Of a DNA stretch of 64,000 bases, positions 1-64,000 are shown in pieces (positions within the stretch are counted from its first letter, which is position 1; each line of letters begins with the position of its first letter). The notes below the pieces were generated by a model. It made no database searches, was not told where the DNA came from, and worked only from the letters and a program-made list of their open reading frames with translations. The stretch covers positions 26,608-90,607 of the forward strand of contig JBOIBN010000001.1 of assembly GCA_050739575.1 (NCBI GenBank). The letters are read 5' to 3'. The position numbers were made by a program, and so were the translations under genes. This DNA comes from Gammaproteobacteria bacterium (GTDB lineage Bacteria > Pseudomonadota > Gammaproteobacteria > JAKDMP01).

Positions 1-31
1 GTATATGTGAAAGTGGCTACCGCATGAATAC

Positions 32-59
32 TTGACTTCTGTGAAACATGTTCTATACT
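32..59 (+). promoter_or_regulatory. Candidate sigma70 early promoter (Pe-like): TTGACT, 16-bp spacer, TATACT, immediately upstream of ner.
   Basis: Near-consensus -35 box at 32-37 and -10 box at 54-59. A second in-frame ATG at 79 is compatible with this promoter. Confidence 0.4.
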
Positions 60-66
60 TTGCCGC

Positions 67-360
67 ATGAGTAGCCGCATGAGTATTCGAGCCCTTCCAA
101 AAAAAGCCGGTCTTTTGGAGGACTGGCATCCGGCCGACATCGTGGCCGAGCTGCGCAAGGCGGGCTGGAGCCTACGCAAGTTGGCGATCCATCACGGCTA
201 TAAGGCACCGAGCACACTGAAGAACGCCATTGCCGCGCCGTGGCCGAAGGGCGAACGCCTGATCGCCGAAGCCATCGGCGTCAAGCCCCAGGACATCTGG
301 CCTTCGCGCTTTGCCGAAAGGGCGCGGCGTAAAGCCGAAGCCCAGCGGGAAGCCGCGTGA
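67..360 (+). CDS. ner: Ner-like DNA-binding protein (Mu Ner / Nlp family)
   Basis: The ORF segment DWHPADIVAELRKAGWSLRKLA...WPKGERLIAEAIGVKPQDIWPSRF is collinear with Mu Ner (DWHRADVIAGLKKRKLSLSAL...HWPKGEQIIANALETKPEVIWPSRY). The start may be the second ATG at 79. Confidence 0.85.
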   Translation: MSSRMSIRALPKKAGLLEDWHPADIVAELRKAGWSLRKLAIHHGYKAPSTLKNAIAAPWPKGERLIAEAIGVKPQDIWPSRFAERARRKAEAQREAA

Positions 361-459
361 GCGCCACGGCATCACGGATCGGAATGTTATCACCGCCGCG
401 GCCGTCCCGAAAGGGCACGGCCGCTTTTTATTTGGAACCCCTTATATAAAGGAAGGGCA

Positions 460-945
460 ATGCCGGGGAAGAATTGGAAACGGGCGCGGGCGCGCTCGAT
501 TTGCCACGGGATAGAACTGTGTCTGGACTTCGCCAGGGAGAAAGGGAACCTTTCCGTCGATCGCGTCGCGGATTTGATGGGGCTTCCGAATAAGTGGGTA
601 CTTTATAAATGGATGGAGTCGGGGCGCATGCCGGCGAACCTAATTCCGCCCTTCGAGCATGCCTGCGGGGCCTCGTTCGTGACCGATTATCTCGGCGGGG
701 TGATCGGCGGCGTGCTGATCAAGATGCCGACGGGCCGAAAGTCGGGACCGGAAGAGGTCGCCGCCCTTCAGCACTCATTCGCCGATGCGATCCAGCAGCT
801 CGCACAGTTCTACGACGGCAAGCGCGGCGCCGAAGAGACGATTGACGCCCTGACCTCGGCGCTCCGCGGCGCGGCCTGGCATCGGGAGAACGTCGCGAAG
901 CTCGCGACGCCGGAGCTGGCGCTCTTCGATGAGGCGCAGACATGA
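460..945 (+). CDS. Phage early-region protein with a central HTH, possibly a CII-like regulator
   Basis: Strong Shine-Dalgarno (AAGGAAGG) 5 nt upstream of the ATG. There is an ATGA overlap with the transposase start. The HTH-like segment VDRVADLMGLPNKWVLYKW weakly resembles lambda CII. Mu itself has no gene at this position. Confidence 0.5.
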   Translation: MPGKNWKRARARSICHGIELCLDFAREKGNLSVDRVADLMGLPNKWVLYKWMESGRMPANLIPPFEHACGASFVTDYLGGVIGGVLIKMPTGRKSGPEEVAALQHSFADAIQQLAQFYDGKRGAEETIDALTSALRGAAWHRENVAKLATPELALFDEAQT

Positions 946-2960
946 AGGAATGGTTTTCGGCGGCAGAATTGGCTGGATTGCCGGGGATGCCAATGACACC
1001 TCGCGGAGTGAACATGGTTGGTGATCGCGGTGGCATACAACGGCGAAAAAAGACGTTTGGAAAGGGATGGGAATATAGTTTTTTGACTTTGCCGGGCGAG
1101 ACGCAGGCGGCTGCGCTCAAGAAGTTCGGGGCTGCGATGCTGCCGGCGCCGGCGGATGGTGACGACGTACCGGCGGCGACGCCGACGAGATCGTCCCGGC
1201 GCGCCGAATTCAAATACGATCCGGAGGCGCTGTGGGCGTGGGCGGCAACGCGGCCGCAGCGGGCGCGCGATCGCGGGGTCGAGCGCGCGGGGCTGCTGAT
1301 GCAGGCGATGCGGCTCGCTGAGGCCGGGCAGGCGTTCGGCGTTGCGATGGAGACGGTCGCGCGGGCGAACGGGATCCCGGTCGTGAATTTGCGGAACTGG
1401 TTTTATGGCGTGAACGGGCATCCCGGCGCGCGGCTGTATGCGCGCAACGACTGGGCCGCGATGCTGGTGCCTTCGTACTGTGGCCGCACGGCGCGGGCCG
1501 AGTGCAGCGAGGAGGCGTGGGACGTCTTCAAGGCGCTGTATCTGCGGCGGCGGGCGCCGAATTGTTCGACCTGCTACGAGCAGGTCGCGAAGATCGCCGC
1601 CGCCAAGGGCTGGGACTGGCCGTCGCAGGCGACGATCCTGCGCCGGGTGCGGGAGCTGCCGCGCGCGGTGCGGGTGCTGGCGCGCGAGGGCGCGGAAGCG
1701 CTCGACCTTTTGATGCCGGCGATGACGCGCGACCGCAGCGGCTTCCACGCGATGGAGGCGGTAAACGGCGACGGCATCGAGTGGAAGCGCTATTGCGTGT
1801 GGCCGGACGGCGAAGTGGCGCGGCCGCACACGTGGATTACGCAGGATCTGTACAGCAACAAGCTGCTCGCGTGGCGCACGGATCGCAGCGAGAACAAGGG
1901 CATGTTCCGGCTCGCCTATGGCGACCTGGTCGAGCGCTTCGGAATCCCGATCTTCTATTACATCGACAACACGATGGCGGCGGCGAGCAAGTGGATGACC
2001 GGCGGCACGCCAAACCGGTACCGCTGGCCGATCAAGGACGAAGACCCGATCGGAATCATGCCGCAGATGGGCACCGAAGTGCGTTTCGTGCAGCCCGGTC
2101 ACGGGCAATCCAAACCGATCGAGCGCGCGAACCGGGAGCTGCGCGAGCGGGTGGATGTTCATCCGCAGTTCGAGGGACGCGGGACGCCGGGACGGCCGAT
2201 CCCGATTGCCGACTTCGTGACGTTGATGGAGGCCGAATTCGCGGCCTATAACGCGAAAAGCGCGCGCCGGGTGCCGAACGCGGCCGGGCGCAGCTTCGAC
2301 GAGACCTTCAACGCGAGTTATTCGAGCGCGCCGATCCGCAAAGCGACCGCCGAGCAGCGGCGCCTGTGGCTGCTGGCCGCCGAGCGCATCTATGCTCAAC
2401 GCGACAACGGCTCGATCGTGCTCGGGCGCGGCCCGCACGGGGAGAACCGTTATTGGAGTGAAGCGCTGGCGCCTTATGCCGGGCAGCATGTCGTAGTGCG
2501 CTTCGATCCGCAGGATTTCAGTCGGCCGGTGCACGTGTACGAGGTCGGCGGCCAGTACGTCGGCGAAGCGCCGTGCACCTGGCAGGCCGGTTTCGCCGAT
2601 GCCGAGTCCGCACAGACCTATCACCGCGAGCGTTCCCGCTGGAAGCGCGACAGAAGGAACGCGCTGGAATCCGAGAAGCGCATGACGACGGCCGCGGCGG
2701 CTTCGCTGATCGAGACACCGCAGCCGGAAGAGCCGCCGGAATCGAAGGTGGTGCAGTTGATGCGCCCGCGGCTGCAACGCGCGGCCAATCACGATGTTGA
2801 CCATGACGACGAGGACGGCGAAAACGAACAGCACTTCATGGCCGCAATGGCGAAATTAACGGGTCCAGTGCGCGATCTGGAGGCCGAACGCGAGGAACGC
2901 GAGCGACATTTCGGGGCCGCCGTCGCGCAGATGAAGGTGCCGGGGAGTTCGTTGTTGTGA
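942..2960 (+). CDS. MuA-family DDE transposase (transposase A)
   Basis: The N-terminus WFSAAELAGLPGMP is like Mu-like A proteins. The catalytic region HAMEAVNGDGI, RFGIPIFYYIDNTMAAASKWMTGGTPNRYRW and VVVRFDPQDF aligns to MuA [44 protein letters not shown] and VVVRFDPQQL. Confidence 0.9.
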   Translation: MKEWFSAAELAGLPGMPMTPRGVNMVGDRGGIQRRKKTFGKGWEYSFLTLPGETQAAALKKFGAAMLPAPADGDDVPAATPTRSSRRAEFKYDPEALWAWAATRPQRARDRGVERAGLLMQAMRLAEAGQAFGVAMETVARANGIPVVNLRNWFYGVNGHPGARLYARNDWAAMLVPSYCGRTARAECSEEAWDVFKALYLRRRAPNCSTCYEQVAKIAAAKGWDWPSQATILRRVRELPRAVRVLAREGAEALDLLMPAMTRDRSGFHAMEAVNGDGIEWKRYCVWPDGEVARPHTWITQDLYSNKLLAWRTDRSENKGMFRLAYGDLVERFGIPIFYYIDNTMAAASKWMTGGTPNRYRWPIKDEDPIGIMPQMGTEVRFVQPGHGQSKPIERANRELRERVDVHPQFEGRGTPGRPIPIADFVTLMEAEFAAYNAKSARRVPNAAGRSFDETFNASYSSAPIRKATAEQRRLWLLAAERIYAQRDNGSIVLGRGPHGENRYWSEALAPYAGQHVVVRFDPQDFSRPVHVYEVGGQYVGEAPCTWQAGFADAESAQTYHRERSRWKRDRRNALESEKRMTTAAAASLIETPQPEEPPESKVVQLMRPRLQRAANHDVDHDDEDGENEQHFMAAMAKLTGPVRDLEAEREERERHFGAAVAQMKVPGSSLL

Positions 2961-3265
2961 AGCATAAAACTGATGACGAACTCTACCGCACCATGCAACT
3001 GATGTTCGAGGAGAAGCGCGCCAACTTCAGGTGCACGCCGACAGATGGGAAATGGTGGCGCGATTACCTGCGCGGCCTGGATCAAGCAACGAGACGAAGG
3101 CTGATCTGGATCAATAGAGCCCATATGAACAGTGCTATCTACGGCGCGCTGGCCGGCATTCTCGATGAGATCGATGAACAACGCGGGCAAAAAGCGGCGC
3201 CTACGAAGCCGGATTTGCGCCTGATTATCAGTAATCCAGAGGATTCGCCGCCGAGCGGCGGGTAA
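2957..3265 (+). CDS. Hypothetical phage early protein (102 aa)
   Basis: The GTG start overlaps the transposase stop (GTGA). I recognise no family. It is positioned between A and the B-like gene. Confidence 0.45.
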   Translation: MKHKTDDELYRTMQLMFEEKRANFRCTPTDGKWWRDYLRGLDQATRRRLIWINRAHMNSAIYGALAGILDEIDEQRGQKAAPTKPDLRLIISNPEDSPPSGG

Positions 3266-3332
3266 AGGTGCGCCGGGCTGACACCCGGCGCGAGTTGGGC
3301 CGCGAGGCCCGGTTGGACACAGGAGATTTTAC

Positions 3333-3932
3333 ATGGCTGTAACGGCTATTTCAATGCGGTCCATCTCGGATCGTAATTTGCGCGGCGAGGTTGCCGCGCT
3401 TATTGCGAGCGAGAACGGCCCGTCACAGGCGACCTTGTCGCGCGAGGCGGGACTGTCGCCGAGCGCGCTCAACCAGTGGCTGCGGGAACGCTACGCGGGC
3501 GATAACCTCGCGGTCGAGATCAAGCTTTCGCAGTATCTCGAAACCTATTACGCCCGGCTCGCGCGCGAGAAGGCGTTGCCGCAGGCTCCGGGCTGGATTG
3601 CGACGCCGACCTCGGAGCGGATCCTGCAGACGCTCGGCTATGCGCAGATCGCGGGCGACATCGTGATCGTGTACGGCGGCGCGCTCGACGAGCAGGACTG
3701 GGGCATTGACGGCGCCGGCGCGCCGGTCGCCATACGCTCGGAGAATCTGTATTCGGGCGCCATCGATGCGCTGAAGGTCGGCTTGTGGGGCCTGCGCTGG
3801 GAGCAGCGCTTCACGCTCGATGCCGTTGATCCGGCGACGCTCGCGCCGTTCCTCACTTTCCACGAAGATACCGACATGGCGCCGGCCGACGGCGTGATCG
3901 ACATGTCGGAAACCGACGAACTGCAGCAATAG
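3333..3932 (+). CDS. MuB-like protein, N-terminal HTH domain retained, Walker A degenerate (probable non-ATPase remnant)
   Basis: LNQWLRERYAGDNLAVEIKLSQYLE aligns to MuB ISSFINDKYNGDNERVSQMLQRWLE. The segment aligning to the MuB P-loop IAVVCGNPGVGKTEAA reads IVIVYGGALDEQDWGI. The protein is 199 aa against ~312 aa in MuB. Confidence 0.55.
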   Translation: MAVTAISMRSISDRNLRGEVAALIASENGPSQATLSREAGLSPSALNQWLRERYAGDNLAVEIKLSQYLETYYARLAREKALPQAPGWIATPTSERILQTLGYAQIAGDIVIVYGGALDEQDWGIDGAGAPVAIRSENLYSGAIDALKVGLWGLRWEQRFTLDAVDPATLAPFLTFHEDTDMAPADGVIDMSETDELQQ

Positions 3933-3940
3933 GAGTCACC

Positions 3941-4162
3941 GTGAACGAATTCAACATCAAGCCGGCAAGCGATGCAGTGAGGGTGCGCGATCCGCGCACC
4001 GGCCGCGCACTCGCCAAGGACGGCGAGACCAAGCCGCGCAACAGCTACTGGCTGCGGCGCCTGCGCGACTGCGACGTGGTCGAAGTCGCCGCGTCCACTT
4101 CATCCGCATCCAAGGCCGCTCCCGTCAAGGCAGACGCCGAACAGAAAGGAGGCAAGTCGTGA
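3941..4162 (+). CDS. Small conserved protein found upstream of the sheath gene in Mu-like tails (DUF2635-like)
   Basis: GGAG lies 7 nt upstream of the GTG start. The motif VRDPRTGRAL...YWLRRLRDCDVV is typical of the small gene preceding the sheath gene in Mu-like prophages. Its stop overlaps the sheath start. Confidence 0.5.
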   Translation: MNEFNIKPASDAVRVRDPRTGRALAKDGETKPRNSYWLRRLRDCDVVEVAASTSSASKAAPVKADAEQKGGKS

Positions 4163-5625
4163 GCATCGAGTTCAATACCATTCCGGGCGACGTCCGCGTT
4201 CCCGGCGTCTATGTGGAGTTCGACTCCAGTCAGGCGCAGACCGGCCTCGCCGACGACAGCTATACGATCCTGGTGATCGGGCAGCGGCTTGCGAGCGGCA
4301 CCGTCGCGGCCGGCGTCCCGACTGCGGTGCAGAGCGCGAGTCAGGCGCAGCAATTCTTCGGAGCGGGCTCGATGCTCGCCAACATGCTCACGGCGCTCAA
4401 GGTCGCGAACCCGTACACCGCGTGCGTCGCGATCGCACTCGATGACGACGAGGCGGCCGTCGCAGCGACGGTGACGGCCACCATTACCGGGCCGGCGACG
4501 GGCGCCGGAACGCTGGCAATGTACATCGCCGGTATCGCCGTGAAAATCGCAGTGGCTTCCGGCGACAGCACGACGACGACGGCAACTGCGCTCGCGGCGG
4601 CCATCAATGCGAACGGAAACCTTCCCTTCACGGCCGGCGCCGCCGCCGGCGTGGTCATGCTCACGGCGCGCAACAAGGGCGTCGCCGCGAACTACATTGA
4701 CGTGCGCCTGAACTATTACGCGGGCGACGTGACTCCGGCCGGCGTGGCGGTGGCGATTGCCGCCGGAACCGCGGGCACGACCAATCCGGACATCACGACC
4801 GCGATCGCGGCAATGGCGGACGACTGGTACCAGGCGATCGCGATGCCCTATACCGATTCCGCGAACCTCGCGGCACTGGAGCTAGAGCTGATTTCGCGCT
4901 GGGGCGGCACGCGTCAGATCGACGGGATTGCCTATGCCGGCTACCGCGGAACAGCGAGCGCGACCGACACCTTCGGCGCCACGCAGAATTCGCCGTTCGT
5001 ATCGTGCATGGGCACTTCGATCTCGCCCACTCCGCCGTGGATCTGGGCCGCAGTCTACGCCGGCGTCGCGGCGGCATCGCTCGCGACCGATCCGGCGCGC
5101 CCGCTGCAGACGCTCACGCTTCCCGGCATATTGCCGCCCGCACGGGCCGATCGCTTCACCTTCGACGAGAAGAATCTCCATCTGCACAGCGGCATCGCGA
5201 CTTTCAACACAGCGCCGGACGGCACCGTGCAGATCCAACGCGAAGTCTCGACTTATCAGTTCAACGCCAATAAAATCGCCGACACTTCATTCCTGGACAT
5301 CACCACACCGGCGACGCTCTCCTACTTCCGCTTCACCACACGCGCGGCCATGACGGCAAAGTTCCCGCGCGAGAAACTCGCGAGCGACGGCACGACCTAT
5401 CCTCCGGGCGCGAACGTGGTGACGCCTTCGGTTCTGCGCGCGGAGCGCATCTCGATCGCCCAGGACTGGGTGAATGCCGGGCTGATGGAAGACCTCGCGC
5501 AATTCAAACAGGATCTGGTAATCCAGATCAATGCGACCGATCCCAACCGGGCCGATTCGCTCAGCTCGCCGAATCTCGTCAATCAGCTCCGCATCATGGC
5601 GGACCTGGTCGAATTCATCCTTTAA
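4159..5625 (+). CDS. Contractile tail sheath protein (Mu gpL-like)
   Basis: The N-terminus MSIEFNTIPGDVRVPGVYVEFDSS...ILVIGQRLASG is collinear with Mu L [24 protein letters not shown]...GLFIGQKLSGG. Confidence 0.9.
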   Translation: MSIEFNTIPGDVRVPGVYVEFDSSQAQTGLADDSYTILVIGQRLASGTVAAGVPTAVQSASQAQQFFGAGSMLANMLTALKVANPYTACVAIALDDDEAAVAATVTATITGPATGAGTLAMYIAGIAVKIAVASGDSTTTTATALAAAINANGNLPFTAGAAAGVVMLTARNKGVAANYIDVRLNYYAGDVTPAGVAVAIAAGTAGTTNPDITTAIAAMADDWYQAIAMPYTDSANLAALELELISRWGGTRQIDGIAYAGYRGTASATDTFGATQNSPFVSCMGTSISPTPPWIWAAVYAGVAAASLATDPARPLQTLTLPGILPPARADRFTFDEKNLHLHSGIATFNTAPDGTVQIQREVSTYQFNANKIADTSFLDITTPATLSYFRFTTRAAMTAKFPREKLASDGTTYPPGANVVTPSVLRAERISIAQDWVNAGLMEDLAQFKQDLVIQINATDPNRADSLSSPNLVNQLRIMADLVEFIL

Positions 5626-5637
5626 GGAGGCTAGACC

Positions 5638-6000
5638 GTGGCAAACAAATTATTCGGACGCGCAGTGGTGGCCTACGACGGCAACCAACTGCGCGTGGAC
5701 AAGGGCGCGAAGCTCAACACCGGCGGCATCAAGCGCAACACCGTGGTCGGGATGCAGGTCGAGGGCTTCGCCGAGGAGGCCGTCGAGGCATCCGTCGAAG
5801 TCTCCATCTTCATGGATGCGAGCACCGACCTCGACGCGCTCAACGCCGCGGAGGACGTGACCGTGCTGTTCACCGCCGACAGCGGCCAGCAGTACGTGCT
5901 CTCGCATGCGTGGCTCGCCGAACCGACCGAGGCCACGGCCGCCACCGACGGCGGCAAGGTGCCGCTGAAGTTCTGCTCGGCCAGCGCGGAGAAACTCTGA
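5638..6000 (+). CDS. Tail tube protein (Mu gpM-like)
   Basis: A 120-aa ORF directly after the sheath gene, with a GGAGG Shine-Dalgarno. Size and position match Mu M. Confidence 0.75.
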   Translation: MANKLFGRAVVAYDGNQLRVDKGAKLNTGGIKRNTVVGMQVEGFAEEAVEASVEVSIFMDASTDLDALNAAEDVTVLFTADSGQQYVLSHAWLAEPTEATAATDGGKVPLKFCSASAEKL

Positions 6001-6299
6001 TGGCGAACGTGAAGGGAACGCTCAAGCACGGGCTCAAGGTCGGCGACAAACTGCACAAGGATTACGAGCTGCGCGAGTCCACCACGCAGGACATGTTCGA
6101 TGCGGAGGCGGATGCGCCGAGCGATCGGCGCCTGGCGTTCCAGGGCGCGCTGCTCGCGCGCCAGATCGTCAAGCTCGGCGACCTCGGCGGCCCGCTCGAC
6201 TTCTCGCTGATCGGCAAGCTGCATCCGGAAGACTTCACGGATCTGATCGCCGATGCCGCCGCAGCGGATGCAGCGGGAAAAAACGCACCGGCGAGCTGA
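6001..6299 (+). CDS. Tail assembly chaperone (Mu gp41-like, lambda G-like)
   Basis: A 99-aa acidic ORF between the tube and tape measure genes. The ATG at 6001 overlaps the tube stop. It ends just after a G GGA AAA AAC slippery run. Confidence 0.7.
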
Positions 6300-6445
6300 A
6301 GGGCCTGCATCAAAAAACCCTTTTGCTCGCGCGCAAAACCGGCTGGACCCGAAGCGAGATTCTTGGGCTGTCACGTTCGGAGTTCGATTTTTATGTAGAG
6401 ACGCTGATCGAGTGGAGCACAGAGGAAGACGAATACGATGAGTGA
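6001..6445 (+). CDS. Predicted -1 frameshift fusion product of the tail assembly chaperone (G-T-like)
   Basis: Slippery heptamers G GGA AAA and A AAA AAC are in the zero frame at 6275-6284. The -1 frame runs open for 55 codons (KKRTGELKGLHQKTLLLARKTGWTRSEILGLSRSEFDFYVETLIEWSTEEDEYDE) and ends at 6445, overlapping the tape measure start. Confidence 0.55.
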
Positions 6446-8408
6446 CAGCACCCTCGATCTCGCCATGCGCATCACCGCAATAGATGTCTTCAGCGGGGTG
6501 CTGAATCGCTTCCGCACGCAGATCATGGGCGCGGGGGCGCAGTCCAAAGAATTGATGCGCGACTACGACCTCGCGCTTTCCAACATCCGCAAGGGGTTCA
6601 ACGGGCTCGCAGCCGCCAAGTACGGCTTCGACAAAATGAAGCCCGCGCTCGACAACGCTGCGAAGCTCCAGCAGGCGACGCTTGCCTTCTCGCAGATCCT
6701 GCAGGGCGCCCATCCGAACGCGAAGAAGCTCGCCGATCAAATGCAGCGCGTCAGCGACAATGCCATCAGCGTGGCGCGGCACATGAAATACAGCGCCATC
6801 GAGGTCATGGACGTCTCGCGGCTGCTCTACAAGTCCGGCATTCCGCTCGCGGCCATTCTCGACCGCGTGGGCAAAAGCGGCAAGACCATTTACGGCCTCG
6901 CCTACTACACCGAGGCGCTCGCCGAGACGCAGGGCACGACGCCGCAAGAGACGGCGGCGCAGATCGGCAACGTCGGCCATGCGTTCCGGTTGAAGCCGAA
7001 CCAATATGCGCGCGCCATCAACCTGATCACGCAGGCGCAACCGGTCGCATCCGGTTCGCTCACCGAGCTGTTCCACAATCTGGCCCAGTCGGGCGCCATT
7101 ACCAAATACCTCAGCCATACGAGCCTGCTCAGCCTGCTGGCGGGACTTAAAACGGTAGCGCCGCTTGGTGAAGAGGGGGGTACCGATTTCGCGACCATGC
7201 TGGAGACCTTCGGATCCATGCGGGTGCGCGGCAAAAAATATCTGCAAAAATATGGACTGAATTTTTACGATAAACAGGGCCAATTCCTGGGCCTCGATAA
7301 ATCGTTAGACGTGCTGCGTAAAACCATTGCGGCGCGGCACTGGACGCCAGAGCAGATAAACAAGATTTTGGGACCCATCTTCGGGCAACAGGGACTCAAG
7401 GCCATCGCGCTGATGACCGCGCCGAACGCGCCGGGAGTGAAAAGTTACCAGGAAATCAAAAAATCGATCACGGAGCAGGCCAACCTCAGTCAGCAACGGA
7501 TCGAGTGGGAGAAGGGTTACCTCGCGCAGCTTTCCGAGCTGAAGACTACGGGGCAAACGTTGAGCGCGGTGCTCGCAACGCCGGTCCTGAGCCCGACCGT
7601 CGGCGTGATGAAAACGCTGAACGACTGGATGGGCGATTTCACGCTCGCCGCCCATCATCACAAGTCCATCGGCATCGCCGCGACGGCCGCAGGGGGCGCC
7701 GCGCTTGCCGCCGCCGTCGGCTATTCGGCCTGGAATCTGATCAAAACGATAAAGCCCGGCAGCCACGTACTGCGCAGCCTGCTCGGCAAAGGCGGGGGCT
7801 TGGCCGCCCGCATCGGCGAAGGCAAGCTTATCCAAAAAGTCGCCGGGGTGCCGTCGGTCTTCGTGGTGAATATGCCCTCCGGTGGGCTTCCGGCGCCGGC
7901 CGGAGGCATCCCCCCGGGCGGCTCACGGATTTTGCTGCCGCCATCATTCGGCGAGAGAGGCGCGGCGATCGCGGCAGGCAGCATTGCCGCGCGCCTGAAG
8001 GGCTTCTTGCTGGCGCCGGCGTTGGCATCCATCAGCTCGGCAAAAGGATTGAAGGCGACCGCGGGCGCGGCCGGGAAACTCGTCGGTGCATTGGGACTCG
8101 CCGCCAGCGCCGGTTGGGCATTAGGCAAGGCGCTCGACCGCATCCCCGCCGTGCACAGTTTCTTCGACAAGGAGTTCCAGAACAGTCTGGCGAATGCAGT
8201 GATCACGGCTGCTTCCGGCGCGAACAAGAATGCGGTCGAATTGACCCGCGGCGCGCAACTGGAGCGCGCATGGCGCACGCAGCACAAGGACTTCAAGGGC
8301 GCGATCAAGATCACGATCGATAGCAAGGGCAAAGCGCATGTGACCGAGCTGCGCAGTAGCACACCGCGCGTGAACCTGAGCGTCGGCCATGCGATGAGCA
8401 CGCCGTGA
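6438..8408 (+). CDS. Tail tape measure protein
   Basis: 656 aa, helical and Gly/Ala-rich, located after the chaperone and its frameshift extension. Confidence 0.85.
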   Translation: MSDSTLDLAMRITAIDVFSGVLNRFRTQIMGAGAQSKELMRDYDLALSNIRKGFNGLAAAKYGFDKMKPALDNAAKLQQATLAFSQILQGAHPNAKKLADQMQRVSDNAISVARHMKYSAIEVMDVSRLLYKSGIPLAAILDRVGKSGKTIYGLAYYTEALAETQGTTPQETAAQIGNVGHAFRLKPNQYARAINLITQAQPVASGSLTELFHNLAQSGAITKYLSHTSLLSLLAGLKTVAPLGEEGGTDFATMLETFGSMRVRGKKYLQKYGLNFYDKQGQFLGLDKSLDVLRKTIAARHWTPEQINKILGPIFGQQGLKAIALMTAPNAPGVKSYQEIKKSITEQANLSQQRIEWEKGYLAQLSELKTTGQTLSAVLATPVLSPTVGVMKTLNDWMGDFTLAAHHHKSIGIAATAAGGAALAAAVGYSAWNLIKTIKPGSHVLRSLLGKGGGLAARIGEGKLIQKVAGVPSVFVVNMPSGGLPAPAGGIPPGGSRILLPPSFGERGAAIAAGSIAARLKGFLLAPALASISSAKGLKATAGAAGKLVGALGLAASAGWALGKALDRIPAVHSFFDKEFQNSLANAVITAASGANKNAVELTRGAQLERAWRTQHKDFKGAIKITIDSKGKAHVTELRSSTPRVNLSVGHAMSTP

Positions 8409-8410
8409 TG

Positions 8411-8749
8411 TCAGGGCGTTACGAACATCGCGCCGGTCCAGTAGGAATAGACCTGGCCTTTCGGTCTGATCTTGACGAGACGGCCGTCCGTGGTCATGTC
8501 TTCGATATAGACCGCCTCTCCCGACGTGAGCGCAACGCATTGGCCCGCGTTGACGCCTTCGGCAAGAAGCTCTTCGGCGGTCTGCTTGTCGCCCTCCGCC
8601 GCTATGGTTGCGATCTTGTCGAAAAGCGCCTGAGACTGGCATCCGGCGACGTTCGCGTTGATATGGCTCGGTCCTGTCGGAGCGGCTTGCGCGGACGTGG
8701 CCGAAGCCAGCGCCGCCAGCGCGGCTATGAAAAAGGCTTTACGCATCAT
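8411..8749 (-). CDS. Small secreted protein (signal peptide, 2 Cys), antisense moron inside the tail operon
   Basis: It exactly fills the 380-bp gap between the tape measure and N genes on the opposite strand. The Shine-Dalgarno is GAGGGGGA. The signal peptide is MMRKAFFIAALAALASATSAQA. GC3 is high, like that of its neighbours. Confidence 0.6.
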   Translation of the reverse strand: MMRKAFFIAALAALASATSAQAAPTGPSHINANVAGCQSQALFDKIATIAAEGDKQTAEELLAEGVNAGQCVALTSGEAVYIEDMTTDGRLVKIRPKGQVYSYWTGAMFVTP

Positions 8750-8787
8750 TTGAATCCCCCTCGAATGGTGGCCCGGAGCATAGCACC

Positions 8788-10029
8788 GTGAGCTGGCGCG
8801 ATCAAATGCTGCCGGGCTCCTTCCGCGGCGCGCCGTTCCTGATCAAGGTGGCGCGCACGGGCGTCGGGCGGCGCACGGAGCTGCATCAGTATCCGCTGCG
8901 CGATACGCCGTGGGCGGAGGATCTTGGGCGCCACGCGCGGAGCTTCACGGTGGAATGCTTCGTGCTCGGGGCGGACTACATGAGCCAGCGCAATGCGCTG
9001 ATGGATGCGCTCGAACAGGGCGGCGCGGGCACATTAGTGCATCCGTATCTGGGGACGAAGAGCGTCGTCGTTAACGGCAGCGCGGACATCACCGAGGACA
9101 CCGCCGAGGGCGGGATGGCGCGCTTCTCGATTCCGTTCGCTGAAAGCGGCCAGAAGCTCGAGCCGGCGGCGGCGACCGATACGGCCGGTGCGGTCGCCGA
9201 TCAGGCGTCAGCGGGCAATGCGGCGCTTGCGACGCAGTTCAGCGACGACTTCGCGACCGAAGGGTATCCGCAGTGGGTGCAGGACGCGGCGAGCGCGAAC
9301 ACGAACGAGTTGACGGACACGCTCGATTCGCTGCGGAGTTCCATTCCCGGCATTCCCGATTCCGTGGTGGCGTTCGATTCGCAGCTCGCGGAATTCAGCC
9401 AATCGCTCGCGAGCCTGATTCGCACGCCGTACAACCTGGCGGCGTCTGTGGTGAGCTTGATCGCGGGCCTCGGCACGATCGCCGAGCAGCCGCTGGATGC
9501 GGTGAATCTCTATTCCACGCTGTCGACCTGGCAACCCTCCGGACCGCTGCCGGCGGCGACGACGCCGGCGCGTGCGCAGGCGGCAGCGAACCAGCAGGCG
9601 CTGACGGATCTTGTGCAGCGCACGGCGATCATGCAGCAGGGCGCGGCTGCGTCGCGGGTGCCGGCGCAGAGCGGCACGGATACATCGGTGGACGGCACGC
9701 CGCTCGCGGGTTACGACACGGCCGATGTGGCGCTTGCCGTGCGCGATGCGATTACCGGTTCGATCGATACGCAGCAGCTCACGGCGCCCGACGCGGTATT
9801 CGATGCGCTGACGGATCTGCGCGCGGCCGTGGTGACCGACTTCGATGCGCGCGCGGGAGCGCTCCCTTCGCTGGTGACTTTCACGCCGGCGACGGATCTG
9901 CCGGCGACCGTGATCGCCTGGCGTCTGTACGCGGATGCGAGCCGCGATGCGGAGATCGTGCAGCGCAACGCCGTGGTCTATCCCGGAGCGGTGCCCGGCG
10001 GCGCGCCGCTGGAGGTGGCCAGTGCCTGA
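8788..10029 (+). CDS. DNA circulation protein (Mu gpN-like)
   Basis: 413 aa with a GTG start and GGAG Shine-Dalgarno. It sits at the Mu N position, after the tape measure and before P. Confidence 0.8.
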   Translation: MSWRDQMLPGSFRGAPFLIKVARTGVGRRTELHQYPLRDTPWAEDLGRHARSFTVECFVLGADYMSQRNALMDALEQGGAGTLVHPYLGTKSVVVNGSADITEDTAEGGMARFSIPFAESGQKLEPAAATDTAGAVADQASAGNAALATQFSDDFATEGYPQWVQDAASANTNELTDTLDSLRSSIPGIPDSVVAFDSQLAEFSQSLASLIRTPYNLAASVVSLIAGLGTIAEQPLDAVNLYSTLSTWQPSGPLPAATTPARAQAAANQQALTDLVQRTAIMQQGAAASRVPAQSGTDTSVDGTPLAGYDTADVALAVRDAITGSIDTQQLTAPDAVFDALTDLRAAVVTDFDARAGALPSLVTFTPATDLPATVIAWRLYADASRDAEIVQRNAVVYPGAVPGGAPLEVASA

Positions 10030-11062
10030 GCTGCAGCTCAAGGTCGGCGGCCAGATCTACAGCGGCTGGGAAGAGGTGCGCGTCTCGCGCGGCATAGACC
10101 AGCTTGCCGGCTCCTTCGAACTGAAACTCTCGGAGCGTTTCGACGGCACGAGCACACTGCGGCCGATCCGCTACGGCCAGAGCGCGACGGTGCTCGCCGA
10201 CGGCGAGACGGTGATGACCGGCTTCATCGATACGGTCGCGCCGGACTACGACGACACCACGCACTTCCTGAACGTGTCCGGGCGCGATGCGACCGGCGAC
10301 CTGGTGGACTGTGCGGCGATCCACAAGTCGAGCGTGTGGACGAATCAATCGCTCGCGCAGATCGCCTTCGACCTGGTGCAGCCGTTCAAGGCCGGCCTCG
10401 AGGTGATCGCCGACGTCGGCGCGCCCTTCCCGACCTGGCGGATCGAGCCGGGCGAAACCGTATTCGAAAATTTGGACCGCGCCGCGCGCTACCGCGGCGT
10501 GCTGCTGACTTCCGACGGCCTCGGCAATCTCGTGATCACGCAGCCGGGCGCGGACGTCGCACCGGCGGCGCTGGTGCTCGGCCAGAACATTCTCCGCGCC
10601 CAGGGCCATTCCAGTTCGCTCGAACGCTTCGCCGATTACATCGTGCGCGCGCAGCAGGCGGGCACCGATACGGTCTATGGCACGACTGCCGCTTCGCCGA
10701 GCGGCGAGGCGCTCGATTCCGCCGTCGGCCGCTACCGCCCGACCGTAATCGTGGCCGAGGATATGGCCGACCAGGCCGCGTGCCAGACGCGCGCCAACTG
10801 GCAGCGTACGGTCGCCGCGGCGCGTTCGCAGCAGATCGTCTATACCGTGAGCACCTGGCGTGCGGACGGACGCCTGTGGCAACCGAATGCGTTGGTGCCG
10901 GTGACCGATCCCTTCATGGGCATAGACGAGCGGCGCCTGATCTCGCGCGTTGACTTCGTGCTCGATTCGCAGGGCTCGCGCACCGAGCTGACGGTGGTGC
11001 CGCGTCACGCCTACGATCCGCAGCACCTGCCCGATCCGCCGGCGGGCGGAGGGTTGTTCTGA
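10022..11062 (+). CDS. Mu gpP-like tail/baseplate protein (phage late control D family)
   Basis: GRDATGDLVDCAAIH and RYRGVLLTSDGLGNLV align to Mu P GRDKTADLIDCAAVY and RARGVLMTSNAAGELV. The GTG start at 10022 overlaps the N stop (GTGCCTGA). Confidence 0.75.
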   Translation: MPELQLKVGGQIYSGWEEVRVSRGIDQLAGSFELKLSERFDGTSTLRPIRYGQSATVLADGETVMTGFIDTVAPDYDDTTHFLNVSGRDATGDLVDCAAIHKSSVWTNQSLAQIAFDLVQPFKAGLEVIADVGAPFPTWRIEPGETVFENLDRAARYRGVLLTSDGLGNLVITQPGADVAPAALVLGQNILRAQGHSSSLERFADYIVRAQQAGTDTVYGTTAASPSGEALDSAVGRYRPTVIVAEDMADQAACQTRANWQRTVAAARSQQIVYTVSTWRADGRLWQPNALVPVTDPFMGIDERRLISRVDFVLDSQGSRTELTVVPRHAYDPQHLPDPPAGGGLF

Positions 11063-11628
11063 TGGAACTCGCACGCGTGCTCGCGCGGCGCATCCGCATG
11101 ATCGCGGGCCGCGCCGTGATCAATCTCGCGAACGACGCGCTCAAGGTGCAGAGCGTGCAGATCTCCGCACTCGATACCGAAGTGCTGCAGGCGCAGCGCT
11201 TCCAGGAGTACGGCTTTACGTCGGTGCCGCTCGCCGGCGCCGAAGGCATCTTCCTCGCGATCGCCGGCGTGCGCGGCCACACGATCGTCATCGCGAGCGA
11301 CGACGGGCGCTATCGGCGGAAAAATCTGCAACCCGGCGAAGTCGCGCTCTACACCGACGAGGGCGATTACATTCAGCTCGCGCGCGGCAAGAAGATTCAA
11401 GTCGTGAGCGGCGGCGAGGTGGACGTGACCGGACCGAACGTGAACGTGATGGCCACGAGCAAGATCACCTGCGACACGCCGGAGCTGCACTGCACGGGCA
11501 AAATTACCGCCGCCGACGAGATCAGCTCCGACGTCGATTGCATTTCCGCCGGCGTGTCGGGCAAGGGCCATTTGACGACCGGCGTGCAGAGCGGCGGCGA
11601 CTTGTCCGGCCCTCCGGAGGCGAGCTGA
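11062..11628 (+). CDS. Baseplate assembly protein V / central spike (Mu gp45-like)
   Basis: 188-aa ORF at the position of Mu gp45, following P and preceding gp46/gp47. Confidence 0.7.
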   Translation: MELARVLARRIRMIAGRAVINLANDALKVQSVQISALDTEVLQAQRFQEYGFTSVPLAGAEGIFLAIAGVRGHTIVIASDDGRYRRKNLQPGEVALYTDEGDYIQLARGKKIQVVSGGEVDVTGPNVNVMATSKITCDTPELHCTGKITAADEISSDVDCISAGVSGKGHLTTGVQSGGDLSGPPEAS

Positions 11629-12074
11629 TGGACGCCGCATTGATCTGGAACCCGAACGGCTATGCCGACATTGCGCTTTCCGGCGGCGATCTCGCGCACG
11701 ACGACGGACTCGAAACCGCGGTGATCCTGTCGCTGTTCTGCGATGCGCGCGCCGATGCGGACGACAGCCTCGACGCCGGCGCGGATCCGCGCGGCTACTG
11801 GGGCGACAGCTTCGCAGCCATTGCGGGCGACGTGACCGGCTCGAAGCTGTGGCTGATCGTGCGCCAAAAGCAGCTTGCCGACGTCGCCAACCGCGCCCAG
11901 GAATATGCGGCGGCCGCGCTCGCATGGCTGGTCGAGGACGGCATCGCGGCGACGGTGAACGTGATCGCCGAGTGGATTGCACAGGGCACGCTCGCGCTGT
12001 CGATCGCGATCGCCAAGCCCGGATCGAACGACGTCTTTCAACGCCGTTATCAGTACGTTTGGAGCGCCCTTTAA
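11628..12074 (+). CDS. Baseplate protein (Mu gp46 / P2 W-like)
   Basis: 148 aa. The start overlaps the gp45 stop (TGATG). It is the gp46-position ORF immediately before gp47. Confidence 0.7.
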   Translation: MDAALIWNPNGYADIALSGGDLAHDDGLETAVILSLFCDARADADDSLDAGADPRGYWGDSFAAIAGDVTGSKLWLIVRQKQLADVANRAQEYAAAALAWLVEDGIAATVNVIAEWIAQGTLALSIAIAKPGSNDVFQRRYQYVWSAL

Positions 12075-13156
12075 TGCCGTTTTCACGCCCCACGCTCGCT
12101 ACGCTGATCGACCGCATCGCCGGCGACATCGAATCGCGCCTGCCCGGCTCCGACGCGCGCCTGCGCCGCAACCTGCTGACGATCCTCGGCCGCGCCGAGG
12201 CCGGTGCGACACACGGGCTCTACGGGCACCAGGAATGGATCTCGCTGCAGGTCATCATCGATACCGCCGAAAACGACTGGCTGGAGCGCTGGGCGGCGAT
12301 CTGGACGGTTGGGCGCAAGGGCGCCGGTGCCGCGCAGGGCAACCTTTTACTCACCGGCACGAACGGCGCGATCCTGCCTGCCGGCAGCAGCTATACGCGC
12401 AGCGACGGCGCGCTCTACACCACCGATGCCGATGCCACCATCGTCGCCGGTACCGCGACTGTAGCCGTGACCGCATCGCTTGCCGGCGTCGCCGGCGACA
12501 CCGATGCGAATTCCACGCTGACGCTGGTGTCGTCCGTGACCGGCATCGATGCGGCGGCGACGGTGGATGCGGACGGCATCGAGGGCGGCGCGGACATCGA
12601 GGACGACGATTCGCTGCGCGTGCGCCTGCTCGATCGCATCGGCGCTCCGCCGACCGGCGGCAGCGATCCCGATTACGTGGCGTGGGCGGAAGAAGTCGCC
12701 GGCGTCACCCGCGCCTGGGTGTATCCGAAAGAGCAAGGCCCCGGCACGGTGGTGGTGCGCTTCGTGACCGACGACGCGCCGGGCGGCTTGATTCCCGACG
12801 ATGCGACCGTGCAGGCGGTCGCCGCCAGCATCGTCGCCAAGCGCACGGTGACGGCGGACGTGTTCGTGTTCGCGCCGATCGCCGATCCGCTCGATCTGAC
12901 CATTCAACTGGTTCCCGACACTATCGCGGTGCGCGCGGCCGTCACCGCCGAGATTGCCGACATGATTCTGCGCGAGGCCATCCCGGCCGGGACGCTCAAT
13001 GGCAGTGTGCAGGTCGGCGAGATCATCCGCAGCCACATTGACGAGGCGATCTCCATCGCTGACGGTGAGACCGATCACACGTTGCTGGTGCCGACCGCGA
13101 ACGTGCAGCCGGCCATCGGCCACATCGTGACGCTGGGAACGATCACATGGGCCTGA
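12074..13156 (+). CDS. Baseplate J-like protein (Mu gp47)
   Basis: 360-aa ORF whose length and position (after gp46, before gp48) match Mu gp47. Confidence 0.8.
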   Translation: MPFSRPTLATLIDRIAGDIESRLPGSDARLRRNLLTILGRAEAGATHGLYGHQEWISLQVIIDTAENDWLERWAAIWTVGRKGAGAAQGNLLLTGTNGAILPAGSSYTRSDGALYTTDADATIVAGTATVAVTASLAGVAGDTDANSTLTLVSSVTGIDAAATVDADGIEGGADIEDDDSLRVRLLDRIGAPPTGGSDPDYVAWAEEVAGVTRAWVYPKEQGPGTVVVRFVTDDAPGGLIPDDATVQAVAASIVAKRTVTADVFVFAPIADPLDLTIQLVPDTIAVRAAVTAEIADMILREAIPAGTLNGSVQVGEIIRSHIDEAISIADGETDHTLLVPTANVQPAIGHIVTLGTITWA

Positions 13157-15669
13157 GCGCGGATACCTACGCCGCCACCGAACGTGCGCTGCTGCCGCCC
13201 GGCCGCGCGCTCGCCGATGGCGGCGAAGGCACGCTCACGGATCTGCTCGAGGCGCTCGCCCAGGAATTCTCGCGCGTGGATGCGAGCGGCGACGTGCTGC
13301 TGCAGGAAGCCTTCCCCGACACCGCCGTCGAGCTGCTTCCGGATTGGGAGCGCATCGCCAAACTGCCGTCCGCCTGCACGCCGGCCGGCCAGACGACGGC
13401 GCAGCGGCAGGCGTCGGTGGTGCGCAAACTCACGGCCAACGAAGCGCAGACGATTGCGTTCATCGTTGCACTCGCCGCGTCCTACGGCTATACGATCTCG
13501 ATCGTGGAGCGCCGGGCGCTGCGCTTCGGCTACAACGCCTATTGCGGCTACCCGTTCGGAAGCTGGGACTGGCAATTCGTGTGGGAGGCGCACAGCGAAG
13601 GCACGCCGATCGAAATGCTGTATTTCGACACGGGCCATTGCGGCGACGATTTCGGCGCCTTCGGCGATCCGACGATGGAGTGCCGCCTGAAGACCGGCAA
13701 CCAGAGCCACATCATTCCGCGCTTCTGCTACGACTTCACCGGCTACAACCTGTTCCAGTATCGCGACATCGGTCGGCTGTTCTGGATCGGCCGCGCCGGA
13801 TCTCTGTTCCAGGATACTGCCGGCACGGTGCCCGTCACTGCCTACGGCCAGACCGTGGGCTTGATTAAAGACCTCTCAGGTCACGGCGGCGATCTCATGC
13901 TCACGGTCGGGCCGGGCGCCGTGTACTCGCAGGACGAGAACGGCTACGACTGCCTGGTGAGCGCGGGCGATTCGATGTACAGCGGCTCCGATGCCGATCT
14001 GCCGATGGGCGCGAACAACGTCCACATTGCCGCCACGGTGGCCTTCGATCAGTTCACCAAAAACGCGAGCTGCTTCAACTACGGCACCAGCGCGATCCTC
14101 GAAGAGCGCGGCATCGGTCTCGACAATTCGACGCCGCAGAAAATGACCGCGAATATCTACAACGTCCAGGCCGACGGCCAGTCGCCGATCGCAGGCCAGC
14201 CTTACGTGATGGAGTGCGATGTGCTCTACCACACGGTCAGCCTGTATATCGACGGAGTCTTCGAGAGCAGCGCCACCGGCGTCGTCAATACGGTCAGCGG
14301 CGCACTCACGCTGTTCGGTTCGGCGTTGCCGGGAAAACTGTTTACCGGAAAGTTTTACGGCGGCGTGATCTTCGGTGGGAGTTCCTGGCCGCGCGCGGCC
14401 GTGACGCGCTGGCTCGGAGCGCTCGCGGGACAGACGTTTCCCGGCTATGACCTGCTGCTGCTCGACCAGGCTTTCGCGCGCAGCTCTCAGGCGACGTGGA
14501 CGGACCCGGCCGGGATCCTCCAGACGGCGAGCGCCAATGCGGCCCGCTATAACAATGATCGCGACACCGGCGAGGCTTACGGACTGCTGATCGAGGAGCC
14601 GCGTACCAATCAGATTACCGATCCGTTCAATCCGACGACGTCGAATTGGGTGCAGACCAATGCGGCCGCGGCGCTCGCCCAGGGCACAGGCCCCGACGGT
14701 TCCAATTCGCTCATCAAGCTCACGACCGATGTCGTCGCGACCGTCGAACCGCACATGTACAACATCACCTGCCTGATCCCGGACCCCGCGCCCGACGTCA
14801 TCAGCGTTCTGACGTGGGTGCAGCGCGGCAACTACGACAACGGTGCGTCGCCGACGATCCGGATGCATTCCAAACAGACGCCGGCGCCTGGAGCGGGCAC
14901 GCCGGTCGATGTGAGCGCGCGTATTCTGCAAGGCCCCGGCAGCGTAGATATCGCCGACTTTGACGCCGGGCTGGTGCAGGTATACGGGCTGTCGCAGACC
15001 GAACCCACGTTGATCGAAACACGCACGATGATTCCCTTGATCGCTGGTCAGACCTACATCCTCACCTGCCGCAACCGCGATCAGGCCATCGGCGCCCAGG
15101 TGGGCGACACCACCTTTTGGTACGCCCAGCAGTTCGAGTTCGCCGATTTCGCGAGCACGTTGATTCCGAGCGGCGTCGCCACGCGGCCCGGCGACGATGT
15201 CGCCATTCCCCCGACTTGGGCGGCGACCGAAGCCGGGTGCCTGTGGGGCGAATTCCGCGTCCGGAATCTGCCGCCGAATCCGTATCCGACATCTTCGGGC
15301 ATCGTTGCAGCACTGGCATACACGGCCGCGAACACCTTCATCGGAGTCAATGTGGATTCCAACGGCCAGTTGATTATTACCGGCCGTCTTGCCGGCAGCG
15401 CTTATCAGCAGGCTTATACGCCGAACGGAAGCATTGTCGCGGGGCAGAGCTACAAATTCGCCGCGTCCTGGTCCCCGACCGCGTTTCGCCTTTCGCTCAA
15501 CGGTGCGGCCGTGATCAGCGCTGCGCAAACGCAAGCGCTGCCGACCGCGCCCAGCCAGTTCTTCGTCGGTTCGATTTCCGGCACCTATTACCTCAACGGC
15601 ACCGTGCGTTCGCTGCGCTATGCCCCTTTCGCGCCCGCCAACGCGCAGCTGCAGGCGCTCGCTTCGTGA
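13147..15669 (+). CDS. Mu gp48-like (DUF2313) N-terminal domain fused to a long tail-fibre / receptor-binding region with two concanavalin/LamG-like segments
   Basis: The first ~190 aa match Mu gp48. The protein then continues for ~650 aa with LYIDG and LNGTVRSL lectin-like signatures. It is 840 aa in total. Confidence 0.65.
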   Translation: MGLSADTYAATERALLPPGRALADGGEGTLTDLLEALAQEFSRVDASGDVLLQEAFPDTAVELLPDWERIAKLPSACTPAGQTTAQRQASVVRKLTANEAQTIAFIVALAASYGYTISIVERRALRFGYNAYCGYPFGSWDWQFVWEAHSEGTPIEMLYFDTGHCGDDFGAFGDPTMECRLKTGNQSHIIPRFCYDFTGYNLFQYRDIGRLFWIGRAGSLFQDTAGTVPVTAYGQTVGLIKDLSGHGGDLMLTVGPGAVYSQDENGYDCLVSAGDSMYSGSDADLPMGANNVHIAATVAFDQFTKNASCFNYGTSAILEERGIGLDNSTPQKMTANIYNVQADGQSPIAGQPYVMECDVLYHTVSLYIDGVFESSATGVVNTVSGALTLFGSALPGKLFTGKFYGGVIFGGSSWPRAAVTRWLGALAGQTFPGYDLLLLDQAFARSSQATWTDPAGILQTASANAARYNNDRDTGEAYGLLIEEPRTNQITDPFNPTTSNWVQTNAAAALAQGTGPDGSNSLIKLTTDVVATVEPHMYNITCLIPDPAPDVISVLTWVQRGNYDNGASPTIRMHSKQTPAPGAGTPVDVSARILQGPGSVDIADFDAGLVQVYGLSQTEPTLIETRTMIPLIAGQTYILTCRNRDQAIGAQVGDTTFWYAQQFEFADFASTLIPSGVATRPGDDVAIPPTWAATEAGCLWGEFRVRNLPPNPYPTSSGIVAALAYTAANTFIGVNVDSNGQLIITGRLAGSAYQQAYTPNGSIVAGQSYKFAASWSPTAFRLSLNGAAVISAAQTQALPTAPSQFFVGSISGTYYLNGTVRSLRYAPFAPANAQLQALAS

Positions 15670-15687
15670 ACATCATAGGAGATCATC

Positions 15688-16218
15688 GTGGACTATCCAG
15701 TATCTGATGACACCGTCGGCCTGGTGGCCGGCAAATTCAGCGACGGCGATCCGACCAGCGGCATCCCCGCATCGCGCTGGCCCTCGGAAACGGCGGACGC
15801 CATCATGGACGAGCTGATCGCCGTTATCGTGCAGGGCGGCCTCACGCCCGCCGAAGCGACGCTCACGCAGGTGCGCGACGCGATTCTCGCGATCGTCACC
15901 GCGGCACTGGGTACCGCAATTCCCAAGGACAAGTTCAATGCGACGGCCGATCCGGTCGTGACCAACGACAGCAGTCAGGGCTACAGCGAAGGCTCGCGCT
16001 GGTTCAACACGACGACGCCGGACGTGTTCGTGTGCATCAATCCTGCTGTCGGTGCCGCGGTGTGGCTGAAGTCCACGCTCGAACTCGCGGATCTCGCGAA
16101 CTTCGCCGTTAAAAATGCCGACAACGAATTCAGCGCGGGCCAGAGCGTGACCGGCAATCTCACGATTGACGGCAACATCTACTCGACCGGCGTGGTCCAG
16201 GCCGGTGTGACGCTGTGA
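15688..16218 (+). CDS. Putative tail fibre-associated protein
   Basis: 176-aa ORF directly after the gp48-fibre fusion gene. The sequence NLTIDGNIYSTGVVQ is fibre-like. GGAG precedes the GTG start. Confidence 0.4.
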   Translation: MDYPVSDDTVGLVAGKFSDGDPTSGIPASRWPSETADAIMDELIAVIVQGGLTPAEATLTQVRDAILAIVTAALGTAIPKDKFNATADPVVTNDSSQGYSEGSRWFNTTTPDVFVCINPAVGAAVWLKSTLELADLANFAVKNADNEFSAGQSVTGNLTIDGNIYSTGVVQAGVTL

Positions 16219-17198
16219 GCCTTGCCGCGCAAAAGTTCATAGACGCGCTCGGCTTCGACGTGGCTGATATCTTCGAGCCGTGGGAATCGGGCGATCCGCA
16301 TGCGGCCGACACCGGTTTCCAGAACGCGGCCGGCGACGATCTGTCCGCCGTGCTCGCACCGCTTTCGGTCGGCTCCGCGATCGATCACGACACCATGTTC
16401 CAGAACGGCGCCGGCACCGACCTGAACGCGATCTTCGCGAAGAAGGGCTCGCGCAGCGGATCGGCGATCAGCGCGACAATTCCCTCGACCGCGAACGCCG
16501 TCACCCATGCGCCCGGCGGTACGGCGAGCGCGGACCTGACCTGCGTCCCCGCCGGCGGCTCCGGAACGGGCTACACGTTCTTGTGGACCGTCGTGAGCGG
16601 CAGCGCGACGATCACCAATGCGACCTCGCCGACCTGCACCGTGCAGGAAGCGGTGCCCGGTACCGGTTCCATCACGAGCACCTTCAAGTGCCATGTCGTG
16701 GATTCCGCCAGCAATTCCTGCGACAGCAACAACGGCGTCGTTACATTCAAATATGTCGCCGTCGGCGGCAGCGATTGCCTGCGGCTCGATCAATGGCTCG
16801 CGCCCACGGTGCAGGTGCGCGACGCCCACAAGGGGATGTTGCTCGATGCGCGCACCGACGCCGACGAATTCTGCCGGCTGCCGATCGTGAACGATCCGAC
16901 CATCATCCTGCAGCTCTGCTACCGGCTCATCGCGGCCAACGGATACGCGATCGAGTGCACCGTGAGCACGCCATTCACACTTCCCGACGGAGAAAGCTAT
17001 CCGGCGCCGCGGATGCTCGGCCGGATGTTGCTCTGTCACGAAACCCGTGAATGGTCGCCGATCGTGACCGTCCAGTCATTGGGACGCTGCGCGGCCATGC
17101 TCATCAGCCTGGGCGGCGCGAGCTATGCCGGCGGCGACGAGCCGAACAAGCGCAGCTATTCCCACAACACCCGCAAGTTTGGACCCATCTCACCGTAA
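16215..17198 (+). CDS. Hypothetical tail fibre-region protein (Cys-rich, Ig-like segments)
   Basis: 327 aa. The start overlaps the upstream stop. It lies within the fibre module. Confidence 0.4.
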   Translation: MSLAAQKFIDALGFDVADIFEPWESGDPHAADTGFQNAAGDDLSAVLAPLSVGSAIDHDTMFQNGAGTDLNAIFAKKGSRSGSAISATIPSTANAVTHAPGGTASADLTCVPAGGSGTGYTFLWTVVSGSATITNATSPTCTVQEAVPGTGSITSTFKCHVVDSASNSCDSNNGVVTFKYVAVGGSDCLRLDQWLAPTVQVRDAHKGMLLDARTDADEFCRLPIVNDPTIILQLCYRLIAANGYAIECTVSTPFTLPDGESYPAPRMLGRMLLCHETREWSPIVTVQSLGRCAAMLISLGGASYAGGDEPNKRSYSHNTRKFGPISP

Positions 17199-17213
17199 AT
17201 CAGGAGAACCTCG

Positions 17214-17654
17214 ATGCTCGCCTTTAACAAGTTCAACGCCTTCGTACTTGCCGTCGCGACGAAAAAGATCGATCTCAATGCAGACACGCTCAAGATCATG
17301 CTCACGGATACGGCGTCGGTGGTGACCAATTCCGTCAAGACCGACATCACCGAAATATCCGCCGGCAACGGCTACAGCGCCGGCGGCGCTGCCGTCGGAA
17401 GCAATTCCGCCTCGCAGACCTCCGGCACCATGAAGGTGGTCGGCGACGCCGTGACCTTCACCGCCAGCGGCGGCGCGATCGCGCAGTTCCGCTACCTGGT
17501 GCTTTACGACGATACCGCCGCGAGCAAGGATCTGATCGGTTGGTGGGACAACGGCAGTGAAGTCAATCTCGGCGACGGCTCGAGCTTCACGCTCGGCGAC
17601 GATTTCAGCGGGGATAACTGGGATGCCACGACGCCGCTCTTTACGCTGGCGTAA
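17214..17654 (+). CDS. Hypothetical small beta-rich tail-region protein
   Basis: 146 aa, with an AGGAGA Shine-Dalgarno 6 nt upstream. Confidence 0.4.
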   Translation: MLAFNKFNAFVLAVATKKIDLNADTLKIMLTDTASVVTNSVKTDITEISAGNGYSAGGAAVGSNSASQTSGTMKVVGDAVTFTASGGAIAQFRYLVLYDDTAASKDLIGWWDNGSEVNLGDGSSFTLGDDFSGDNWDATTPLFTLA

Positions 17655-17663
17655 CGCACGACG

Positions 17664-19214
17664 ATGAGTGCCCCGACCCCGGTCCAGTCGAAATCGAATC
17701 AAAGCTCCAGCGCGGCAACGCTGGGCATCGTCTTCGATGCGGCGCCGGGGGTCGGAAACATCCTGATCGCGCAGGTGAATTTCGTCGGTACCGGCGCATC
17801 CGATCCAGCCGTCGCGCCGGACGGCACCTGGTACCCGCTCCTGAGCGGTTTGAATTACGGCACCATCTCCGGGTACAACGGTTGGCAGGATATCTGGTAT
17901 CACGAAGTCGAGAGCGGCGAAGCCAATTCCTACACCTTCGGCATCGGCGCCGCGACGCCGACCATATGGTCGGTGGTCGTGGACGAGTATTCCGGAGTGG
18001 ATGTCGCGAGCGTGCTCGACGTTGCGACAGTCCTCACGGCCACCGGCAACGGCAAGACGTTCGCCGCTCCGGCCAACACGACGCTCGACGCCAATGCCCT
18101 CGTGCTATTTTGCAACGTCTATTACGACGGAGCCAATCAGGTGTACACCGCGCCGTCCGGCTATTCGCAAGACGGCCTGAACTCGGTCGCGGGCGCCAAA
18201 AATGCAATTTGTTCGATCGCTCAAGCGACCGCAGGTGGGACGGGCACTCCCTCGGCTTCGATCAACGGATCCGTAAACAAGCTGTGGGGAGTCGCGCTGC
18301 TGGCCTTGAAGGCGAGTACCGCCGCACACGATTATGCGGCGGCCGCCGGAGCGTCTTACGCCCTCACCGGCGCCGCTGGCGGCACTGTGCAACGCATCGC
18401 AGCGGCCGGCGCGAGCGTGGCGCTTGCGGGTGCATCCGCCGGATCGGCTCAACGCAGCGGTGCAGCCGGCGGCGTATTCGTCGCTGGCGGCGCGGACGCC
18501 GGCATTGTGCTGCATTGGCTCATTGCCGGCGCCGGCGCCGCGTTCGCCGGAGCGGGCTCTCCTGCAGGTACCGCCCGGCGCGCGGGCGCTGCGGGTACAG
18601 CGTTTGCGCTGGCCGGTGCGGATGCTGCAGGCGCGCGGCGCAGCGGTGCAGCCGGCGGCGTGTTCGCATGGAGCGGTGCGCAGGCGACGATGCGGCTGCA
18701 CCTGTTCGTTGCGGGAGCCGGCGCGACTTTCAACTGGGTCGGTGCAGGTGCCTTCGGCACGGGCGTTCAGCGTTATTTCGGTGCGGCTTCCGGTGCCACA
18801 TTCGCGATCGCTGGCGCCCACGCCGTGATCGTCCTGCATTGGCACATCGCCGGTGCGGGTGCCGTTTTCGTCGCCAATGGCGCCGCTGCCGGGAGCGCGC
18901 AACATCGCGCCGCGGCCGGGGCGGACATGACGCTTGCGGGGAGCGCTGCAGCTTCAGCGCGGCGCGTCGGTGCGGCCGGCCCCGCATTCTCCACACAAGG
19001 CGCGGCGGCCGGATGGGTGGTGCGACTTTACGTCGCTGGCGCCGGGGCCGATTTCGAATGGCTGGGCGCGCCGGCCGGAACTCTTTTCAGCGGGCGCCGC
19101 GACTATCACGCGGTCACCGCGGTGGATCGCTCGCCGCGCTACGCGCTCTCGATGCAGCCCGGCATTCAAAGCGCCATTAACGGCGGCATTAAAGCCGTCT
19201 TCATCGAGGATTGA
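17664..19214 (+). CDS. Tail-region protein with ~12 tandem ~21-residue Ala/Gly repeats (AGAGAxF...)
   Basis: The N-terminal 220 aa are unique. They are followed by repeats such as AAGGVFVAGGADAGIVLHWLI and AGAGAAFAGAGSPAGTARRAG. Confidence 0.5.
   Translation: MSAPTPVQSKSNQSSSAATLGIVFDAAPGVGNILIAQVNFVGTGASDPAVAPDGTWYPLLSGLNYGTISGYNGWQDIWYHEVESGEANSYTFGIGAATPTIWSVVVDEYSGVDVASVLDVATVLTATGNGKTFAAPANTTLDANALVLFCNVYYDGANQVYTAPSGYSQDGLNSVAGAKNAICSIAQATAGGTGTPSASINGSVNKLWGVALLALKASTAAHDYAAAAGASYALTGAAGGTVQRIAAAGASVALAGASAGSAQRSGAAGGVFVAGGADAGIVLHWLIAGAGAAFAGAGSPAGTARRAGAAGTAFALAGADAAGARRSGAAGGVFAWSGAQATMRLHLFVAGAGATFNWVGAGAFGTGVQRYFGAASGATFAIAGAHAVIVLHWHIAGAGAVFVANGAAAGSAQHRAAAGADMTLAGSAAASARRVGAAGPAFSTQGAAAGWVVRLYVAGAGADFEWLGAPAGTLFSGRRDYHAVTAVDRSPRYALSMQPGIQSAINGGIKAVFIED
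18340..19080 (+). repeat. Degenerate 63-bp tandem repeat array (~12 units) inside the 17664..19214 gene
   Basis: Repeated gcngccggngcngg...ttcg... units are visible in the DNA and as 21-aa units in the protein. Confidence 0.6.
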
Positions 19215-19516
19215 ACGTGGCCACCATCTACATCGGCCGAGACAATCCGTTCAAATTGCAGGCGTCGGAAGACGGCGCCTCGATCGACCTGAGCGGCGTC
19301 ACCAAGATGGCGGTACGCGTCGGTGCAGCCGATACCGATTCCGATGCGAATCCGATACTCTTCGACTGGAGCGCCGGCGACGGCGTCGTCAGCATAATCG
19401 TCGGGCTCGTCCCCCAATTGAGCGCAGGCGCGAAACGGCTGCGTCTCATCGCCTATTCAGACGCATGGCCCGATGGGATCGTGCTGGGCGATCTTCCCGT
19501 CGATGTCACCGCGTGA
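19211..19516 (+). CDS. Hypothetical protein (101 aa)
   Basis: The ORF overlaps the upstream stop. The start codon is uncertain (TTG or GTG). Confidence 0.3.
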   Translation: MNVATIYIGRDNPFKLQASEDGASIDLSGVTKMAVRVGAADTDSDANPILFDWSAGDGVVSIIVGLVPQLSAGAKRLRLIAYSDAWPDGIVLGDLPVDVTA

Positions 19517-19544
19517 TTGGCCTCATCAACTTTGGAGCATCCCC

Positions 19545-20678
19545 ATGAATACCCTAAAATCCATCGGCTGCGCGATACTCAAAATTTTCGGGCATCCGTG
19601 TACGCAACCGCCGATGCCTTCCGCATTGCCGCGCCAACGCGGCGTCGTTTGCGTGTTCGGCGGCGCCGGCGGTGTCCAGCCGGGGATGCTGCAAACGCTG
19701 CGCGATACGTTCGGGCCGAACTGCAACAGCGTGCGGCTGTATCTTCACCTAAAGAATGTCGCCGCTGCCGCCAAGATCACGCTCGCCGGAGCCGAGCAGC
19801 TCGCTTATGCCTGGGCGGACGCAATGCTCGACGAGGCTTCGAAGCTCGGCATGAATTGCTGGATTCACCGCCGCTACTTCTACATGCCGGACGGCACGCT
19901 GATTGATCGCACGAGTCCGGACTTCTGGAACAATGTGAACGGCCAATTCGACCAGGCGCTCTCGCAGGTCACGGCAATGGCCACGCACTTCCACGCCCAC
20001 GGTGCGGAACTGGCGGGCTACGACATCATCAGCGAGCCCGTCGCGATCGTGAACGGCGTGGACCAAGTGCCGCCGGGCTATCTCGCGCGCCAGATCCAGA
20101 TCCTCGACGCGCTCGACAGCGGCGATGCCGCGCTCACGTCGAAGAACGGCACGCGCTACGCGATCGCCAAATTCGCCCCGTGGGCCGGTGCGGTCGGCTA
20201 TGCTGGCCAGCAGCCTGTTCCCGGCTTCCCGCGTCTCGTTTACGGCGTCCACTTCTACCAACCCAGGCCGTCCGTCTATGCGGGCGTCGAGAAACCCTAC
20301 GGCTTCCCCGGTCCCGGCTGGCCGTGCACGATTGGCACGACGGCATGGAATGCGGCCGAGTTGCAGAAGGTGTTGCAGCCGGCTCTCGACTTCGGGTCCA
20401 CCTACGGCGTGCGCATGAGTCTGAGCGAGTTCAGCTACGCCCGCTGGAGCGCCGGCGGCGAGCAGTGGCTGAGCGACCTCATCGGCATCGTCGAAGCCGC
20501 CGGCTGGGACTGGAACTATTTCATGGTCGGCGCCGCGCCTGGCGTGGTCGCTCAATGCTGGGCGGCCGAATACGATGCCTCCTTCACCCCGGCCGCCTTC
20601 GGCCTTCCGGGCGAAGTCGGCATCGGCGCATCGCCGCGCGGCAAAGCCCTAGCCAGCATTTTCCAGGCCATCAAGTAA
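19545..20678 (+). CDS. Glycoside hydrolase family 5-like protein (cellulase superfamily), last gene of the element
   Basis: GGAGCA lies 6 nt upstream of the ATG. The candidate acid/base Glu is in YDIISEP (GH5 NEP position). The candidate nucleophile Glu is in MSLSEFSY. VHFY lies between them. Confidence 0.45.
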   Translation: MNTLKSIGCAILKIFGHPCTQPPMPSALPRQRGVVCVFGGAGGVQPGMLQTLRDTFGPNCNSVRLYLHLKNVAAAAKITLAGAEQLAYAWADAMLDEASKLGMNCWIHRRYFYMPDGTLIDRTSPDFWNNVNGQFDQALSQVTAMATHFHAHGAELAGYDIISEPVAIVNGVDQVPPGYLARQIQILDALDSGDAALTSKNGTRYAIAKFAPWAGAVGYAGQQPVPGFPRLVYGVHFYQPRPSVYAGVEKPYGFPGPGWPCTIGTTAWNAAELQKVLQPALDFGSTYGVRMSLSEFSYARWSAGGEQWLSDLIGIVEAAGWDWNYFMVGAAPGVVAQCWAAEYDASFTPAAFGLPGEVGIGASPRGKALASIFQAIK

Positions 20679-20689
20679 GGAGAGCGGCC

Positions 20690-20941
20690 GAACGTTGTTT
20701 GCGCAACGTCTTCGCCGGCCTGGCGATGGAAAGTATCCCGATCCGGTACACGGTGGGCGGCGGCGCCGGCGTCGAACGCCAGGAACTGATCATCCGTTCG
20801 CGCCCCGACGGCTGGACCGGTCAGGGGCGCCTTTTATGACCCTTTACAGGCCTATAATTCGTCGTTCAGGGGTCGCCGCCTGCCGTGAAATTTCTTCGCA
20901 AACCAAGTGATCCAGATTCGCAAACCAAGTGAACGCTTACA
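20690..20941 (+). repeat. Mu-type right end (attR): three transposase-binding repeats, two direct and one inverted, with a terminal ...CA
   Basis: TTCGCAAACCAAGTGA occurs at 20895-20910 and again at 20917-20932. An inverted copy, CGTTGTTTGCGCAACG, lies at ~20690-20706. The reverse complement of the terminus, TGTAAGCGTTCACTTGGTTTGCGAA, resembles the Mu L1 site TGTATTGATTCACTTGAAGTACGAAAA. Confidence 0.6.
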
Positions 20942-21100
20942 CCTCCGATTTATTCAGAGGTTCCGTGTGGTGCATGGACGCACCACCGTGAATCGAACGC
21001 GTAAGTGCTTGATTCGGCGTAAGACGAGTCCGGGCATGTGCCGGACTCATCGCCTCTGAGCAATTCACGGATGAATTGATCAGAGTTTCCTAAGACTGCT
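20942..21100 (+). repeat. Intergenic ~160-bp repeat element, copy A, abutting the prophage end and upstream of liuB
   Basis: About 85% identical to copy B. It contains the hairpin GTCCGGGCATGTGCCGGAC and the palindrome CTCTGAGCAATTCACGGATGAATTGATCAGAG. Confidence 0.6.
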
Positions 21101-21157
21101 GCGGCGGATAATCGTGGCGCTACCCGCCATAATAGGCAGCGCACAGAGGAGGCCGTC

Positions 21158-22768
21158 ATGCCGACCCTTAAGTCCACGATAGACCGCAGCGGCAAAGACT
21201 TCGCCGCCAACCGTCGGAAAATGGAAGCGCTGGCCGGGGATCTGCGCGAGACGCTCGCCAAAACGGCACTCGGCGGCAGTGAGCGCGCGCGCAAAAAGCA
21301 TACCGACCGCGGCAAACTTCTGCCGCGTGACCGCATCGAGGCGCTGCTCGATCCCGGCTCGCCCTTCCTCGAACTCTCCCCGCTCGCCGCGCACGGCATG
21401 TACGAAGATGCGGCGCCGGCCGCCGGGCTCGTTGCCGGAATCGGTCGCGTTCATGGACGCGAGGTGATGGTGGTGGCAAACGATGCCACCGTGAAGGGCG
21501 GTACTTATTACCCGATTACGGTGAAGAAGCATTTACGCGCACAGGAAGTGGCGCTTGAAAACCGCCTCCCCTGCATTTATCTCGTGGATTCCGGCGGCGC
21601 CTTCCTGCCGCTGCAGGACGAGGTGTTTCCGGACAAGGAACATTTCGGCCGCATCTTCTACAATCAGGCGCGTCTCTCGCGCGAGCGCATTCCGCAGATC
21701 GCAGTGGTCATGGGTTCCTGCACCGCCGGCGGTGCCTACGTACCGGCGATGTGCGACGAGGCCATCATCGTGCGCAATCAGGGCACGATCTTTCTCGGTG
21801 GCCCGCCGCTGGTGAAGGCGGCGACCGGCGAAGTGGTGGACGCGGAGACACTCGGCGGCGGCGACGTGCACAGCAAGATTTCCGGCGTCACCGACTATCT
21901 GGCAGAGAACGATGCGCACGCCTTGCAGATCGCACGCGACATCGTCGCGCATCTCAATTACCAACGCCCGTCCTGGCTCGCCAAGAACGAACCGATGGAA
22001 CCACGCTACGCGGCGGACGAACTCTACGGCATCGTGCCGCAGGAAACGCGCTTCCCCTACGACGCACACGAAATCATCGCGCGCCTCACGGACGGCTCCG
22101 AGTTTCAAGAGTTCAAGGCCAACTACGGCAAGACGCTCGTCACCGGTTTCGCGCACCTGTATGGCTACCCGGTCGGCATCGTCGCCAACAACGGCATCCT
22201 GTTTTCAGAATCCGCCCTCAAGGGCGCGCACTTCATCGAACTGTGCGAACAGCGGCGCATTCCTCTCGTGTTTCTGCAGAACATCACCGGCTTCATGGTC
22301 GGGCAGAAATACGAAGCCGGCGGCATCGCCAAGGACGGCGCGAAGATGGTCACGGCCGTCGCCTGCGCGACGGTGCCGAAGTTCACCGTCATCATAGGCG
22401 GCAGCTTCGGCGCCGGTAACTACGCCATGTGCGGTCGTGCCTACGGCGCGCGTTTCCTGTGGATGTGGCCCAACGCGCGCATCAGCGTGATGGGCGGCGA
22501 ACAGGCCTCTTCGGTGCTCGCCACAATCAAGCGCGATGGCATCGAAGCCAAAGGCGGCAAATGGAGCGGCAAGGAAGAAGAGGAATTCAAAACGCCCCTA
22601 CGCGAACAGTACGAAACCCAGGGCCATCCTTACTACGCCTCGGCACGCCTGTGGGACGACGGCATCATTGATCCCGTCGACACTCGCCGTGTACTTGGCC
22701 TCGCCCTCGCCGTTGCCGAAAACGCGCCGCTCGAACCCGGCAGTCGTTACGGCGTCTTCCGCATGTGA
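21158..22768 (+). CDS. liuB: Methylcrotonyl-CoA carboxylase carboxyltransferase (beta) subunit
   Basis: 535-aa acyl-CoA carboxyltransferase, followed by a hydratase, a biotin carboxylase alpha subunit and HMG-CoA lyase (leucine catabolism). Confidence 0.8.
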
Positions 22769-22847
22769 ATAAACCGTCTTTACATTCCGGCTCCGTTATT
22801 CCGGCGAAAAGCGGGATGACGAAATTTAGCCATGAACAGAAACAATC

Positions 22848-23626
22848 ATGACTGACAATGTATTGCTCGACACCGATGCAAGCGGAGTGGCGACGCTGAC
22901 GCTCAACCGGGCCGACAAACACAATGCTTTCGACGACACAATTATTGCGGAGCTGACGCAAAAACTAAAGCAATTGAATGGCGATAAAGCAGTACGCGTC
23001 GTCGTGCTCACTGGTGCGGGGAAATCCTTTTCGGCGGGTGCGGATCTCAACTGGATGCGCTCTATGGCGGGCTACGGCGAGAAGGAAAATCTCGAAGACG
23101 CGCGCGCGCTTGCCGAACTCATGGCCGTACTCGATCGTCTTGACAAGCCCACGATTGCACGCGTCAACGGCGCCGTGTTCGGCGGCGGCGTGGGACTCGT
23201 TGCCTGCTGCGACATCGCCGTCGGTACGCCGCGCGCGAAGATGGCGCTCACCGAAGTCAAACTCGGCCTTGCACCTGCGGTGATCGCGCCCTATGTCGTG
23301 CGTGTCATCGGAGCACGCCAGGCGCGGCGTTGGTTCCAGACCGCGGAAATCATGGAAGCTGATGCGGCGCAGGCCATCGGCCTGCTCCACGAAGTCGTCG
23401 CCGAAGATCAACTGGATGCGCGCGTCGCGACATTCGTCGACTCGCTGCTTGCCGCCGGTCCTCAGGCGCTTGCCGCGTCCAAGCAGCTGGTGGCAATGAC
23501 GAGCGAAGCGAACAAATCCGCCCTCGATACCCTGAAGCGCCAAACCGTAGAGTTGATCGCCCGACTGCGCGTTTCCGAGGAAGGCCAGGAGGGCCTCGCC
23601 GCCTTCCTGGAGAAGCGTAAACCCGA

Positions 23627-23645
<19 letters not shown>
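22848..23645 (+). CDS. liuC: Enoyl-CoA hydratase family (methylglutaconyl-CoA hydratase)
   Basis: Crotonase fold motifs GAGKSFSAGADL and FGGG are present in the ORF. Confidence 0.75.
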
Positions 23646-25611
<1,966 letters not shown>

Positions 25612-25615
<4 letters not shown>

Positions 25616-26547
25616 ACAACCTTCCGAAATCGGTCAAGATCGTCGAGGTTGGTCCGCGCGACGGGCTGCAGAACGAGAAGCAAATCGTTCCCGCGGCGGT
25701 GAAAATCGAATTCATAAACCGCTTGTCGCAATCGGGTCTGAAGGCCATGGAAGCGACGAGTTTCGTAAGCCCGGAGTGGATTCCGCAGCTTGCCGACGCG
25801 GCTGAAGTCTTTCAAAGCATCGAAAAGCACGCCGGGGTCGCCTACGCGGTGCTGGTGCCAAACGAGAAAGGCATGCAGCGGGCGCTGGATGCTGGTGCGA
25901 AGGAGGTTTCGATCTTCACCGCCGCATCGGAAAGCTTCAACCGAAAGAACATCAACGCTTCCATTGCCGAATCCATCGAACGGTTCAAACCGGTAATGGC
26001 TCTCGCTGCAAAACACGGCATCCGCGTGCGCGGCTACGTCTCCACTGCCATTGGCTGTCCCTATGAAGGTCCGATCACACCGCAAGCGGTGGCCCGCGTC
26101 GCTAGAGAACTCGCCGCGCTCGGCTGCTACGAAATTTCGCTCGGCGATACCATAGGCGTCGGCACACCCGTGAAGGCGCAACAGATGCTCGCCGCCGCCG
26201 CCGCCGAAGTGCCGATGGAAAAACTAGCCGTACATTTCCATGACACCTACGGTCAGGCGCTCGCCAACATCTTCGCTTGTCTGCAAATGGGTGTGAGCGT
26301 GGTGGATTCTTCCGTCTCCGGACTCGGCGGCTGTCCTTATGCGAAGGGTGCCACCGGCAACGTGGCCACCGAGGATGTGCTCTATCTGCTCACCGGCATG
26401 GGCATCGCAACCGGTGTGGACATGGGCAAGCTGCTCGATGCGGCAACATTCATCAACACCCAGCTTCAGCGCGCCCCGGCCAGCAAGCTCGGCCGCGTGC
26501 CCGCCGAAAGCCGGTGCGATCCCGGCACTCTGGAAATCCCCCGATGA
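25612..26547 (+). CDS. liuE: Hydroxymethylglutaryl-CoA lyase
   Basis: The N-terminus [15 protein letters not shown] is typical of HMG-CoA lyases. It has a GTGA overlap with liuD. Confidence 0.8.
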
Positions 26548-27641
26548 ACAAAAAAATAAGAATCGGGATTCTTTTCGGCGGGAAATCCGCGGAGCACGAG
26601 ATTTCACTGCTCTCCGCCAAAAACATTATTGACGCTCTCGACAAAGACAAATACGAGCCGGTGCTCATAGGCATAGACAAAAACGGCCGCTGGCTCATGA
26701 ACGAATCTTCGCGGTTCCTGCTCAACAGCAGCAATCCGAAACTCATCGCGCTTAACAAGACCGGCAGCGAAGGCGTCGCGCTCGCACCCCAGAGCGGAGG
26801 CCAGCTTACCAGTCTCGACAGCGGCCAACTGGACAAAGCCGTGGACATGGTGTTCCCCATCCTGCACGGCCCCTTCGGCGAGGACGGCACCGTCCAGGGG
26901 TTGCTGAAACTTGCCGGCGTGCCGTTCGTGGGCGCGAGTGTGCTCGGTTCCGCCGTCGGCATGGACAAGGATGTGATGAAGCGCCTGTTGCGCGACGCCG
27001 GCATTCCCACCCCGCGCTTTCTCAGCTTTATTCGAAGCCAGGCGCCGACATTCGAGGATGTAAAGCGCGAACTGGGTCTGCCGCTGTTCGTCAAGCCGGC
27101 CAATCTGGGTTCTTCCGTGGGCATCGGCAAGGCAAAAGACAAACCGGGATTTGAGCAGTCCGTCAGGGATGCCTTTCGTTACGATACAAAAATCGTTATC
27201 GAAGAAGCCGTGCCGGGCCGTGAAATCGAATGTGCCGTGCTCGGCAACGACGAACCGATCGCCTCGGTGCCGGGTGAAATTATCCCGACTCACGAGTTCT
27301 ACGACTACGAGGCTAAATATATCGACGAGCAGGGCGCCCGTCTGGAAGCTCCGGCAAAACTGGATGCCGATACGATCAAGCGCGTACAGGAACTCGCCAT
27401 CCATACCTTCAAGACCCTCAACTGCGAAGGCATGGGGCGCGTGGATTTCTTCCTCAAGGCCGACGGCACCTTGCTGGTGAACGAGATCAACACCATTCCC
27501 GGCTTCACCAGGATCAGCATGTACCCGCGGCTGTGGGCGCTTTCCGGCATTCCCTACTCCGAGCTTATTGACCGCTTGATTCGGCTGGGCGTGGAACGCT
27601 TCGAACACGAACAAAAATTGAGAACCTCAAATGACACCTGA
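26544..27641 (+). CDS. ddl: D-alanine--D-alanine ligase
   Basis: Start [25 protein letters not shown], with ATP-grasp motifs. It has an ATGA overlap with liuE. Confidence 0.8.
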
Positions 27642-27822
27642 CCGCGGCGTAAGGAGAACAATTCATGGGCGCGCAAAGCTTGCCGTTACATCGTGTACTC
27701 TCCGGCACTTCCCCAACGAGGCGCTCGGGCGCCGAAGCACAAGCCGACTCAGACGCTTCCCCGTCGCGCAACGCCGGCTTTTTGCGGTTCGCTGAACCCC
27801 GCACCGAAGCCCCTCAAGCATA

Positions 27823-29982
27823 ATGGTCGGGTTTCAAACCCGTTCCGCGCCCTCCATGCCAGAACTGCCGCCGGCCGGCCCGCCGCTTTGCCGCACACCG
27901 CTTGCGCCCTCGCCGCCCCCGCCCCGCAGCGGGGGGCGACGACCGTGGGAACGGGCACTCGCATGGCGGCGCGCAATGCTTTTCGTGCTCGTAGTCGTGC
28001 CCAGCGGCACCATGGCCTGGATATTTGCGAGCGCCCTGCCGCCGCCCCACGGGGACCCGCTGGATCTCGCCCTGACCGCTGCCTTCGGTTTGCTTTTTGC
28101 ATGGATCGCGATCTGGTTCTGGACTGCGATTGCAGGATTTTTTCTCATCCTGCGTGGACGCGGCATGAACGCGGTATTACGGAGCGATATGTCGGAGCCG
28201 GAGCCGGACATCAGGGCTCGGGTTGCGGTGGTGATGCCGGTGTATCAGGAAGATCCGGCGCTGATCGCGGCGGGTATCGCGACTCTCTTTCAGGGCCTCG
28301 CGGCAAAACCGACGATCGAACGCTACGATTTTTTCATTCTGAGCGACAGCGCGGAGCCCGATCGCTGGATTGCCGAGGAGACGATGTGGGCCAGGCTCGT
28401 CGGCGAACTCGACGCTGGCGGGCGCATTTTTTACCGGCGTCGACGCAGCCGCACCAAGCGCAAGCCCGGAAACATTGCCGACTTCTGCCGCCGCTGGGGC
28501 CGCAATTACGCCTACATGATCATGCTCGACGCCGACAGCATTCTCGATGCCGATACGGCCGAACAACTAGTCGCACGCATGGACGCGAATCCGGCGGCGG
28601 GCATCATCCAGACCTTCCCCCAAGTGGTGAACCAGCAAACGCTTTACGGACGTCTACAGCAGTTTGCGGCGGCACTCTATGGGCGGATGTTCACCGCGGG
28701 TCTGCACTTCTGGCAACTCGGGGCTGGAATGTACTGGGGACACAATGCGATCATCCGGGTGGACGCCTTTATGCGCCATTGCATTCTCCCGAGCATCCGC
28801 GGCGGTCCGCTAAGCGGAGACATTCTCAGTCATGATTTCGTGGAAGCGGCCCTCATGCGCCGCGCCGGTTATGATGTTTGGATCGCTTACGATCTTTGCG
28901 GCAGCTACGAAGAAACGCCGCCGCGCTTCGCCGACGACGTCGTGCGCGATCGGCGTTGGGCTCGCGGCAACCTCCAGCATCTGCGCCTGCTGGGGCTGCG
29001 TGGTCTGCACGGAGCGCATCGGGCGATGTTCGTCGCCGGCGCCTTCAGCTACATTTCCTCCGGCATCTGGCTCGTCTTCCTGGGACTCGGCACGGCAATC
29101 ATGATTCAGCATGCCTTGACACCACCCAACTATTTCCCGCAGGCCTATTCCCCGTTTCCGCACTGGCCCGTGTGGCACCACGGAATACAGGTAGCCCTGA
29201 TCGCAGCCGCGTTCGGTGTGCTGCTGTTGCCGAAGCTGCTCGGCTGGCTGCTGGCCGTCTCGCGGCGGCGCATTCGCGAACGGTTCGGAGGCAGCGTGAG
29301 GCTCACGCTCGGGATGTTGCTGGAACTGATCGTATCCGGCCTGTTCGCTCCCGCCCGCATGCTGCTTCACAGCTTCTTCGTCGTCGCCGCACTCGTCGGT
29401 GCGCGCGTGGAATGGGGCGGCCAGCAGCGCGGCCTGATCTCGGTCCACTGGCAAGCTGTGGCTCGCCGTCACGCACTCGGATTCGTGCTCGGCGTGGCAT
29501 GGCTGACGCTTGCCCTTCAGGTCAGCCTCACTTTGTTTTTCTGGCTGTTGCCCGCGCTTGCCGGACTGTTTTTTACCCCTCTGCTCGAACTCCTGACCGG
29601 CAGTCATCGGCTCGGTCGGCGGCTGCGCTCCAAAGGATTGCTGGTAACCGGAGAAGAACTTGCACCGACGGCCGCCCTCCTCACGCGCCGGCGCATTTTG
29701 CGGCGTTATCTGATCTTGCCAACGCCGGGCTTTGCCGCCGTGTTCCAGGATCCAGAGATTCACGCGCTGCACGTCGGCCTGCTGCGTCCCCGTCGCCTGC
29801 CACGGGGGGCGGTCGGCCACGGCCGGCTGGCGAGTGCCTGGCGCCTCCTGCGCTACGGCACCGTGGCACTCGATAGCGGCGCGCGCCTGCGCCTATTGTA
29901 TGATCGTAGGCTGCTCGAATTGCTTTATCGCCGACTTGCCACACGCCATCTTGCAACCGACGCCGGAATCGAAGAAACATAG
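27823..29982 (+). CDS. opgH: Glucans biosynthesis glucosyltransferase H (OpgH/MdoH, GT2)
   Basis: Multi-TM GT2 with the D..DAD-type motif IMLDADS and the QxxRW-like motif RDRRWARGN. The start codon is uncertain. Confidence 0.75.
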   Translation: MVGFQTRSAPSMPELPPAGPPLCRTPLAPSPPPPRSGGRRPWERALAWRRAMLFVLVVVPSGTMAWIFASALPPPHGDPLDLALTAAFGLLFAWIAIWFWTAIAGFFLILRGRGMNAVLRSDMSEPEPDIRARVAVVMPVYQEDPALIAAGIATLFQGLAAKPTIERYDFFILSDSAEPDRWIAEETMWARLVGELDAGGRIFYRRRRSRTKRKPGNIADFCRRWGRNYAYMIMLDADSILDADTAEQLVARMDANPAAGIIQTFPQVVNQQTLYGRLQQFAAALYGRMFTAGLHFWQLGAGMYWGHNAIIRVDAFMRHCILPSIRGGPLSGDILSHDFVEAALMRRAGYDVWIAYDLCGSYEETPPRFADDVVRDRRWARGNLQHLRLLGLRGLHGAHRAMFVAGAFSYISSGIWLVFLGLGTAIMIQHALTPPNYFPQAYSPFPHWPVWHHGIQVALIAAAFGVLLLPKLLGWLLAVSRRRIRERFGGSVRLTLGMLLELIVSGLFAPARMLLHSFFVVAALVGARVEWGGQQRGLISVHWQAVARRHALGFVLGVAWLTLALQVSLTLFFWLLPALAGLFFTPLLELLTGSHRLGRRLRSKGLLVTGEELAPTAALLTRRRILRRYLILPTPGFAAVFQDPEIHALHVGLLRPRRLPRGAVGHGRLASAWRLLRYGTVALDSGARLRLLYDRRLLELLYRRLATRHLATDAGIEET

Positions 29983-29986
29983 CGCG

Positions 29987-31801
29987 ATGCCACGCCGGGC
30001 GGGAATTGTCACGACTGTGGCCTGCCTCGCGCTCGCAGCTTGCGCCACGCAGGAATCGGTCCAGCAGGCGCAGAGCCAGGCCACTCGCGCCGTCGCCACC
30101 ACGCAAAATCAGGAAACCGCACTCAAGTCGTTGACGGAACGCGAAGGCCGGCACCAGCAGGAGCTCACCGTGCAATTGACCCAGATCCAGGCTCAACAGG
30201 TCGCGGCGAACAAACAATTGCAGATGCTCGCGAACAAGCTGGACAAACTGCACGGCGAACTACGTACTCAGGCGACGAAAATCCCGAAGGCACTGCCAAA
30301 AACCCCAGCGCCGGCGGCGAGCGCACGCGCGCCGGCAACGACAACAACCGTAAGCGCCCCGGTCACCAGTTCGGTGACCAACGCACTGTATGCCCGGATC
30401 GCCGAGCGCGCAGGGCAAATCGCGCTCGGCAAGGCCTCCGCTCCGGATTTGCCGCAAGCGCCGAACTCGTTGCAGCACCTCGATTATGCTGCCTATCAAG
30501 CGATCCGCTACGTGGGACAGCTTGCGGATTGGAACGGAAGCGATACTTTCAAGCTGAAATTTCACCCCGCGGGTTTCGTCTTCAACCAATCCATCCAGAT
30601 TCACCTGAACGGACAACAGGACAGTCCACCCCTCGACTTTACGTCAAAAGACTTTCACTGGCCGTCACAAATCGGGAATGGGCCGTCGGGGGAAATTCCG
30701 GTGGCCGGCTTTCGCGTGGGACAACTTTATGACGGCGGCCAGTCGGCGCCGTTTCTGGATTTTCTCGGCGCCAGTTACTTCCAAGCTGCGCCACCCGGAA
30801 AGCCGTTCGGATTGTCGGCGCGCGGCGTTTCGATCGATACCGGTGTGAGCAACACCGCAGAGGAATTCCCAAGCTTCGTCGAATTCTGGCTGGGTGCGCC
30901 GGCGGACTCACAGCTCGATGTCGTCGCGCTGCTCGCCAGCGACAGCCTGGACGGCGCCTATCGCTTTGAGGTGCTGCCCGAAGCGAAGCAAACCACAATG
31001 CAAATCACGGCCACGCTTTACCTGACCCACACGGTGGCCCAACTCGGGATCTCCCCGCTCACCAGCATGTATTTGCAGGGACCCGACAGCCTGAACCGTC
31101 CCGATGCCGTGGCCAAGGCAGTGCACGATTCCGACGGCCTGCTGATCCATGACGGAGAGGGCTGGATGTGGGTGCCACTTTACAATCCCGCGCGCCTGCA
31201 AGTACTCGAAATAGCGGTGAACAATCTGCGCGGTTTCGGCCTGCTCCAGCGTGACCGCAAGTACGACGACTACCAGGATTCACAAGACAACTACCAGAAC
31301 CATCCCAATGCCTGGGTAGAACCGACGAACGATTGGGGCAGCGGAGTCGTCAAGTTGGTCGAAATTCCGGCGCAGTATTCGAGCAACAGCAACATCGTCG
31401 CCTTCTGGACGCCGGCCAACCCGCCCGCACCCCAACAGGTTTACCGATTCGCCTATCGGCTGGCCTGGTCACTCGGCGGACCGGGCGAGGGCGAACTCGG
31501 GCGTGTGCTCGCGACCCGCATCGTCGATCTGAAGGGCGGGCATTACGCGGTCATGATCGATTTCGGCGGCGGCGCGCTCGCCGATCTACCCACTTGGGTG
31601 GACGTCAAACCCACAATCAGCGCAAGCGACAACGATCTCAAGATCGAGAACGTCACGCTCACCAAAATCGTCGAAACCGACCGCTGGCGTCTCGGCTTCG
31701 AGGTGAGCGGAGGCGGGAACAACGACCGGATCACGGCATGGCTGCACTACGGCGAGCGGGTGCTGAGCGAACGCTGGATGCGTCAGCGTCCGGGATCCTG
31801 A
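29987..31801 (+). CDS. opgG: OpgG/MdoG-family periplasmic glucan biosynthesis protein with a lipoprotein signal and a ~190-aa coiled-coil and Ala/Thr-rich N-terminal extension
   Basis: Lipobox LALAAC. The MdoG domain starts at about aa 200. Confidence 0.7.
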   Translation: MPRRAGIVTTVACLALAACATQESVQQAQSQATRAVATTQNQETALKSLTEREGRHQQELTVQLTQIQAQQVAANKQLQMLANKLDKLHGELRTQATKIPKALPKTPAPAASARAPATTTTVSAPVTSSVTNALYARIAERAGQIALGKASAPDLPQAPNSLQHLDYAAYQAIRYVGQLADWNGSDTFKLKFHPAGFVFNQSIQIHLNGQQDSPPLDFTSKDFHWPSQIGNGPSGEIPVAGFRVGQLYDGGQSAPFLDFLGASYFQAAPPGKPFGLSARGVSIDTGVSNTAEEFPSFVEFWLGAPADSQLDVVALLASDSLDGAYRFEVLPEAKQTTMQITATLYLTHTVAQLGISPLTSMYLQGPDSLNRPDAVAKAVHDSDGLLIHDGEGWMWVPLYNPARLQVLEIAVNNLRGFGLLQRDRKYDDYQDSQDNYQNHPNAWVEPTNDWGSGVVKLVEIPAQYSSNSNIVAFWTPANPPAPQQVYRFAYRLAWSLGGPGEGELGRVLATRIVDLKGGHYAVMIDFGGGALADLPTWVDVKPTISASDNDLKIENVTLTKIVETDRWRLGFEVSGGGNNDRITAWLHYGERVLSERWMRQRPGS

Positions 31802-33390
31802 GCCACGCTGCACCCAGGCTGATAGGACGAAAGCATGTCGGGGGGCAGCATGTAGGTCCAGGTTTCGGTCAGAGTCTCCTTGCCGCGGGTCAGGTAGGCG
31901 CGCAAATCGAGCGGCTGGCCCTGCGCCGGCGAAACCAGAAAACTCAGCCTCCAACCCGAAAACGGCGGGGCTTGCTCCACATGCACTTCCTCGATCTTGC
32001 CCCCCGCGACCGTGCTGACCTGCGCCTCTACACCCTCGGCAAGTTGTCCCAGCTCACCGCCCCGGAAGTTCACTATGAACCGTAGTGCGCAGCCGCTGGC
32101 CTGCGTGCCCGGATTCGTCCCCGCCCCGACGAAGGTAGCGGCGGCATAACCAGCCGGAGGCGTGCCGACGCCCTCTCCGCCGAACGTCAGGCGGTAGTGC
32201 AGGATGAGGGGCTGACCCGGCGGAGGCAGCGAATCCGGCGTATAAAAGGCGACGATGTTGTCCTCGGTTTCGTCGCTTTCAGGCAACTCGACGAGCATGA
32301 TTTGCCCCTTGCCCCATGCGCCGATCGGAGTCACCCAGGCGTTGGGCCGCAAATCGTAGCGCGCTTCGAGATCCTCGTAGTCGGCGAAACGGCGCGGGCG
32401 CTGCAGGAGTCCGAAACCCTTGGGATCGGCCACCGTGAAACTCGTCGTGGCGATCGACTGTGGATTGATGAGCGGACGCCATAACCATTCGCCGTCGCCG
32501 TTCTCGACGCCGAGCCCGCTCGAATCATGTACGGCCGCCCGCCACTCACCCGCCGGTCGCGATGTGTTCGCACCGTAAAAAAACATGCTGGTAAGCGGAG
32601 CGAGTCCGACCCGCTCAGGATGGTCGCGAAAGTAGAGCACCGCCGTGACATCGAGCGTGGTCGCCGCACCGGGCTGCACCACAAACCGGTACGCGCCGCT
32701 CACGTGCTCCCCGTCGAGCAGAGCGTAAAGATCCATCGTGCCTGCTCCGGGCGCAGGCTTCACCAGCCAGAACGAACGAAAAAGCGGGAAGGATTCGGGA
32801 CTCGAAAGACCGGTATCAATTGCCAGCCCGCGCGCCGACAAACCGAATCCCTCGTCACGGCCGACGGCACGAAAATAGCTCGCGCCGCCGAATACCAGGA
32901 AACTGTTGTAGGGTGCCCCCGGTTCGAGTGGATAGGTAATGGCAAGGCCACCGTAGCCGAGATTGACGGGAACACGTCTCGCAAACGTCTTGTCCGGATA
33001 CGTAAAAAGGGACTTGTCGAAAGCGAGCGGATGTACCGTGCCGTCGTTCACGATGTGAATCCCGACCGCTCGCGTGTAGTACAAACCGGCGGGCTGCAGC
33101 ATGACGCCGAAATTGCTTCCCTCTGCTCGCCACAGGCGCAGCTCGGGGCGAAACCGGATTTGCTGGTATTGATCGTAGGTAAGGGCCGGAAACTGCATCC
33201 AGGCCGGGATTTCCCGCACCGGCTGGTAAGGCTCGGCGGCGAGAGCCTTCGCCTTGGCGATCACGTCATCAAAGCCGAACGCATGCGCCTGCCTCGGCAA
33301 CAAAAACAGGCCGCACAACAGGAGCGCGAGCGCCGGCGCAGCGCGGAAAATGCAGAAGAACCTCCGATCCAGATTTATCGGTTGCGACAT
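31783..33390 (-). CDS. opgD: OpgD/MdoD-like glucan biosynthesis protein with a Tat signal
   Basis: The twin-arginine motif DRRFF lies in the signal peptide, and the MdoG-family domain follows. It is convergent with, and overlaps, the opgG 3' end by 19 bp. The start was chosen at MSQPINL. Confidence 0.7.
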   Translation of the reverse strand: MSQPINLDRRFFCIFRAAPALALLLCGLFLLPRQAHAFGFDDVIAKAKALAAEPYQPVREIPAWMQFPALTYDQYQQIRFRPELRLWRAEGSNFGVMLQPAGLYYTRAVGIHIVNDGTVHPLAFDKSLFTYPDKTFARRVPVNLGYGGLAITYPLEPGAPYNSFLVFGGASYFRAVGRDEGFGLSARGLAIDTGLSSPESFPLFRSFWLVKPAPGAGTMDLYALLDGEHVSGAYRFVVQPGAATTLDVTAVLYFRDHPERVGLAPLTSMFFYGANTSRPAGEWRAAVHDSSGLGVENGDGEWLWRPLINPQSIATTSFTVADPKGFGLLQRPRRFADYEDLEARYDLRPNAWVTPIGAWGKGQIMLVELPESDETEDNIVAFYTPDSLPPPGQPLILHYRLTFGGEGVGTPPAGYAAATFVGAGTNPGTQASGCALRFIVNFRGGELGQLAEGVEAQVSTVAGGKIEEVHVEQAPPFSGWRLSFLVSPAQGQPLDLRAYLTRGKETLTETWTYMLPPDMLSSYQPGCSVAQDPGR

Positions 33391-33421
33391 CGTCAACACC
33401 CTTGTTCCATTTTTCGCGAGA

Positions 33422-35290
33422 TCAATGCAAATCAACGGCGGCTGCACAGAAGCAATAGGCGTAAACGCCGTTCGGATCGTGCAGGGTGAGTGCCTGGGTA
33501 ATTTGATCAAGCACGGGATGCACGGCGGCATACAAGCTGTTCCCATTGGCGCCGAACAGATGTCGGACGACGACTTGCGCGCTGGAGTCGTTGGCGAGAT
33601 TGACTATGAACTGCTCGCCGGAAGAGAGCTGCGGTGCGACGTAGGTCACGCCGTAATTTTGAAGCTTGGCGAGCGCAGCCGCCGAGCGCACCGCGGAGTC
33701 GAGATCGCCGAATTCGTCTATCAGACCGATGCGCTTGGCGTCGGCACCTGCCCACACCCGGCCTTGAGCGATGGCATCCACATGAGTTTCGGGCAGATCG
33801 CGATATTTCGCGACGTTGCCGGTGAACTCGGCGTAGCCATGGTTGACCGTAAGCTGAAAGACCTTGGCGTCCTCGGGACTCAGCGCGCGGAACGGATCGC
33901 CAAAGTCGGCGAGCGGCGCGGTTTCGACACCGTCGCGGTGCACGCCCGCCCAATTCATCGTGTTCTCGAAGGTCGGGAACATGCCGAAGATGCCAATCGA
34001 ACCGGTGATGGTCGCTGGCGAGGCGAAAATCCGGTCGCCCGCCATCGAAATCCAGTAGCCTCCGGAGGCCGCTACGCCGGCCATGGAAATCACCAGCGGC
34101 TTGCCGCCCTGTTTGAGCGCAAGTTCCGCATCCAGGATTTCGTCGGAGGCGAGGGCGCTGCCGCCGGGACTGTTAACGTCGAGCACCACCGCCTTGATCC
34201 TCTGATCATGGAGCGCGCGATTCAAAAGGCTCGAGAGCGTATCGGCCCCGATGCTCCCTTGCGGGGCCTGGCCAGGAACGATGTCGCCTTCGGCGACGAT
34301 GATCGCAACCTGATCCCATGCACGATTGGCGAGCTGCCCCGCCGGATTGCGCGCGGCAAGATAAGTTTTCATGTCGATTTGGTTGTAATTCCCGGTATCC
34401 GGATCGCCGCCGACGAGCTTCGTCAACTGCGCGCGCAGCGCCGGTGCGGGCATAACCCCGTCAATCAGCCCGCTACGAACGGCGAGCGCAGCCGCGTCCC
34501 CGTGCTCTGCCTGAAGGGCATCGGGCACATGGTTGGCAAGAGTTATCAGGGTGTCCGCGTTGCGGCCCCGGCCGCGGGCGACGTCGCCCACATAACCATT
34601 CCAGAGAACATCGAGCAGATCCGAGGTCTCTTCCCGCGCCGGGGGCGACATATCGTTGCGCGTGAACGGTTCGACGTAGGACTTGTACTTGCCGACCCGA
34701 AAGACATGCCATTCGACCTTGAGCTTATCAATCAAGTCCTTGTAGTAATTCTGGTAGGCGGCGAGTCCGAACAAGGCCACCATGCCCTGATCGCTGGTGA
34801 GCCAGGCGTGGCTCGCTATCGCGGCAAGGTAATAGGAGCCTTGCGAATAGTTGTTCGCGTAGGCGATCACCGGCTTGCCGCTCTTCTCGAATTGTTTTAG
34901 TGCGGTGCCCACACGCTCGAGCTGAGCGAGACTGCCGCCGTCGAAATCGTCCAGATCGAGCACGATCGCCTTGATGTGCGGATCGTCGGCGGCGGTATCA
35001 GCGGCCCAGACGAGATCGCGCACCCGCGTCACCGGCGCGGGACTCTGACCGACCAGCTGTTGCTGGGCGCGCCGTACGCGATTGGGAATCTGCTCGACCA
35101 GCGTGCCCTGCGGATCGAGTACCAGCGCCGCGGAGGCGGGCACCGACGGTCCCTTGGGTCGGAAGATCAGGACCAGGATGATCACCACGATCACAATGAA
35201 CAGTAGATCCACGACGACCCGCCGGGTGATGTCTATTCCCTTTAGCGTGCCGCCCAAGAAACGCCGGAAGCGATTGTGCGAGGCCGCCAT
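33422..35290 (-). CDS. sppA: Signal peptide peptidase SppA (67K type, tandem S49 domains)
   Basis: 622 aa, with an N-terminal TM segment and two ClpP/crotonase-like S49 repeats. Confidence 0.8.
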   Translation of the reverse strand: MAASHNRFRRFLGGTLKGIDITRRVVVDLLFIVIVVIILVLIFRPKGPSVPASAALVLDPQGTLVEQIPNRVRRAQQQLVGQSPAPVTRVRDLVWAADTAADDPHIKAIVLDLDDFDGGSLAQLERVGTALKQFEKSGKPVIAYANNYSQGSYYLAAIASHAWLTSDQGMVALFGLAAYQNYYKDLIDKLKVEWHVFRVGKYKSYVEPFTRNDMSPPAREETSDLLDVLWNGYVGDVARGRGRNADTLITLANHVPDALQAEHGDAAALAVRSGLIDGVMPAPALRAQLTKLVGGDPDTGNYNQIDMKTYLAARNPAGQLANRAWDQVAIIVAEGDIVPGQAPQGSIGADTLSSLLNRALHDQRIKAVVLDVNSPGGSALASDEILDAELALKQGGKPLVISMAGVAASGGYWISMAGDRIFASPATITGSIGIFGMFPTFENTMNWAGVHRDGVETAPLADFGDPFRALSPEDAKVFQLTVNHGYAEFTGNVAKYRDLPETHVDAIAQGRVWAGADAKRIGLIDEFGDLDSAVRSAAALAKLQNYGVTYVAPQLSSGEQFIVNLANDSSAQVVVRHLFGANGNSLYAAVHPVLDQITQALTLHDPNGVYAYCFCAAAVDLH

Positions 35291-35402
35291 AGGGTTACCG
35301 CTGGACGAATAGATGAAACATATTATTACTTCGGCCCCTCAACACGCAAAAGCTTGTTCCGAGATTTTGAAATGCGAGGATGTATAAAATCGCCTGAGCG
35401 CT

Positions 35403-36617
35403 TCACCCGGCCTTCGGCTGCAGGCGCACTCTTTCACGGCGAAAACCGAGGCCGAAGACGCGGGCCGGAATCCGACGCACGAACCGGAATCGAAACAGAA
35501 ACCGGCCGAACGGTCCGATACGCATTGCGCCCACACCGGGTTCGAGTGCACGCGACACCACGCGATTCTGGATCACGATTTGGACGCGCTGCATGACCCG
35601 CACCGGCCTTTCGCGCCGCTTTTGTACGCGGGCCAGATCCACCTCCTCAGGTGCTCGCCCGGCACGAAACACCGGCCCCAGAATATTGGCGGCGGCAACC
35701 GCGTCCTGGATCGCGACGTTGACGCCCACGCCGCCGACCGGCGACATGGCGTGCGCGGCGTCACCGATCAAAAGAAGTCCCGGGCGATGCCAGCGCCTGA
35801 TGCGATCCACCTGCACCTCGAGCAGACTGAGCGCGTCCCAGGATTGGATTTCCTGCACGCGATCGGCGAGAAACGGCGCAAGTGCAGTTAATCGACTACG
35901 AAACGCATCGAGCGGACCCGCGCGCAAGGATTGCGCGCCGCCCTTGGCGATCACATAGCCGATCTGCCAATATGTCCCGCGGTTGAGCATCACCATAAAC
36001 TGCCCCTTGCCGAGGAAACCGCCGGTCGTTTCCGGATCCCCCTCGCGACGCGAAAGCCGAAACCACAGGACATCCATCGGCGCACCCAGTTCGTGCGGCT
36101 CGAACCCGGCTGCGGCGCGCATGGTCGAGTGCCGCCCGTCGGTGCCGACCACTAGATCGGCACGAATTTCGACCGGACCGTCCGGACCCACGGCACGCAC
36201 GCCGGCGACGCGACCATCTTCATCGATAAACTCGCGCCCCTCGGTACGCATTAGGAGGCGGTAGCCAGGATAGCGCCGCCCCTCCTCGGCAAGCATGTTC
36301 AAAAGATCCCACTGCGGCACCAGCGCAAGGTACGGGAACGGTTTGAGCCTGCGGTAATCTCCGATCGCAAATACGCCGTTCGCGGCACTCGCCGTGAGCG
36401 TTTCTGTCCGCTGCACGGGAAGCTGCATGAATCGTTCCAGCAGACCGAGATCGTCGAGTACCGAAAGCGTGGACGGTTGCGCCGTATCGCCGCGGAAATC
36501 GCGCAGGAAGTCACCGTGCTTTTCGAGCACCGTGACGGAAATGCCGGCACGGGCAAGTATCAGGCCAAGCATCATGCCGGCGGGTCCGCCGCCGACGACG
36601 CAGCATTGCGTGTTCAC
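35403..36617 (-). CDS. FAD-dependent monooxygenase (UbiH/UbiF/VisC-like)
   Basis: Rossmann motif VVGGGPAGMMLG and the GDAAH motif of aromatic-ring hydroxylases. The start was placed at a GTG. Confidence 0.65.
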   Translation of the reverse strand: MNTQCCVVGGGPAGMMLGLILARAGISVTVLEKHGDFLRDFRGDTAQPSTLSVLDDLGLLERFMQLPVQRTETLTASAANGVFAIGDYRRLKPFPYLALVPQWDLLNMLAEEGRRYPGYRLLMRTEGREFIDEDGRVAGVRAVGPDGPVEIRADLVVGTDGRHSTMRAAAGFEPHELGAPMDVLWFRLSRREGDPETTGGFLGKGQFMVMLNRGTYWQIGYVIAKGGAQSLRAGPLDAFRSRLTALAPFLADRVQEIQSWDALSLLEVQVDRIRRWHRPGLLLIGDAAHAMSPVGGVGVNVAIQDAVAAANILGPVFRAGRAPEEVDLARVQKRRERPVRVMQRVQIVIQNRVVSRALEPGVGAMRIGPFGRFLFRFRFVRRIPARVFGLGFRRERVRLQPKAG

Positions 36618-36621
36618 CGCT

Positions 36622-38004
36622 TCAGCTCTCCGGATTCGCAGTTGAATTTCGGTTGGTCGCGGCGCCCGCCTGCGCAAGCAGAGCCGTGATCCGCGGCAAC
36701 CAGGCATGATGCTCGGGCTTCATCAGGCAGGAGCGCAGTACGGTGACTGTCTCGGCATCCCATTCGAGCCCGGGCCACCACGGTTCGGCCAAGGGGCGCG
36801 GAAGCTGCAGCAGCGCGAGGTGTAGATTGCGTTCGGCGGCGACCTCGAACACCTCCCGCGCGCGTCGCGAGGCAGCGCTTGCCCGCTCCGCCCGCGCACC
36901 GAATACGACAATATCGAGCACCGGTGGTGCCAGCGCGACGAACTCTTTGGAATTACCCACCCAATTGTGCAATTCGAGCGCGGCAGCAAGACTTTCGCAA
37001 AGACCAGATGCAAATTCGCCGCCGGGCGTGAGCGGCAGAAGTTCGAGCGTCGCCCACAACGCGGCCGCCGCAGCGCCGGGACGCGAACACTCGAGACTGA
37101 TCTCGCCGAGATGAAGTTCGTCGGAACTGAAATACGTGTAGGGCGAATCGTGACGATAGACTTGCCCGACGGCCGGATCGCGAAAGATTATGGCGCCGCA
37201 GCCGTAAGGTTGCAGACCATGCTTGTGCGGATCGATGACGACCGAATCCGCCCCGGCCATGACCGCGAATGCACGTTCGCGCACGGGATTTCCCGCCGCC
37301 GCGAGTTTGAAGTATCCGCCGTAGGCCGCATCAACGTGCACGCGTACTCCGCCCGCGCGGGCAAGCGGCAGGATTTCCTCCAGCGGATCGAGCGCGCCCT
37401 GGCTCGTAGTGCCCAGCGTCGCGACTACGCAGGCAACTCCGCCCTGCCCGAGTTCGGCGGCGAGCGCGTCGATGTTCATGCGCCCGCTGCGATCAACGGC
37501 GACGGGAACGAACTCCATGCCGAGCAGCGCACTCATGCGCGCATGCGTGTAGTGCGCCTCGCTCGAAGCAAGCACGCGGCCGCTGCCCGCAAGCTCGCGC
37601 GCAATCCACAATGCCTCCAAGTTCGCAATCGTGCCGCCGCCGGTGAGATGCCCGAGATGCGTCTCGAAGCCGATCATGCGCGCGAGCGCCGCGATTGCTT
37701 CATTCTCCATGGCCGAACTCGCACGGCCGCCGTCGAGCGCATGGTTGTTGGGATTGAGTTCCATGGTGAGCGCGTAAGCGAGGCGCGCTATTGGATGCGG
37801 CGGCTTGAGCATCTGCCCAATGTAGAGCGGATGATGATAGGGAAAATTGTCGCGGAGCCGATCCGCCGTCGCCGCGAGCACTTCGCGCACAGGTTCGGCG
37901 TCGAATGTCGCGTCGGTCTCGGGTAAATCAGCAAAAGCGCGCGCGAGCCGTTCACAGGCCGCCGACAATATCTCGATCTCAGCCCCGTTCACGGCAAGAT
38001 GCAA
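36622..38004 (-). CDS. PLP-dependent group II decarboxylase family protein
   Basis: HVDAAYGG, and the VVIDPHK motif that carries the PLP-binding lysine. Confidence 0.65.
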   Translation of the reverse strand: MHLAVNGAEIEILSAACERLARAFADLPETDATFDAEPVREVLAATADRLRDNFPYHHPLYIGQMLKPPHPIARLAYALTMELNPNNHALDGGRASSAMENEAIAALARMIGFETHLGHLTGGGTIANLEALWIARELAGSGRVLASSEAHYTHARMSALLGMEFVPVAVDRSGRMNIDALAAELGQGGVACVVATLGTTSQGALDPLEEILPLARAGGVRVHVDAAYGGYFKLAAAGNPVRERAFAVMAGADSVVIDPHKHGLQPYGCGAIIFRDPAVGQVYRHDSPYTYFSSDELHLGEISLECSRPGAAAAALWATLELLPLTPGGEFASGLCESLAAALELHNWVGNSKEFVALAPPVLDIVVFGARAERASAASRRAREVFEVAAERNLHLALLQLPRPLAEPWWPGLEWDAETVTVLRSCLMKPEHHAWLPRITALLAQAGAATNRNSTANPES

Positions 38005-38049
38005 CGGTTCTTCGATTGCTCAGGTGGCTCTATCCCGAGAACCTGGAGC

Positions 38050-38394
38050 CTAGATTTTTTCCTTGATCCGCGCCGATTTCCCGCGGCGCTCGCGCAGATA
38101 ATAGAGCTTGGCGCGACTCACGTCGCCCTTGCGCTTGACACTTATCTCCGCAATCGTCGGGCTGTGGCTCATGAACACCCGTTCCACTCCTTCGCCGTGC
38201 GACACCTTGCGCACCGTGAAGGAGCTGCCGATGCCGCGGTTACGCTTGGCGATCACGACGCCCTCGAAGGCCTGCAAGCGCTCGCGCCCTCCCTCGCTCA
38301 CCTTCACCTGCACCACCACCGTGTCGCCGGGGGCGAACTCGGGAAGATCGGTTTTGAGCTGTTCGCGTTCCAGCTCCTGAATCACCTGGCTCAT
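38050..38394 (-). CDS. rplS: 50S ribosomal protein L19
   Basis: 114 aa; [26 protein letters not shown]... Confidence 0.9.
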
Positions 38395-39104
38395 CGTCCT
38401 GCTCCTTCGCTAAGTTCTATAAGGTCAGCGCGCCTTTCGCGCGTGCGTCGTTCCGCCTCGCTTCGCCGCCAGCGGCGAATCGCCGCATGATCGCCCGAAA
38501 GCAATATCTCGGGTACCCGACGCTCCTCGATCTCCTCGGGCCGCGTGTAGTGGGGGCAATCGAGCAGCCCCACCGCAAAAGAATCTTCGTCGGCGGACTC
38601 CGCGTCGCCTAACACGCCCGGCACGAACCGGAAGGTGGCATCCAGCACGACCAGCGCGGCCGGCTCACCGCCCGAAAGCACATAATCGCCGATCGAGAGT
38701 TCCACGTCCACACAACCTTCGATAAAACGCTCGTCCACACCTTCGTAACGCCCGCAGACGAGGATCACGCCCGGCCCTGCGGCCAGCGCCCGCGCCCGTT
38801 CGTCGTCGAAACGCTCGCCTTGGGGTGTGAGATACACCACCGGCGCCATCTCGCCTCGTGCCGCCTGCGCCGCGCGCACCGCCGCGGCCAGCGGCGCAAA
38901 CTTCATCACCATCCCCGGACCGCCGCCGTAGGGGCGATCGTCCACGCTGCGATGCGGATCGTCGGTGTAGTCGCGCGGATTCCACAATTCCACGCTCACC
39001 AGTCCCGCGACCAGCGCCCGCGCGGCCACGCCGTAACCGAGCGCACCGCGGATCATCTCCGGAAACAGGCTCACCACGTCGAACCGGAGCGCCCGCTCAG
39101 TCAT
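38391..39104 (-). CDS. trmD: tRNA (guanine37-N1)-methyltransferase TrmD
   Basis: Start [17 protein letters not shown]. The six-frame ORF has a spurious N-terminal extension. Confidence 0.85.
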
Positions 39105-39606
39105 CCGCATTCCAATCCACCACCATTCGCCGCTCCGCGAGCGATACACCGTCCACATACACCCCGGGAGCGTAGGGAATCAGCCGCTCGCGTTCTCCGT
39201 CCTTCACCACGATCACGTCGTGGCCGCCGGTTTCGATAAAGCCGGCGATGCGACCCAAGGTCGCACCCGCCCGGTTCTCCACCGCGAGGCCGATCAGATC
39301 GGCCCAGTAGTATTCCTCGGTCGGCGGCAGCGCGCTGCGCGGAACCGAAATTTCCGCGTTCAGCAACGCCCGCGCCGTGTCGCGATCCGCCACGCCGGCG
39401 AGATTCGCCACCACCCCCGCGCCGTGCGCCCGCCCGCCGGCCAGTTCATATTCCCGGCGCCCCTCGGCGCCATCCAGCCACCAGCGCGGATAATCGAGTA
39501 TGCCTGTGCGCGGCTCGGTATGAGAGAAGACCCGCACCCAGCCCTGCACGCCGAACACTCCCGCGATGCGCCCGAGCGTGACCCAATCATCCGCCGTGGG
39601 CGTCAT
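39097..39606 (-). CDS. rimM: 16S rRNA processing protein RimM
   Basis: The true start is [26 protein letters not shown]. The Arg-rich extension in the ORF track is an artefact. Confidence 0.8.
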
Positions 39607-39616
39607 CGAAAATCGC

Positions 39617-40114
39617 CTAGGTGTTGTCGGCCTCGGCCTTGGAGTCAGCCTCTGCCCTTGTCTCGGTCTCTGCCGGCGCCTCCACCGCTGCCGACGCCGC
39701 GGCCTCTGCCTCAGCCTTCGTTTCGGTCTCTGTCGGCGCCTCAACTTCCGCCAGCGACTCGGTCACAGTCGGCGCTTTGGGCTCGGTCGGCTCCTTGGTC
39801 TCTGCCGATGCCTCGACCTTGGTCGGTGCTTTTGTCGGCGCCTTGATCGGTGCCTCGACGGCCGGCTGTGCGTCCCGGCCCGCTTCCTTGATGAGCGCCG
39901 CCACCCGATCCGAGGTCTGCGCGCCCTGGCCGCGCCAATAGCTCACCCGCTCGGAATTGAGCGAAAGCCTCTGTTCGCCGCCCGTTGCGATCGGGTTGAA
40001 GTACCCGACGCGCTCGATAAAGCGGCCATTGCGCGCCCGCCGACTGTCCGTCACCACGACGTGGTAGAAGGGCCGCTTCTTCGCGCCGCCGCGTGCCAAT
40101 CTGATCGTTACCAT
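39617..40114 (-). CDS. rpsP: 30S ribosomal protein S16 with an ~80-aa Ala/Glu/Thr/Pro-rich C-terminal extension
   Basis: The core is [25 protein letters not shown]. It is followed by [12 protein letters not shown]... repeats. Confidence 0.8.
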
Positions 40115-40410
40115 CCGCGTTCTGCCCCGCGCTTGCCTGTTATGAAACGTAACGGAGTATTTTATGCGAAAAGACCTTCTTCACGCCAGCGCGCCTTGCT
40201 TGGTCGGCTTAGGCTGATCCACGCGCTTCCATTTTCGAAATCATGCCAACCGTCCGGCCGCCGTGGTGAATGTGCGCCAGAAGCTGGAAACGCGCGCAGG
40301 CCTTGGCGTATATTCGAACTGACCGCGCGAGTGCGCGGCCCAACGGACGCCCGGCCGCATCGGGCTGGACCGGTGGACGCAGATGTTCCCGGTCATCTGG
40401 AGGAGAAGCT

Positions 40411-43006
40411 TATGGATACACGACCAAACGCGCGGCGCGGGTGGGCACTCGCCGCTTTCTCCGCATTTGTCTTACCGGCCTTATTCATTTCTCTTGCTGC
40501 CGGCCCAGCCTGGGCGGCGAGTCCAGCCACTCATTCAGGCTTACCGTCGTCATTGCGCCCGGCGCTCTACCAAGCGCTGGCAAAAGATGCGGGACCGGCG
40601 TTCGCGATCGGCCGGGACGGTTGCGCGACGCTGCCGAAACAGTCACTGAAAGCCTGTTTCGACAAGAACGGCGTGCACTTCAGTAGCGCACGAGCACCCG
40701 AACTCGCCCTGCATCTCGCGGCTTATGGGCGTAGTAACCATCTCGCGAGCGTAAATCCTGTTGCTCCGGTGATCGGCGCCCACCGCGCGAACTATGCGCA
40801 CGACAACGTAACCGAATGGTGGCGTGTGCTCCCGATTGGCTTTGAACAAGGCTTCACGCTGATCAAGCGCCCGGCGGGCCACGACCGTCTCATGCTCGCG
40901 CTAGCAGCAAATCACCACGCTTCCGACGGCAAAGACGGCGCGCTCGCCTGGGGTAAGTTGCGCTACGGAAAACTCGTCGTCACCGACGCAAACGGAAAAA
41001 TCGTCCCCGCGACGCTAAAGCGCTCCGGCCACCGAATCCTCATCGCCGTCAACGACTCGCACGCCGTCTACCCACTCACCGTCGACCCGCTGGTATGGAT
41101 CGAGCAGAAAGTCACTGGCAACGATAGCGCAGCGGGAGATTCTTTCGGCATCTCGGTTGCCCTTGACGGGACGACAGCCTTGGTCGGCGCATACGGTAAC
41201 AACGGCGGACAAGGCGCCGCCTATGTATTTACCGAATCGGGCGGAACCTGGAGTCAGACACAAAAGCTCACGGACAGCGACGGCGTCGCGGGCGGCAGCT
41301 TCGGAAGATCCGTCGCCCTGGACGGTTCCACTGCCCTGATCGGCGCCTATTTCGCAACGGTGAACGGCAATGCGGGGCAAGGCGCCGCCTATGTATTTAC
41401 CGAATCGGGCGGAACCTGGAGTCAGACACAAAAGCTCACGGCCGGCGACGGCGCGGCTTACGATGACTTCGGCTTCTCGGTTGCACTCAATGGCATGACC
41501 GCGCTCGTAGGCGCACCTCAATGTGTTTCCAATTGTGTTGGGTCGGGCAAAGCGGGCAAAGCCTACGTATTCAGCGAATCCAACGGAACTTGGACGCAGG
41601 CAGCCGAGCTGACCGCAAACGATGGCATGCAGGGCGATGATTTCGGTTTCTCGGTTGCCCTCGATGACAATAGCGCGCTGGTCGGCGCACCTCAGTGCGG
41701 GAGTGGTCCCATGTATTGCAACGGTTCGGGCAGGGCTTACGTATTCGGCCAATCGAATGGAAGCTGGACACAGATGGCCGAACTCACCCCAAACGGGGGA
41801 AGCGCGGATGATGCCTTCGGCTCGTCAGTCGCACTCCAAGGCACGACTGCCCTCATAGGTGAGCCTCGGTGTGTTAGCGGCGACTGTAATGGACCGGGCC
41901 GAGCCTATGTATTCGTGGAATCGAATGGAAGCTGGACACAGATGGCCGAACTCACCGCGAACGACGGTGTAGAGGGCGATGAGTTCGGCTCCTCGGTTGC
42001 GCTCGAAAGCGCGAGCGCCCTCGTAGGCGCACCTCAACTCACCGGCGGCGCCGATGCGGGCAAGGCCTATGCATTCAGCGAATCCAATGGGAACTGGACG
42101 CAGTCGGCCGAGCTTGCCGCGAGTGATGGCGCGACGGGCAATGAGTTCGGCGCCTCGGTTGCCCTCTCGGGCGCAACGGCCTTTGCCGGAGCGCCCTGCA
42201 GCAACCCTGATCCGGGTACGCAGGAATGCGGCCCGGGCGCGGCGTATTTCTACGGCCAGAGCGATCTTGGTCTCGCCATGAGCGTGCCTGCCCAAGTCAG
42301 CCTAGGCAGCAACTTCGTCAGCCAGACGATTGCGACCAATAATGCCAGCGCCGTCTCGCCCGCGGTGGCCGTGACCGTGACGGTACCGGCGGCGGCGAGC
42401 TTCGTCTCCGCAAATGCCACTCAGGGGAGCTGCAGCGAAGCCGCTGGGGTAGTGAGTTGTGCATTTGGTCCGATCAATGGCAATGCCGGCACGGCGACGG
42501 CCAATGTGACGCTCAAGGTGCCCGGCGGAAACGCCGTCACATTCGAGAACACTGCGAGCGTTAAATATGCGACCCCGCCGCTCACCGCGAGCGCCGCAAC
42601 GACAATTACTTCCAACAGCTCGCCGGCGGCGAGCAACGGCACGTTGACGACCAACGAAAATACCGCCGCCAACAGCATTCTGATGGCCACGGCCCCGAAT
42701 CTTGATCCACTGACCTTCAGCATCGTGGGTAAGCCGTCCCACGGCACGGTGACGATCAATGATGCGAATACCGGCGCGTACACTTACACGCCGGATCATA
42801 ACTACAGCGGCAGCGATTCGTTCACCTTCAAGGCCACCGACACGGTGACGGGGCTCGTCTCCAACACCGCGAAAATCAGCATCACCGTGAAAGCAACGGG
42901 CGGCGGTAGTTCAGGCGGCGGCGGCGGCAGCACCGGTTGGCCGACCCTGTTTACGCTGCTCGGTCTCGTGCTCATCGGTGTTTGCCTGAAAGGCAAGCGT
43001 GGCTGA
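40411..43006 (+). CDS. Large secreted FG-GAP repeat (beta-propeller) protein with Ig-like, adhesin-type domains and a C-terminal Gly-rich linker, TM helix and basic tail
   Basis: Signal peptide, then about 8 repeats of DxFGxSVAL...AYVF. The C-terminal region ends GGGSSGGGGGSTGWPTLFTLLGLVLIGVCLKGKRG. The start was chosen at MDTRPNARRGWALAAFSAF. Confidence 0.7.
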
Positions 43007-43029
43007 ACAAATATAAGATCATTAACTTC

Positions 43030-43060
43030 GAGGGGGCGGCTGTGGCCGCCCCCTCTTTTT
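43030..43060. terminator. Bidirectional rho-independent terminator between the FG-GAP gene and ffh
   Basis: GAGGGGGCGGC-tgtg-GCCGCCCCCTC followed by TTTTT. A-rich on the other side. Confidence 0.7.
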
Positions 43061-43109
43061 GTGAGTCAGAGACCCTGAAACGACAACCAGTTGGCTACGG
43101 CCGTCGAGC

Positions 43110-44465
43110 TTAGAAGCCGGGTGGAAAGCGGCCACCGCCGAGGGCGCCGAGCGCGCGCTGCAGGCCGCCCTTCTTGAACTTCTTCATCATTTTCTGGGCC
43201 TGCTGGAACTGGCGCAGCAGCCGGTTGACGTCGGGCACTTCGGTGCCCGAACCTGCGGCGATGCGGCGGCGACGCGAACCGTTGATGAGCGCGGGGTGGC
43301 GGCGTTCGCGTGGGGTCATCGAATCCACGATCGCCATCTGGCGGCGGAGAGCGCGCTCATCCACGCTCGCGGCCGCGCCGGCCAGCTTGCTTGCGCCCGG
43401 CAGATGCTCCAGCAAGGCCTTCGCGCCGCCCATGTTGAGCATCTGCTCGATCTGGCTGCGGAAATCGGCAAGATCGAAGTCCTTCCCCTTGCGGAGCTTG
43501 CCGGCTAGTGCCTCGGCCTGTTTCTGATCGGTCTTTTGGGTGACGGTTTCGACGAGGCCGACTACGTCGCCCATGCCGAGGATGCGCGCGGCCATGCGCT
43601 GCGGATCGAAACTCTCCAGTGCATCGGTCTTCTCGCCGGTGCCGATGAACTTGATCGGCCGGCCGGTCACCCGAGCGACCGAGAGCGCGGCGCCGCCACG
43701 GGCATCGCCGTCGGCCTTGGTGAGAATCACGCCGGTGAGCGGCAAAGTCTCGCCGAAGGCGGCGGCGGAGCGCACGGCGTCCTGACCCGTCATGGCATCG
43801 GCGACGAAGAGCGTCTCGATAGGCGAGAGCAGATCGGCCAATGCGCGGATTTCGTCCATGAGCGCCGCATCCACGTGAAGCCGCCCGGCCGTGTCCACGA
43901 TCAGCACTTCGGTGAGTTCCGCCCGCGCGCGCGCAAGCGCGCGCTTCGCGATCTCCATTGGCGATTCACCGGCCGCGGGAATGAAGCCGACGCCGACCGT
44001 CTGCGCCAGCTTTTCGAGCTGTTCCATCGCGGCCGGGCGCTGAACATCGGTCGAAACGAGCAGCACCCGCTTGCGCTGCGTGCGCGACAGACGCGCGGCG
44101 AGCTTGGCCGCCGTCGTCGTCTTGCCCGAGCCCTGAAGGCCCGCGAGCAGGATTACGGCGGGCGGCCGCACGCGCAGATTGAGTTCGGAATCGCCGGAAG
44201 AAAGCGCCGCCGCGAGTTCGTCCTGCACGATCTTGACGAAGGCCTGGCCCGGCGAAAGGCTCTTCGCGACCTCCGCGCCCAGCGCGCGCGCCTTGACCGC
44301 GACGATGAAGTCCTTCACGACCGGTAGGGCGACGTCGGCTTCGAGCAGCGCCACGCGCACTTCGCGCAGCGTCTCCTCGACGTTAGCCTCGGTGATGCGC
44401 CCGCGACCGCTCAGGCGGCCGAGTGCGCCGGAAAGTCGGTCGGAAAGCTGGCCGAATAACGGCAT
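43110..44465 (-). CDS. ffh: Signal recognition particle protein Ffh
   Basis: GTPase motifs GLQGSGKTT and DTAGR, plus a C-terminal M domain. Confidence 0.9.
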   Translation of the reverse strand: MPLFGQLSDRLSGALGRLSGRGRITEANVEETLREVRVALLEADVALPVVKDFIVAVKARALGAEVAKSLSPGQAFVKIVQDELAAALSSGDSELNLRVRPPAVILLAGLQGSGKTTTAAKLAARLSRTQRKRVLLVSTDVQRPAAMEQLEKLAQTVGVGFIPAAGESPMEIAKRALARARAELTEVLIVDTAGRLHVDAALMDEIRALADLLSPIETLFVADAMTGQDAVRSAAAFGETLPLTGVILTKADGDARGGAALSVARVTGRPIKFIGTGEKTDALESFDPQRMAARILGMGDVVGLVETVTQKTDQKQAEALAGKLRKGKDFDLADFRSQIEQMLNMGGAKALLEHLPGASKLAGAAASVDERALRRQMAIVDSMTPRERRHPALINGSRRRRIAAGSGTEVPDVNRLLRQFQQAQKMMKKFKKGGLQRALGALGGGRFPPGF

Positions 44466-44477
44466 CGGCGCTCTGCC

Positions 44478-44852
44478 CTAGGCCGCGCGAACGGTGCCGC
44501 GTTCGGACTTGACGTTATTCGTTTCGTCGAGAATGACAACGCGCGGCTTGTAGCGGACAGCGTCCGCGGCATCCATCACGGCATAGGTGCAAATGATGAT
44601 GCGATCGCCGACGCGCATATGATGCGCCGCCGCGCCGTTGGCGCCGATCGCGCCCGAGCCTGCGGGCGCCTTGATGGCGTAGGTCACGAGCCGCTCGCCG
44701 TTGGTGATGTTGTAGAGATGGATCTGTTCATATTCGAGAATGCCGGCGCGCGCCAACAAATCGGCGTCTATCGCGCAGGAACCCTCGTAGTCGAGATCGG
44801 CGGATGTCACTACCGCCTGGTGCAACTTGGCCTTCAGTAATGTGAGCTGCAA
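44478..44852 (-). CDS. panD: Aspartate 1-decarboxylase
   Basis: KLHQAVVTSADLDYEGSCAIDADLL aligns to E. coli PanD. Confidence 0.9.
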   Translation of the reverse strand: MQLTLLKAKLHQAVVTSADLDYEGSCAIDADLLARAGILEYEQIHLYNITNGERLVTYAIKAPAGSGAIGANGAAAHHMRVGDRIIICTYAVMDAADAVRYKPRVVILDETNNVKSERGTVRAA

Positions 44853-44906
44853 GTCGGCCTCCCCGTCCCTTCCGCGGGACGCTCGAAGAAATGTTTGGAA
44901 ACCGCG

Positions 44907-45767
44907 TTAAGAATTACGCGGCGGCACTCTTATATTATCAATCAACCGGGTTTTGCCGAGCCAGGCCGCCGCGAGCACGACGAGTTCTGCACCACCTTCC
45001 GGCGCCCCGAGGTCCGCCGCCCGCTGCACCGCGAAGTAGTCCGGGCGCAGGCCGGCCCCTTCGAGTTCGCCTTCCCCTTCGGCTTCCACATCCGCGGGCT
45101 TCGCGCCCGCCGCAAGCGCCGCAGCGGCAGCGCGGAGCGTCGCATACAAAACCGGCGCACGCCGGCGCTCCTCCGGCGTGAGGTAGAGGTTGCGCGAGGA
45201 CAACGCGAGCCCGTCGGGTTCGCGCACGGTGGGCATACCGACAATCTCGATCGGAAAAAAAAGCTCCTCCGTCATGCGGTGGACGATAAGCAACTGCTGG
45301 AAATCCTTCTCGCCGAAAATCGCGAACTCCGGTGCCACGAGATTGAAGAGACGCGCAACCACGCTTGCCACGCCGCGGAAGTGACCGGGGCGCGAGGCCC
45401 CGCACAACACGTCGGAAAGTCCCGGCACTTCGACCGCGACCGCCGCCTCGGTCCCGTGCGGATACATCTCGTCGGGCGCTGGCGCGAATATGGCATCGGC
45501 GTCGTGCTCGCCCGCGAGTTCGCGGTCGCGATCGAGCGTGCGCGGATACTGCGCATAGTCCTCGCCGGGCGCGAACTGGGTGGGATTGACGAAAACCGAA
45601 ATCATCACGAAATCGGCCATGGCGCGCGCGCGATCGATCAGCGCCGCGTGCCCGGCGTGGAGATTGCCCAGGGTCGGCACGAGGGCGACGGTTTCTCCCG
45701 CGCGCAGGCGCATCGCGCGCCAAGCGCGCACGCCGGCCGCAGTCGGAATCAGCGCGGGGCTACCCAT
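44907..45767 (-). CDS. panC: Pantoate--beta-alanine ligase
   Basis: VPTLGNLHAGHAALI (HIGH-type motif) and the downstream fold are typical of PanC. Confidence 0.85.
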   Translation of the reverse strand: MGSPALIPTAAGVRAWRAMRLRAGETVALVPTLGNLHAGHAALIDRARAMADFVMISVFVNPTQFAPGEDYAQYPRTLDRDRELAGEHDADAIFAPAPDEMYPHGTEAAVAVEVPGLSDVLCGASRPGHFRGVASVVARLFNLVAPEFAIFGEKDFQQLLIVHRMTEELFFPIEIVGMPTVREPDGLALSSRNLYLTPEERRRAPVLYATLRAAAAALAAGAKPADVEAEGEGELEGAGLRPDYFAVQRAADLGAPEGGAELVVLAAAWLGKTRLIDNIRVPPRNS

Positions 45768-45838
45768 GAATAAACCTGCGTTGTTTCACAAATAAGCTTG
45801 ACCCGATCTCTCAACCGTTCCTGTCAGCCTCCAGCTTG

Positions 45839-46663
45839 CTACTCGAACATATGTTCGGGCGCGGGATAGCTGCGATCCTTCACCGCCGCAACGTAGGCTG
45901 CAAGTGCGCCCTGCACGCTTCCCGCATCGGCCAAGAAGTTTTTGGAGAAGCGCGGCTTGTGCCCTGAAGTGATGTCGAGAATGTCGTAAAGCACCAGAAT
46001 CTGCCCATCCACCTCGGCTCCGGCGCCGATGCCGATCACAGGCACCGATACTGCTTCGTGGATACGCGCTGCCAATCCGCGCGGAATGCACTCAAGCAGG
46101 ATGATGTCCGCGCCCGCCGCCTCCAGTTGCTGCGCGTCCTCGATCATCCGTGCAGCAGCCTCCGGCTCGCGGCCCTGAAGGCGGAAGCCTCCGAGTTTCT
46201 CGACCGCTTGCGGACGCAGACCCAGATGCGCGCACACCGGAATGCCGCTCGCAGCGAGTGCCGTGATCACCGCCGCCTGCTCGCCTGTGCCTTCGAGCTT
46301 GACCATGCGCGCTCCGGTTTCCTGCATCAGACGTCCGGCGTTCTTCACCGCGACGGACGGGTCCGTGTAGCTCAAAAACGGCATGTCGGCCACGAGATAG
46401 GCGCGATGCAGACCACGCGCAACCATGCGCGTGTGATAGACCATGTCGTCCACCGTCACGGGTACCGTACTCGCCTGCCCCTGCACGACCATGCCGAGTG
46501 TGTCGCCTACCAGCACCAGATCCACGCCCGCGGCATCGACGAGTCGCGCAAAGCTTGCGTCGTAGGCAGTAAGACAGGCAATCGGCTGGCCTTGCGCCCG
46601 CATCTTTGCGAACGTCGCGAGCGTAAGCGATTTGCTCTGCATCTCCGTATCGCCGTACACCAT
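45839..46663 (-). CDS. panB: 3-methyl-2-oxobutanoate hydroxymethyltransferase
   Basis: LTAYDASFARLVDAAGVDLVLVGDTLGMVVQG. The start may instead be the internal MQSKSL, at 46642. Confidence 0.85.
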   Translation of the reverse strand: MVYGDTEMQSKSLTLATFAKMRAQGQPIACLTAYDASFARLVDAAGVDLVLVGDTLGMVVQGQASTVPVTVDDMVYHTRMVARGLHRAYLVADMPFLSYTDPSVAVKNAGRLMQETGARMVKLEGTGEQAAVITALAASGIPVCAHLGLRPQAVEKLGGFRLQGREPEAAARMIEDAQQLEAAGADIILLECIPRGLAARIHEAVSVPVIGIGAGAEVDGQILVLYDILDITSGHKPRFSKNFLADAGSVQGALAAYVAAVKDRSYPAPEHMFE

Positions 46664-47295
46664 CAGTGCGCCTCCGGATTGAAGTAGGTGCGGCTCCCAC
46701 GGCCACCGCGAATCTCGGCAAGCAGCCGTTCATAGTCCGCATCGCCGCGTACCAGATCCACCGTGGCCGCGTTCACGATCAGCAGCCGCGAGCGGTTGTA
46801 ATGATGAAAGAAATAGGTGTAGGCATCCACCACACGCTCGAGATACGCGCGTGAAACCGTTCGCTCGAAATCGCGCCCGCGCGCACCGATCCGTTTTACC
46901 AACACCTCGACGGGTGCTTGCAGATAGATGACGAGATCGGGATTCGGCAGCTGTGGGGCGACTCGCCGATATACTTCGTGATAGAGCGCCAGTTCGGCAT
47001 CGTCGAGCGTGATCTCGGCGAACAGGAGATCCTTTTCGAGCACGAAATCCACCACCCGCGCCGGGCGGAAGAGATCGGATTGGGCAAGCGTTTCGAGCTT
47101 GCGCGTGCGCTGGAAGAGAAACGAAAGCTGGGTCGGCAGCGCCGCCTCGCGCGGCTCTCGGTAAAAGCGCGGCAGAAACGGATTCTCCTCGGCTTCCTCG
47201 AACACAGCCTCGGCGTCGAAGGTATCGGCAAGGCGGCGCGCGAGACTGGTCTTGCCGACTCCGATCGGCCCCTCGATCGCAACGTAGCCGGGCAT
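46663..47295 (-). CDS. Deoxynucleoside kinase family protein
   Basis: The true start is MPGYVAIEGPIGVGKTSLARRL (P-loop). The upstream extension in the ORF track is an artefact. Confidence 0.7.
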   Translation of the reverse strand: MPGYVAIEGPIGVGKTSLARRLADTFDAEAVFEEAEENPFLPRFYREPREAALPTQLSFLFQRTRKLETLAQSDLFRPARVVDFVLEKDLLFAEITLDDAELALYHEVYRRVAPQLPNPDLVIYLQAPVEVLVKRIGARGRDFERTVSRAYLERVVDAYTYFFHHYNRSRLLIVNAATVDLVRGDADYERLLAEIRGGRGSRTYFNPEAH

Positions 47296-47306
47296 CGAGG
47301 TGTTGT

Positions 47307-47792
47307 TCACGATCCCTCGATCGGCGTAACGCCGCTTGTATCCACGCGGGCGAGAAGCTCCGCGACAGGACCCGCTCCAGGTACATTGGTTTCGGAAGCG
47401 ATGTCGCAGAGTGGAGCCAGCACGAAGGCGCGTTCGGCAAGCCGCGGATGCGGCACGCTCAAGCGCGGCGTCGCAATGGTCGCGTCGTCGTAAAGCAAAA
47501 GATCGAGATCCAGCGTGCGCGGTCCCCAGTGTTCGCGCCGTACACGTCCGTGTCGGGCCTCGATCGCAAGCAATTCTTCGAGCAATGGTTCCGGATCGAG
47601 CCCGGTTTCGAGTTCGGCTGTGGCGTTCACAAAATCGTCCTGCGGAACCGGGCCGACCGCTCGTGTGCGGTAAAGCCGCGAACGGGCGCGAAGCGTCGTT
47701 TCCGGCAGCGCATCGAGTTCTGCAAAGGCACGCATAATTTCGCCACACGGATCGCCGAGGTTGCTGCCGAGCGCGATCCACGCCCTCGTCAC
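47307..47792 (-). CDS. folK: 2-amino-4-hydroxy-6-hydroxymethyldihydropteridine pyrophosphokinase
   Basis: IALGSNLGDP...LDLDLLLYDD...PHPRLAERAFVL. The start is probably a GTG overlapping the pcnB stop. Confidence 0.8.
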   Translation of the reverse strand: MTRAWIALGSNLGDPCGEIMRAFAELDALPETTLRARSRLYRTRAVGPVPQDDFVNATAELETGLDPEPLLEELLAIEARHGRVRREHWGPRTLDLDLLLYDDATIATPRLSVPHPRLAERAFVLAPLCDIASETNVPGAGPVAELLARVDTSGVTPIEGS

Positions 47793-49045
47793 GCCTGCGA
47801 CCCGCGCCATCTATTGCCCCCGCGGCTTGGCGTCAACAAGGCCTTGCGCCTCTCGGGCGATGCACTTTGCATTTCGGTCCAGAATTCGACCTGCGTCGGA
47901 TCGCCGTCGCCAGCTGCGGCACGAAGTTTGAGAAAATCATAGGCTGCGCGGAAACGCGGATGCGCGAGCAGATTTTCGGCGCGTTTGCCGTGACGATAGC
48001 GAAAGCGGGTCTGGAGTTGCAGGATCTCGCGCAACGGCTGGGCAAAACGCCGCGGCACGGTTACCCGTTTCGCACACTCGCCGAGGATGACCGACGTTGC
48101 GCGCTGAATGGCGGTCGCCTCGCCCATCCCCTCTCCCTGAAGCCACGCCGCGTAGCGCAAGACCGGCGGCCATATGAAGGCGGCGAGCAGAAATCCAGGC
48201 GTGACGGGTTCGCCGGCGGCGACGCGCTCATCGGTATTGCCGAGCGCCGCCTCGACGAAGCGGACGGTCGCGCCTTCTGGTTCCGCCGCGAGCACCTCCT
48301 CCGTCAAGGGAAAAAGCTGGGCGAAGAGTCCGTAGCGGCGCAACGCCAGATAGGTGGCGAGCGCCTTGCCGGCGAGAAAAAGCTTGCCGAACTCCTCGAA
48401 CAGACGCGCCGGCGCGATGTCGGCGAGAAGCGGTGCAAGTTCGCGGAGAGGCGCCTCGGTTTCGGGATCGAGCGCGAAGCCGAGCTTGGCCGCAAAACGC
48501 AATGCGCGCAGCATCCGCACCGGATCCTCGCGGAAGCGCACGTGGGGAACGCCGATCAGGCGGATCAGGCGAGCCTCGATGTCCGTGAGGCCGCCGGTGA
48601 AATCGAGCACTTGGCGCGCATGCGGATCGTAATAAAGTGCGTTGACCGTGAAGTCGCGGCGAAGAGCATCCTCGGCCAGGGTTCCGTAAGTCGAATCATG
48701 CAGGATTCGTCCGGACTCGTGTATCTGCCGGTCCTCACCTTCGAGCGCGCGGAAGGTCGTCACCTCGACGAAGTCGCGCCCGTACAACACATGCACGATC
48801 GGGAAGCGTCGCCCGATGAGGCGCGCGCGGCGGAAAAGCTTGCGCACCTCTTCGGGGCGGGCGCTGGTTGCAACGTCGAAATCCTTGGGACGTGCGTCGA
48901 GCAGAATGTCACGCACGCCACCGCCGACCACGTAGGCCTCATGTCCAGCCTCGTTCAAGGTCTCGACGATGTCGAGCGCACGGGAATCTATGCGCTGCGC
49001 AGCGAATCCGATCTCCTGTTCGGGCACGGCCGCAGGAGTTTCCAA
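47789..49045 (-). CDS. pcnB: Poly(A) polymerase I
   Basis: Nucleotidyltransferase motifs GGGVRDILL and DFDVAT, plus the RNA-binding C-terminus. It has a TTG start. Confidence 0.85.
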   Translation of the reverse strand: METPAAVPEQEIGFAAQRIDSRALDIVETLNEAGHEAYVVGGGVRDILLDARPKDFDVATSARPEEVRKLFRRARLIGRRFPIVHVLYGRDFVEVTTFRALEGEDRQIHESGRILHDSTYGTLAEDALRRDFTVNALYYDPHARQVLDFTGGLTDIEARLIRLIGVPHVRFREDPVRMLRALRFAAKLGFALDPETEAPLRELAPLLADIAPARLFEEFGKLFLAGKALATYLALRRYGLFAQLFPLTEEVLAAEPEGATVRFVEAALGNTDERVAAGEPVTPGFLLAAFIWPPVLRYAAWLQGEGMGEATAIQRATSVILGECAKRVTVPRRFAQPLREILQLQTRFRYRHGKRAENLLAHPRFRAAYDFLKLRAAAGDGDPTQVEFWTEMQSASPERRKALLTPSRGGNRWRGSQA

Positions 49046-49097
49046 GGTGCTTTAATCCTTTTCTGCGTAGTGGGAAATGGTATCATTTTAGGTTCAT

Positions 49098-49173
49098 GCT
49101 CCCATCGTCTAGCGGCCCAGGACGTCGCCCTCTCACGGCGAAAACCGGGGTTCGAGTCCCCGTGGGAGCGCCA
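49098..49173 (+). tRNA. tRNA-Glu (anticodon CUC), CCA encoded
   Basis: GCTCCCATCGTCTAGCGGCCCAGGACGTCGCCCTCTCACGGCGAAAACCGGGGTTCGAGTCCCCGTGGGAGCGCCA is collinear with E. coli tRNA-Glu. The anticodon loop is CTCTCAC. Confidence 0.85.
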
Positions 49174-49214
49174 AATTCTGCCGTCTATCGCGACACTTCA
49201 CGCATAATGATCCT

Positions 49215-50042
49215 ATGATAAAAATGCTTCTATTCGCGGCGGCTTCTGCACTGCCGCTCGCCAGCCTCGGCGCCATCACACAGCTGGCGTCCCCGTCCGA
49301 GTCCCCCGCTCTGCAATTTCTCAAGAAGCAGGGGCTCACGGTGGATTCCAGCTTTAGCGCCGTCGGGGGACTCACCGGCTACATCGGCACCACCCCGGAC
49401 GGGCATCCCGTCGTGTTTTTTGTACCTCCCGACGGCTCGGTCGCGATCTTCGGCACGCTGGTGGATGCCTACGGCCACAATCTGACTCAAGCCTACGGAA
49501 ACCGCTATATTCAGAAACCTGAAAATCAGAAAAACTACGGGAAACTTGCGGCCCGGAACTGGATCGCTGCGGGCGATCCGAATCCCCGGCGCATCGTCTA
49601 TGCCTTCATCGATCCCAACTGCCCATACTGCTGGCAATTCTGGGAGGCGGCCCGCAATCGGCCCGGCGTACAGGTTCGTTACCTGATGGTCGGGATACTC
49701 GGTCAATCCAGCATCGGCAAGGCGGCCGCGATCCTCGCCGCCAAAGATCCAGCGCATGCGCTAACCGAAAATGAGACCGGATTCCGCAATCACGAGGGCG
49801 CCATCACACCGCTCGCATCGGTGCCCGGCTCACTGATGCAGGAACTCAACGGCAACGCCGAGTTGATGAAAAGCTTCGGTTTAGACGGCACACCGGGATT
49901 GGTCTGGCAAACGGATTCGGGCGAAATCGAGACCTCGAACGGCCTTCCGGACACCGGGGAAATGTCGTCGATCTTCGGAACTGGCGGCACGAATCTCCAG
50001 CCGCAAGCTCCCGGCAAGCCATCGCACGACAATCTCGAGTAA
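49215..50042 (+). CDS. Periplasmic thiol:disulfide interchange protein, DsbC/DsbG family
   Basis: Signal peptide, CPYC active site, and an N-terminal dimerisation domain. Confidence 0.7.
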   Translation: MIKMLLFAAASALPLASLGAITQLASPSESPALQFLKKQGLTVDSSFSAVGGLTGYIGTTPDGHPVVFFVPPDGSVAIFGTLVDAYGHNLTQAYGNRYIQKPENQKNYGKLAARNWIAAGDPNPRRIVYAFIDPNCPYCWQFWEAARNRPGVQVRYLMVGILGQSSIGKAAAILAAKDPAHALTENETGFRNHEGAITPLASVPGSLMQELNGNAELMKSFGLDGTPGLVWQTDSGEIETSNGLPDTGEMSSIFGTGGTNLQPQAPGKPSHDNLE

Positions 50043-50335
50043 AGAAAAAATCCTACTCGAGCGAGCTGCGCGCGCTCCAGATCGAACTCGTCAAACCCCA
50101 AGGCGATTTCCTCAAGAACGGCGGACGCATCTACGTCCTCTCTGAAGAAAACCGGCGCGGATCAACCTGATCCGCTACCTGCTCAGCCGGCTCGGTTACC
50201 TGAAAAAAAAGGAAAAGTTCCTGTTCCAAGATCCGAGCAGCGTCTTTTCCTTTGAGCGCGCGCAACTCGACAACGGTATGATCTCAAGTTGAACATTCGC
50301 CTTACGGATCGGTCGGCCGCAACCCGAGTTCGCCT

Positions 50336-50893
50336 TTACAGCGGTTCGAGCACGTAACCTTCTTTTTGCAGGATGACGAGATCGGTCAGGGCAGAGAGCG
50401 TGAGCGTCACCTGCGGGGCAATGTCTGTGTAAGCGATATTGTTGTCCGCAATCGCCTGCCCGCAGACGTAGATCTTCACACCCGCTTGCCGCAGCTGCTG
50501 CATCAAAGCGAGATTCGGATTGGGAGCGCGCATTTTCTGCTTATAGGCCTCATCATTCATAACGATCGGTGTGGCTGGTCCGTGAATTACGACCGCAAAT
50601 TTCAGATGATTGAGGGGTACCTTCGCTGCAACGAAGAGATTGACTGCGCGGGCCACGTGATCCAGTCCTGAATTGACGGTCGAGGCAGAAGTAGAGGCAT
50701 TGGTGAGGTTGAATACCACCTTGTAGGTGGCCTTCCGATCGGGCTGCAGAGCAGCCTTTGGGAGCGGATGGATGCGCCCGGCACCCTTGATCGTGGGCGT
50801 CTGCCAGAAATCGCCGCCGGGAGCGGCGGCACATGCCGTCGCTGCAAACACGAGCAAAGCGCCGGCAATAAAGCAGGAAAGAATTCTGGGCAT
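50336..50893 (-). CDS. DsrE/DsrF-like family protein with a signal peptide
   Basis: The start was chosen at MPRILSCFIAGALLVFAATACAA. It has the DsrE-like fold signature VKIYVCGQA. Confidence 0.55.
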   Translation of the reverse strand: MPRILSCFIAGALLVFAATACAAAPGGDFWQTPTIKGAGRIHPLPKAALQPDRKATYKVVFNLTNASTSASTVNSGLDHVARAVNLFVAAKVPLNHLKFAVVIHGPATPIVMNDEAYKQKMRAPNPNLALMQQLRQAGVKIYVCGQAIADNNIAYTDIAPQVTLTLSALTDLVILQKEGYVLEPL

Positions 50894-50966
50894 GATGACT
50901 TCTCCTTTACGATTTGCGAACCGAAGTTTCTCGTTCGGGAACCGGATTATGAGCTGCGTGTTCCCG

Positions 50967-52298
50967 TTAATTGCGCAGCCAGTCGGGAATGGATACGGAA
51001 TAGACGAAACCATCCTGACTGCCGACGAAGACGTTCTGATTGATTATGACGGGCCCGCCGGGCGACAACGCCACGTCGGGGGAAGCGGAAACAGAGCCAC
51101 CGAGCTTGAGTTTGGGGACCACGTAGCCGCTCGCGCGCCGGACGCGTGCGCCGGTATCCGCATCGAGCACGTGCAGATAGCCGTTGGTATCGCCGAAGAA
51201 GACGTTACCGTCGAAGACGACCGGCGCGCCCTTGATTCCGGCGCGCACATTGCGTTCCCAGATCATCCGCCCGGTCTTGATGTCGAAGGCGTAGAAGGTG
51301 TCCGTGTAAGGACTGCCGACGTAGGCCCTGCCATCGGCGATGGTCGGCGCGCCGGCGGTATTGTTGTTCTGGTCCGGTCCGCCGCCCATGAGCTTTTTCC
51401 ACAGCAGCTTCCCGCTTCTCGCGTCGAAGCCGTAGATGAAGTCGAGATTGCCGCGCATAGCCTTGTACTTTCTCGCCTCTTCCGCCGTCAACTGATCGCG
51501 TGACTTCTTGGCCGTGATCACCACCACTCCTTCGGGTGAAACCGCGGGCGATACGTCGGTGAAGGAGCCATATTCATCATGCTCCCAGAGCTTGCGATGG
51601 GTTTCCAGATCCACCGCGATCACCGAGTTAAGTGCGCCGACGTAGAGAACATGCCCTGCAATGGCAGGCGAGGACATACTCACCCAGCCCGGCAGTTTGA
51701 GGCTCCAGTCAAGCTGACCCGTTCGTGTATCGAGCGCGAGCAGTTCGCCGGCGCCGGTCGCGACGAACAGATCGCCCTGCCAGTAGGCGGGCGTCGGCAT
51801 CGACTCGCCGAGGGTCAGATGATTCCAGATCGTCTCGCCGGTATTCGGATCCACCGCCATCACGCCGCTCAGACCGGTGCCCCGCACTTGGTCATTGTCG
51901 AATATGCGGTTGCCGTAGGCGACGAAAAGGCGACCGCTGACATAAATCATGTCGGCGTGAATCCAGTTCGGCACGTGTCGCCACCAAGGACCGAGATTAC
52001 CCCAGTACTGCTCTCCCGTAATGACGTTGAAGGAAAACATACCGCCCGATTCGTGATTGCCGATGAACAGGCGATCGCCGACGATGACCGGCGTCGCCCG
52101 CACTTGGCCATCGGTGCCAAAGTGCCGATCCGGCAGGGCCGGCGACCCGTTTTCGAAGACGGCATTATGGGTCGGTCCCATGCGGTACTGGGTCCAGTCA
52201 CTTGGTCCGAAAGCCGGGCTGGCACCCGCCGCGGTGACAGCGCAGAAAAACAGGAACCCCGCCGATACCGCGGAAACCAAGACATACAACCGCTTCAC
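50967..52298 (-). CDS. PQQ-like beta-propeller repeat protein (BamB/PQQ-repeat family), secreted
   Basis: Signal peptide, then repeated WxxxxG...DG...Y PQQ-repeat motifs. 443 aa. Confidence 0.65.
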   Translation of the reverse strand: MKRLYVLVSAVSAGFLFFCAVTAAGASPAFGPSDWTQYRMGPTHNAVFENGSPALPDRHFGTDGQVRATPVIVGDRLFIGNHESGGMFSFNVITGEQYWGNLGPWWRHVPNWIHADMIYVSGRLFVAYGNRIFDNDQVRGTGLSGVMAVDPNTGETIWNHLTLGESMPTPAYWQGDLFVATGAGELLALDTRTGQLDWSLKLPGWVSMSSPAIAGHVLYVGALNSVIAVDLETHRKLWEHDEYGSFTDVSPAVSPEGVVVITAKKSRDQLTAEEARKYKAMRGNLDFIYGFDARSGKLLWKKLMGGGPDQNNNTAGAPTIADGRAYVGSPYTDTFYAFDIKTGRMIWERNVRAGIKGAPVVFDGNVFFGDTNGYLHVLDADTGARVRRASGYVVPKLKLGGSVSASPDVALSPGGPVIINQNVFVGSQDGFVYSVSIPDWLRN

Positions 52299-52397
52299 TT
52301 CGCAGCCCTCCTTATCATCGCTTCAAAAACCCGCTCCGGATTGACCGTCGCGTCGACACACATCGCAGGGCGGATGCAAACCTGCGGCATATTAAGG

Positions 52398-52556
52398 AAC
52401 CTCTGATTTATTCAGAGATTCCTTGTGGCGCATGGATGCACCACCGCGAATCGGGCACGTAAGTGCTTGATTCGGTGCAAGGTGAGTCCGGACATACGCC
52501 GGACACGTCGCCTCCGGGCAATTCACAGATGAATTGATCAGAGTTTCTCTAAGATC
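52398..52556 (+). repeat. Intergenic ~160-bp repeat element, copy B
   Basis: About 85% identical to copy A (20942-21100). It lies between two minus-strand genes. Confidence 0.6.
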
Positions 52557-52617
52557 ATCCGGGAGCTCTGCGGTTCCCATCGGTCTAGCAAATCCCGTTA
52601 CCCGCACCCCGCCCGCC

Positions 52618-53346
52618 TTACTGAAACACCGGCGGCGGCACCGCATCGTCGTCTGAGTATCTGCGCGCACGCCGGACTACGGTACGACCGTAGAAGGGGG
52701 CGGCGATCATGCGGAGCACCGCCCGGTTCACCCAATCGGCAAGCGGCGGAAGCGGGCGGCGCACATCCACGATAAGGACAACTCTCGGCTCAGGACTATG
52801 GTTCACGACCTCGTGCGGCCAGGAATCGTCGAAGATCACGCCCTCGCCCTCCTTCCAGACATACGGTTGGCCGGCCACCCGGATCAACGGCGGATCCACG
52901 GCCGGCACACGCACACCCAAGTGATAGCGCAGATAACCGAGGTACGGTCCCTCGTGCAGCGGCACCGATTTCCCTGGTTCGAGCACAGAGAAGAAAGCCT
53001 GCACCATAGCGGGGATGCCCTCGAGCGCGGCACAGGTCGCGGGGCAGCGCGCCCGGTTGCGCTCGGGCCGGTGCCCCAACAGTTCAAGGAGGTATACGTT
53101 CCAGCGTCCTCCCGTCGTGCCGGAAATCTCCCTGGCCGGCGAGTTGACCTCGTGATAGCGCGGCATGGCGACCCGCTGTTCGAGTAGCGCATCCACCTCG
53201 GCTCGTATCTGCGGGTGAGCCCGCTCAAGCGCATGAAGCTCGGGGCAGACATCGTCGATGTCGAAAAAAGCAGCTCTCCCCTCTCCGCCGGCATGGCGGA
53301 AAAGGTAGCGATTTACGACGTTCTTGAATTGATGGTAATCGGCCAT
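52618..53346 (-). CDS. Aspartyl/asparaginyl beta-hydroxylase family protein (LpxO-like 2OG-Fe(II) oxygenase)
   Basis: HEGPYLGYLRYHLGVRVP, with His and Asp ligand-type motifs. Confidence 0.65.
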   Translation of the reverse strand: MADYHQFKNVVNRYLFRHAGGEGRAAFFDIDDVCPELHALERAHPQIRAEVDALLEQRVAMPRYHEVNSPAREISGTTGGRWNVYLLELLGHRPERNRARCPATCAALEGIPAMVQAFFSVLEPGKSVPLHEGPYLGYLRYHLGVRVPAVDPPLIRVAGQPYVWKEGEGVIFDDSWPHEVVNHSPEPRVVLIVDVRRPLPPLADWVNRAVLRMIAAPFYGRTVVRRARRYSDDDAVPPPVFQ

Positions 53347-53467
53347 CCTTGCATCCCATCTTCAGGCATCACGACGTAACAAATGGAGATCTGAATTTTA
53401 CGCCTCCGTCAGCGCGAAGGCACGCCCGCAGCCGTAAATGTCTTATGTAGTCGGCGGCGCCATTGAT

Positions 53468-53542
53468 TGGCTGGGGGACTAGGATTCGAACCTAGGTTGG
53501 CGGAGTCAGAGTCCGCAGTCCTACCGCTAGACGATCCCCCAG
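53468..53542 (-). tRNA. tRNA-Gln (anticodon CUG), CCA encoded
   Basis: The reverse complement, TGGGGGATCGTCTAGCGGTAGGACTGCGGACTCTGACTCCGCCAACCTAGGTTCGAATCCTAGTCCCCCAGCCA, resembles E. coli tRNA-Gln. Confidence 0.8.
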
Positions 53543-53574
53543 TTGCGGCCGCCGACCGGGAACCGATGCGCCGA

Positions 53575-53970
53575 TCAGCGCTTGCTGTACTGGGGCGCGC
53601 GCCGGGCCTTGTGCAGCCCGACCTTTTTGCGCTCCACCGCACGGGCGTCGCGGGTCATGAATCCGGCCTTGCGCAGCGGAGCCTTCAGGGTCTCGTCGTA
53701 TTCGACCAGGGCGCGGGCTATGCCGTGGCGGATGGCGCCGGCCTGACCGGTCGTTCCGCCGCCGCTGACCGTGGCATAAACGTCGAGGCGTTCCGCGGAA
53801 CCGCTCTCATTCAAAGGTTGGCGCACGATCATGCAGGAGGTCTCGCGTCCGAAGTATTCTTCGAGCGGACGCCGGTTGACGAAGATTTGCCCTCTGCCCG
53901 AACGCAGAAAAACCCGCGCCGCCGCGGTCTTGCGACGGCCGGTACCGTAGTCTTGTTCGCCGAGTGCCAT
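53575..53970 (-). CDS. rpsI: 30S ribosomal protein S9
   Basis: ...[19 protein letters not shown]...[11 protein letters not shown]. Confidence 0.9.
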
Positions 53971-53982
53971 GGCGGAATATCC

Positions 53983-54411
53983 TTAAAGCTTGAGTTCTTC
54001 GGGTTTCTGGGAGGCATGCGGGTGTTCACCGCCCGCATACACCTTGAGCTTGCGGTACATCGCGCGCCCCAGCGGATTCTTCGGCAGCATGCCCCGCACC
54101 GCCTGTTCTATCACCCGGCGCGCATCCTTCTCGATCTGCTTTTCGAAGCTCGTCGCCTTCATGTTGCCAATGTAGCCGGTATGCCGATAATAGATTTTCT
54201 GCTTGCGCTTGCGCCCGGTCACGCGGACCTTCTCCGCGTTGACCACGACGATGTGATCGCCCGTATCCACGTGCGTCGTGTATTCCGGCTTGTGCTTGCC
54301 CTTCAGCCGGTGCGCAATCTCCGAGGCCAGACGACCTAGTACCTGCCCGTCGGCATTCACGACGTACCAACCGCGGCGCACGGTTTCCGGCTTGGCCGAT
54401 AGGGTTTTCAT
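53983..54411 (-). CDS. rplM: 50S ribosomal protein L13
   Basis: [30 protein letters not shown]... Confidence 0.9.
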
Positions 54412-54499
54412 TGCAGAGCCTAGTGCCTCCAGTACAGCCGTATAGGATACCGGAGCTTCGGTCCTTCCCGCAAGGGCAAGGCCAGCAAGAATGGGAGGA

Positions 54500-54817
54500 T
54501 TAGCCGGGAAGGCGCAGGCGCTCGACGAGGCGGCCGGCGACGAGGTGCTCGTCTATGATTTCATCAATATCGTCGGCGTCGTCGTATGTGTACCAAACCC
54601 CCTCGGGGTAGACCACGGCCACCGGACCCTCGGCGCAGCGGTCGAGACAGCCGCTCTTGTTGACGCGCATTTGCCCCGGACCCGCGAGACCGAGCGCCTT
54701 CAATCGGCGCTTGGCGTGCTCGCGCATGGCCTCCGCGTTGTGCTGGGCGCAACATTGCGAGCCGTCGTCGCGCCGATTGACGCACATAAACAGATGCCGG
54801 CGGTAATAGCCCATCAC
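54500..54817 (-). CDS. Thioredoxin-like [2Fe-2S] ferredoxin family protein
   Basis: 105 aa, with a Cys pattern C..CC...C...C typical of (2Fe-2S) ferredoxin-like proteins. Confidence 0.5.
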
Positions 54818-55596
54818 GGACTGGCGAAGATCGAACTGCCAAAAGCGTACTGAATCGAAACCGAGGTGAAACTAGTCGTCTGGGGACCCATAAACACGTT
54901 CGAATTGTGCTGGATATTGTAGGCCAGCACGAAGGCGAGGTTGCCGATGAGCTGCGCCTTGACATTGGCCTGAAACTGTGAATAAAGATTGAAGTTGCTC
55001 TTCTCGAGCGTCACATTCTCGCCGACCGAACCGGTGCTGCTGAATTGCCAAGAGTATTCCTCGACGCCTCGGATCACCCCTGAGCGCTGGCTACCGTCGC
55101 CGATCTGCTCGGCCTGGGTCGCACCGACGCCAGCTTCCAGCTTCAAAGTCTGGGTTTTCGTGTTTATCAGGCTATAGCCATAACCGGCAACTTCCGAACC
55201 CTGGTAGCGATAGCCGCTGAAGCGGTCGTGGATGTAGCCGAGATAACCGAAAACGTAGCTACGCGGGCTCAGAAGCAGATTGGATTGCCAGGCGCCGAAA
55301 TACTGTTCGGCCGTCGTGTTGTCGTTGGTGCTCGCCGAGATCGCGCGCAAATCGAGCATATGCTGCCAATTCTCGCTGTTGTAGCCAAGTTTCAGCTCGG
55401 TGTTCAGGCTGGTCGTCGTATCCGCGCTGTGCGTGGCGAGATATCCGAGCGAGAAGTTGCCGCCGAAGCCCATGACCTTCGGCGGTTCCCCGGGATTCTG
55501 GATCAGCGTGTTATCGGCAAGGTTTGCGAGTCCGCCCGGTCCCAAGGAAATCCCGGAGGTGAGCAGACTCGTTGCAAGTGCGGCGGCGGCAATCAT
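54814..55596 (-). CDS. Outer-membrane beta-barrel protein, DUF481 (YdiY-like)
   Basis: Signal peptide MIAAAALATSLL, alternating beta-strand pattern, and a C-terminal aromatic residue. Confidence 0.5.
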   Translation of the reverse strand: MIAAAALATSLLTSGISLGPGGLANLADNTLIQNPGEPPKVMGFGGNFSLGYLATHSADTTTSLNTELKLGYNSENWQHMLDLRAISASTNDNTTAEQYFGAWQSNLLLSPRSYVFGYLGYIHDRFSGYRYQGSEVAGYGYSLINTKTQTLKLEAGVGATQAEQIGDGSQRSGVIRGVEEYSWQFSSTGSVGENVTLEKSNFNLYSQFQANVKAQLIGNLAFVLAYNIQHNSNVFMGPQTTSFTSVSIQYAFGSSIFASP

Positions 55597-55641
55597 GAAT
55601 GGATGTCTCAGCGGACCTGAAATGACGCTTATGATAACAAT

Positions 55642-56847
55642 ATGCATGAAATCGAATCAGCCATGCGCCGTGCACTTATAACCGACGCCGAGCGCTGTGT
55701 GAAGTGCGCGTTGTGCCTGCCGCATTGCCCGACATACGGACTCAAGCACGAGGAGGGCGACTCCCCGCGCGGCAGAATTGCACTTATCCAAGCACTCGCC
55801 GAAAATTCACTCGCCCCCACCCCAGCGACGTTGCAACATCTGGATGGTTGCCTCACGTGCCGCGCCTGCGAGGCGGTATGTCCGGCGGACGTGCCCTATG
55901 GACGCTTGATCGACGGCGCCCGCGCCGACCTCGCGGCGCTCGGGAAACCGTCGTGGTTCACGCGTCTCGTCATGCATGCGGCACGTCACCCCGGCCTGAT
56001 CACCCGCGTTGTGCCACGGCTGCATTGGGCGGCCCGTCTCCCGTTGCCGAGCGCCCTAGCACGGCTGCGTCCCTACTTACAGTCCCTGCACGCCCTGCCG
56101 CCGCTCGCGCGCGGCCCGGCGGACGGAGAACCCGTCGCGCTTTTTCTCGGCTGCATCGCCCGCGCACTCGACACCGAGGCCCTCGGCGCAAGCGCCGAAC
56201 TTCTCGCCGCGGCCGGTTACCGCGTCGAAACGCCGCCCGGGCAAACCTGCTGCGGCGCACTCGCGCTGCATAGCGGCGACCGCGTGACGGCGCACCAACT
56301 TGCGGCACGCAATTTAGTCGCATTCGAGGATCAACCGATGATCGTCGCGGCCGCCACCGGTTGCACTGCTCAGTTCGCGGAATACGGTGCGCTGCTGGAA
56401 CAAGACGACGGATTTTCGCGCCGCGTTCACGACGTGACCGATCTCCTTGCACGGGCGCTCGAAGAGGGCCGGCTCTCCTTGCGGCAAAGTGAACGCACGC
56501 GGGTCGCCCTGCACACGCCCTGCACCCTGCGCAACGTGCTGCGTTCCGATGCCGGTCGACGTTGCCTCGCGGCACTCACCAATGTGGACATCGTCGAGCT
56601 TCCGCCCGGCTGCTGCGGCGCCGCGGGGAGCTACTTCCTCGATCGTCCGCAGGATTCCGAGGCATTGCGCATACCGCTGCTCGGTGCCATCCGCGACGCG
56701 CGGGCGGACTGCGTGGTCACGGCGAACGTCGGCTGCCGGCTGCACCTCGCGGCCGGTCTCGCCGGGGATCCGTCGGCCCCAAAAGTGCTGCACATCGCGA
56801 GTTTCCTCGCCCGGCGCCTCCTCGCGAACGCTAGAATTCCCTCGTGA
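55642..56847 (+). CDS. GlcF-like (Fe-S)-binding protein: two 4Fe-4S ferredoxin motifs plus two CCG domains
   Basis: CVKCALCLPHCP and CLTCRACEAVCP ferredoxin motifs, with QTCCGALAL and PGCCGAAGSY. No glcD or glcE is adjacent. Confidence 0.7.
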   Translation: MHEIESAMRRALITDAERCVKCALCLPHCPTYGLKHEEGDSPRGRIALIQALAENSLAPTPATLQHLDGCLTCRACEAVCPADVPYGRLIDGARADLAALGKPSWFTRLVMHAARHPGLITRVVPRLHWAARLPLPSALARLRPYLQSLHALPPLARGPADGEPVALFLGCIARALDTEALGASAELLAAAGYRVETPPGQTCCGALALHSGDRVTAHQLAARNLVAFEDQPMIVAAATGCTAQFAEYGALLEQDDGFSRRVHDVTDLLARALEEGRLSLRQSERTRVALHTPCTLRNVLRSDAGRRCLAALTNVDIVELPPGCCGAAGSYFLDRPQDSEALRIPLLGAIRDARADCVVTANVGCRLHLAAGLAGDPSAPKVLHIASFLARRLLANARIPS

Positions 56848-57491
56848 ACCGACGTCCGCTGACCCCGCCCGAAAGAATACTGATCGGAGTCGACCGCGTG
56901 CTCCGAACGCTCTACGGGACGCCCCGGGGAACCGGCCGGCCGAATCCCGCCTTGGCCGAAAAGAGCAGGCCACCGCAGGAGACGGCGGCGCAGCAGCGTA
57001 TCGGACGCCTGATGCGAGTCAACTTGGCGGGCGAGGTCGCCGCCCAGGCGCTCTACCACGGGCAAAGCATCACCGCACGCAAGGCCGACGTGGCCGAACG
57101 TCTGCATCGTGCAGCCGACGAGGAGAACGATCATCTCATCTGGTGCCGCGAGCGGCTTGCAGTACTCGACACGCGCCCCAGTCTGCTGAATCCGTTCTGG
57201 TACGCCGGCTCGTTTGCGATCGGCGCATTAGCAGGGCTGATCGGGGACGCCGAAAGCCTCGGTTTTCTGGAGGAAACCGAACGCCAGGTGGTTGAGCATC
57301 TCTCTCGGCACTTGAAGCACGTCCCGGCCGAGGACACGGCGAGCCGCGCATTGCTCGCGCGAATGCGCGAGGATGAGGCCCGTCACGGTCTCAACGCACA
57401 CGCGGCGGGCGCCAAGCGACCGCCTACGGCCGTGCGGCTCGGCATGAAGTTCGCCTCCCGGGTGATGACAGGGACTGCGTACTGGATTTGA
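56844..57491 (+). CDS. coq7: Demethoxyubiquinone hydroxylase Coq7 (di-iron)
   Basis: RVNLAGEVAAQALYHGQ and the second EExxH-type motif. It has a 4-nt overlap with the glcF-like gene. Confidence 0.8.
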   Translation: MNRRPLTPPERILIGVDRVLRTLYGTPRGTGRPNPALAEKSRPPQETAAQQRIGRLMRVNLAGEVAAQALYHGQSITARKADVAERLHRAADEENDHLIWCRERLAVLDTRPSLLNPFWYAGSFAIGALAGLIGDAESLGFLEETERQVVEHLSRHLKHVPAEDTASRALLARMREDEARHGLNAHAAGAKRPPTAVRLGMKFASRVMTGTAYWI

Positions 57492-57515
57492 CGACCTGAA
57501 GCGTCGACTACCGCC

Positions 57516-58220
57516 TCAACCTTCCGAGGCTGCGGCCAATTCCGTACGCATGCGCTTGATCGTCGCAGCATAATCGCCGCTCTTGAAGATCGCCGAGCCG
57601 CTGATGAACGTGTCGGCACCCGCGCGCGCGACAGCGCCGATGTTTTCCGCATCCACTCCACCGTCCACGGCAAGGCGTATCTCGCGGCCGCTCTCGTCGA
57701 TCAGGCGGCGCACGTCGGCGATTTTGCGCAGACTCTCGGCGATGAACTTCTGCCCGCCGAAGCCGGGATTGACCGACATGATGAGCACCCAGTCGAGTCG
57801 CCACAACTCGTAGCGCAGAAGTTCCACCGGCGTCGCCGGATTGAGCACGAGACCCGCCTTCGCGCCGCCGTTCTGGATGCGCTGAAGACTGCGGTCCACG
57901 TGTTCGGTCGCCTCAGGATGAATCAGGATGGCCGCCGCGCCTGCTTCGAGAAAGTCCCCGATCAAACGATCGGTCGGCGTCACCATCAGGTGCGCATCGA
58001 TGGGCGCCTCGATACCGTAATCGCGCAGCGCCTTCAATACCGGTGCGCCGAAGGTGAGATTCGGAACGTAGTGGTTATCCATCACGTCGAAGTGAACGCG
58101 GTCTCCGCCTGCCGCAACCACATTCGCGGCCTCTTTGCCCAAACTGGCGAGATCCGCCGATAATACCGAGGGGCTGATCCAGTATTCGCGCACATAGCGC
58201 TCCGCCCGGAAGAGATGCAC
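57516..58220 (-). CDS. rpe: Ribulose-phosphate 3-epimerase
   Basis: [16 protein letters not shown]... Confidence 0.9.
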
Positions 58221-58352
58221 AGTTTACGGGACTCGCTCTGGCGAGACTGGCCCGACACACGCGCGCGGCTTCGCTTCATCCGGGTAATGACCCCATTGCA
58301 GCCCGATCAGGATCGGTTGCCGCAAGTATAATAATAGGTTGCTTGCCGCCTT

Positions 58353-60185
58353 TTGCCGCCCGCTCCCATGACAAACGCCATCCGCAACATCGCCATCATC
58401 GCCCACGTGGATCACGGCAAGACCACGCTGGTGGACCGGCTGCTCCAGCAGTCCGGGAGCTTCGCGGCGCGCGCGGAACCCGTCGAGCGGATCATGGACT
58501 CCAACGTGCTGGAGCGCGAGCGCGGCATCACCATCCTCGCCAAGAATACGGCGATCGACTGGCGCGGCTGCCACATCAACATCGTGGACACGCCGGGGCA
58601 TGCGGACTTCGGCGGCGAGGTCGAGCGCGTGCTCAGCATGGTGGATTCGGTGCTACTGCTGGTGGATGCCGTGGACGGGCCCATGCCGCAAACACGCTTC
58701 GTCACCCAAAAAGCGCTCGCCCGCGGACTGCATCCCATCGTCGTCATCAACAAGATAGATCGTCCCGGCGCACGTCCGCACTGGGTACTCGACCGCACCT
58801 TCGATCTGTTCGATCGGCTGGGCGCAACCGAGGCGCAACTGGATTTTCCGGTCCTTTACACCTCCGCGCTCAAAGGTTATGCCGGCACCGACGCGGACGC
58901 GCCGGCCGCCGATATGACGCCGCTCTTCGAGGCTATCGTGAAACACGTGCCGGCGCCCGCGGTGGATCCTGACGGGCCATTGCAACTTCAGGTGAGCGCG
59001 CTCGACTATTCGAGCTACGTCGGCGTGATCGGCATCGGGCGCATCGCGCGCGGCGTGCTCACCGCCAACATGCCGGTCACGGTCGTGAATCGCCACGGCG
59101 AGCGGCGCAACGGCCGCGTGCTGCAGGTGCTCGGCTTCCACGGATTGGAGCGCGTGGAAGTGGACTCCGCCGAAGCCGGCGACATCGTCGCCTTTACCGG
59201 TCTCTCGCCGCTCAACATCTCCGATACGCTGTGCGCGCCGGGCAAGGTCGAGGCGCTTCCCGCGCTCAGCGTGGACGAACCCACCGTAAGCATGACCTTT
59301 CAGGTCAACGATTCTCCCTTCGCCGGGCGCGACGGGAAATACGTTACCAGCCGGCGGCTGCGCGAACGGCTTGAGCGCGAACTCATCCACAACGTCGCAC
59401 TGCAAGTCGAAGATACCGAGGATCCCGACCGCCTGAAGGTTTCCGGACGCGGCGAACTGCATCTTGCGATACTCATCGAGAACATGCGCCGCGAAGGCTA
59501 CGAACTCGGCGTCTCGCGTCCGGAAGTCATCGTGCACGAAGTGAACGGCGAACGCCACGAACCTTTCGAACAACTCGCGGTGGACGTGGAAGAAGTCCAT
59601 CAGGGCGCGGTGATGCAGATCCTCGGCGAGCGGGGCGCCGACTTGCGCGACATGGTACCCGACGGGCGCGGACGCGTGCGCCTGGACTACATCGTTCCGG
59701 CGCGCGGTCTGATCGGGCTGCGCACGCTGTTCCTGAGCGCGACACAGGGGACGGGGCTTCTGTATCACGTCTTCGATCACTACGGCCCGGTCAAGACCGG
59801 GCCGCTCGGCCAGCGCGTCAACGGCGTGCTGATCGCCAACGGCAACGGTCAGGCGATCGCTTATGCGCTGTTCAACCTCCAGGAGCGCGGAAGGCTGTTC
59901 GTCGGACCCGGCGATGCGGTGTACGAAGGCATGATCGTCGGTGAACATACGCGCGCGAACGATCTCGTCGTCAATCCTCTCAAGGCCAAGCAGCTCACCA
60001 ACATTCGCGCCGCTGGTTCGGACGAGAACGTCCTGCTCACGCCGCCCTCGCGGCTCACGCTGGAACAGGCGCTCGAATTCATCGACGACGACGAACTGGT
60101 CGAGGTCACACCGCACAACCTGCGCATGCGCAAAAAGTTGTTGCTGGAGAATCAGCGCAGACGCGCCGCCCGCGCCGTCGGCTAA
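58353..60185 (+). CDS. typA: Translational GTPase TypA/BipA
   Basis: [19 protein letters not shown], and the EF-G-like domain order. Confidence 0.9.
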
Positions 60186-60303
60186 CGTCTCCAATAAGTC
60201 CGCAAATATCCCCTGACCCGTGAGCTTTGCGTGACAAATTCCCACCGCTAGCGGCTATGCTGTAGCCGTCGGTCGGGAACGATCGCCACGAAGATTCGAA
60301 ACC

Positions 60304-61125
60304 ATGGATGTCGGAACGGCCGGGAAAATCGGTAGGGTCCTTCCCCTGTTGCTCATTTTGGGATGGGCCGGGGCCCGCACGGCACAAGCCGCGCAGCCGG
60401 TGCTGGTCGAGCTTTTCACTTCCGAGGGTTGTTCATCGTGTCCGCCGGCCGATGCCTTGCTGCGTCGCCTGATTGCTTCCCAGCCCATCGCGGGGGTCCA
60501 GATTATCGGGCTCGAAGAACACGTGGATTACTGGAACGGACTCGGCTGGGCCGATCCATTCTCATCGCGACAGTTCACCCGCCGCCAGTACCAGTTTGCG
60601 TCGGCCTTGCACGAAAGCGCAGCGTACACGCCACAGATGGTGGTAGACGGACGGGTAGGTTTTGTCGGCAGCGATGCCAAGCGCGCTTTGTCCGCGATTG
60701 CCTCGGCACGCGACATACAGTTTGCAACCATTTCGCTTACCCGTGCGTATATAAAGCCGGGCGAAGTGAGAATGCGAATCGAGATGAAACGGCTTCCACC
60801 TAGCGCCTCCGACAGTCTTGCCGGGATCTGGTTGGCGGTCACCGAAGATCATCTTGCCAGCCAAATCACCGCCGGCGAGAACAACGGACGGCGACTGGTG
60901 CACGACGCCGTCGTACGGCGCCTTGAACTTATCGGCCGCATCGCCATAAACACCGGCACTTCGTTCACCGCCGCCCCGGTAATAGCGATAGCGCCCGGCT
61001 GGCGCAAGGACAACCTGAATGCGGTAGTTTTTGTGCAGGGCGCAACGAGTCGTCATATCCTTGGCGTCGCCAGCGTGACGCTGGGGCCATCGAAGAGTTC
61101 CGATCCATCACGAGGTGTCGAATGA
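60304..61125 (+). CDS. DUF1223 thioredoxin-like secreted protein
   Basis: Signal peptide, then VELFTSEGCSSCPPAD. Confidence 0.6.
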   Translation: MDVGTAGKIGRVLPLLLILGWAGARTAQAAQPVLVELFTSEGCSSCPPADALLRRLIASQPIAGVQIIGLEEHVDYWNGLGWADPFSSRQFTRRQYQFASALHESAAYTPQMVVDGRVGFVGSDAKRALSAIASARDIQFATISLTRAYIKPGEVRMRIEMKRLPPSASDSLAGIWLAVTEDHLASQITAGENNGRRLVHDAVVRRLELIGRIAINTGTSFTAAPVIAIAPGWRKDNLNAVVFVQGATSRHILGVASVTLGPSKSSDPSRGVE

Positions 61126-62333
61126 AACGTATAGGGATAATCACGGTCGTAGTTTTGGCCTGCGTCGTCGCCGTTGGCGCCGTCGCCTACGTAAAGGTGC
61201 CGGTTGTGCGCTATGTCCTGATGCCGATCACGGGAAGTACGCCGGCGCCGCAGAGTCTGCTGCCCACGGGCAACACGCAGACCACGGCCAGTGCGGCCGC
61301 AAGCGCCGCCCGGCCGCAACGCATTTTCTCCAACCAGACGCACACGGTGGCAAGCATCGCCGAGGTGCCCGCCGAGGGCGGCTGGATCAACTCAAAGCCG
61401 GTCGATCTCAAGCAACTGGAAAAGGAAGGCAACGTCATCCTGGTGGATTTCTGGACCTACACCTGCATCAACTGCATCCGCGCCAATCCCTTCGACGAGG
61501 TGTATTGGCAGCGCTACAAGGATCACGGTCTGGTCATCATCGGAGTAGCAAGTCCGGAGTTTGCCATCGAGGGCGTCCCCAAGAACGTGCTGATCGGCGT
61601 CGAGCAGGAAGGGCTCACCTATCCCATCCTGATGGATGCCGATATGAAAATCTGGGATAATTTCGGCAATCACTTCTGGCCCGGTAAGTACCTGATTAAC
61701 CCGCAAGGCCAGATCGTGTATCACAAGTTCGGCGAAGGTGGCTATGAGGAAGAGGAAAGCGTCATCCGCAAGGAACTCGTCAAGGCGGGTCATACCGATC
61801 TGCCGCCGGATCGCCCGCTCGACCCCAAGCTCGACCTGATCCCGGCCAATCGTAACCAAACCGAAGAGCTGTATGCGGGCCCTGGGTTCCTGCGCCAACC
61901 ACTAGGCAACACCCAGCAACCGCAGGCGGGCAAGACGACCGACTTCAAGCTGCCCGCGACACTCGGCGAGGACCGCATCTATCTGGGCGGCGAATGGAAA
62001 GGCGCCAACGATTATGACGAAAGCGCAGGTCAAGGCGTCATCGGCCTCAACTACATCGCGCAGGCGCCCTACGTGGTGCTCGATACCGCCGGCGGGTCGA
62101 AAAAGGTCGAGGTCACGCTCGACGGCAAGCCGCTGCCCCCGGAGTTTCGCGGCACCGACATCACGGTCACGGACGGCAAGACCTGGATGAACGTGACCGA
62201 GCCGCGCCTGTACTGGCCGATCGCCAACCGTGCGCCCTACGGCCGACACACGATCCGCTTTATGGTGCCGGCGGGCGTTCGTCTGTACTCGTTCACTTTC
62301 GGCACCTACCTGCCGCCGGGCAGCAGCGGCTGA
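61122..62333 (+). CDS. Membrane-anchored TlpA/redoxin-family thioredoxin with a C-terminal beta-sandwich domain (DipZ C-terminal-like)
   Basis: N-terminal TM segment, the VILVDFWTYTCINC CxxC motif, and a ~200-aa C-terminal domain. It has an ATGA overlap with the DUF1223 gene. Confidence 0.6.
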   Translation: MKRIGIITVVVLACVVAVGAVAYVKVPVVRYVLMPITGSTPAPQSLLPTGNTQTTASAAASAARPQRIFSNQTHTVASIAEVPAEGGWINSKPVDLKQLEKEGNVILVDFWTYTCINCIRANPFDEVYWQRYKDHGLVIIGVASPEFAIEGVPKNVLIGVEQEGLTYPILMDADMKIWDNFGNHFWPGKYLINPQGQIVYHKFGEGGYEEEESVIRKELVKAGHTDLPPDRPLDPKLDLIPANRNQTEELYAGPGFLRQPLGNTQQPQAGKTTDFKLPATLGEDRIYLGGEWKGANDYDESAGQGVIGLNYIAQAPYVVLDTAGGSKKVEVTLDGKPLPPEFRGTDITVTDGKTWMNVTEPRLYWPIANRAPYGRHTIRFMVPAGVRLYSFTFGTYLPPGSSG

Positions 62334-62439
62334 GGTAAGGACGACGCGGCGCGAAGCATGAACGTCGCCATGCGCTTCAGCACGACATGCCCTACGCCTC
62401 CGAAGCAAACATCACTTAGAAGAGTTGCTTCGTGCGTAC

Positions 62440-62535
62440 CGGAACGACGGTGCCCGGAGGTGCAAGACGGGTCCGGACTTGTACCGGACTCCTCGCCTCC
62501 GAGCAGTGAATGGATGAATTGATCAGGATCCCCTT
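62440..62535 (+). repeat. Intergenic repeat element, copy C (partial; 3' half of the copy A/B element)
   Basis: GTCCGGACTTGTACCGGAC...CGCCTCCGAGCAGTGAATGGATGAATTGATCAGG matches the hairpin and palindrome core of copies A and B. Confidence 0.5.
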
Positions 62536-62557
62536 AAAACTACTGCACGCCTTTTTG

Positions 62558-63487
62558 TCATTGGCTCAGAATGGCTATTCCGGATGGGAGCCCCGGCAAC
62601 CGCAAGGGAACACGCGTCTGCGGTTCGATGAGGCTATAACCGATCCGTTGCGCTCGCGCCTCATGACGCCGTGCGAGTCGCTTCCGTAACGCCGCAAGCG
62701 GACCGTGACGCCAGGAATCGAAGGAGGACGCATTCACATCGGCGCGAACCGGCTCCGCAGCGGAAACCGGGGGGAGCCCGAGAAACGCGAAAATTTCACT
62801 TAGCGCATCATCAGGGCTGGCGACAAAGTCCTCGTAGCGCAACACAAATGCACGTTTGATATGCGCCAGATCCGTTATGGCCCGCTCGTAACATAACAAA
62901 GGGTGTTCGAGATTCGGGCGCATTCTGCCCTTGCCCAACTCTTGGACGGCGCGCTCTATGGAAGTGGAATTTTTACCGCCGACTCCGTGGCGGATCGCAT
63001 AACGGAATTCTTTGCGGGTGGCGACGGCCAGCGCAATTGGATGTCTGAGGATAACGACAAACACGGAGTTCGGGAAAAGCGCCTGGAAAAAACGCATGCG
63101 CAACAGAGTCGGCGGAGACTTCTCGATCAAAAACCGCTTGCCGAGATCCCAGTACCGCCCCCACTCGCTGTATATCCTCGCAGCATTTTCCGCCGTCGCG
63201 AGAGGACTGTTCTCGTCAAGATGCGAGCGGGGATCGAACCCGAACCTCCCGATCCCACCGAATACATTGGCTGTAGGGATAACCGACTGCAGGTGTTGGC
63301 CCTCGTCGCGGGATACGCCCGTCCCGGCAAAGCAGCTTACTTCGGGATGTGCCCCCACCAGCCGGTACAAAAGAGAGGTGCCGCTCCGATGCAGACCGAC
63401 TACGAATATGAACGTTTTGTCCTGACTACTGCCCGGCGGCAATGGATCTTGAGGTATATGCATATTTTCAGTCACATTTTTCACCAT
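62558..63487 (-). CDS. Sulfotransferase family protein
   Basis: The PAPS-binding-like motif VVGLHRSGTSLL (5'-PSB), and a later RDP-type motif. Confidence 0.65.
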   Translation of the reverse strand: MVKNVTENMHIPQDPLPPGSSQDKTFIFVVGLHRSGTSLLYRLVGAHPEVSCFAGTGVSRDEGQHLQSVIPTANVFGGIGRFGFDPRSHLDENSPLATAENAARIYSEWGRYWDLGKRFLIEKSPPTLLRMRFFQALFPNSVFVVILRHPIALAVATRKEFRYAIRHGVGGKNSTSIERAVQELGKGRMRPNLEHPLLCYERAITDLAHIKRAFVLRYEDFVASPDDALSEIFAFLGLPPVSAAEPVRADVNASSFDSWRHGPLAALRKRLARRHEARAQRIGYSLIEPQTRVPLRLPGLPSGIAILSQ

Positions 63488-63596
63488 TCAGTTCCTTTGT
63501 CGAGTTATCATTACCCGGCCCGCATGATTGTGGCACGGCCGACAGCAATGTCTTGATCGTTCGGCAAAAAACTATACAATTTTCTGTCATGCCTCT

Positions 63597-64000
63597 TTAT
63601 GCCAACAATAATTTCCGGTATTTTCTAATAAAATCCGCCATCCCGAAATGCCGTTCCGCATAGGCGTACGCCTCCGCAGACAACCTTTTCAGCAACGCGG
63701 GATCCAGCAGTAGTTCTTCGATTCGCTTTATGCCCAGCGCGACCACTTCCTGTTCGTCTTCTACAGCTTCTATGAACAATACATTTTTTCCCTCCGTCAA
63801 ATGCATTTTATTGCCTTCCAACGCCGTAACGACAGGCACGCAGCCGAAGGCCATGCCCTCTTTGACGACCATGGGAAAGCCTTCCCATCTGGAAGTCAGA
63901 ATAACCACGTGACTGATCGAGTAGACCTCTTGCATCTTCTCGTAGCCATTTACCTCCCCGTATATGACCGAGTTATTTTTTACGGTTTCGGAGAGATCTT
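63597..64000 (-). CDS. Glycosyltransferase family 1, C-terminal part (gene continues beyond the window end)
   Basis: The GT-B C-terminal signature RWEGFPMVVKEGMAFGCVPVV. Confidence 0.6.
   Translation of the reverse strand, partial: DLSETVKNNSVIYGEVNGYEKMQEVYSISHVVILTSRWEGFPMVVKEGMAFGCVPVVTALEGNKMHLTEGKNVLFIEAVEDEQEVVALGIKRIEELLLDPALLKRLSAEAYAYAERHFGMADFIRKYRKLLLA

Follow-up and report, generated by a model that had tools for sequence, protein, structure and literature searches.

A tail-region protein of a Mu-like prophage with a predicted jelly-roll head and an old, regular repeat, probably a beta-solenoid

We propose, with a probability of about 55%, that a 516-residue protein encoded in the tail operon of a Mu-like prophage is a two-module accessory protein of the virion surface, located distally on the tail, in which a jelly-roll head is joined to a beta-solenoid shaft. 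The gene lies at 17664..19214 on the forward strand of the window, that is, the whole stretch of 64,000 nt that we analysed, and runs from an ATG at 17664 to a TGA ending at 19214. It codes for an N-terminal all-beta jelly-roll domain of an uncharacterised family (aa 1-224, 17664..18335; net charge -10), a block of 12 tandem Ala/Gly-rich units of 20-24 residues with one predicted solenoid coil per unit (aa 225-480, 18336..19103), and a C-terminal non-repeat tail of 36 residues (YHAVTAVDRSPRYAL...FIED; 19104..19211). Residues 1-224 are predicted to fold as a jelly-roll beta-sandwich of a type found repeatedly, on its own or in fusions, in many phage late-gene modules and among bacterial surface proteins, and this head is most likely ligand-binding, probably glycan-binding, by analogy. 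The twelve coils of residues 225-480 would stack into a single-chain parallel beta-solenoid, one edge of which would carry a ladder of Arg and His side chains; such a solenoid would act as a stiff shaft or spacer, and its surface might also bind polyanions. The place of the protein in the virion, its role in binding, its oligomeric state and the end by which it attaches to the particle are inferred.

The gene boundaries are also called in a second public assembly, and a database entry for a hypothetical protein from a Gammaproteobacteria MAG has the identical sequence. The GC content by codon position (0.67/0.61/0.74) follows the pattern expected for a coding frame, and the ORFs that overlap the gene in other frames are shadows of the kind common in high-GC DNA. 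Scans of the protein against Pfam, PHROG and NCBIfam gave no meaningful family match (none below E 0.05 in PHROG), tblastn against 50,697 phage records gave no match, and there were no close relatives in the metagenome and GTDB genome contigs searched. A word-indexed search of 5.8e9 proteins returned a single sequence at 90% identity, the protein itself. Literature searches recovered no description of the repeat or of the jelly-roll domain.

The element that carries the gene begins with a Ner-type HTH gene (67-360), a MuA transposase (942-2960) and a short ORF made of MuB-like (phrog_296) and phrog_490 fragments (3333-3932). These are followed by genes for DUF2635 (3941-4162), sheath (4159-5625), tube (5638-6000), gp41 (5910-6299), tape measure (6438-8408), the baseplate hub and spike (8788-11628), a wedge protein (11849-13156), gp48 fused to a ConA-like lectin domain (13147-15669) and a fibre-like N-terminus (15688-16218). 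Next come a gene for a 327-aa protein, a phrog_644 gene, the gene studied here, a 99-aa gene and a gene for a 377-aa endoglucanase-like protein. Pfam matches include DDE_2, HTH_Tnp_Mu, Gp41_Mu, Phage_Mu_Gp45 and Phage_Mu_Gp48, and the combination of a MuA transposase with Mu-type gp41, gp45 and gp48 tail genes identifies the element as a Mu-like transposable prophage. Our gene belongs to one tight, co-directional run with the Mu-type sheath, tube, tape-measure, baseplate and gp48/fibre genes, and is the third-last before the host genes, which start at 21158 with methylcrotonyl-CoA carboxylase. The original prediction, made from this DNA alone, had placed the protein in the tail region, and this is borne out by the Mu-type tail operon around it, downstream of gp47/gp48-like and fibre-like genes, a position in a tail or baseplate module that a phage tail fibre or receptor-binding protein would have.

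Two further observations concern the surroundings. The 840-aa product of 13147-15669 consists of a Mu gp48 wedge domain (aa 14-188) and a long extension ending in a ConA-like/Laminin_G_3 domain (aa 714-824), so that a fibre or lectin appears to be built into the wedge subunit itself. The host flank at 21158-33546 holds a leucine/isovalerate catabolism cluster (carboxyltransferase, enoyl-CoA hydratase, biotin carboxylase, HMG-CoA lyase), together with a D-Ala-D-Ala ligase gene, a GT2 glycosyltransferase gene and two convergent MdoG/OpgG-type periplasmic glucan genes.

Genes for head, packaging and lysis functions are missing from the interval between transposase and sheath, the element ORFs scanned include no head or lysis gene, and the joining of phrog_296 and phrog_490 fragments in the ORF at 3333-3932 suggests an internal deletion. 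The element could thus be a decaying prophage or a tailocin-like remnant, and may never produce particles. These defects, the fusion ORF, the lone sequence at 90% identity among 5.8e9 proteins and an extreme composition (53% Ala+Gly in the repeat block) would all suit a decaying, non-functional, low-complexity ORF. We consider that explanation quite improbable, as all 516 codons are intact with the correct GC3 pattern, the anchor-frame residues described below are kept across the 12 units, codon positions 1 and 2 are conserved between the duplicated blocks while the third is random, and the N-domain retains the motifs of its family and is confidently folded in the model.

The 12 units of the repeat block stand out in self-comparison of the protein, which, against 200 shuffles, gave identity peaks with z = 7.0 at offsets of both 20 and 62 aa and with z = 7.9 at 108 aa. 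They are anchored on Y232, V252, F272, F294, F314, F334, F356, F380, F402, M422, F442 and F464, with anchor-to-anchor spacings of 20, 20, 22, 20, 20, 22, 24, 22, 20, 20 and 22 residues, so that the length of a coil is 20, 22 or 24 residues, with a mean of 21, and is not uniform. The description of about 12 tandem 21-residue Ala/Gly repeats in the original prediction holds for the number and composition of the units, whereas 21 is only their mean length. Every unit has Gly at position -3 from the anchor, Phe or Tyr (Val or Met in two units) at the anchor itself, Gly at +4 and Ala at +7, and Arg or His occupies +12 in all but one of the 12, giving the coil pattern G-x-x-F/Y-x-h-x-G-x-x-A-...-R/H. 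The block has a net charge of +8 and contains six His; its acidic residues amount to 5 Asp and 1 Glu in 256 residues, by eye none of them at a position common to all units. A three-unit super-periodicity had also been proposed, and the corresponding 62-aa period (20+20+22) is real, but a duplication of five units is the strongest internal relationship: aa 267-363 and 375-471, offset by 108 aa, are 55% identical over 97 aa (E 6e-19). The full five-coil blocks span aa 267-373 (block A, 18462..18782) and aa 374-480 (block B, 18783..19103).

The units had further been taken for 63-bp DNA repeats, recombination-prone and likely to vary in length between strains. Neither part of this was upheld. Even with a minimum score of 30, TRF did not report any array whose period was close to 60-66 nt, and a repeat finder returned only patches of 14-29 nt with 70-93% identity. 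Pairwise DNA identity, taken over the first 42 nt of each unit, averages 48%, and the units are unequal in length (60, 66 and 72 nt). Compared with codon-shuffled controls there is no periodicity at 63 nt. Significant DNA periodicity, on which the prediction had been made to depend, does exist in weak form (z = 4.6 at 60 nt, 5.2 at 66, 7.0 at 186 and 7.4 at 324), and this residual signal is what amino-acid conservation alone would produce. Blocks A and B are identical at 72, 66 and 42% of first, second and third codon positions, respectively, and use the same codon at 22 of 53 conserved residues, compared with 21.9 expected from random synonymous choice. Since synonymous sites are randomised between the five-coil blocks, the duplication is old and the similarity has been kept at the amino-acid level. 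The array would have arisen by old duplications, including that of the five-coil block, and would owe its persistence to selection for the fold of the protein rather than to recent slippage; an old array under such selection would therefore behave as a fixed structural domain, not as a variable-number repeat.

Some features would nevertheless fit a contingency-type locus, in which 63-bp units change in number by slippage or recombination. A 23-nt exact direct repeat (CGCAGCGGTGCAGCCGGCGGCGT) occurs at 18453..18475 and 18639..18661, 186 nt (62 codons) apart and in frame, with its two copies lying across the RSGAAGGV junctions between units 2 and 3 and between units 5 and 6. Its length exceeds the maximum of 19 nt reached in 500 synonymous-codon resamplings. 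The repeat is the sole recombination substrate in the block; it may be a trace of local gene conversion and could permit a rare deletion of three coils. Distant homologues also differ in unit number, with roughly 9-16 units or none, and blocks A and B resemble each other (55%) more than the protein resembles its homologue P0012 (33%), a hint that conversion has occurred occasionally or that the duplications were independent. We nevertheless regard a variable-number locus as highly improbable. High-identity head-to-tail DNA copies are absent: there is no TRF array, the units are unequal and share about 48% of their nucleotides, and synonymous sites are saturated between the blocks. What is more, the five-coil layout is common to the protein and to the distant P0012. 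An exact protein match recovers the gene in three contigs, and the one second NCBI assembly that was compared at the DNA level, a very small sample of close relatives, showed no difference in copy number: it is identical over 14664-20678 and differs by only 9 SNPs, all inside a host gene. The suggested comparison of repeat number thus found variation, from 0 to about 16 units, only among very distant family members. The repeat array is old and diverged, and is not an unstable repeat locus.

To model the protein we used AlphaFold2, as a monomer, with a 20-sequence alignment. The repeat region is predicted with only moderate confidence (mean pLDDT of 10-residue blocks about 47-79), and the C-terminal tail with low confidence (29-51). 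Each unit of the modelled block contributes one 5-residue strand, in register with its neighbours, and units 6-11 have two additional short strands per coil; at this moderate confidence the model thus shows the stacked coils of about 22 residues and in-register strands of a parallel beta-helix. The coils are minimal and regular, and no long loops or insertions form a groove. GH87 beta-helix domains were the top Foldseek matches of the block, solved beta-helix structures superpose on the model, and EtpA, HMW1 and the tailspike of cyanophage Pam1 were also listed. In sequence the protein has no match at E<=1 to the beta-helix families Beta_helix, Pectate_lyase_3 and Cthe_2159 of Pfam, and PDB sequence searches with the N-domain profile, the repeat block and P0012 found nothing. 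The block is, on the other hand, collinear with the repeats of P0012 (33% identity over 247 aa, E 8e-11), which match PF14262 (Cthe_2159) at 39.2 bits, above the gathering cut-off of 25.8. This family comprises polysaccharide-lyase-like, carbohydrate-binding beta-helices; our protein differs in its domain context and shows no evidence of Ca2+ sites. The in-register strands, the Foldseek matches and the link through P0012 support, with moderate confidence, the beta-solenoid that had been suggested from sequence. While both this fold and the jelly-roll are model-based, the solenoid assignment is moderately well supported, and the block is most likely a stacked single-chain parallel beta-solenoid, a trimeric or intertwined arrangement being conceivable instead. 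With the usual beta-helix rise of 4.8 A, 12 coils correspond to a length of about 6 nm. After the repeat array, three family members carry a P-x-Y-x-L/V motif, which may be a capping or docking motif: SPRYAL in the tail of our protein (aa 481-516), EPRYRV in P0012, and RPTYRL/RPTYTL, three times, in a protein of contig L097 (955-2379).

A beta-helix in a phage tail protein calls to mind the tailspike-type depolymerases, such as P22 gp9 or those of Klebsiella phages, in which the helix is the catalytic, polysaccharide-degrading domain. Such a role is rather unlikely here. No beta-helix enzyme family in Pfam matches the protein, the six acidic residues of the 256-residue block do not provide conserved acidic catalytic residues in a groove, the modelled coils lack the loops or insertions from which a groove would be built, and an endoglucanase-like enzyme has a gene of its own, two genes downstream. 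In solved tailspikes the coils are irregular, and the N-terminal domain is the one that binds the particle. Compared with right-handed beta-helix proteins of phage tails (Pam1 tailspike, 7eea; CBA120 TSP3, 5w6f; HK620, 2vji), the coils of our protein are regular in sequence, minimal and free of groove loops, there are no conserved acidic residues and no sequence-family match, and the globular N-terminal domain is not of the known particle-binding type. Regularity of sequence is also a property of bacterial beta-solenoids, such as region IV of MpAFP (3p4g), the two-partner-secretion adhesins HMW1 and EtpA, and autotransporter passengers. Our protein, unlike these, is phage-encoded; by eye it has no signal peptide, the Pfam scan found no two-partner-secretion or autotransporter domain, and no Ca2+-binding motif of the GGxGxD type was seen.

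The N-terminal beta-sandwich, modelled alone, reached a pLDDT of 88.6 and a pTM of 0.88. It resembles TNF/C1q-like and carbohydrate-binding-type jelly-roll heads of phage receptor-binding proteins, represented by the Tuc2009 RBP head (5e7f) and the fibre CBD of cyanophage A-1(L) (8ke9), and also the C-domain of Chlamydia Pgp3 (4jdn). It is closer to binding heads than to known anchors. The structural matches span only about 94 of 226 residues, and a binding role is therefore suggested by analogy. The only residues invariant across the family are G111 and T139, so that no catalytic-type residue is conserved in the domain.

A phmmer search of 1.8e9 representative proteins identified 20 distant relatives (E 4e-9 to 5e-4). 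Most are stand-alone N-domains of about 220 aa; in P0002, P0005, P0008, P0012 and P0018 the N-domain continues into repeats of 20-22 residues. By motif scan and profile search we found viral contigs (L069, L093, L094, L095 and L097) in which the N-domain is single, duplicated or followed by repeats of other sequence with a 20-22-residue period. A profile search of the word-indexed database added 30 members, all annotated as hypothetical and none with a Pfam model for the jelly-roll domain; matches from a word-indexed search with full alignment were dominated by repeat-like proteins. The repeat-bearing members have about 9-16 coils. P0012 contains the same five-coil super-repeat, at an offset of 114 aa and with 52.5% identity. 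In both proteins the identity between blocks (55% and 52.5%) exceeds that between the proteins (33%), which suggests that the two duplications were independent or that conversion acts occasionally. One or two copies of the jelly-roll domain are also present in proteins of Candidatus Saccharibacteria MAGs (L089 472-2835 and 3775-4926; L090 1-2001), and the domain is therefore not restricted to phages. By eye, the N-termini of these proteins look like signal peptides, and repeated domains lie at their C-terminal ends.

Most of the relatives are found in phage structural modules; their family matches and gene neighbourhoods are mixed. The N-domain of P0002 matches phrog_553, 'minor tail protein', at 3.4e-6, and N-domains of homologues also match phrog_6813 and phrog_3329, families of unknown function. 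Stand-alone relatives are found at the distal end of phage structural modules, after a Peptidase_S74 fibre gene in contig L100 and before an M23 peptidase gene, a probable endolysin, in contig L102. The gene for P0002, on the other hand, lies between the capsid and connector genes, and relatives in contigs L097 and L095 adjoin head, terminase or portal genes. The family is not consistently tail-linked. A head decoration or head-fibre type of protein, instead of a tail protein, would agree with the position of P0002 between the major capsid and head-tail connector genes and with the L097 relative that follows a phrog_240 'head protein' gene. We think this unlikely for the protein studied here: the stretch from the transposase to the sheath gene is free of head genes, its own gene comes after the gp48/fibre genes in the tail operon, and the stand-alone relatives end structural modules beside fibre and probable lysis genes. 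A tail-distal location is the reading that we prefer.

The genes on either side were also considered. The phrog_644 gene (146 aa, 17214..17654, forward strand), of a family of unknown function, ends 9 nt before the start of our gene, and its product is 41% identical to that of the gene directly upstream of P0012. Its relatives occur in at least 80 IMG/VR contigs and include Pam1 gp9, encoded between 'needle head' and 'needle' genes, and EBPR siphovirus 2 gp76, encoded after a tail protein; none was found with a solved structure. In only 4 of 80 IMG/VR loci with phrog_644 was there an N-domain protein within 6 kb, and the pair is therefore only loosely linked; the genes that follow the phrog_644 homologues of Pam1 and EBPR siphovirus 2 lack the N-domain. 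Small upstream genes in contigs L097 and L003 were tested as remote homologues of phrog_644, which they are not. Downstream, on the same strand, the 99-aa gene (19217..19516) has a GAGGA ribosome-binding site inside the end of our gene, and showed no significant similarity to genes beside the homologues. The last gene before host DNA, for the 377-aa protein (19545..20678, forward strand), matches PDB entries 8b3y, 8ag9 and 8anx by phmmer (E 3.5e-15) and, weakly, Pfam Cellulase/GH5. Such cargo is unusual for a Mu-like tail operon, at whose right end the gene lies.

A more speculative arrangement combines several of these features. The protein might represent an undescribed class of phage surface fibres of reversed polarity, with the binding head at the N-terminus and a basic, Arg/His-laddered beta-helix that docks on the particle or binds anionic polysaccharide, and might act with the adjacent endoglucanase-like gene product as a split pair of binder and enzyme on a head-less, Mu-derived, tailocin-like particle. 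We regard this as a long shot. The two-module tail-distal protein favoured above is a more modest proposal: the protein is a further beta-helical protein of a phage tail region, from an un-annotated family and with unusually regular coils, and is in this respect a fairly ordinary, uncharacterised phage surface protein.

No long-standing question depends on this protein. Its repeat illustrates that a striking repeat in a protein need not be a dynamic repeat in DNA, and regular solenoids of this kind are useful scaffolds for structural work. The analysis adds one uncharacterised family, sparse in phage and metagenome sequence, in which an un-annotated jelly-roll domain is combined with beta-helix repeats of unusual regularity. 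Should its ligand be a host glycan, the protein would be relevant to host range among the Mu-like phages or tailocins of uncultured Gammaproteobacteria.

Follow-up and report, generated by a model that had tools for sequence, protein, structure and literature searches.

Gene content of the locus

The window, i.e., the whole stretch of 64,000 nucleotides that was analyzed, consists of phage DNA at positions 1-20941, in which all genes are encoded on the + strand, and of host DNA beyond this point (Table 1). The transposase shares 35% identity with Mu A along 94% of its length. Its residues D277, D342 and E394 are invariant in an alignment of 24 homologues and would be the equivalents of Mu D269, D336 and E392. 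The tail module encodes a DUF2635 protein, the sheath, the tube, a gp41-like chaperone, the tape measure and the DNA-circularisation protein N and, further on, gpP, gp45, gp46, baseplate J, a gp48-like protein and fibre-like ORFs. The gp48-like baseplate protein (13147-15669) is unusually long with 840 aa and carries a C-terminal Laminin_G_3 domain. The GH5-like ORF occupies the position that is taken by the Dam gene in relatives, and the Dam remnant behind it shares 53% identity with residues 246-277 of the protein of the relative L005 (295 aa; Pfam MethyltransfD12).

Ahead of the ner-like gene, a sigma-70-like promoter is present (TTGACT at 32-37, N16, TATACT at 54-59). Three CCGCATGA(A/G)TA repeats at 20-30, 63-73 and 75-85 overlap the start of the ner-like gene, and these look like operators of the repressor or of Ner. 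Around the right end, within 20600-21200, neither a sigma-70-like promoter nor an intrinsic terminator was found. The exact transposase was found on two contigs (one MAG), i.e., a single organism carries the element, and an exact-protein look-up of the Ner-like protein returned no identical entry. A scan of genome contigs with MuA gave one weak relative, and a single-protein viral scan gave one partial relative.

Table 1. Features of the prophage and of its junction with the host sequence; positions refer to the window, L001 is the overlapping contig stretch that contains the left end.
Feature	Position	Strand	Basis or remark
124-aa repressor-like gene	left-end region of L001	-	sequence match
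Ner-like early regulator, HTH_35	67-360	+	Pfam
CII-like protein	460-945	+	sequence match
MuA-type DDE transposase, 672 aa	942-2960	+	Pfam HTH_Tnp_Mu_1, HTH_Tnp_Mu_2, DDE_2, Mu-transpos_C
Chimeric ORF, MuB N-terminus plus tail-completion C-terminus	3333-3932	+	joint near nt 3680
Mu-type contractile tail module, no head genes	3941-19214	+	Pfam and other profile matches
401-aa ORF with weak GH5/cellulase-like match, last intact gene	19473-20678	+	E = 0.0033, below Pfam cut-off
Claimed inverted R3, AACGTTGTTTGCGCA	20691-20705	+	rejected as chance match
Remnant of D12-class Dam DNA methyltransferase, C-terminal ~45 residues	20699-20839	+	homology to L005
R2, 15-mer identical to R1, same orientation	20895-20909	-	nt 33-47 from terminus; 22-bp period
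R1, terminal transposase-type site, CACTTGGTTTGCGAA read inward	20917-20931	-	nt 11-25 from terminus; exact repeat
Terminal decamer, TGTAAGCGTT read inward	20932-20941	-	+ strand ends ...CTTACA-3'; cleavage-type CA at 20940-20941
Right copy of 8-bp flanking direct repeat, CCTCCGAT	20942-20949		first 5 bp are CCTCC
Host intergenic repeat, copy A	20942-21089	+	starts at 20941/20942; ~150 nt, several hairpins

The right end of the element

The 16-mer TTCGCAAACCAAGTGA, which had been noticed from the sequence alone as a pair 22 bp apart, has exactly two copies in the 64-kb window, one at 20895-20910 and one at 20917-20932, and the start-to-start distance of 22 bp is confirmed. Beyond the pair the right end reads ...GAACGCTTACA, with CA at 20940-20941, and then CCTCC follows at 20942-20946. 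On a weight matrix built from 19 family sites, on which real sites score 21-27 bits, R1 and R2 reach 26.8 bits each, compared with a best score of 12.9 in 43 kb of host sequence. The register of R1 is the same in nine related right ends and in R1 of Mu. The claim of a Mu-type right end made in the sequence-only reading is borne out as far as the two direct transposase-type sites and the terminal CA are concerned.

The same reading had added an inverted third site, R3, to the direct R1/R2 pair, and this part of the geometry fails. The candidate matches 11 of 15 core positions and scores 7.6 bits, compared with 21-27 bits for real sites; seven host positions score as well, so that about 0.07 hits as good as this one are expected per 400-nt end on both strands. 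It is located 237 nt from the terminus, in contrast to the inverted R3 of Mu at about 53-78 nt, and it straddles the junction between the 3' flank of the GH5-like gene and the Dam remnant, thereby overlapping the latter. The site is not conserved either: when four related right ends were scanned with this threshold, no inverted site turned up near this position in any of them, their sole inverted match being at position 357 of L027. Beside R2, at the position equivalent to Mu R3, the scan gave no third site, and within 400 nt of the right terminus it gave no inverted site above background. The inverted R3 may be peculiar to Mu and need not be a mark of the family at large.

Related right ends were retrieved from nine independent IMG/VR contigs by pattern scans. 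Read inward, all nine consist of a decamer and two 15-nt sites CACTTGGTTTGnnnn that are separated by 7 nt; the first site starts exactly 10 nt in, and the decamer begins with TGTA in eight of the nine and with TGTAAG in six. Directly after the terminal ...TTACA the sequences diverge in the three relatives examined, continuing with ACGGC in L005, GTGCT in L003 and CCCCC in L028, compared with CCTCC in the window. The right end itself holds nothing surprising and belongs to an environmental Mu-like phage clade with a well-conserved end signature, TGTAAG-N4-CACTTGGTTTG-N4-N7-CACTTGGTTTG, which is usable to find the boundaries of such phages.

Two of the retrieved ends show peculiarities of their own. 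On L129 (128-170; IMGVR_UViG_3300037608_000093) the paired sites stand in the usual register and the decamer begins with TATCAG, not TGTAAG, which is reminiscent of the non-canonical TA ends in transposable prophages of Leptospira (PMC8705779). On L027 (90-135; IMGVR_UViG_3300048592_000358) an inverted copy of the terminal octamer lies 10 bp outside the right end, ACGCTTACA-N10-TGTAAGCG, and may go back to a palindrome in the target or to an end fragment that adjoins. A scan with the sheath protein, aimed at the question of whether the 22-kb IMG/VR contig that has the closest right end is head-less too, did not retrieve this contig.

The left end and the flanking repeat

The left end was found on L001, a stretch of a MAG contig from GCA_974167825.1 that encodes the exact transposase. 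L001 is 100% identical to window 1-12960 (12,960 nt) and reaches 4,695 nt further upstream. The thiolase gene ends at L001 3877 and is followed by GGAACCTCCGAT and then by the left end TCTTAGGGGG-CAGATGGTTTGCGAA, the terminus of which lies 805 bp upstream of the window start. The terminal site (nt 11-25) scores 21.3 bits and the other strong site, CACTTGGTTTGTGAA (nt 169-183), 25.7 bits, and a degenerate candidate site is present at nt 119-133. The second strong site sits 158 bp further in than the terminal site, which corresponds to a Mu-like L1/gap/L3 arrangement. A left end with related repeats, which the sequence-only reading had expected upstream, is therefore present, and the lack of such repeats, named there as a refutation, does not apply. 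The whole element spans from L001 3890 to window 20941 and comprises 21,747 bp. A scan of JGI metagenomes with a left-end 24-mer gave no match and no second copy of the element.

The register of the left end is fixed by the left ends of five relatives that align colinearly with it, i.e., TGTGCAGTGA-CTCTTGG... in L029, TGTGAGGGGA-CAC... in L030 and L064 and TGAAGGGCTT-CTCTTGG... in L114/L115. As L114 and L115 contain the same phage at two different sites, their terminus is pinned at TG. The terminal dinucleotide is TG in all five relatives compared, whereas the element has TC.

CCTCC had been proposed as a 5-bp target-site duplication. It is indeed found on both flanks, but the left copy sits 3 bp outside the left terminus as defined by homology, so that the flanking repeat is the 8-bp sequence CCTCCGAT, the left copy of which occupies L001 3882-3889, about 813 bp ahead of the window start. 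The pentamers that abut the termini differ (CCGAT left vs CCTCC right). Counting one base of the element on each side, the flanking repeat grows to 10 bp (L001 3882-3891 and window 20940-20949). IMGVR_UViG_3300041991_000132, for which both ends were available (L064 and L003), shows a perfect 5-bp duplication, GTGCT, in agreement with the 5-bp stagger of Mu strand transfer (PMC3325207) and with the rule of 5/6-bp duplications for transposable phages (PMC3325207, PMC8705779). For the 8-bp repeat, an aberrant stagger at a structured target remains an option, and so do a 5-bp duplication plus three nucleotides kept from a flap, the agreement of which with the target would be accidental (about 1/64 per side), and a later rearrangement.

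The host repeat and the insertion locus

Copy A of the host repeat has an 86% identical counterpart in copy B (52399-52547) and a partial one in copy C (62459-62526), and the copies begin directly after stop codons. Copy B reads TTAAGGAACCTCTGATTTATTCAGAGATTCC right behind a stop codon. At the left junction of the element TAAGGAACCTCCGAT is retained, i.e., the first 12-15 nt of the repeat, and the right flank goes on with CCTCCGATTTATTCAGAGGTTCC. Joining the left junction to the right flank and comparing them with copy B yields the hairpin GGAACCTCCGA-TTTAT-TCAGAGGTTCC as pre-insertion site, and the 5' hairpin of an intact copy A would read TAAGGAACCTCCGA-TTTAT-TCAGAGGTTCC. The reconstructed hairpin has a folding energy of -7.6 kcal/mol (z = -3.3), that of copy B -8.9 kcal/mol (z = -5.4). 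Since TAAGGAACCTCCGAT remains on the far side of the prophage, the insertion is placed inside the first hairpin of the repeat, in its 5' arm or loop. The earlier placement of the insertion at the 5' edge of a host repeat is correct in that the element adjoins the repeat, but it has to be corrected in that the insertion lies inside the first hairpin, with 12-15 nt left on the opposite side. The 3' half of copy A matches Rfam RF01740 (gyrA RNA) with 31.4 bits, which is below the cut-off of 45, and copies B and C gave no match against Rfam at E <= 1.

Upstream of the element, genes for Leu dehydrogenase, isovaleryl-CoA dehydrogenase and thiolase are encoded, and downstream of 20941 the gene for methylcrotonyl-CoA carboxylase beta is the first of the leucine-catabolism genes. 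The genes that follow were assigned from ORF positions and from synteny with relatives as putative enoyl-CoA hydratase, carboxylase alpha and HMG-CoA lyase. In L117, the carboxylase beta of which is 89% identical, thiolase and carboxylase beta are adjacent with a spacer of 73 bp, whereas they are 21.7 kb apart here, and the syntenic site in L117 contains neither the prophage nor the host repeat. The predicted empty site GCTTTAAGGAACCTCCGATTTATTCAGAGG (spanning sequence TAAGGAACCTCCGATTTATTCAGAGG) gave no match in a scan of JGI metagenomes, and an exact-protein look-up of carboxylase beta returned no identical entry. The MuA homologue P0004 (58%) and the carboxylase-beta homologue P0165 (86%) are each found on a 164,137-nt contig, plausibly one and the same, which would then represent a related host with a related complete Mu-like prophage.

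Further features were observed in the host part of the window. Two tRNA genes are located at 49098-49170 (+) and 53471-53541 (-), both found with Rfam at the gathering threshold. A 1146-aa ORF (39566-43006) contains at least six tandem coding repeats (41120-42197) of about 162-174 nt, belonging to families D1-D3, and probably encodes a repeat-rich surface or secreted protein.

The internal deletion

The chimeric ORF joins parts of two phage genes. Over residues 12-117 it shares 55% identity with the same residues of MuB from L030 (318 aa; phrog_296). This MuB part stops at ...VYGGA where the MuB of the relative reads ...IYGAAGVGKT, i.e., just before the GVGKT nucleotide-binding motif. Residues 116-198 correspond to the C-terminus of a late tail-completion protein (phrog_490). 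The counterparts of the two halves are 18 kb apart in phage B23. Beside A, a complete MuB of 311-320 aa is encoded in all relatives with the four closest MuA homologues (58-64%); early genes, among them Gam and GemA, come next and then Mor, holin and gp27/portal. The element has no MuB ATPase, terminase, portal, capsid, Mor or holin and has kept the tail genes, and with its 21,747 bp it compares with genomes of about 36-39 kb for transposable phages (PMC8705779).

The chimeric ORF marks a deletion of roughly 17-18 kb, by which the MuB ATPase and the early, Mor, lysis and head genes were lost. That the element is a 21.7-kb deletion derivative without MuB and all head genes had been missed from the sequence alone. 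The chimeric ORF, the truncated Dam gene and the TC terminus together indicate a decaying and, at present, most probably immobile prophage. The head-less remnant of transposase plus tail, the flanking repeat of 8 bp and the TC terminus are small curiosities and do not amount to discoveries.

Interpretation and alternative explanations

We interpret 20895-20941 as the right-hand attachment end of a transposable prophage of the Mu family, now a defective relic with an internal deletion, and we assign a probability of about 0.85 to this reading. The phage inserted between thiolase and methylcrotonyl-CoA carboxylase beta, in the first hairpin of the host repeat. By analogy with Mu, R1 and R2 would bind the end-binding (I-beta/gamma) domain of the MuA-type transposase, which is encoded near the left end, and, together with the left-end sites, would build the transpososome, in which the DNA would be nicked at the terminal CA and joined to the target. 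Later decay comprised the deletion, the loss of most of Dam and a left terminal dinucleotide of TC instead of TG. The right end is now most likely structurally intact but functionally stranded, as its partner end and the accessory functions do not look intact.

An alternative is an intact and transposition-competent Mu-like prophage with the direct R1 and R2, the inverted R3 and the 5-bp duplication of CCTCC that had been read from the sequence alone. Some elements of this picture are real, as R1, R2 and the terminal CA exist, CCTCC stands on both flanks, the transposase is full-length with its three acidic residues in invariant columns and the tail ORFs are without obvious frameshifts. It is nevertheless very improbable and largely refuted by the gene content, given a MuB that is truncated before the ATPase motifs and the lack of all head, lysis and late-activator genes. 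The element measures 21.7 kb, whole transposable phages about 36-39 kb (PMC8705779). Further points against it are the position of the left CCTCC, 3 bp beyond the terminus, the left terminal dinucleotide (TC and not TG) and R3, which is at chance level and unconserved. Extremely unlikely is the view that the paired 16-mers arose by chance or form a tandem repeat with a regulatory role, e.g., an operator or iteron, and only happen to lie near the prophage boundary. Although 8 of 100 shuffled sequences gave at least two matches at up to three mismatches, the two copies in the window are exact with a period of 22 bp, such a pair recurs in the same register to the terminus in nine unrelated contigs (TGTA in eight of the nine) and in Mu, and related sites are present at the other end of the element, 21.7 kb away.

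A different kind of explanation is that a Mu-derived tail cluster without head genes was kept for its function, in the manner of a tailocin, and is transcribed from the early promoter, the ends being relics. Pseudomonas syringae offers a precedent, as its R-type syringacins are co-opted Mu-like tails. The tail module is contiguous and apparently intact from the sheath to the fibres, head genes are absent and through the in-frame deletion the tail genes follow immediately on ner, A and the remaining part of B. This explanation is considered quite unlikely, as neither a lysis cassette nor a Mor/C-type late activator is present, both of which relatives carry in the deleted interval, the tail-completion protein is cut to its C-terminal ~83 residues, and the element is found in one genome only, with scans of JGI metagenomes giving no match. 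A more far-reaching variant assumes an incipient transposon-borne tailocin with a transposase that is catalytically intact, with both ends retained and with the complete tail module under the early promoter; separately from this, the 8-bp repeat at a hairpin could reflect a non-canonical stagger in strand transfer by a transposase of the MuA family. Both proposals appear improbable.

For the preferred reading, a relic of a Mu-family prophage, the main value of the result is for annotation, as the exact right boundary (20941) of the defective Mu-like prophage is now fixed. The TC left terminus and the 8-bp repeat at a hairpin are small leads on how Mu-type insertions at structured targets form or decay.

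Comparison with known systems

The resemblance to Mu L1 that had been claimed from the sequence alone holds: L1 of Mu reads TGTATTGATT CACTTGAAGTACGAA and the window end reads inward TGTAAGCGTT CACTTGGTTTGCGAA, which are identical at 17 of 25 positions without gaps. The right end of E. coli phage Mu, written in the same register, is TGAAGCGGCG CACGAAAAACGCGAA AGCGTTT CACGATAAATGCGAA. Both Mu and the element have direct sites at nt 11-25 and 33-47, each of the form CAC...CGAA and with a period of 22 bp, and at the left end of both a terminal site is followed by others about 110-170 nt further in. They also share the gene order repressor (-), ner, A and then B, of which the element retains only the N-terminus, and the tail genes of the Mu type (gp41, N, P and gp45-48 families). 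In contrast to Mu, which has an inverted R3 beside R2 at about nt 53-78, no such site is detectable in the element; the core of its sites is TTGGTTTGCGAA, whereas that of Mu is A-rich; and its flanking repeat has 8 bp instead of 5 bp. Of the TG...CA logic of Mu, the element agrees in the CA of the right end and differs in the TC of the left terminus. MuB and the head genes, present in Mu, are deleted, and the neighbour of the right end is the Dam remnant in the element and com/mom in Mu.

B3, D3112 and BcepMu are transposable phages as well. B3 and BcepMu begin with TG, and their terminal sites are paired in much the same register; B3 makes 6-bp duplications (PMC8705779). The site sequences of all three are unrelated to those of the element. 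Aligned with their ends, as the sequence-only reading had suggested, the window end matches at 7-10 of 25 positions, which is background, and Mu itself turned out to be the informative comparison. The transposase of the window is likewise closer to Mu A than to the transposases of the Pseudomonas phages.

A further likeness is found to uncultured Mu-like phages and prophages of Gammaproteobacteria, among them IMGVR_UViG_3300041991_000132, IMGVR_UViG_3300027921_000091 and the contigs carrying P0002, P0004 and P0006. Their right ends are 19-23/25 identical to the window end with the same layout, and their left ends are colinear with that of the element, with TGTGAGGGGA-CAC... followed by a GCGGGA-rich spacer. 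The identity of their MuA to the transposase of the window is 58-64% for P0002, P0004 and P0006 and about 40% for IMGVR_UViG_3300041991_000132. In L003, L005 and L028 (IMG/VR) a Dam gene lies just inside the right end. These relatives start with TG and keep the full MuB, the early region, Mor and the lysis and head genes. The element in turn resembles defective or "grounded" Mu-like prophages, e.g., remnants of the FluMu type, which likewise keep their ends and some modules after internal deletions.

Follow-up and report, generated by a model that had tools for sequence, protein, structure and literature searches.

Among the closest described counterparts of the repeat discussed here are the Correia elements of Neisseria (CREE/NEMIS). 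They are non-coding, about 100-200 bp long and have terminal inverted repeats and a short A+T target; many of them lie by or in transcription units, and their hairpin transcripts are processed by RNase III when co-transcribed (PMC10969869). More generally, bacterial MITEs including Correia and ERIC undergo processing by RNase III or RNase E upon co-transcription, and ERIC at the 3' end of genes alters mRNA decay (PMC10969869). BOX and RUP are repeats of Streptococcus pneumoniae (PMC3049150). It is this class, Correia, ERIC, BOX and RUP, with which we compare the repeat; the family itself, from an uncultured gammaproteobacterial lineage, is previously unnamed.

As to architecture, a Correia element is one long hairpin formed via 26-bp terminal inverted repeats and has a TA duplication. 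ERIC is a single imperfect palindrome of 127 bp; REP, which has a GTAG motif, forms one hairpin of 20-40 nt. BOX is modular (boxA-boxB-boxC), with modules missing or swapped, and has no terminal inverted repeats. RUP is a MITE of 107 bp; it has a TA duplication, and its IS630-type partner is known. Groups of the IS5 family (IS1031, ISL2, IS427) and their MITEs have ends that start with GG or GA, and they generate TNA-type duplications of 2-4 bp.

The repeat resembles Correia in being small and non-coding and in having terminal inverted repeats and an A+T flank. There is, however, no sequence similarity, and in place of one long hairpin it has five separate ones, together with terminal inverted repeats of 11 nt and flanking TAA. 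Also, Correia elements number more than 100, whereas four copies of the repeat are known. With ERIC/IRU and REP/BIME it shares the character of an intergenic, hairpin-forming and probably transcribed repeat. ERIC/IRU was nevertheless rejected, as blastn found no match in E. coli genomes and the fold comprises several hairpins; so was REP/REPIN with RAYT, as the 154 nt hold five different hairpins and no internal repetition of one unit. Copies C and D miss modules just as BOX copies do, but BOX and RUP belong to another host phylum and are unrelated in sequence. The ends GGAAC..., flanked by TAA, recall the IS5 family, a link that consists solely in the pattern of ends and flank; in contrast to that family, no transposase gene or autonomous copy was seen for the repeat.

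We consider it probable (roughly 0.6) that the repeat is a lineage-restricted, non-coding, non-autonomous mobile element of the MITE or structured intergenic repeat type. This reading is based on its small size, the inverted repeats plus TAA, the low G+C content, the copies dispersed over different contexts, their modular decay, the restriction to a lineage and the placement at stop codons. As in MITEs generally, the unit is shorter than about 500 bp and without coding capacity, it has terminal inverted repeats, and its copies are dispersed and differ by presence or absence.

The stretch of DNA analysed, 64 kb long and called the window below, contains three copies, each intergenic and each on the + strand. 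Copies A (20941-21090) and B (52396-52549) share 85.9% identity across 156 nt (blastn E 1e-47), far beyond chance. Copy C (62459-62534) retains the 3' half of the repeat alone; it is 84% identical to A over 63 nt (blastn E 2e-14), or 82% over 68 nt by another alignment. Neither blastn nor a covariance model, CM R1, revealed a further copy in the window, which bears out the three-copy family proposed by the initial annotation. CM R1, which was used to score copies and to scan contigs, gave 169.8 bits for copy A as it stands in the window, 189.7 bits for copy B and 111.1 bits for copy C, the last over a span of 62388-62545. The full unit, as seen in copy B and in the restored copy A (see below), measures 154-155 nt. 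Its G+C content is 52%, compared to 63% for the genome. Neighbours of the window copies encode a thiolase and MccB, a PQQ beta-propeller protein, a hydroxylase, a redoxin and a sulfotransferase.

Two more features of the window may be mentioned. An ORF at 39566-43006 (+), encoding 1146 aa, contains at least six tandem units of about 168 nt, 60-77% identical, at 41120-42200, and an N-terminal low-complexity region at 39642-39843 with a period of 18-36 nt; in the related locus L008, an FG-GAP_2/CLIPPER protein is annotated nearby. The cumulative GC skew drops almost monotonically from about 4 kb to the window end, and the + strand of the window is therefore probably the lagging strand.

All + frames of the repeat are closed, while two minus-strand frames are open. 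In these, the amino-acid identity between A and B is 74% and 70%, compared to a nucleotide identity of 86%, and one of the frames found no homologues among 5.8 billion proteins. A small protein gene on the minus strand was rejected on both grounds. The open minus-strand frames, once translated, served to search for spurious ORFs that cover the repeat elsewhere. A profile of the other frame, run against 1.84 billion representatives, hit a 32-aa orphan, P0178 (2298-2396 of contig L013), which is a spurious ORF in public collections that runs across a fourth copy. Translating repeats and then searching protein collections is a workable route to further copies.

This copy D lies at 2412->2277 of an unrelated metagenome contig of 3.9 kb (ENA ERZ23510489). 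It is 75-80% identical and scores 98.8 bits with CM R1. Its sequence opens with TTTAAGGAGGCTCTGA, right at the TAA stop codon of a methyltransferase gene in the same orientation; it comprises H0-H3 plus the 5' arm of H4 before it meets the stop codon of a convergent yggX-like gene. Taken together, copies A, C and D have a co-oriented gene directly upstream, and copy B is antisense to both its neighbours; that the orientation is independent of the flanking genes, as had been said of the three window copies, thus applies to all four. The initial annotation had named the lack of additional copies and of conserved structure as what would speak against a repeat family. A fourth copy was found, and the stems covary.

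The full unit consists of terminal inverted repeats of 11 nt, GGAA(C/A)CTCTGA, and five hairpins, H0 to H4. The left end reads GGAACCTC(C/T)GA in the restored copy A and in copy B. H0 has a 13-bp stem and the loop TTTAT in both; the 3' arm in copy A, TCAGAGGTTCCGT, lies at 20954..20966 (+), and its partner AAGGAACCTCCGA is found at L010 3876-3888, in a second assembly of the source population. H1 (20967..20986, +) has a 7-bp stem, GTGGTGC/GCACCAC, with the loop ATGGAC in copy A; as ATGGAY this loop is unchanged across A, B and D, and three pairs of the stem are altered on both sides in copy D. H2 (20990..21015, +) combines an 11-bp stem with a GTAA loop of the GNRA type, again unchanged across A, B and D.

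H3 (21023..21051, +) is present in all four copies. Its G+C-rich stem of 8-11 bp, GAGTCCGG-N7-CCGGACTC with an outer extension, carries a variable loop of 7 nt. The hairpin GTCCGG-N6-7-CCGGAC, earlier reported from the three window copies, was indeed found in each, always as N7, the loops being GCATGTG, ACATACG and ACTTGTA. H4 (21054..21085, +) is CTCTGAGCAATTCA-CGGA-TGAATTGATCAGAG with a stem of about 14 bp in copy A; it is partly decayed in B, lost in C and cut off in D. The palindrome CTCTGA-GCAATTCA-CGGA-TGAATTG-ATCAGAG is likewise intact in A only, as claimed before; B retains the inner 7 bp, and C is without the 5' arm.

The right terminal inverted repeat of copy A, TCAGAGTTTCC (21080-21090, +), is followed by TAA at 21091-21093. 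Read as the reverse complement, GGAAACTCTGA, it agrees at 9/11 positions with the left end of copy A, GGAACCTCCGA (L010 3878-3888), and at 10/11 with that of copy B, GGAACCTCTGA. Copy B ends in TCAGAGTTTCTC on the right, with an indel of 1 nt. Terminal direct repeats TCAGAGRTTCC had been described instead. The motif exists, as TCAGAG[G/A/T]TTC, and the window has exactly four instances of it (20954, 21080, 52412 and 52538), but these are the 3' arms of H0 and H4: the two hairpins reuse the terminal motif as stems, and this gives the appearance of direct repeats. The true left end, GGAACCTCYGA, is situated about 18 nt further left than noted; it and the right end are inverted repeats of each other.

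TAA flanks the restored copy A (L010 3875-3877, which is the thiolase stop codon, and 21091-21093) and copy B (52393-52395 and 52550-52552). Copy C ends in TAA (62535-62537), and copy D starts TAA|GGAGGCTCTGA. On the left, the flank is TTAA in A, B and D. The similarity of the copies runs 2-3 nt past the flanking TAA (TAAGAC, TAAGAT, TAAAAC). Judged by the letters of the flanks, the TAA could be part of the element, or it could reflect a target preference without duplication.

Decay of the copies is modular. Copy B, at 52396..52549 (+), is of full length and uninterrupted, with H0-H4 and a fold z of -3.8. Of copy C, the 3' module with H3, a decayed H4 and the TAA covers 62459..62537 (+). Upstream of it, at 62392..62458 (+), there is a possible diverged 5' part: CCTACGCCTCCGA is similar to the left-arm motif and is followed by a private hairpin, CGAAGCAA...TTGCTTCG. 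Copy C may thus keep a diverged 5' part from near 62392, although the extended 5' part folds no better than shuffles.

Copy A has a history of its own. A defective Mu-like prophage of 21.7 kb (window 1-20940 plus L010 3891-4694) sits in its first hairpin, H0. The left junction is seen in the second assembly of the source population, GCA_974167825.1 (loci L007, L008 and L010), which is 99.93% identical to the window and adds 4.7 kb to its left and 9.5 kb to its right. In the window, copy A is without the first 5 nt (AAGGA, L010 3876-3880) of the 13-nt 5' arm of H0. The missing arm, AAGGAACCTCCGATT, is found across the prophage, right behind the thiolase stop codon; the first 15 nt of copy A are at L010 3876-3890, about 21.7 kb upstream and outside the window. 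At both prophage junctions ACCTCCGATT is duplicated (L010 3881-3890 and window 20941-20950). The left junction reads ...GCTTTAAGGAACCTCCGATT|CTTAGGGGGCAGATGGTTTGCGAA... from the thiolase stop onwards, the right one ...TTCGCAAACCAAGTGAACGCTTAC|ACCTCCGATTTATTCAGAGGTTCC.... If the prophage and one duplicate are taken out, AAGGAACCTCCGA-TTTAT-TCAGAGGTTCCGT results, the same 13-bp hairpin with which copy B starts (AAGGAACCTCTGA-TTTAT-TCAGAGATTCCTT). The arm beyond the prophage and the 10-bp duplication imply that the prophage interrupted a pre-existing copy A. Copy A, located between the thiolase gene and mccB of a liu-type operon, predates the Mu-like insertion. The initial annotation was right to see a repeat at this place; the left edge it gave has to be abandoned, as its start coordinate is the prophage junction. 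An interpretation of copy A as the leader of mccB is excluded by the junctions and by its absence in relatives.

The prophage has ends of its own. The right one (20870..20940, +) contains two direct TTCGCAAACCAAGTGA sites (20895-20910 and 20917-20932) and terminates in ...GCTTACA, and by alignment it forms an inverted repeat of about 35 nt with the left end at L010 3889-3925. The left terminus reads TC..., whereas the right end has the canonical TG/CA. The TGGTTTGCGAA sites shared by the prophage ends (20895-20932, L010 3899-3914 and 4057-4072) are outside the repeat. The direct duplication that flanks the Mu-like element, ACCTCCGATT, is 8-10 bp long; that of phage Mu, at 5 bp, is shorter.

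As copy A touches the prophage end, one may ask whether it is the attR or right end of the prophage, or whether B and C are the att scars of an island. Indeed, B is full and C a 3' partial copy, in direct orientation and 10 kb apart, as is seen with islands that target the 3' ends of RNA genes. Yet the ends of the prophage are the different, 35-nt inverted repeat just described, and the missing arm of A is found across the prophage, with the 10-bp duplication. A role of copy A as a Mu end (attR) is excluded by the junctions, with the transposase-binding sites outside the repeat. The pair B-C was rejected as att scars in view of the interval, which holds rpsI, rplM, tRNA-Gln, rpe, typA and coq7 and no integrase. 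We regard an attachment-site origin as extremely improbable.

The prophage encodes a Ner-like regulator (67-360), a MuA-type transposase (942-2960; phrog_310; Pfam HTH_Tnp_Mu, DDE_2 and Mu-transpos_C) and a 199-aa ORF (3333-3932), in which a MuB fragment is joined to the C-terminus of a portal protein. Its contractile-tail module is complete (sheath, tube, tape measure, baseplate gp44-48 and fibres), and there are repressor-like and CII-like genes. Head genes, lysis genes and an intact MuB are lacking. The MuB-portal fusion suggests one large internal deletion, and the element may be a domesticated, tailocin-like tail or merely a defective prophage. No phage relatives of its last gene were found in IMG/VR. 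In the genome of the window, the prophage splits mccB from the upstream genes of the operon.

Is the structure of the repeat itself conserved? The folds of A, B and D are 3.8-6.5 standard deviations more stable than those of shuffles, on either strand. Covariation was tested on a four-copy alignment, A5, with the five hairpins specified. In this alignment, standard pairs make up 87.7% of cells, and 11 pairs have changed on both sides, compared to 4.4±1.5 in shuffles (0/500 reach 11) and to 1-5 in slid controls, in which the partners were moved by 1-3 columns. Relative to A, copy D has C-G -> G-C in H0, U-A -> C-G, U-A -> G-C and G-C -> U.G in H1, and A-U -> G-C and G-C -> A-U in H3. Pairing is conserved through compensatory changes across the four copies. 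The compensatory changes in H1-H3 exceed what a simple cut-and-paste MITE needs, which points to an added constraint, be it RNA function or recognition as single-stranded DNA.

The first of these constraints leads to a different reading. The repeat could primarily be a functional structured RNA, a cis element of 3' UTRs or a processed sRNA, whose hairpins are kept by selection and whose dispersal is secondary. The covarying stems would fit, as would the constancy of AUGGAY in the H1 loop and of GUAA in the H2 loop among A, B and D, although unchanged loops of 4-6 nt are weak evidence with one diverged copy, and loops and linkers overall show no excess of conservation over stems. The H1 loop CAUGGAUG and the H4 loop of copy A, CACGGAUG, resemble A(N)GGA sites of the CsrA/RsmA type, and that of H2 is a GNRA tetraloop; against this, a copy has just one or two loop GGA motifs, that of H4 being lost in B. 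The + strand would be transcribed in A, C and D, which lie directly behind a co-oriented gene, but copy B is antisense to its neighbours. Finally, about 13 G.U pairs on the + strand are opposed by some 7 C.A mismatches (G.U on the other strand), a bias that is not significant.

The copies yielded neither a promoter-like site nor a terminator-like site common to them. Since A and D directly abut the stop codon of the gene before them, a conserved promoter would have no space there, and an sRNA gene is less likely. On balance, a functional RNA as the primary nature of the repeat is unlikely. Still less likely, in our estimate, is a new structured RNA family of 3' UTRs and operon spacers, i.e., a regulatory or protein-binding module that would have been spread by transposition as a mobile cis-regulatory RNA. 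With its covarying stems and two constant loops, the repeat is a reasonable candidate for a mobile RNA module; for more than that, the data are too thin.

Known RNA families did not account for the repeat either. At gathering thresholds, Rfam reported two tRNAs and nothing else in the whole window, and in E-value mode sub-threshold matches at most for A, B, C and D; the earlier statement that no known family is recognisable therefore stands. The gyrA RNA (RF01740) matched copy A at 21017-21103 with 31.4 bits, compared to a gathering score of 45, and H3 and H4 align to its two adjacent hairpins. B, C and D are without a match and no copy is upstream of gyrA; the candidate was rejected and the match is judged to be a resemblance in shape. 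RsmW scored 18.1 bits, the gathering score being 52. A sponge sRNA of the CsrB/RsmX-Y-Z type requires at least four loop GGA motifs and a promoter and terminator of its own, and was rejected in view of the RsmW score, the motif counts given above and the outcome of the promoter and terminator searches.

The second constraint, recognition as single-stranded DNA, would be expected of a derivative of a single-strand-DNA transposon, an IS200/IS605-type PATE or REP-like element that depends on a Y1 transposase and inserts at TTAA without duplication. The stem CCTCTGA...TCAGAG recurs, equally oriented, in H0 and H4, as it should in the subterminal hairpins of such elements, and hairpin covariation with G.T tolerance would be expected from this type of recognition. 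In A, B and D alike, TTAA forms the left flank. The clean, in-register terminal inverted repeat of 11 nt with TAA on both sides is, however, a DDE-type signature, unexpected for IS200/IS605; moreover, neither a spacer nor a guide sequence separates H0 from the flank, and no Y1 transposase was seen in about 78 kb. That the three window copies share one orientation fits a PATE, yet has a p of 0.25. We hold such an origin to be decidedly unlikely.

The MccB-like carboxyltransferase encoded downstream of copy A is 100% identical to a protein of an NCBI MAG. Other genomes are distant: in the nearest of them, the protein identity is 86-91% for MccB and 65-80% for a less conserved Fe-S protein. The thiolase-mccB spacer of the relative L003 has 73 nt, unrelated and without the repeat, and in other relatives toxin-antitoxin pairs or other genes are found at this position. 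About 99 kb from five related MAGs contained no copy by blastn or CM R1. The source population has 3 copies in about 78 kb; at equal density about 3.8 would be expected in the relatives, and P(0) is about 0.02. Blastn in distant mode yielded no match in plasmids, phages and 5,426 E. coli genomes. In 185,579 GTDB species genomes, in JGI metagenomes and in IMG/VR, the exact pattern TCGCCTCN{11,15}GATGAATTGATCAG gave nothing but chance matches in coding sequences, or none. A pattern from H2 that fits A, B and D, GAATCGNNCNCGTAAGTGCTNGATTCGG, found nothing in IMG/VR. By these searches the repeat is restricted to one lineage. Known copies amount to four, possibly a low number for a MITE. The initial annotation had preferred a MITE- or REP-like element, or an sRNA family, to a leader. 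The terminal inverted repeats with TAA, the absence in relatives and the independence from gene orientation support this preference.

The spacers of the liu operon around mccB (window 20840-21157; L003, L004, L006, L014, L015) are an insertion hot spot in the lineage. Across genomes, the insertions comprise toxin-antitoxin pairs (ParDE, MazEF, VapBC-like, Phd-like), a type I restriction system, a haem-uptake cluster, the repeat and the Mu-like prophage.

How might a MITE-like repeat of this kind work? A transposase encoded elsewhere in the genome would recognise its ends. In the sequence covered, nothing autonomous with matching ends turned up; the sole transposase there is MuA-like, and the ends it belongs to are unrelated. 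Insertion would occur at TAA, which is rare in a genome of 63% G+C and mostly found in stop codons and spacers. TTAA occurs just 25 times in the 64 kb, compared to about 250 expected for a uniform base composition, so that an element seeking TAA would land mostly at stop codons or in spacers; the TAA preference would also explain copies directly behind genes. Where the gene is co-oriented, as for A, C and D, the repeat would be transcribed within a 3' UTR or an operon spacer, and transcribed hairpins can serve as signals of RNA stability or processing. Most likely, by analogy to the systems introduced above, the consequence for A, C and D would be co-transcription and cleavage by RNase III or RNase E. 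Modular decay would follow, C having lost the 5' modules and D the 3' hairpin. What we infer is transposition of the DDE type, a target-site duplication of TAA and any consequence for RNA.

For the organism, the finding means a nested insertion: a Mu-like prophage within a repeat that is itself inserted between two genes of the operon for leucine/isovalerate catabolism (liu). For annotation it means that these loci are to be masked as repeats and that no ORFs should be called there. Repeats of this kind shape the expression of operons and offer sites for recombination, and they are often taken for sRNA genes or riboswitches.
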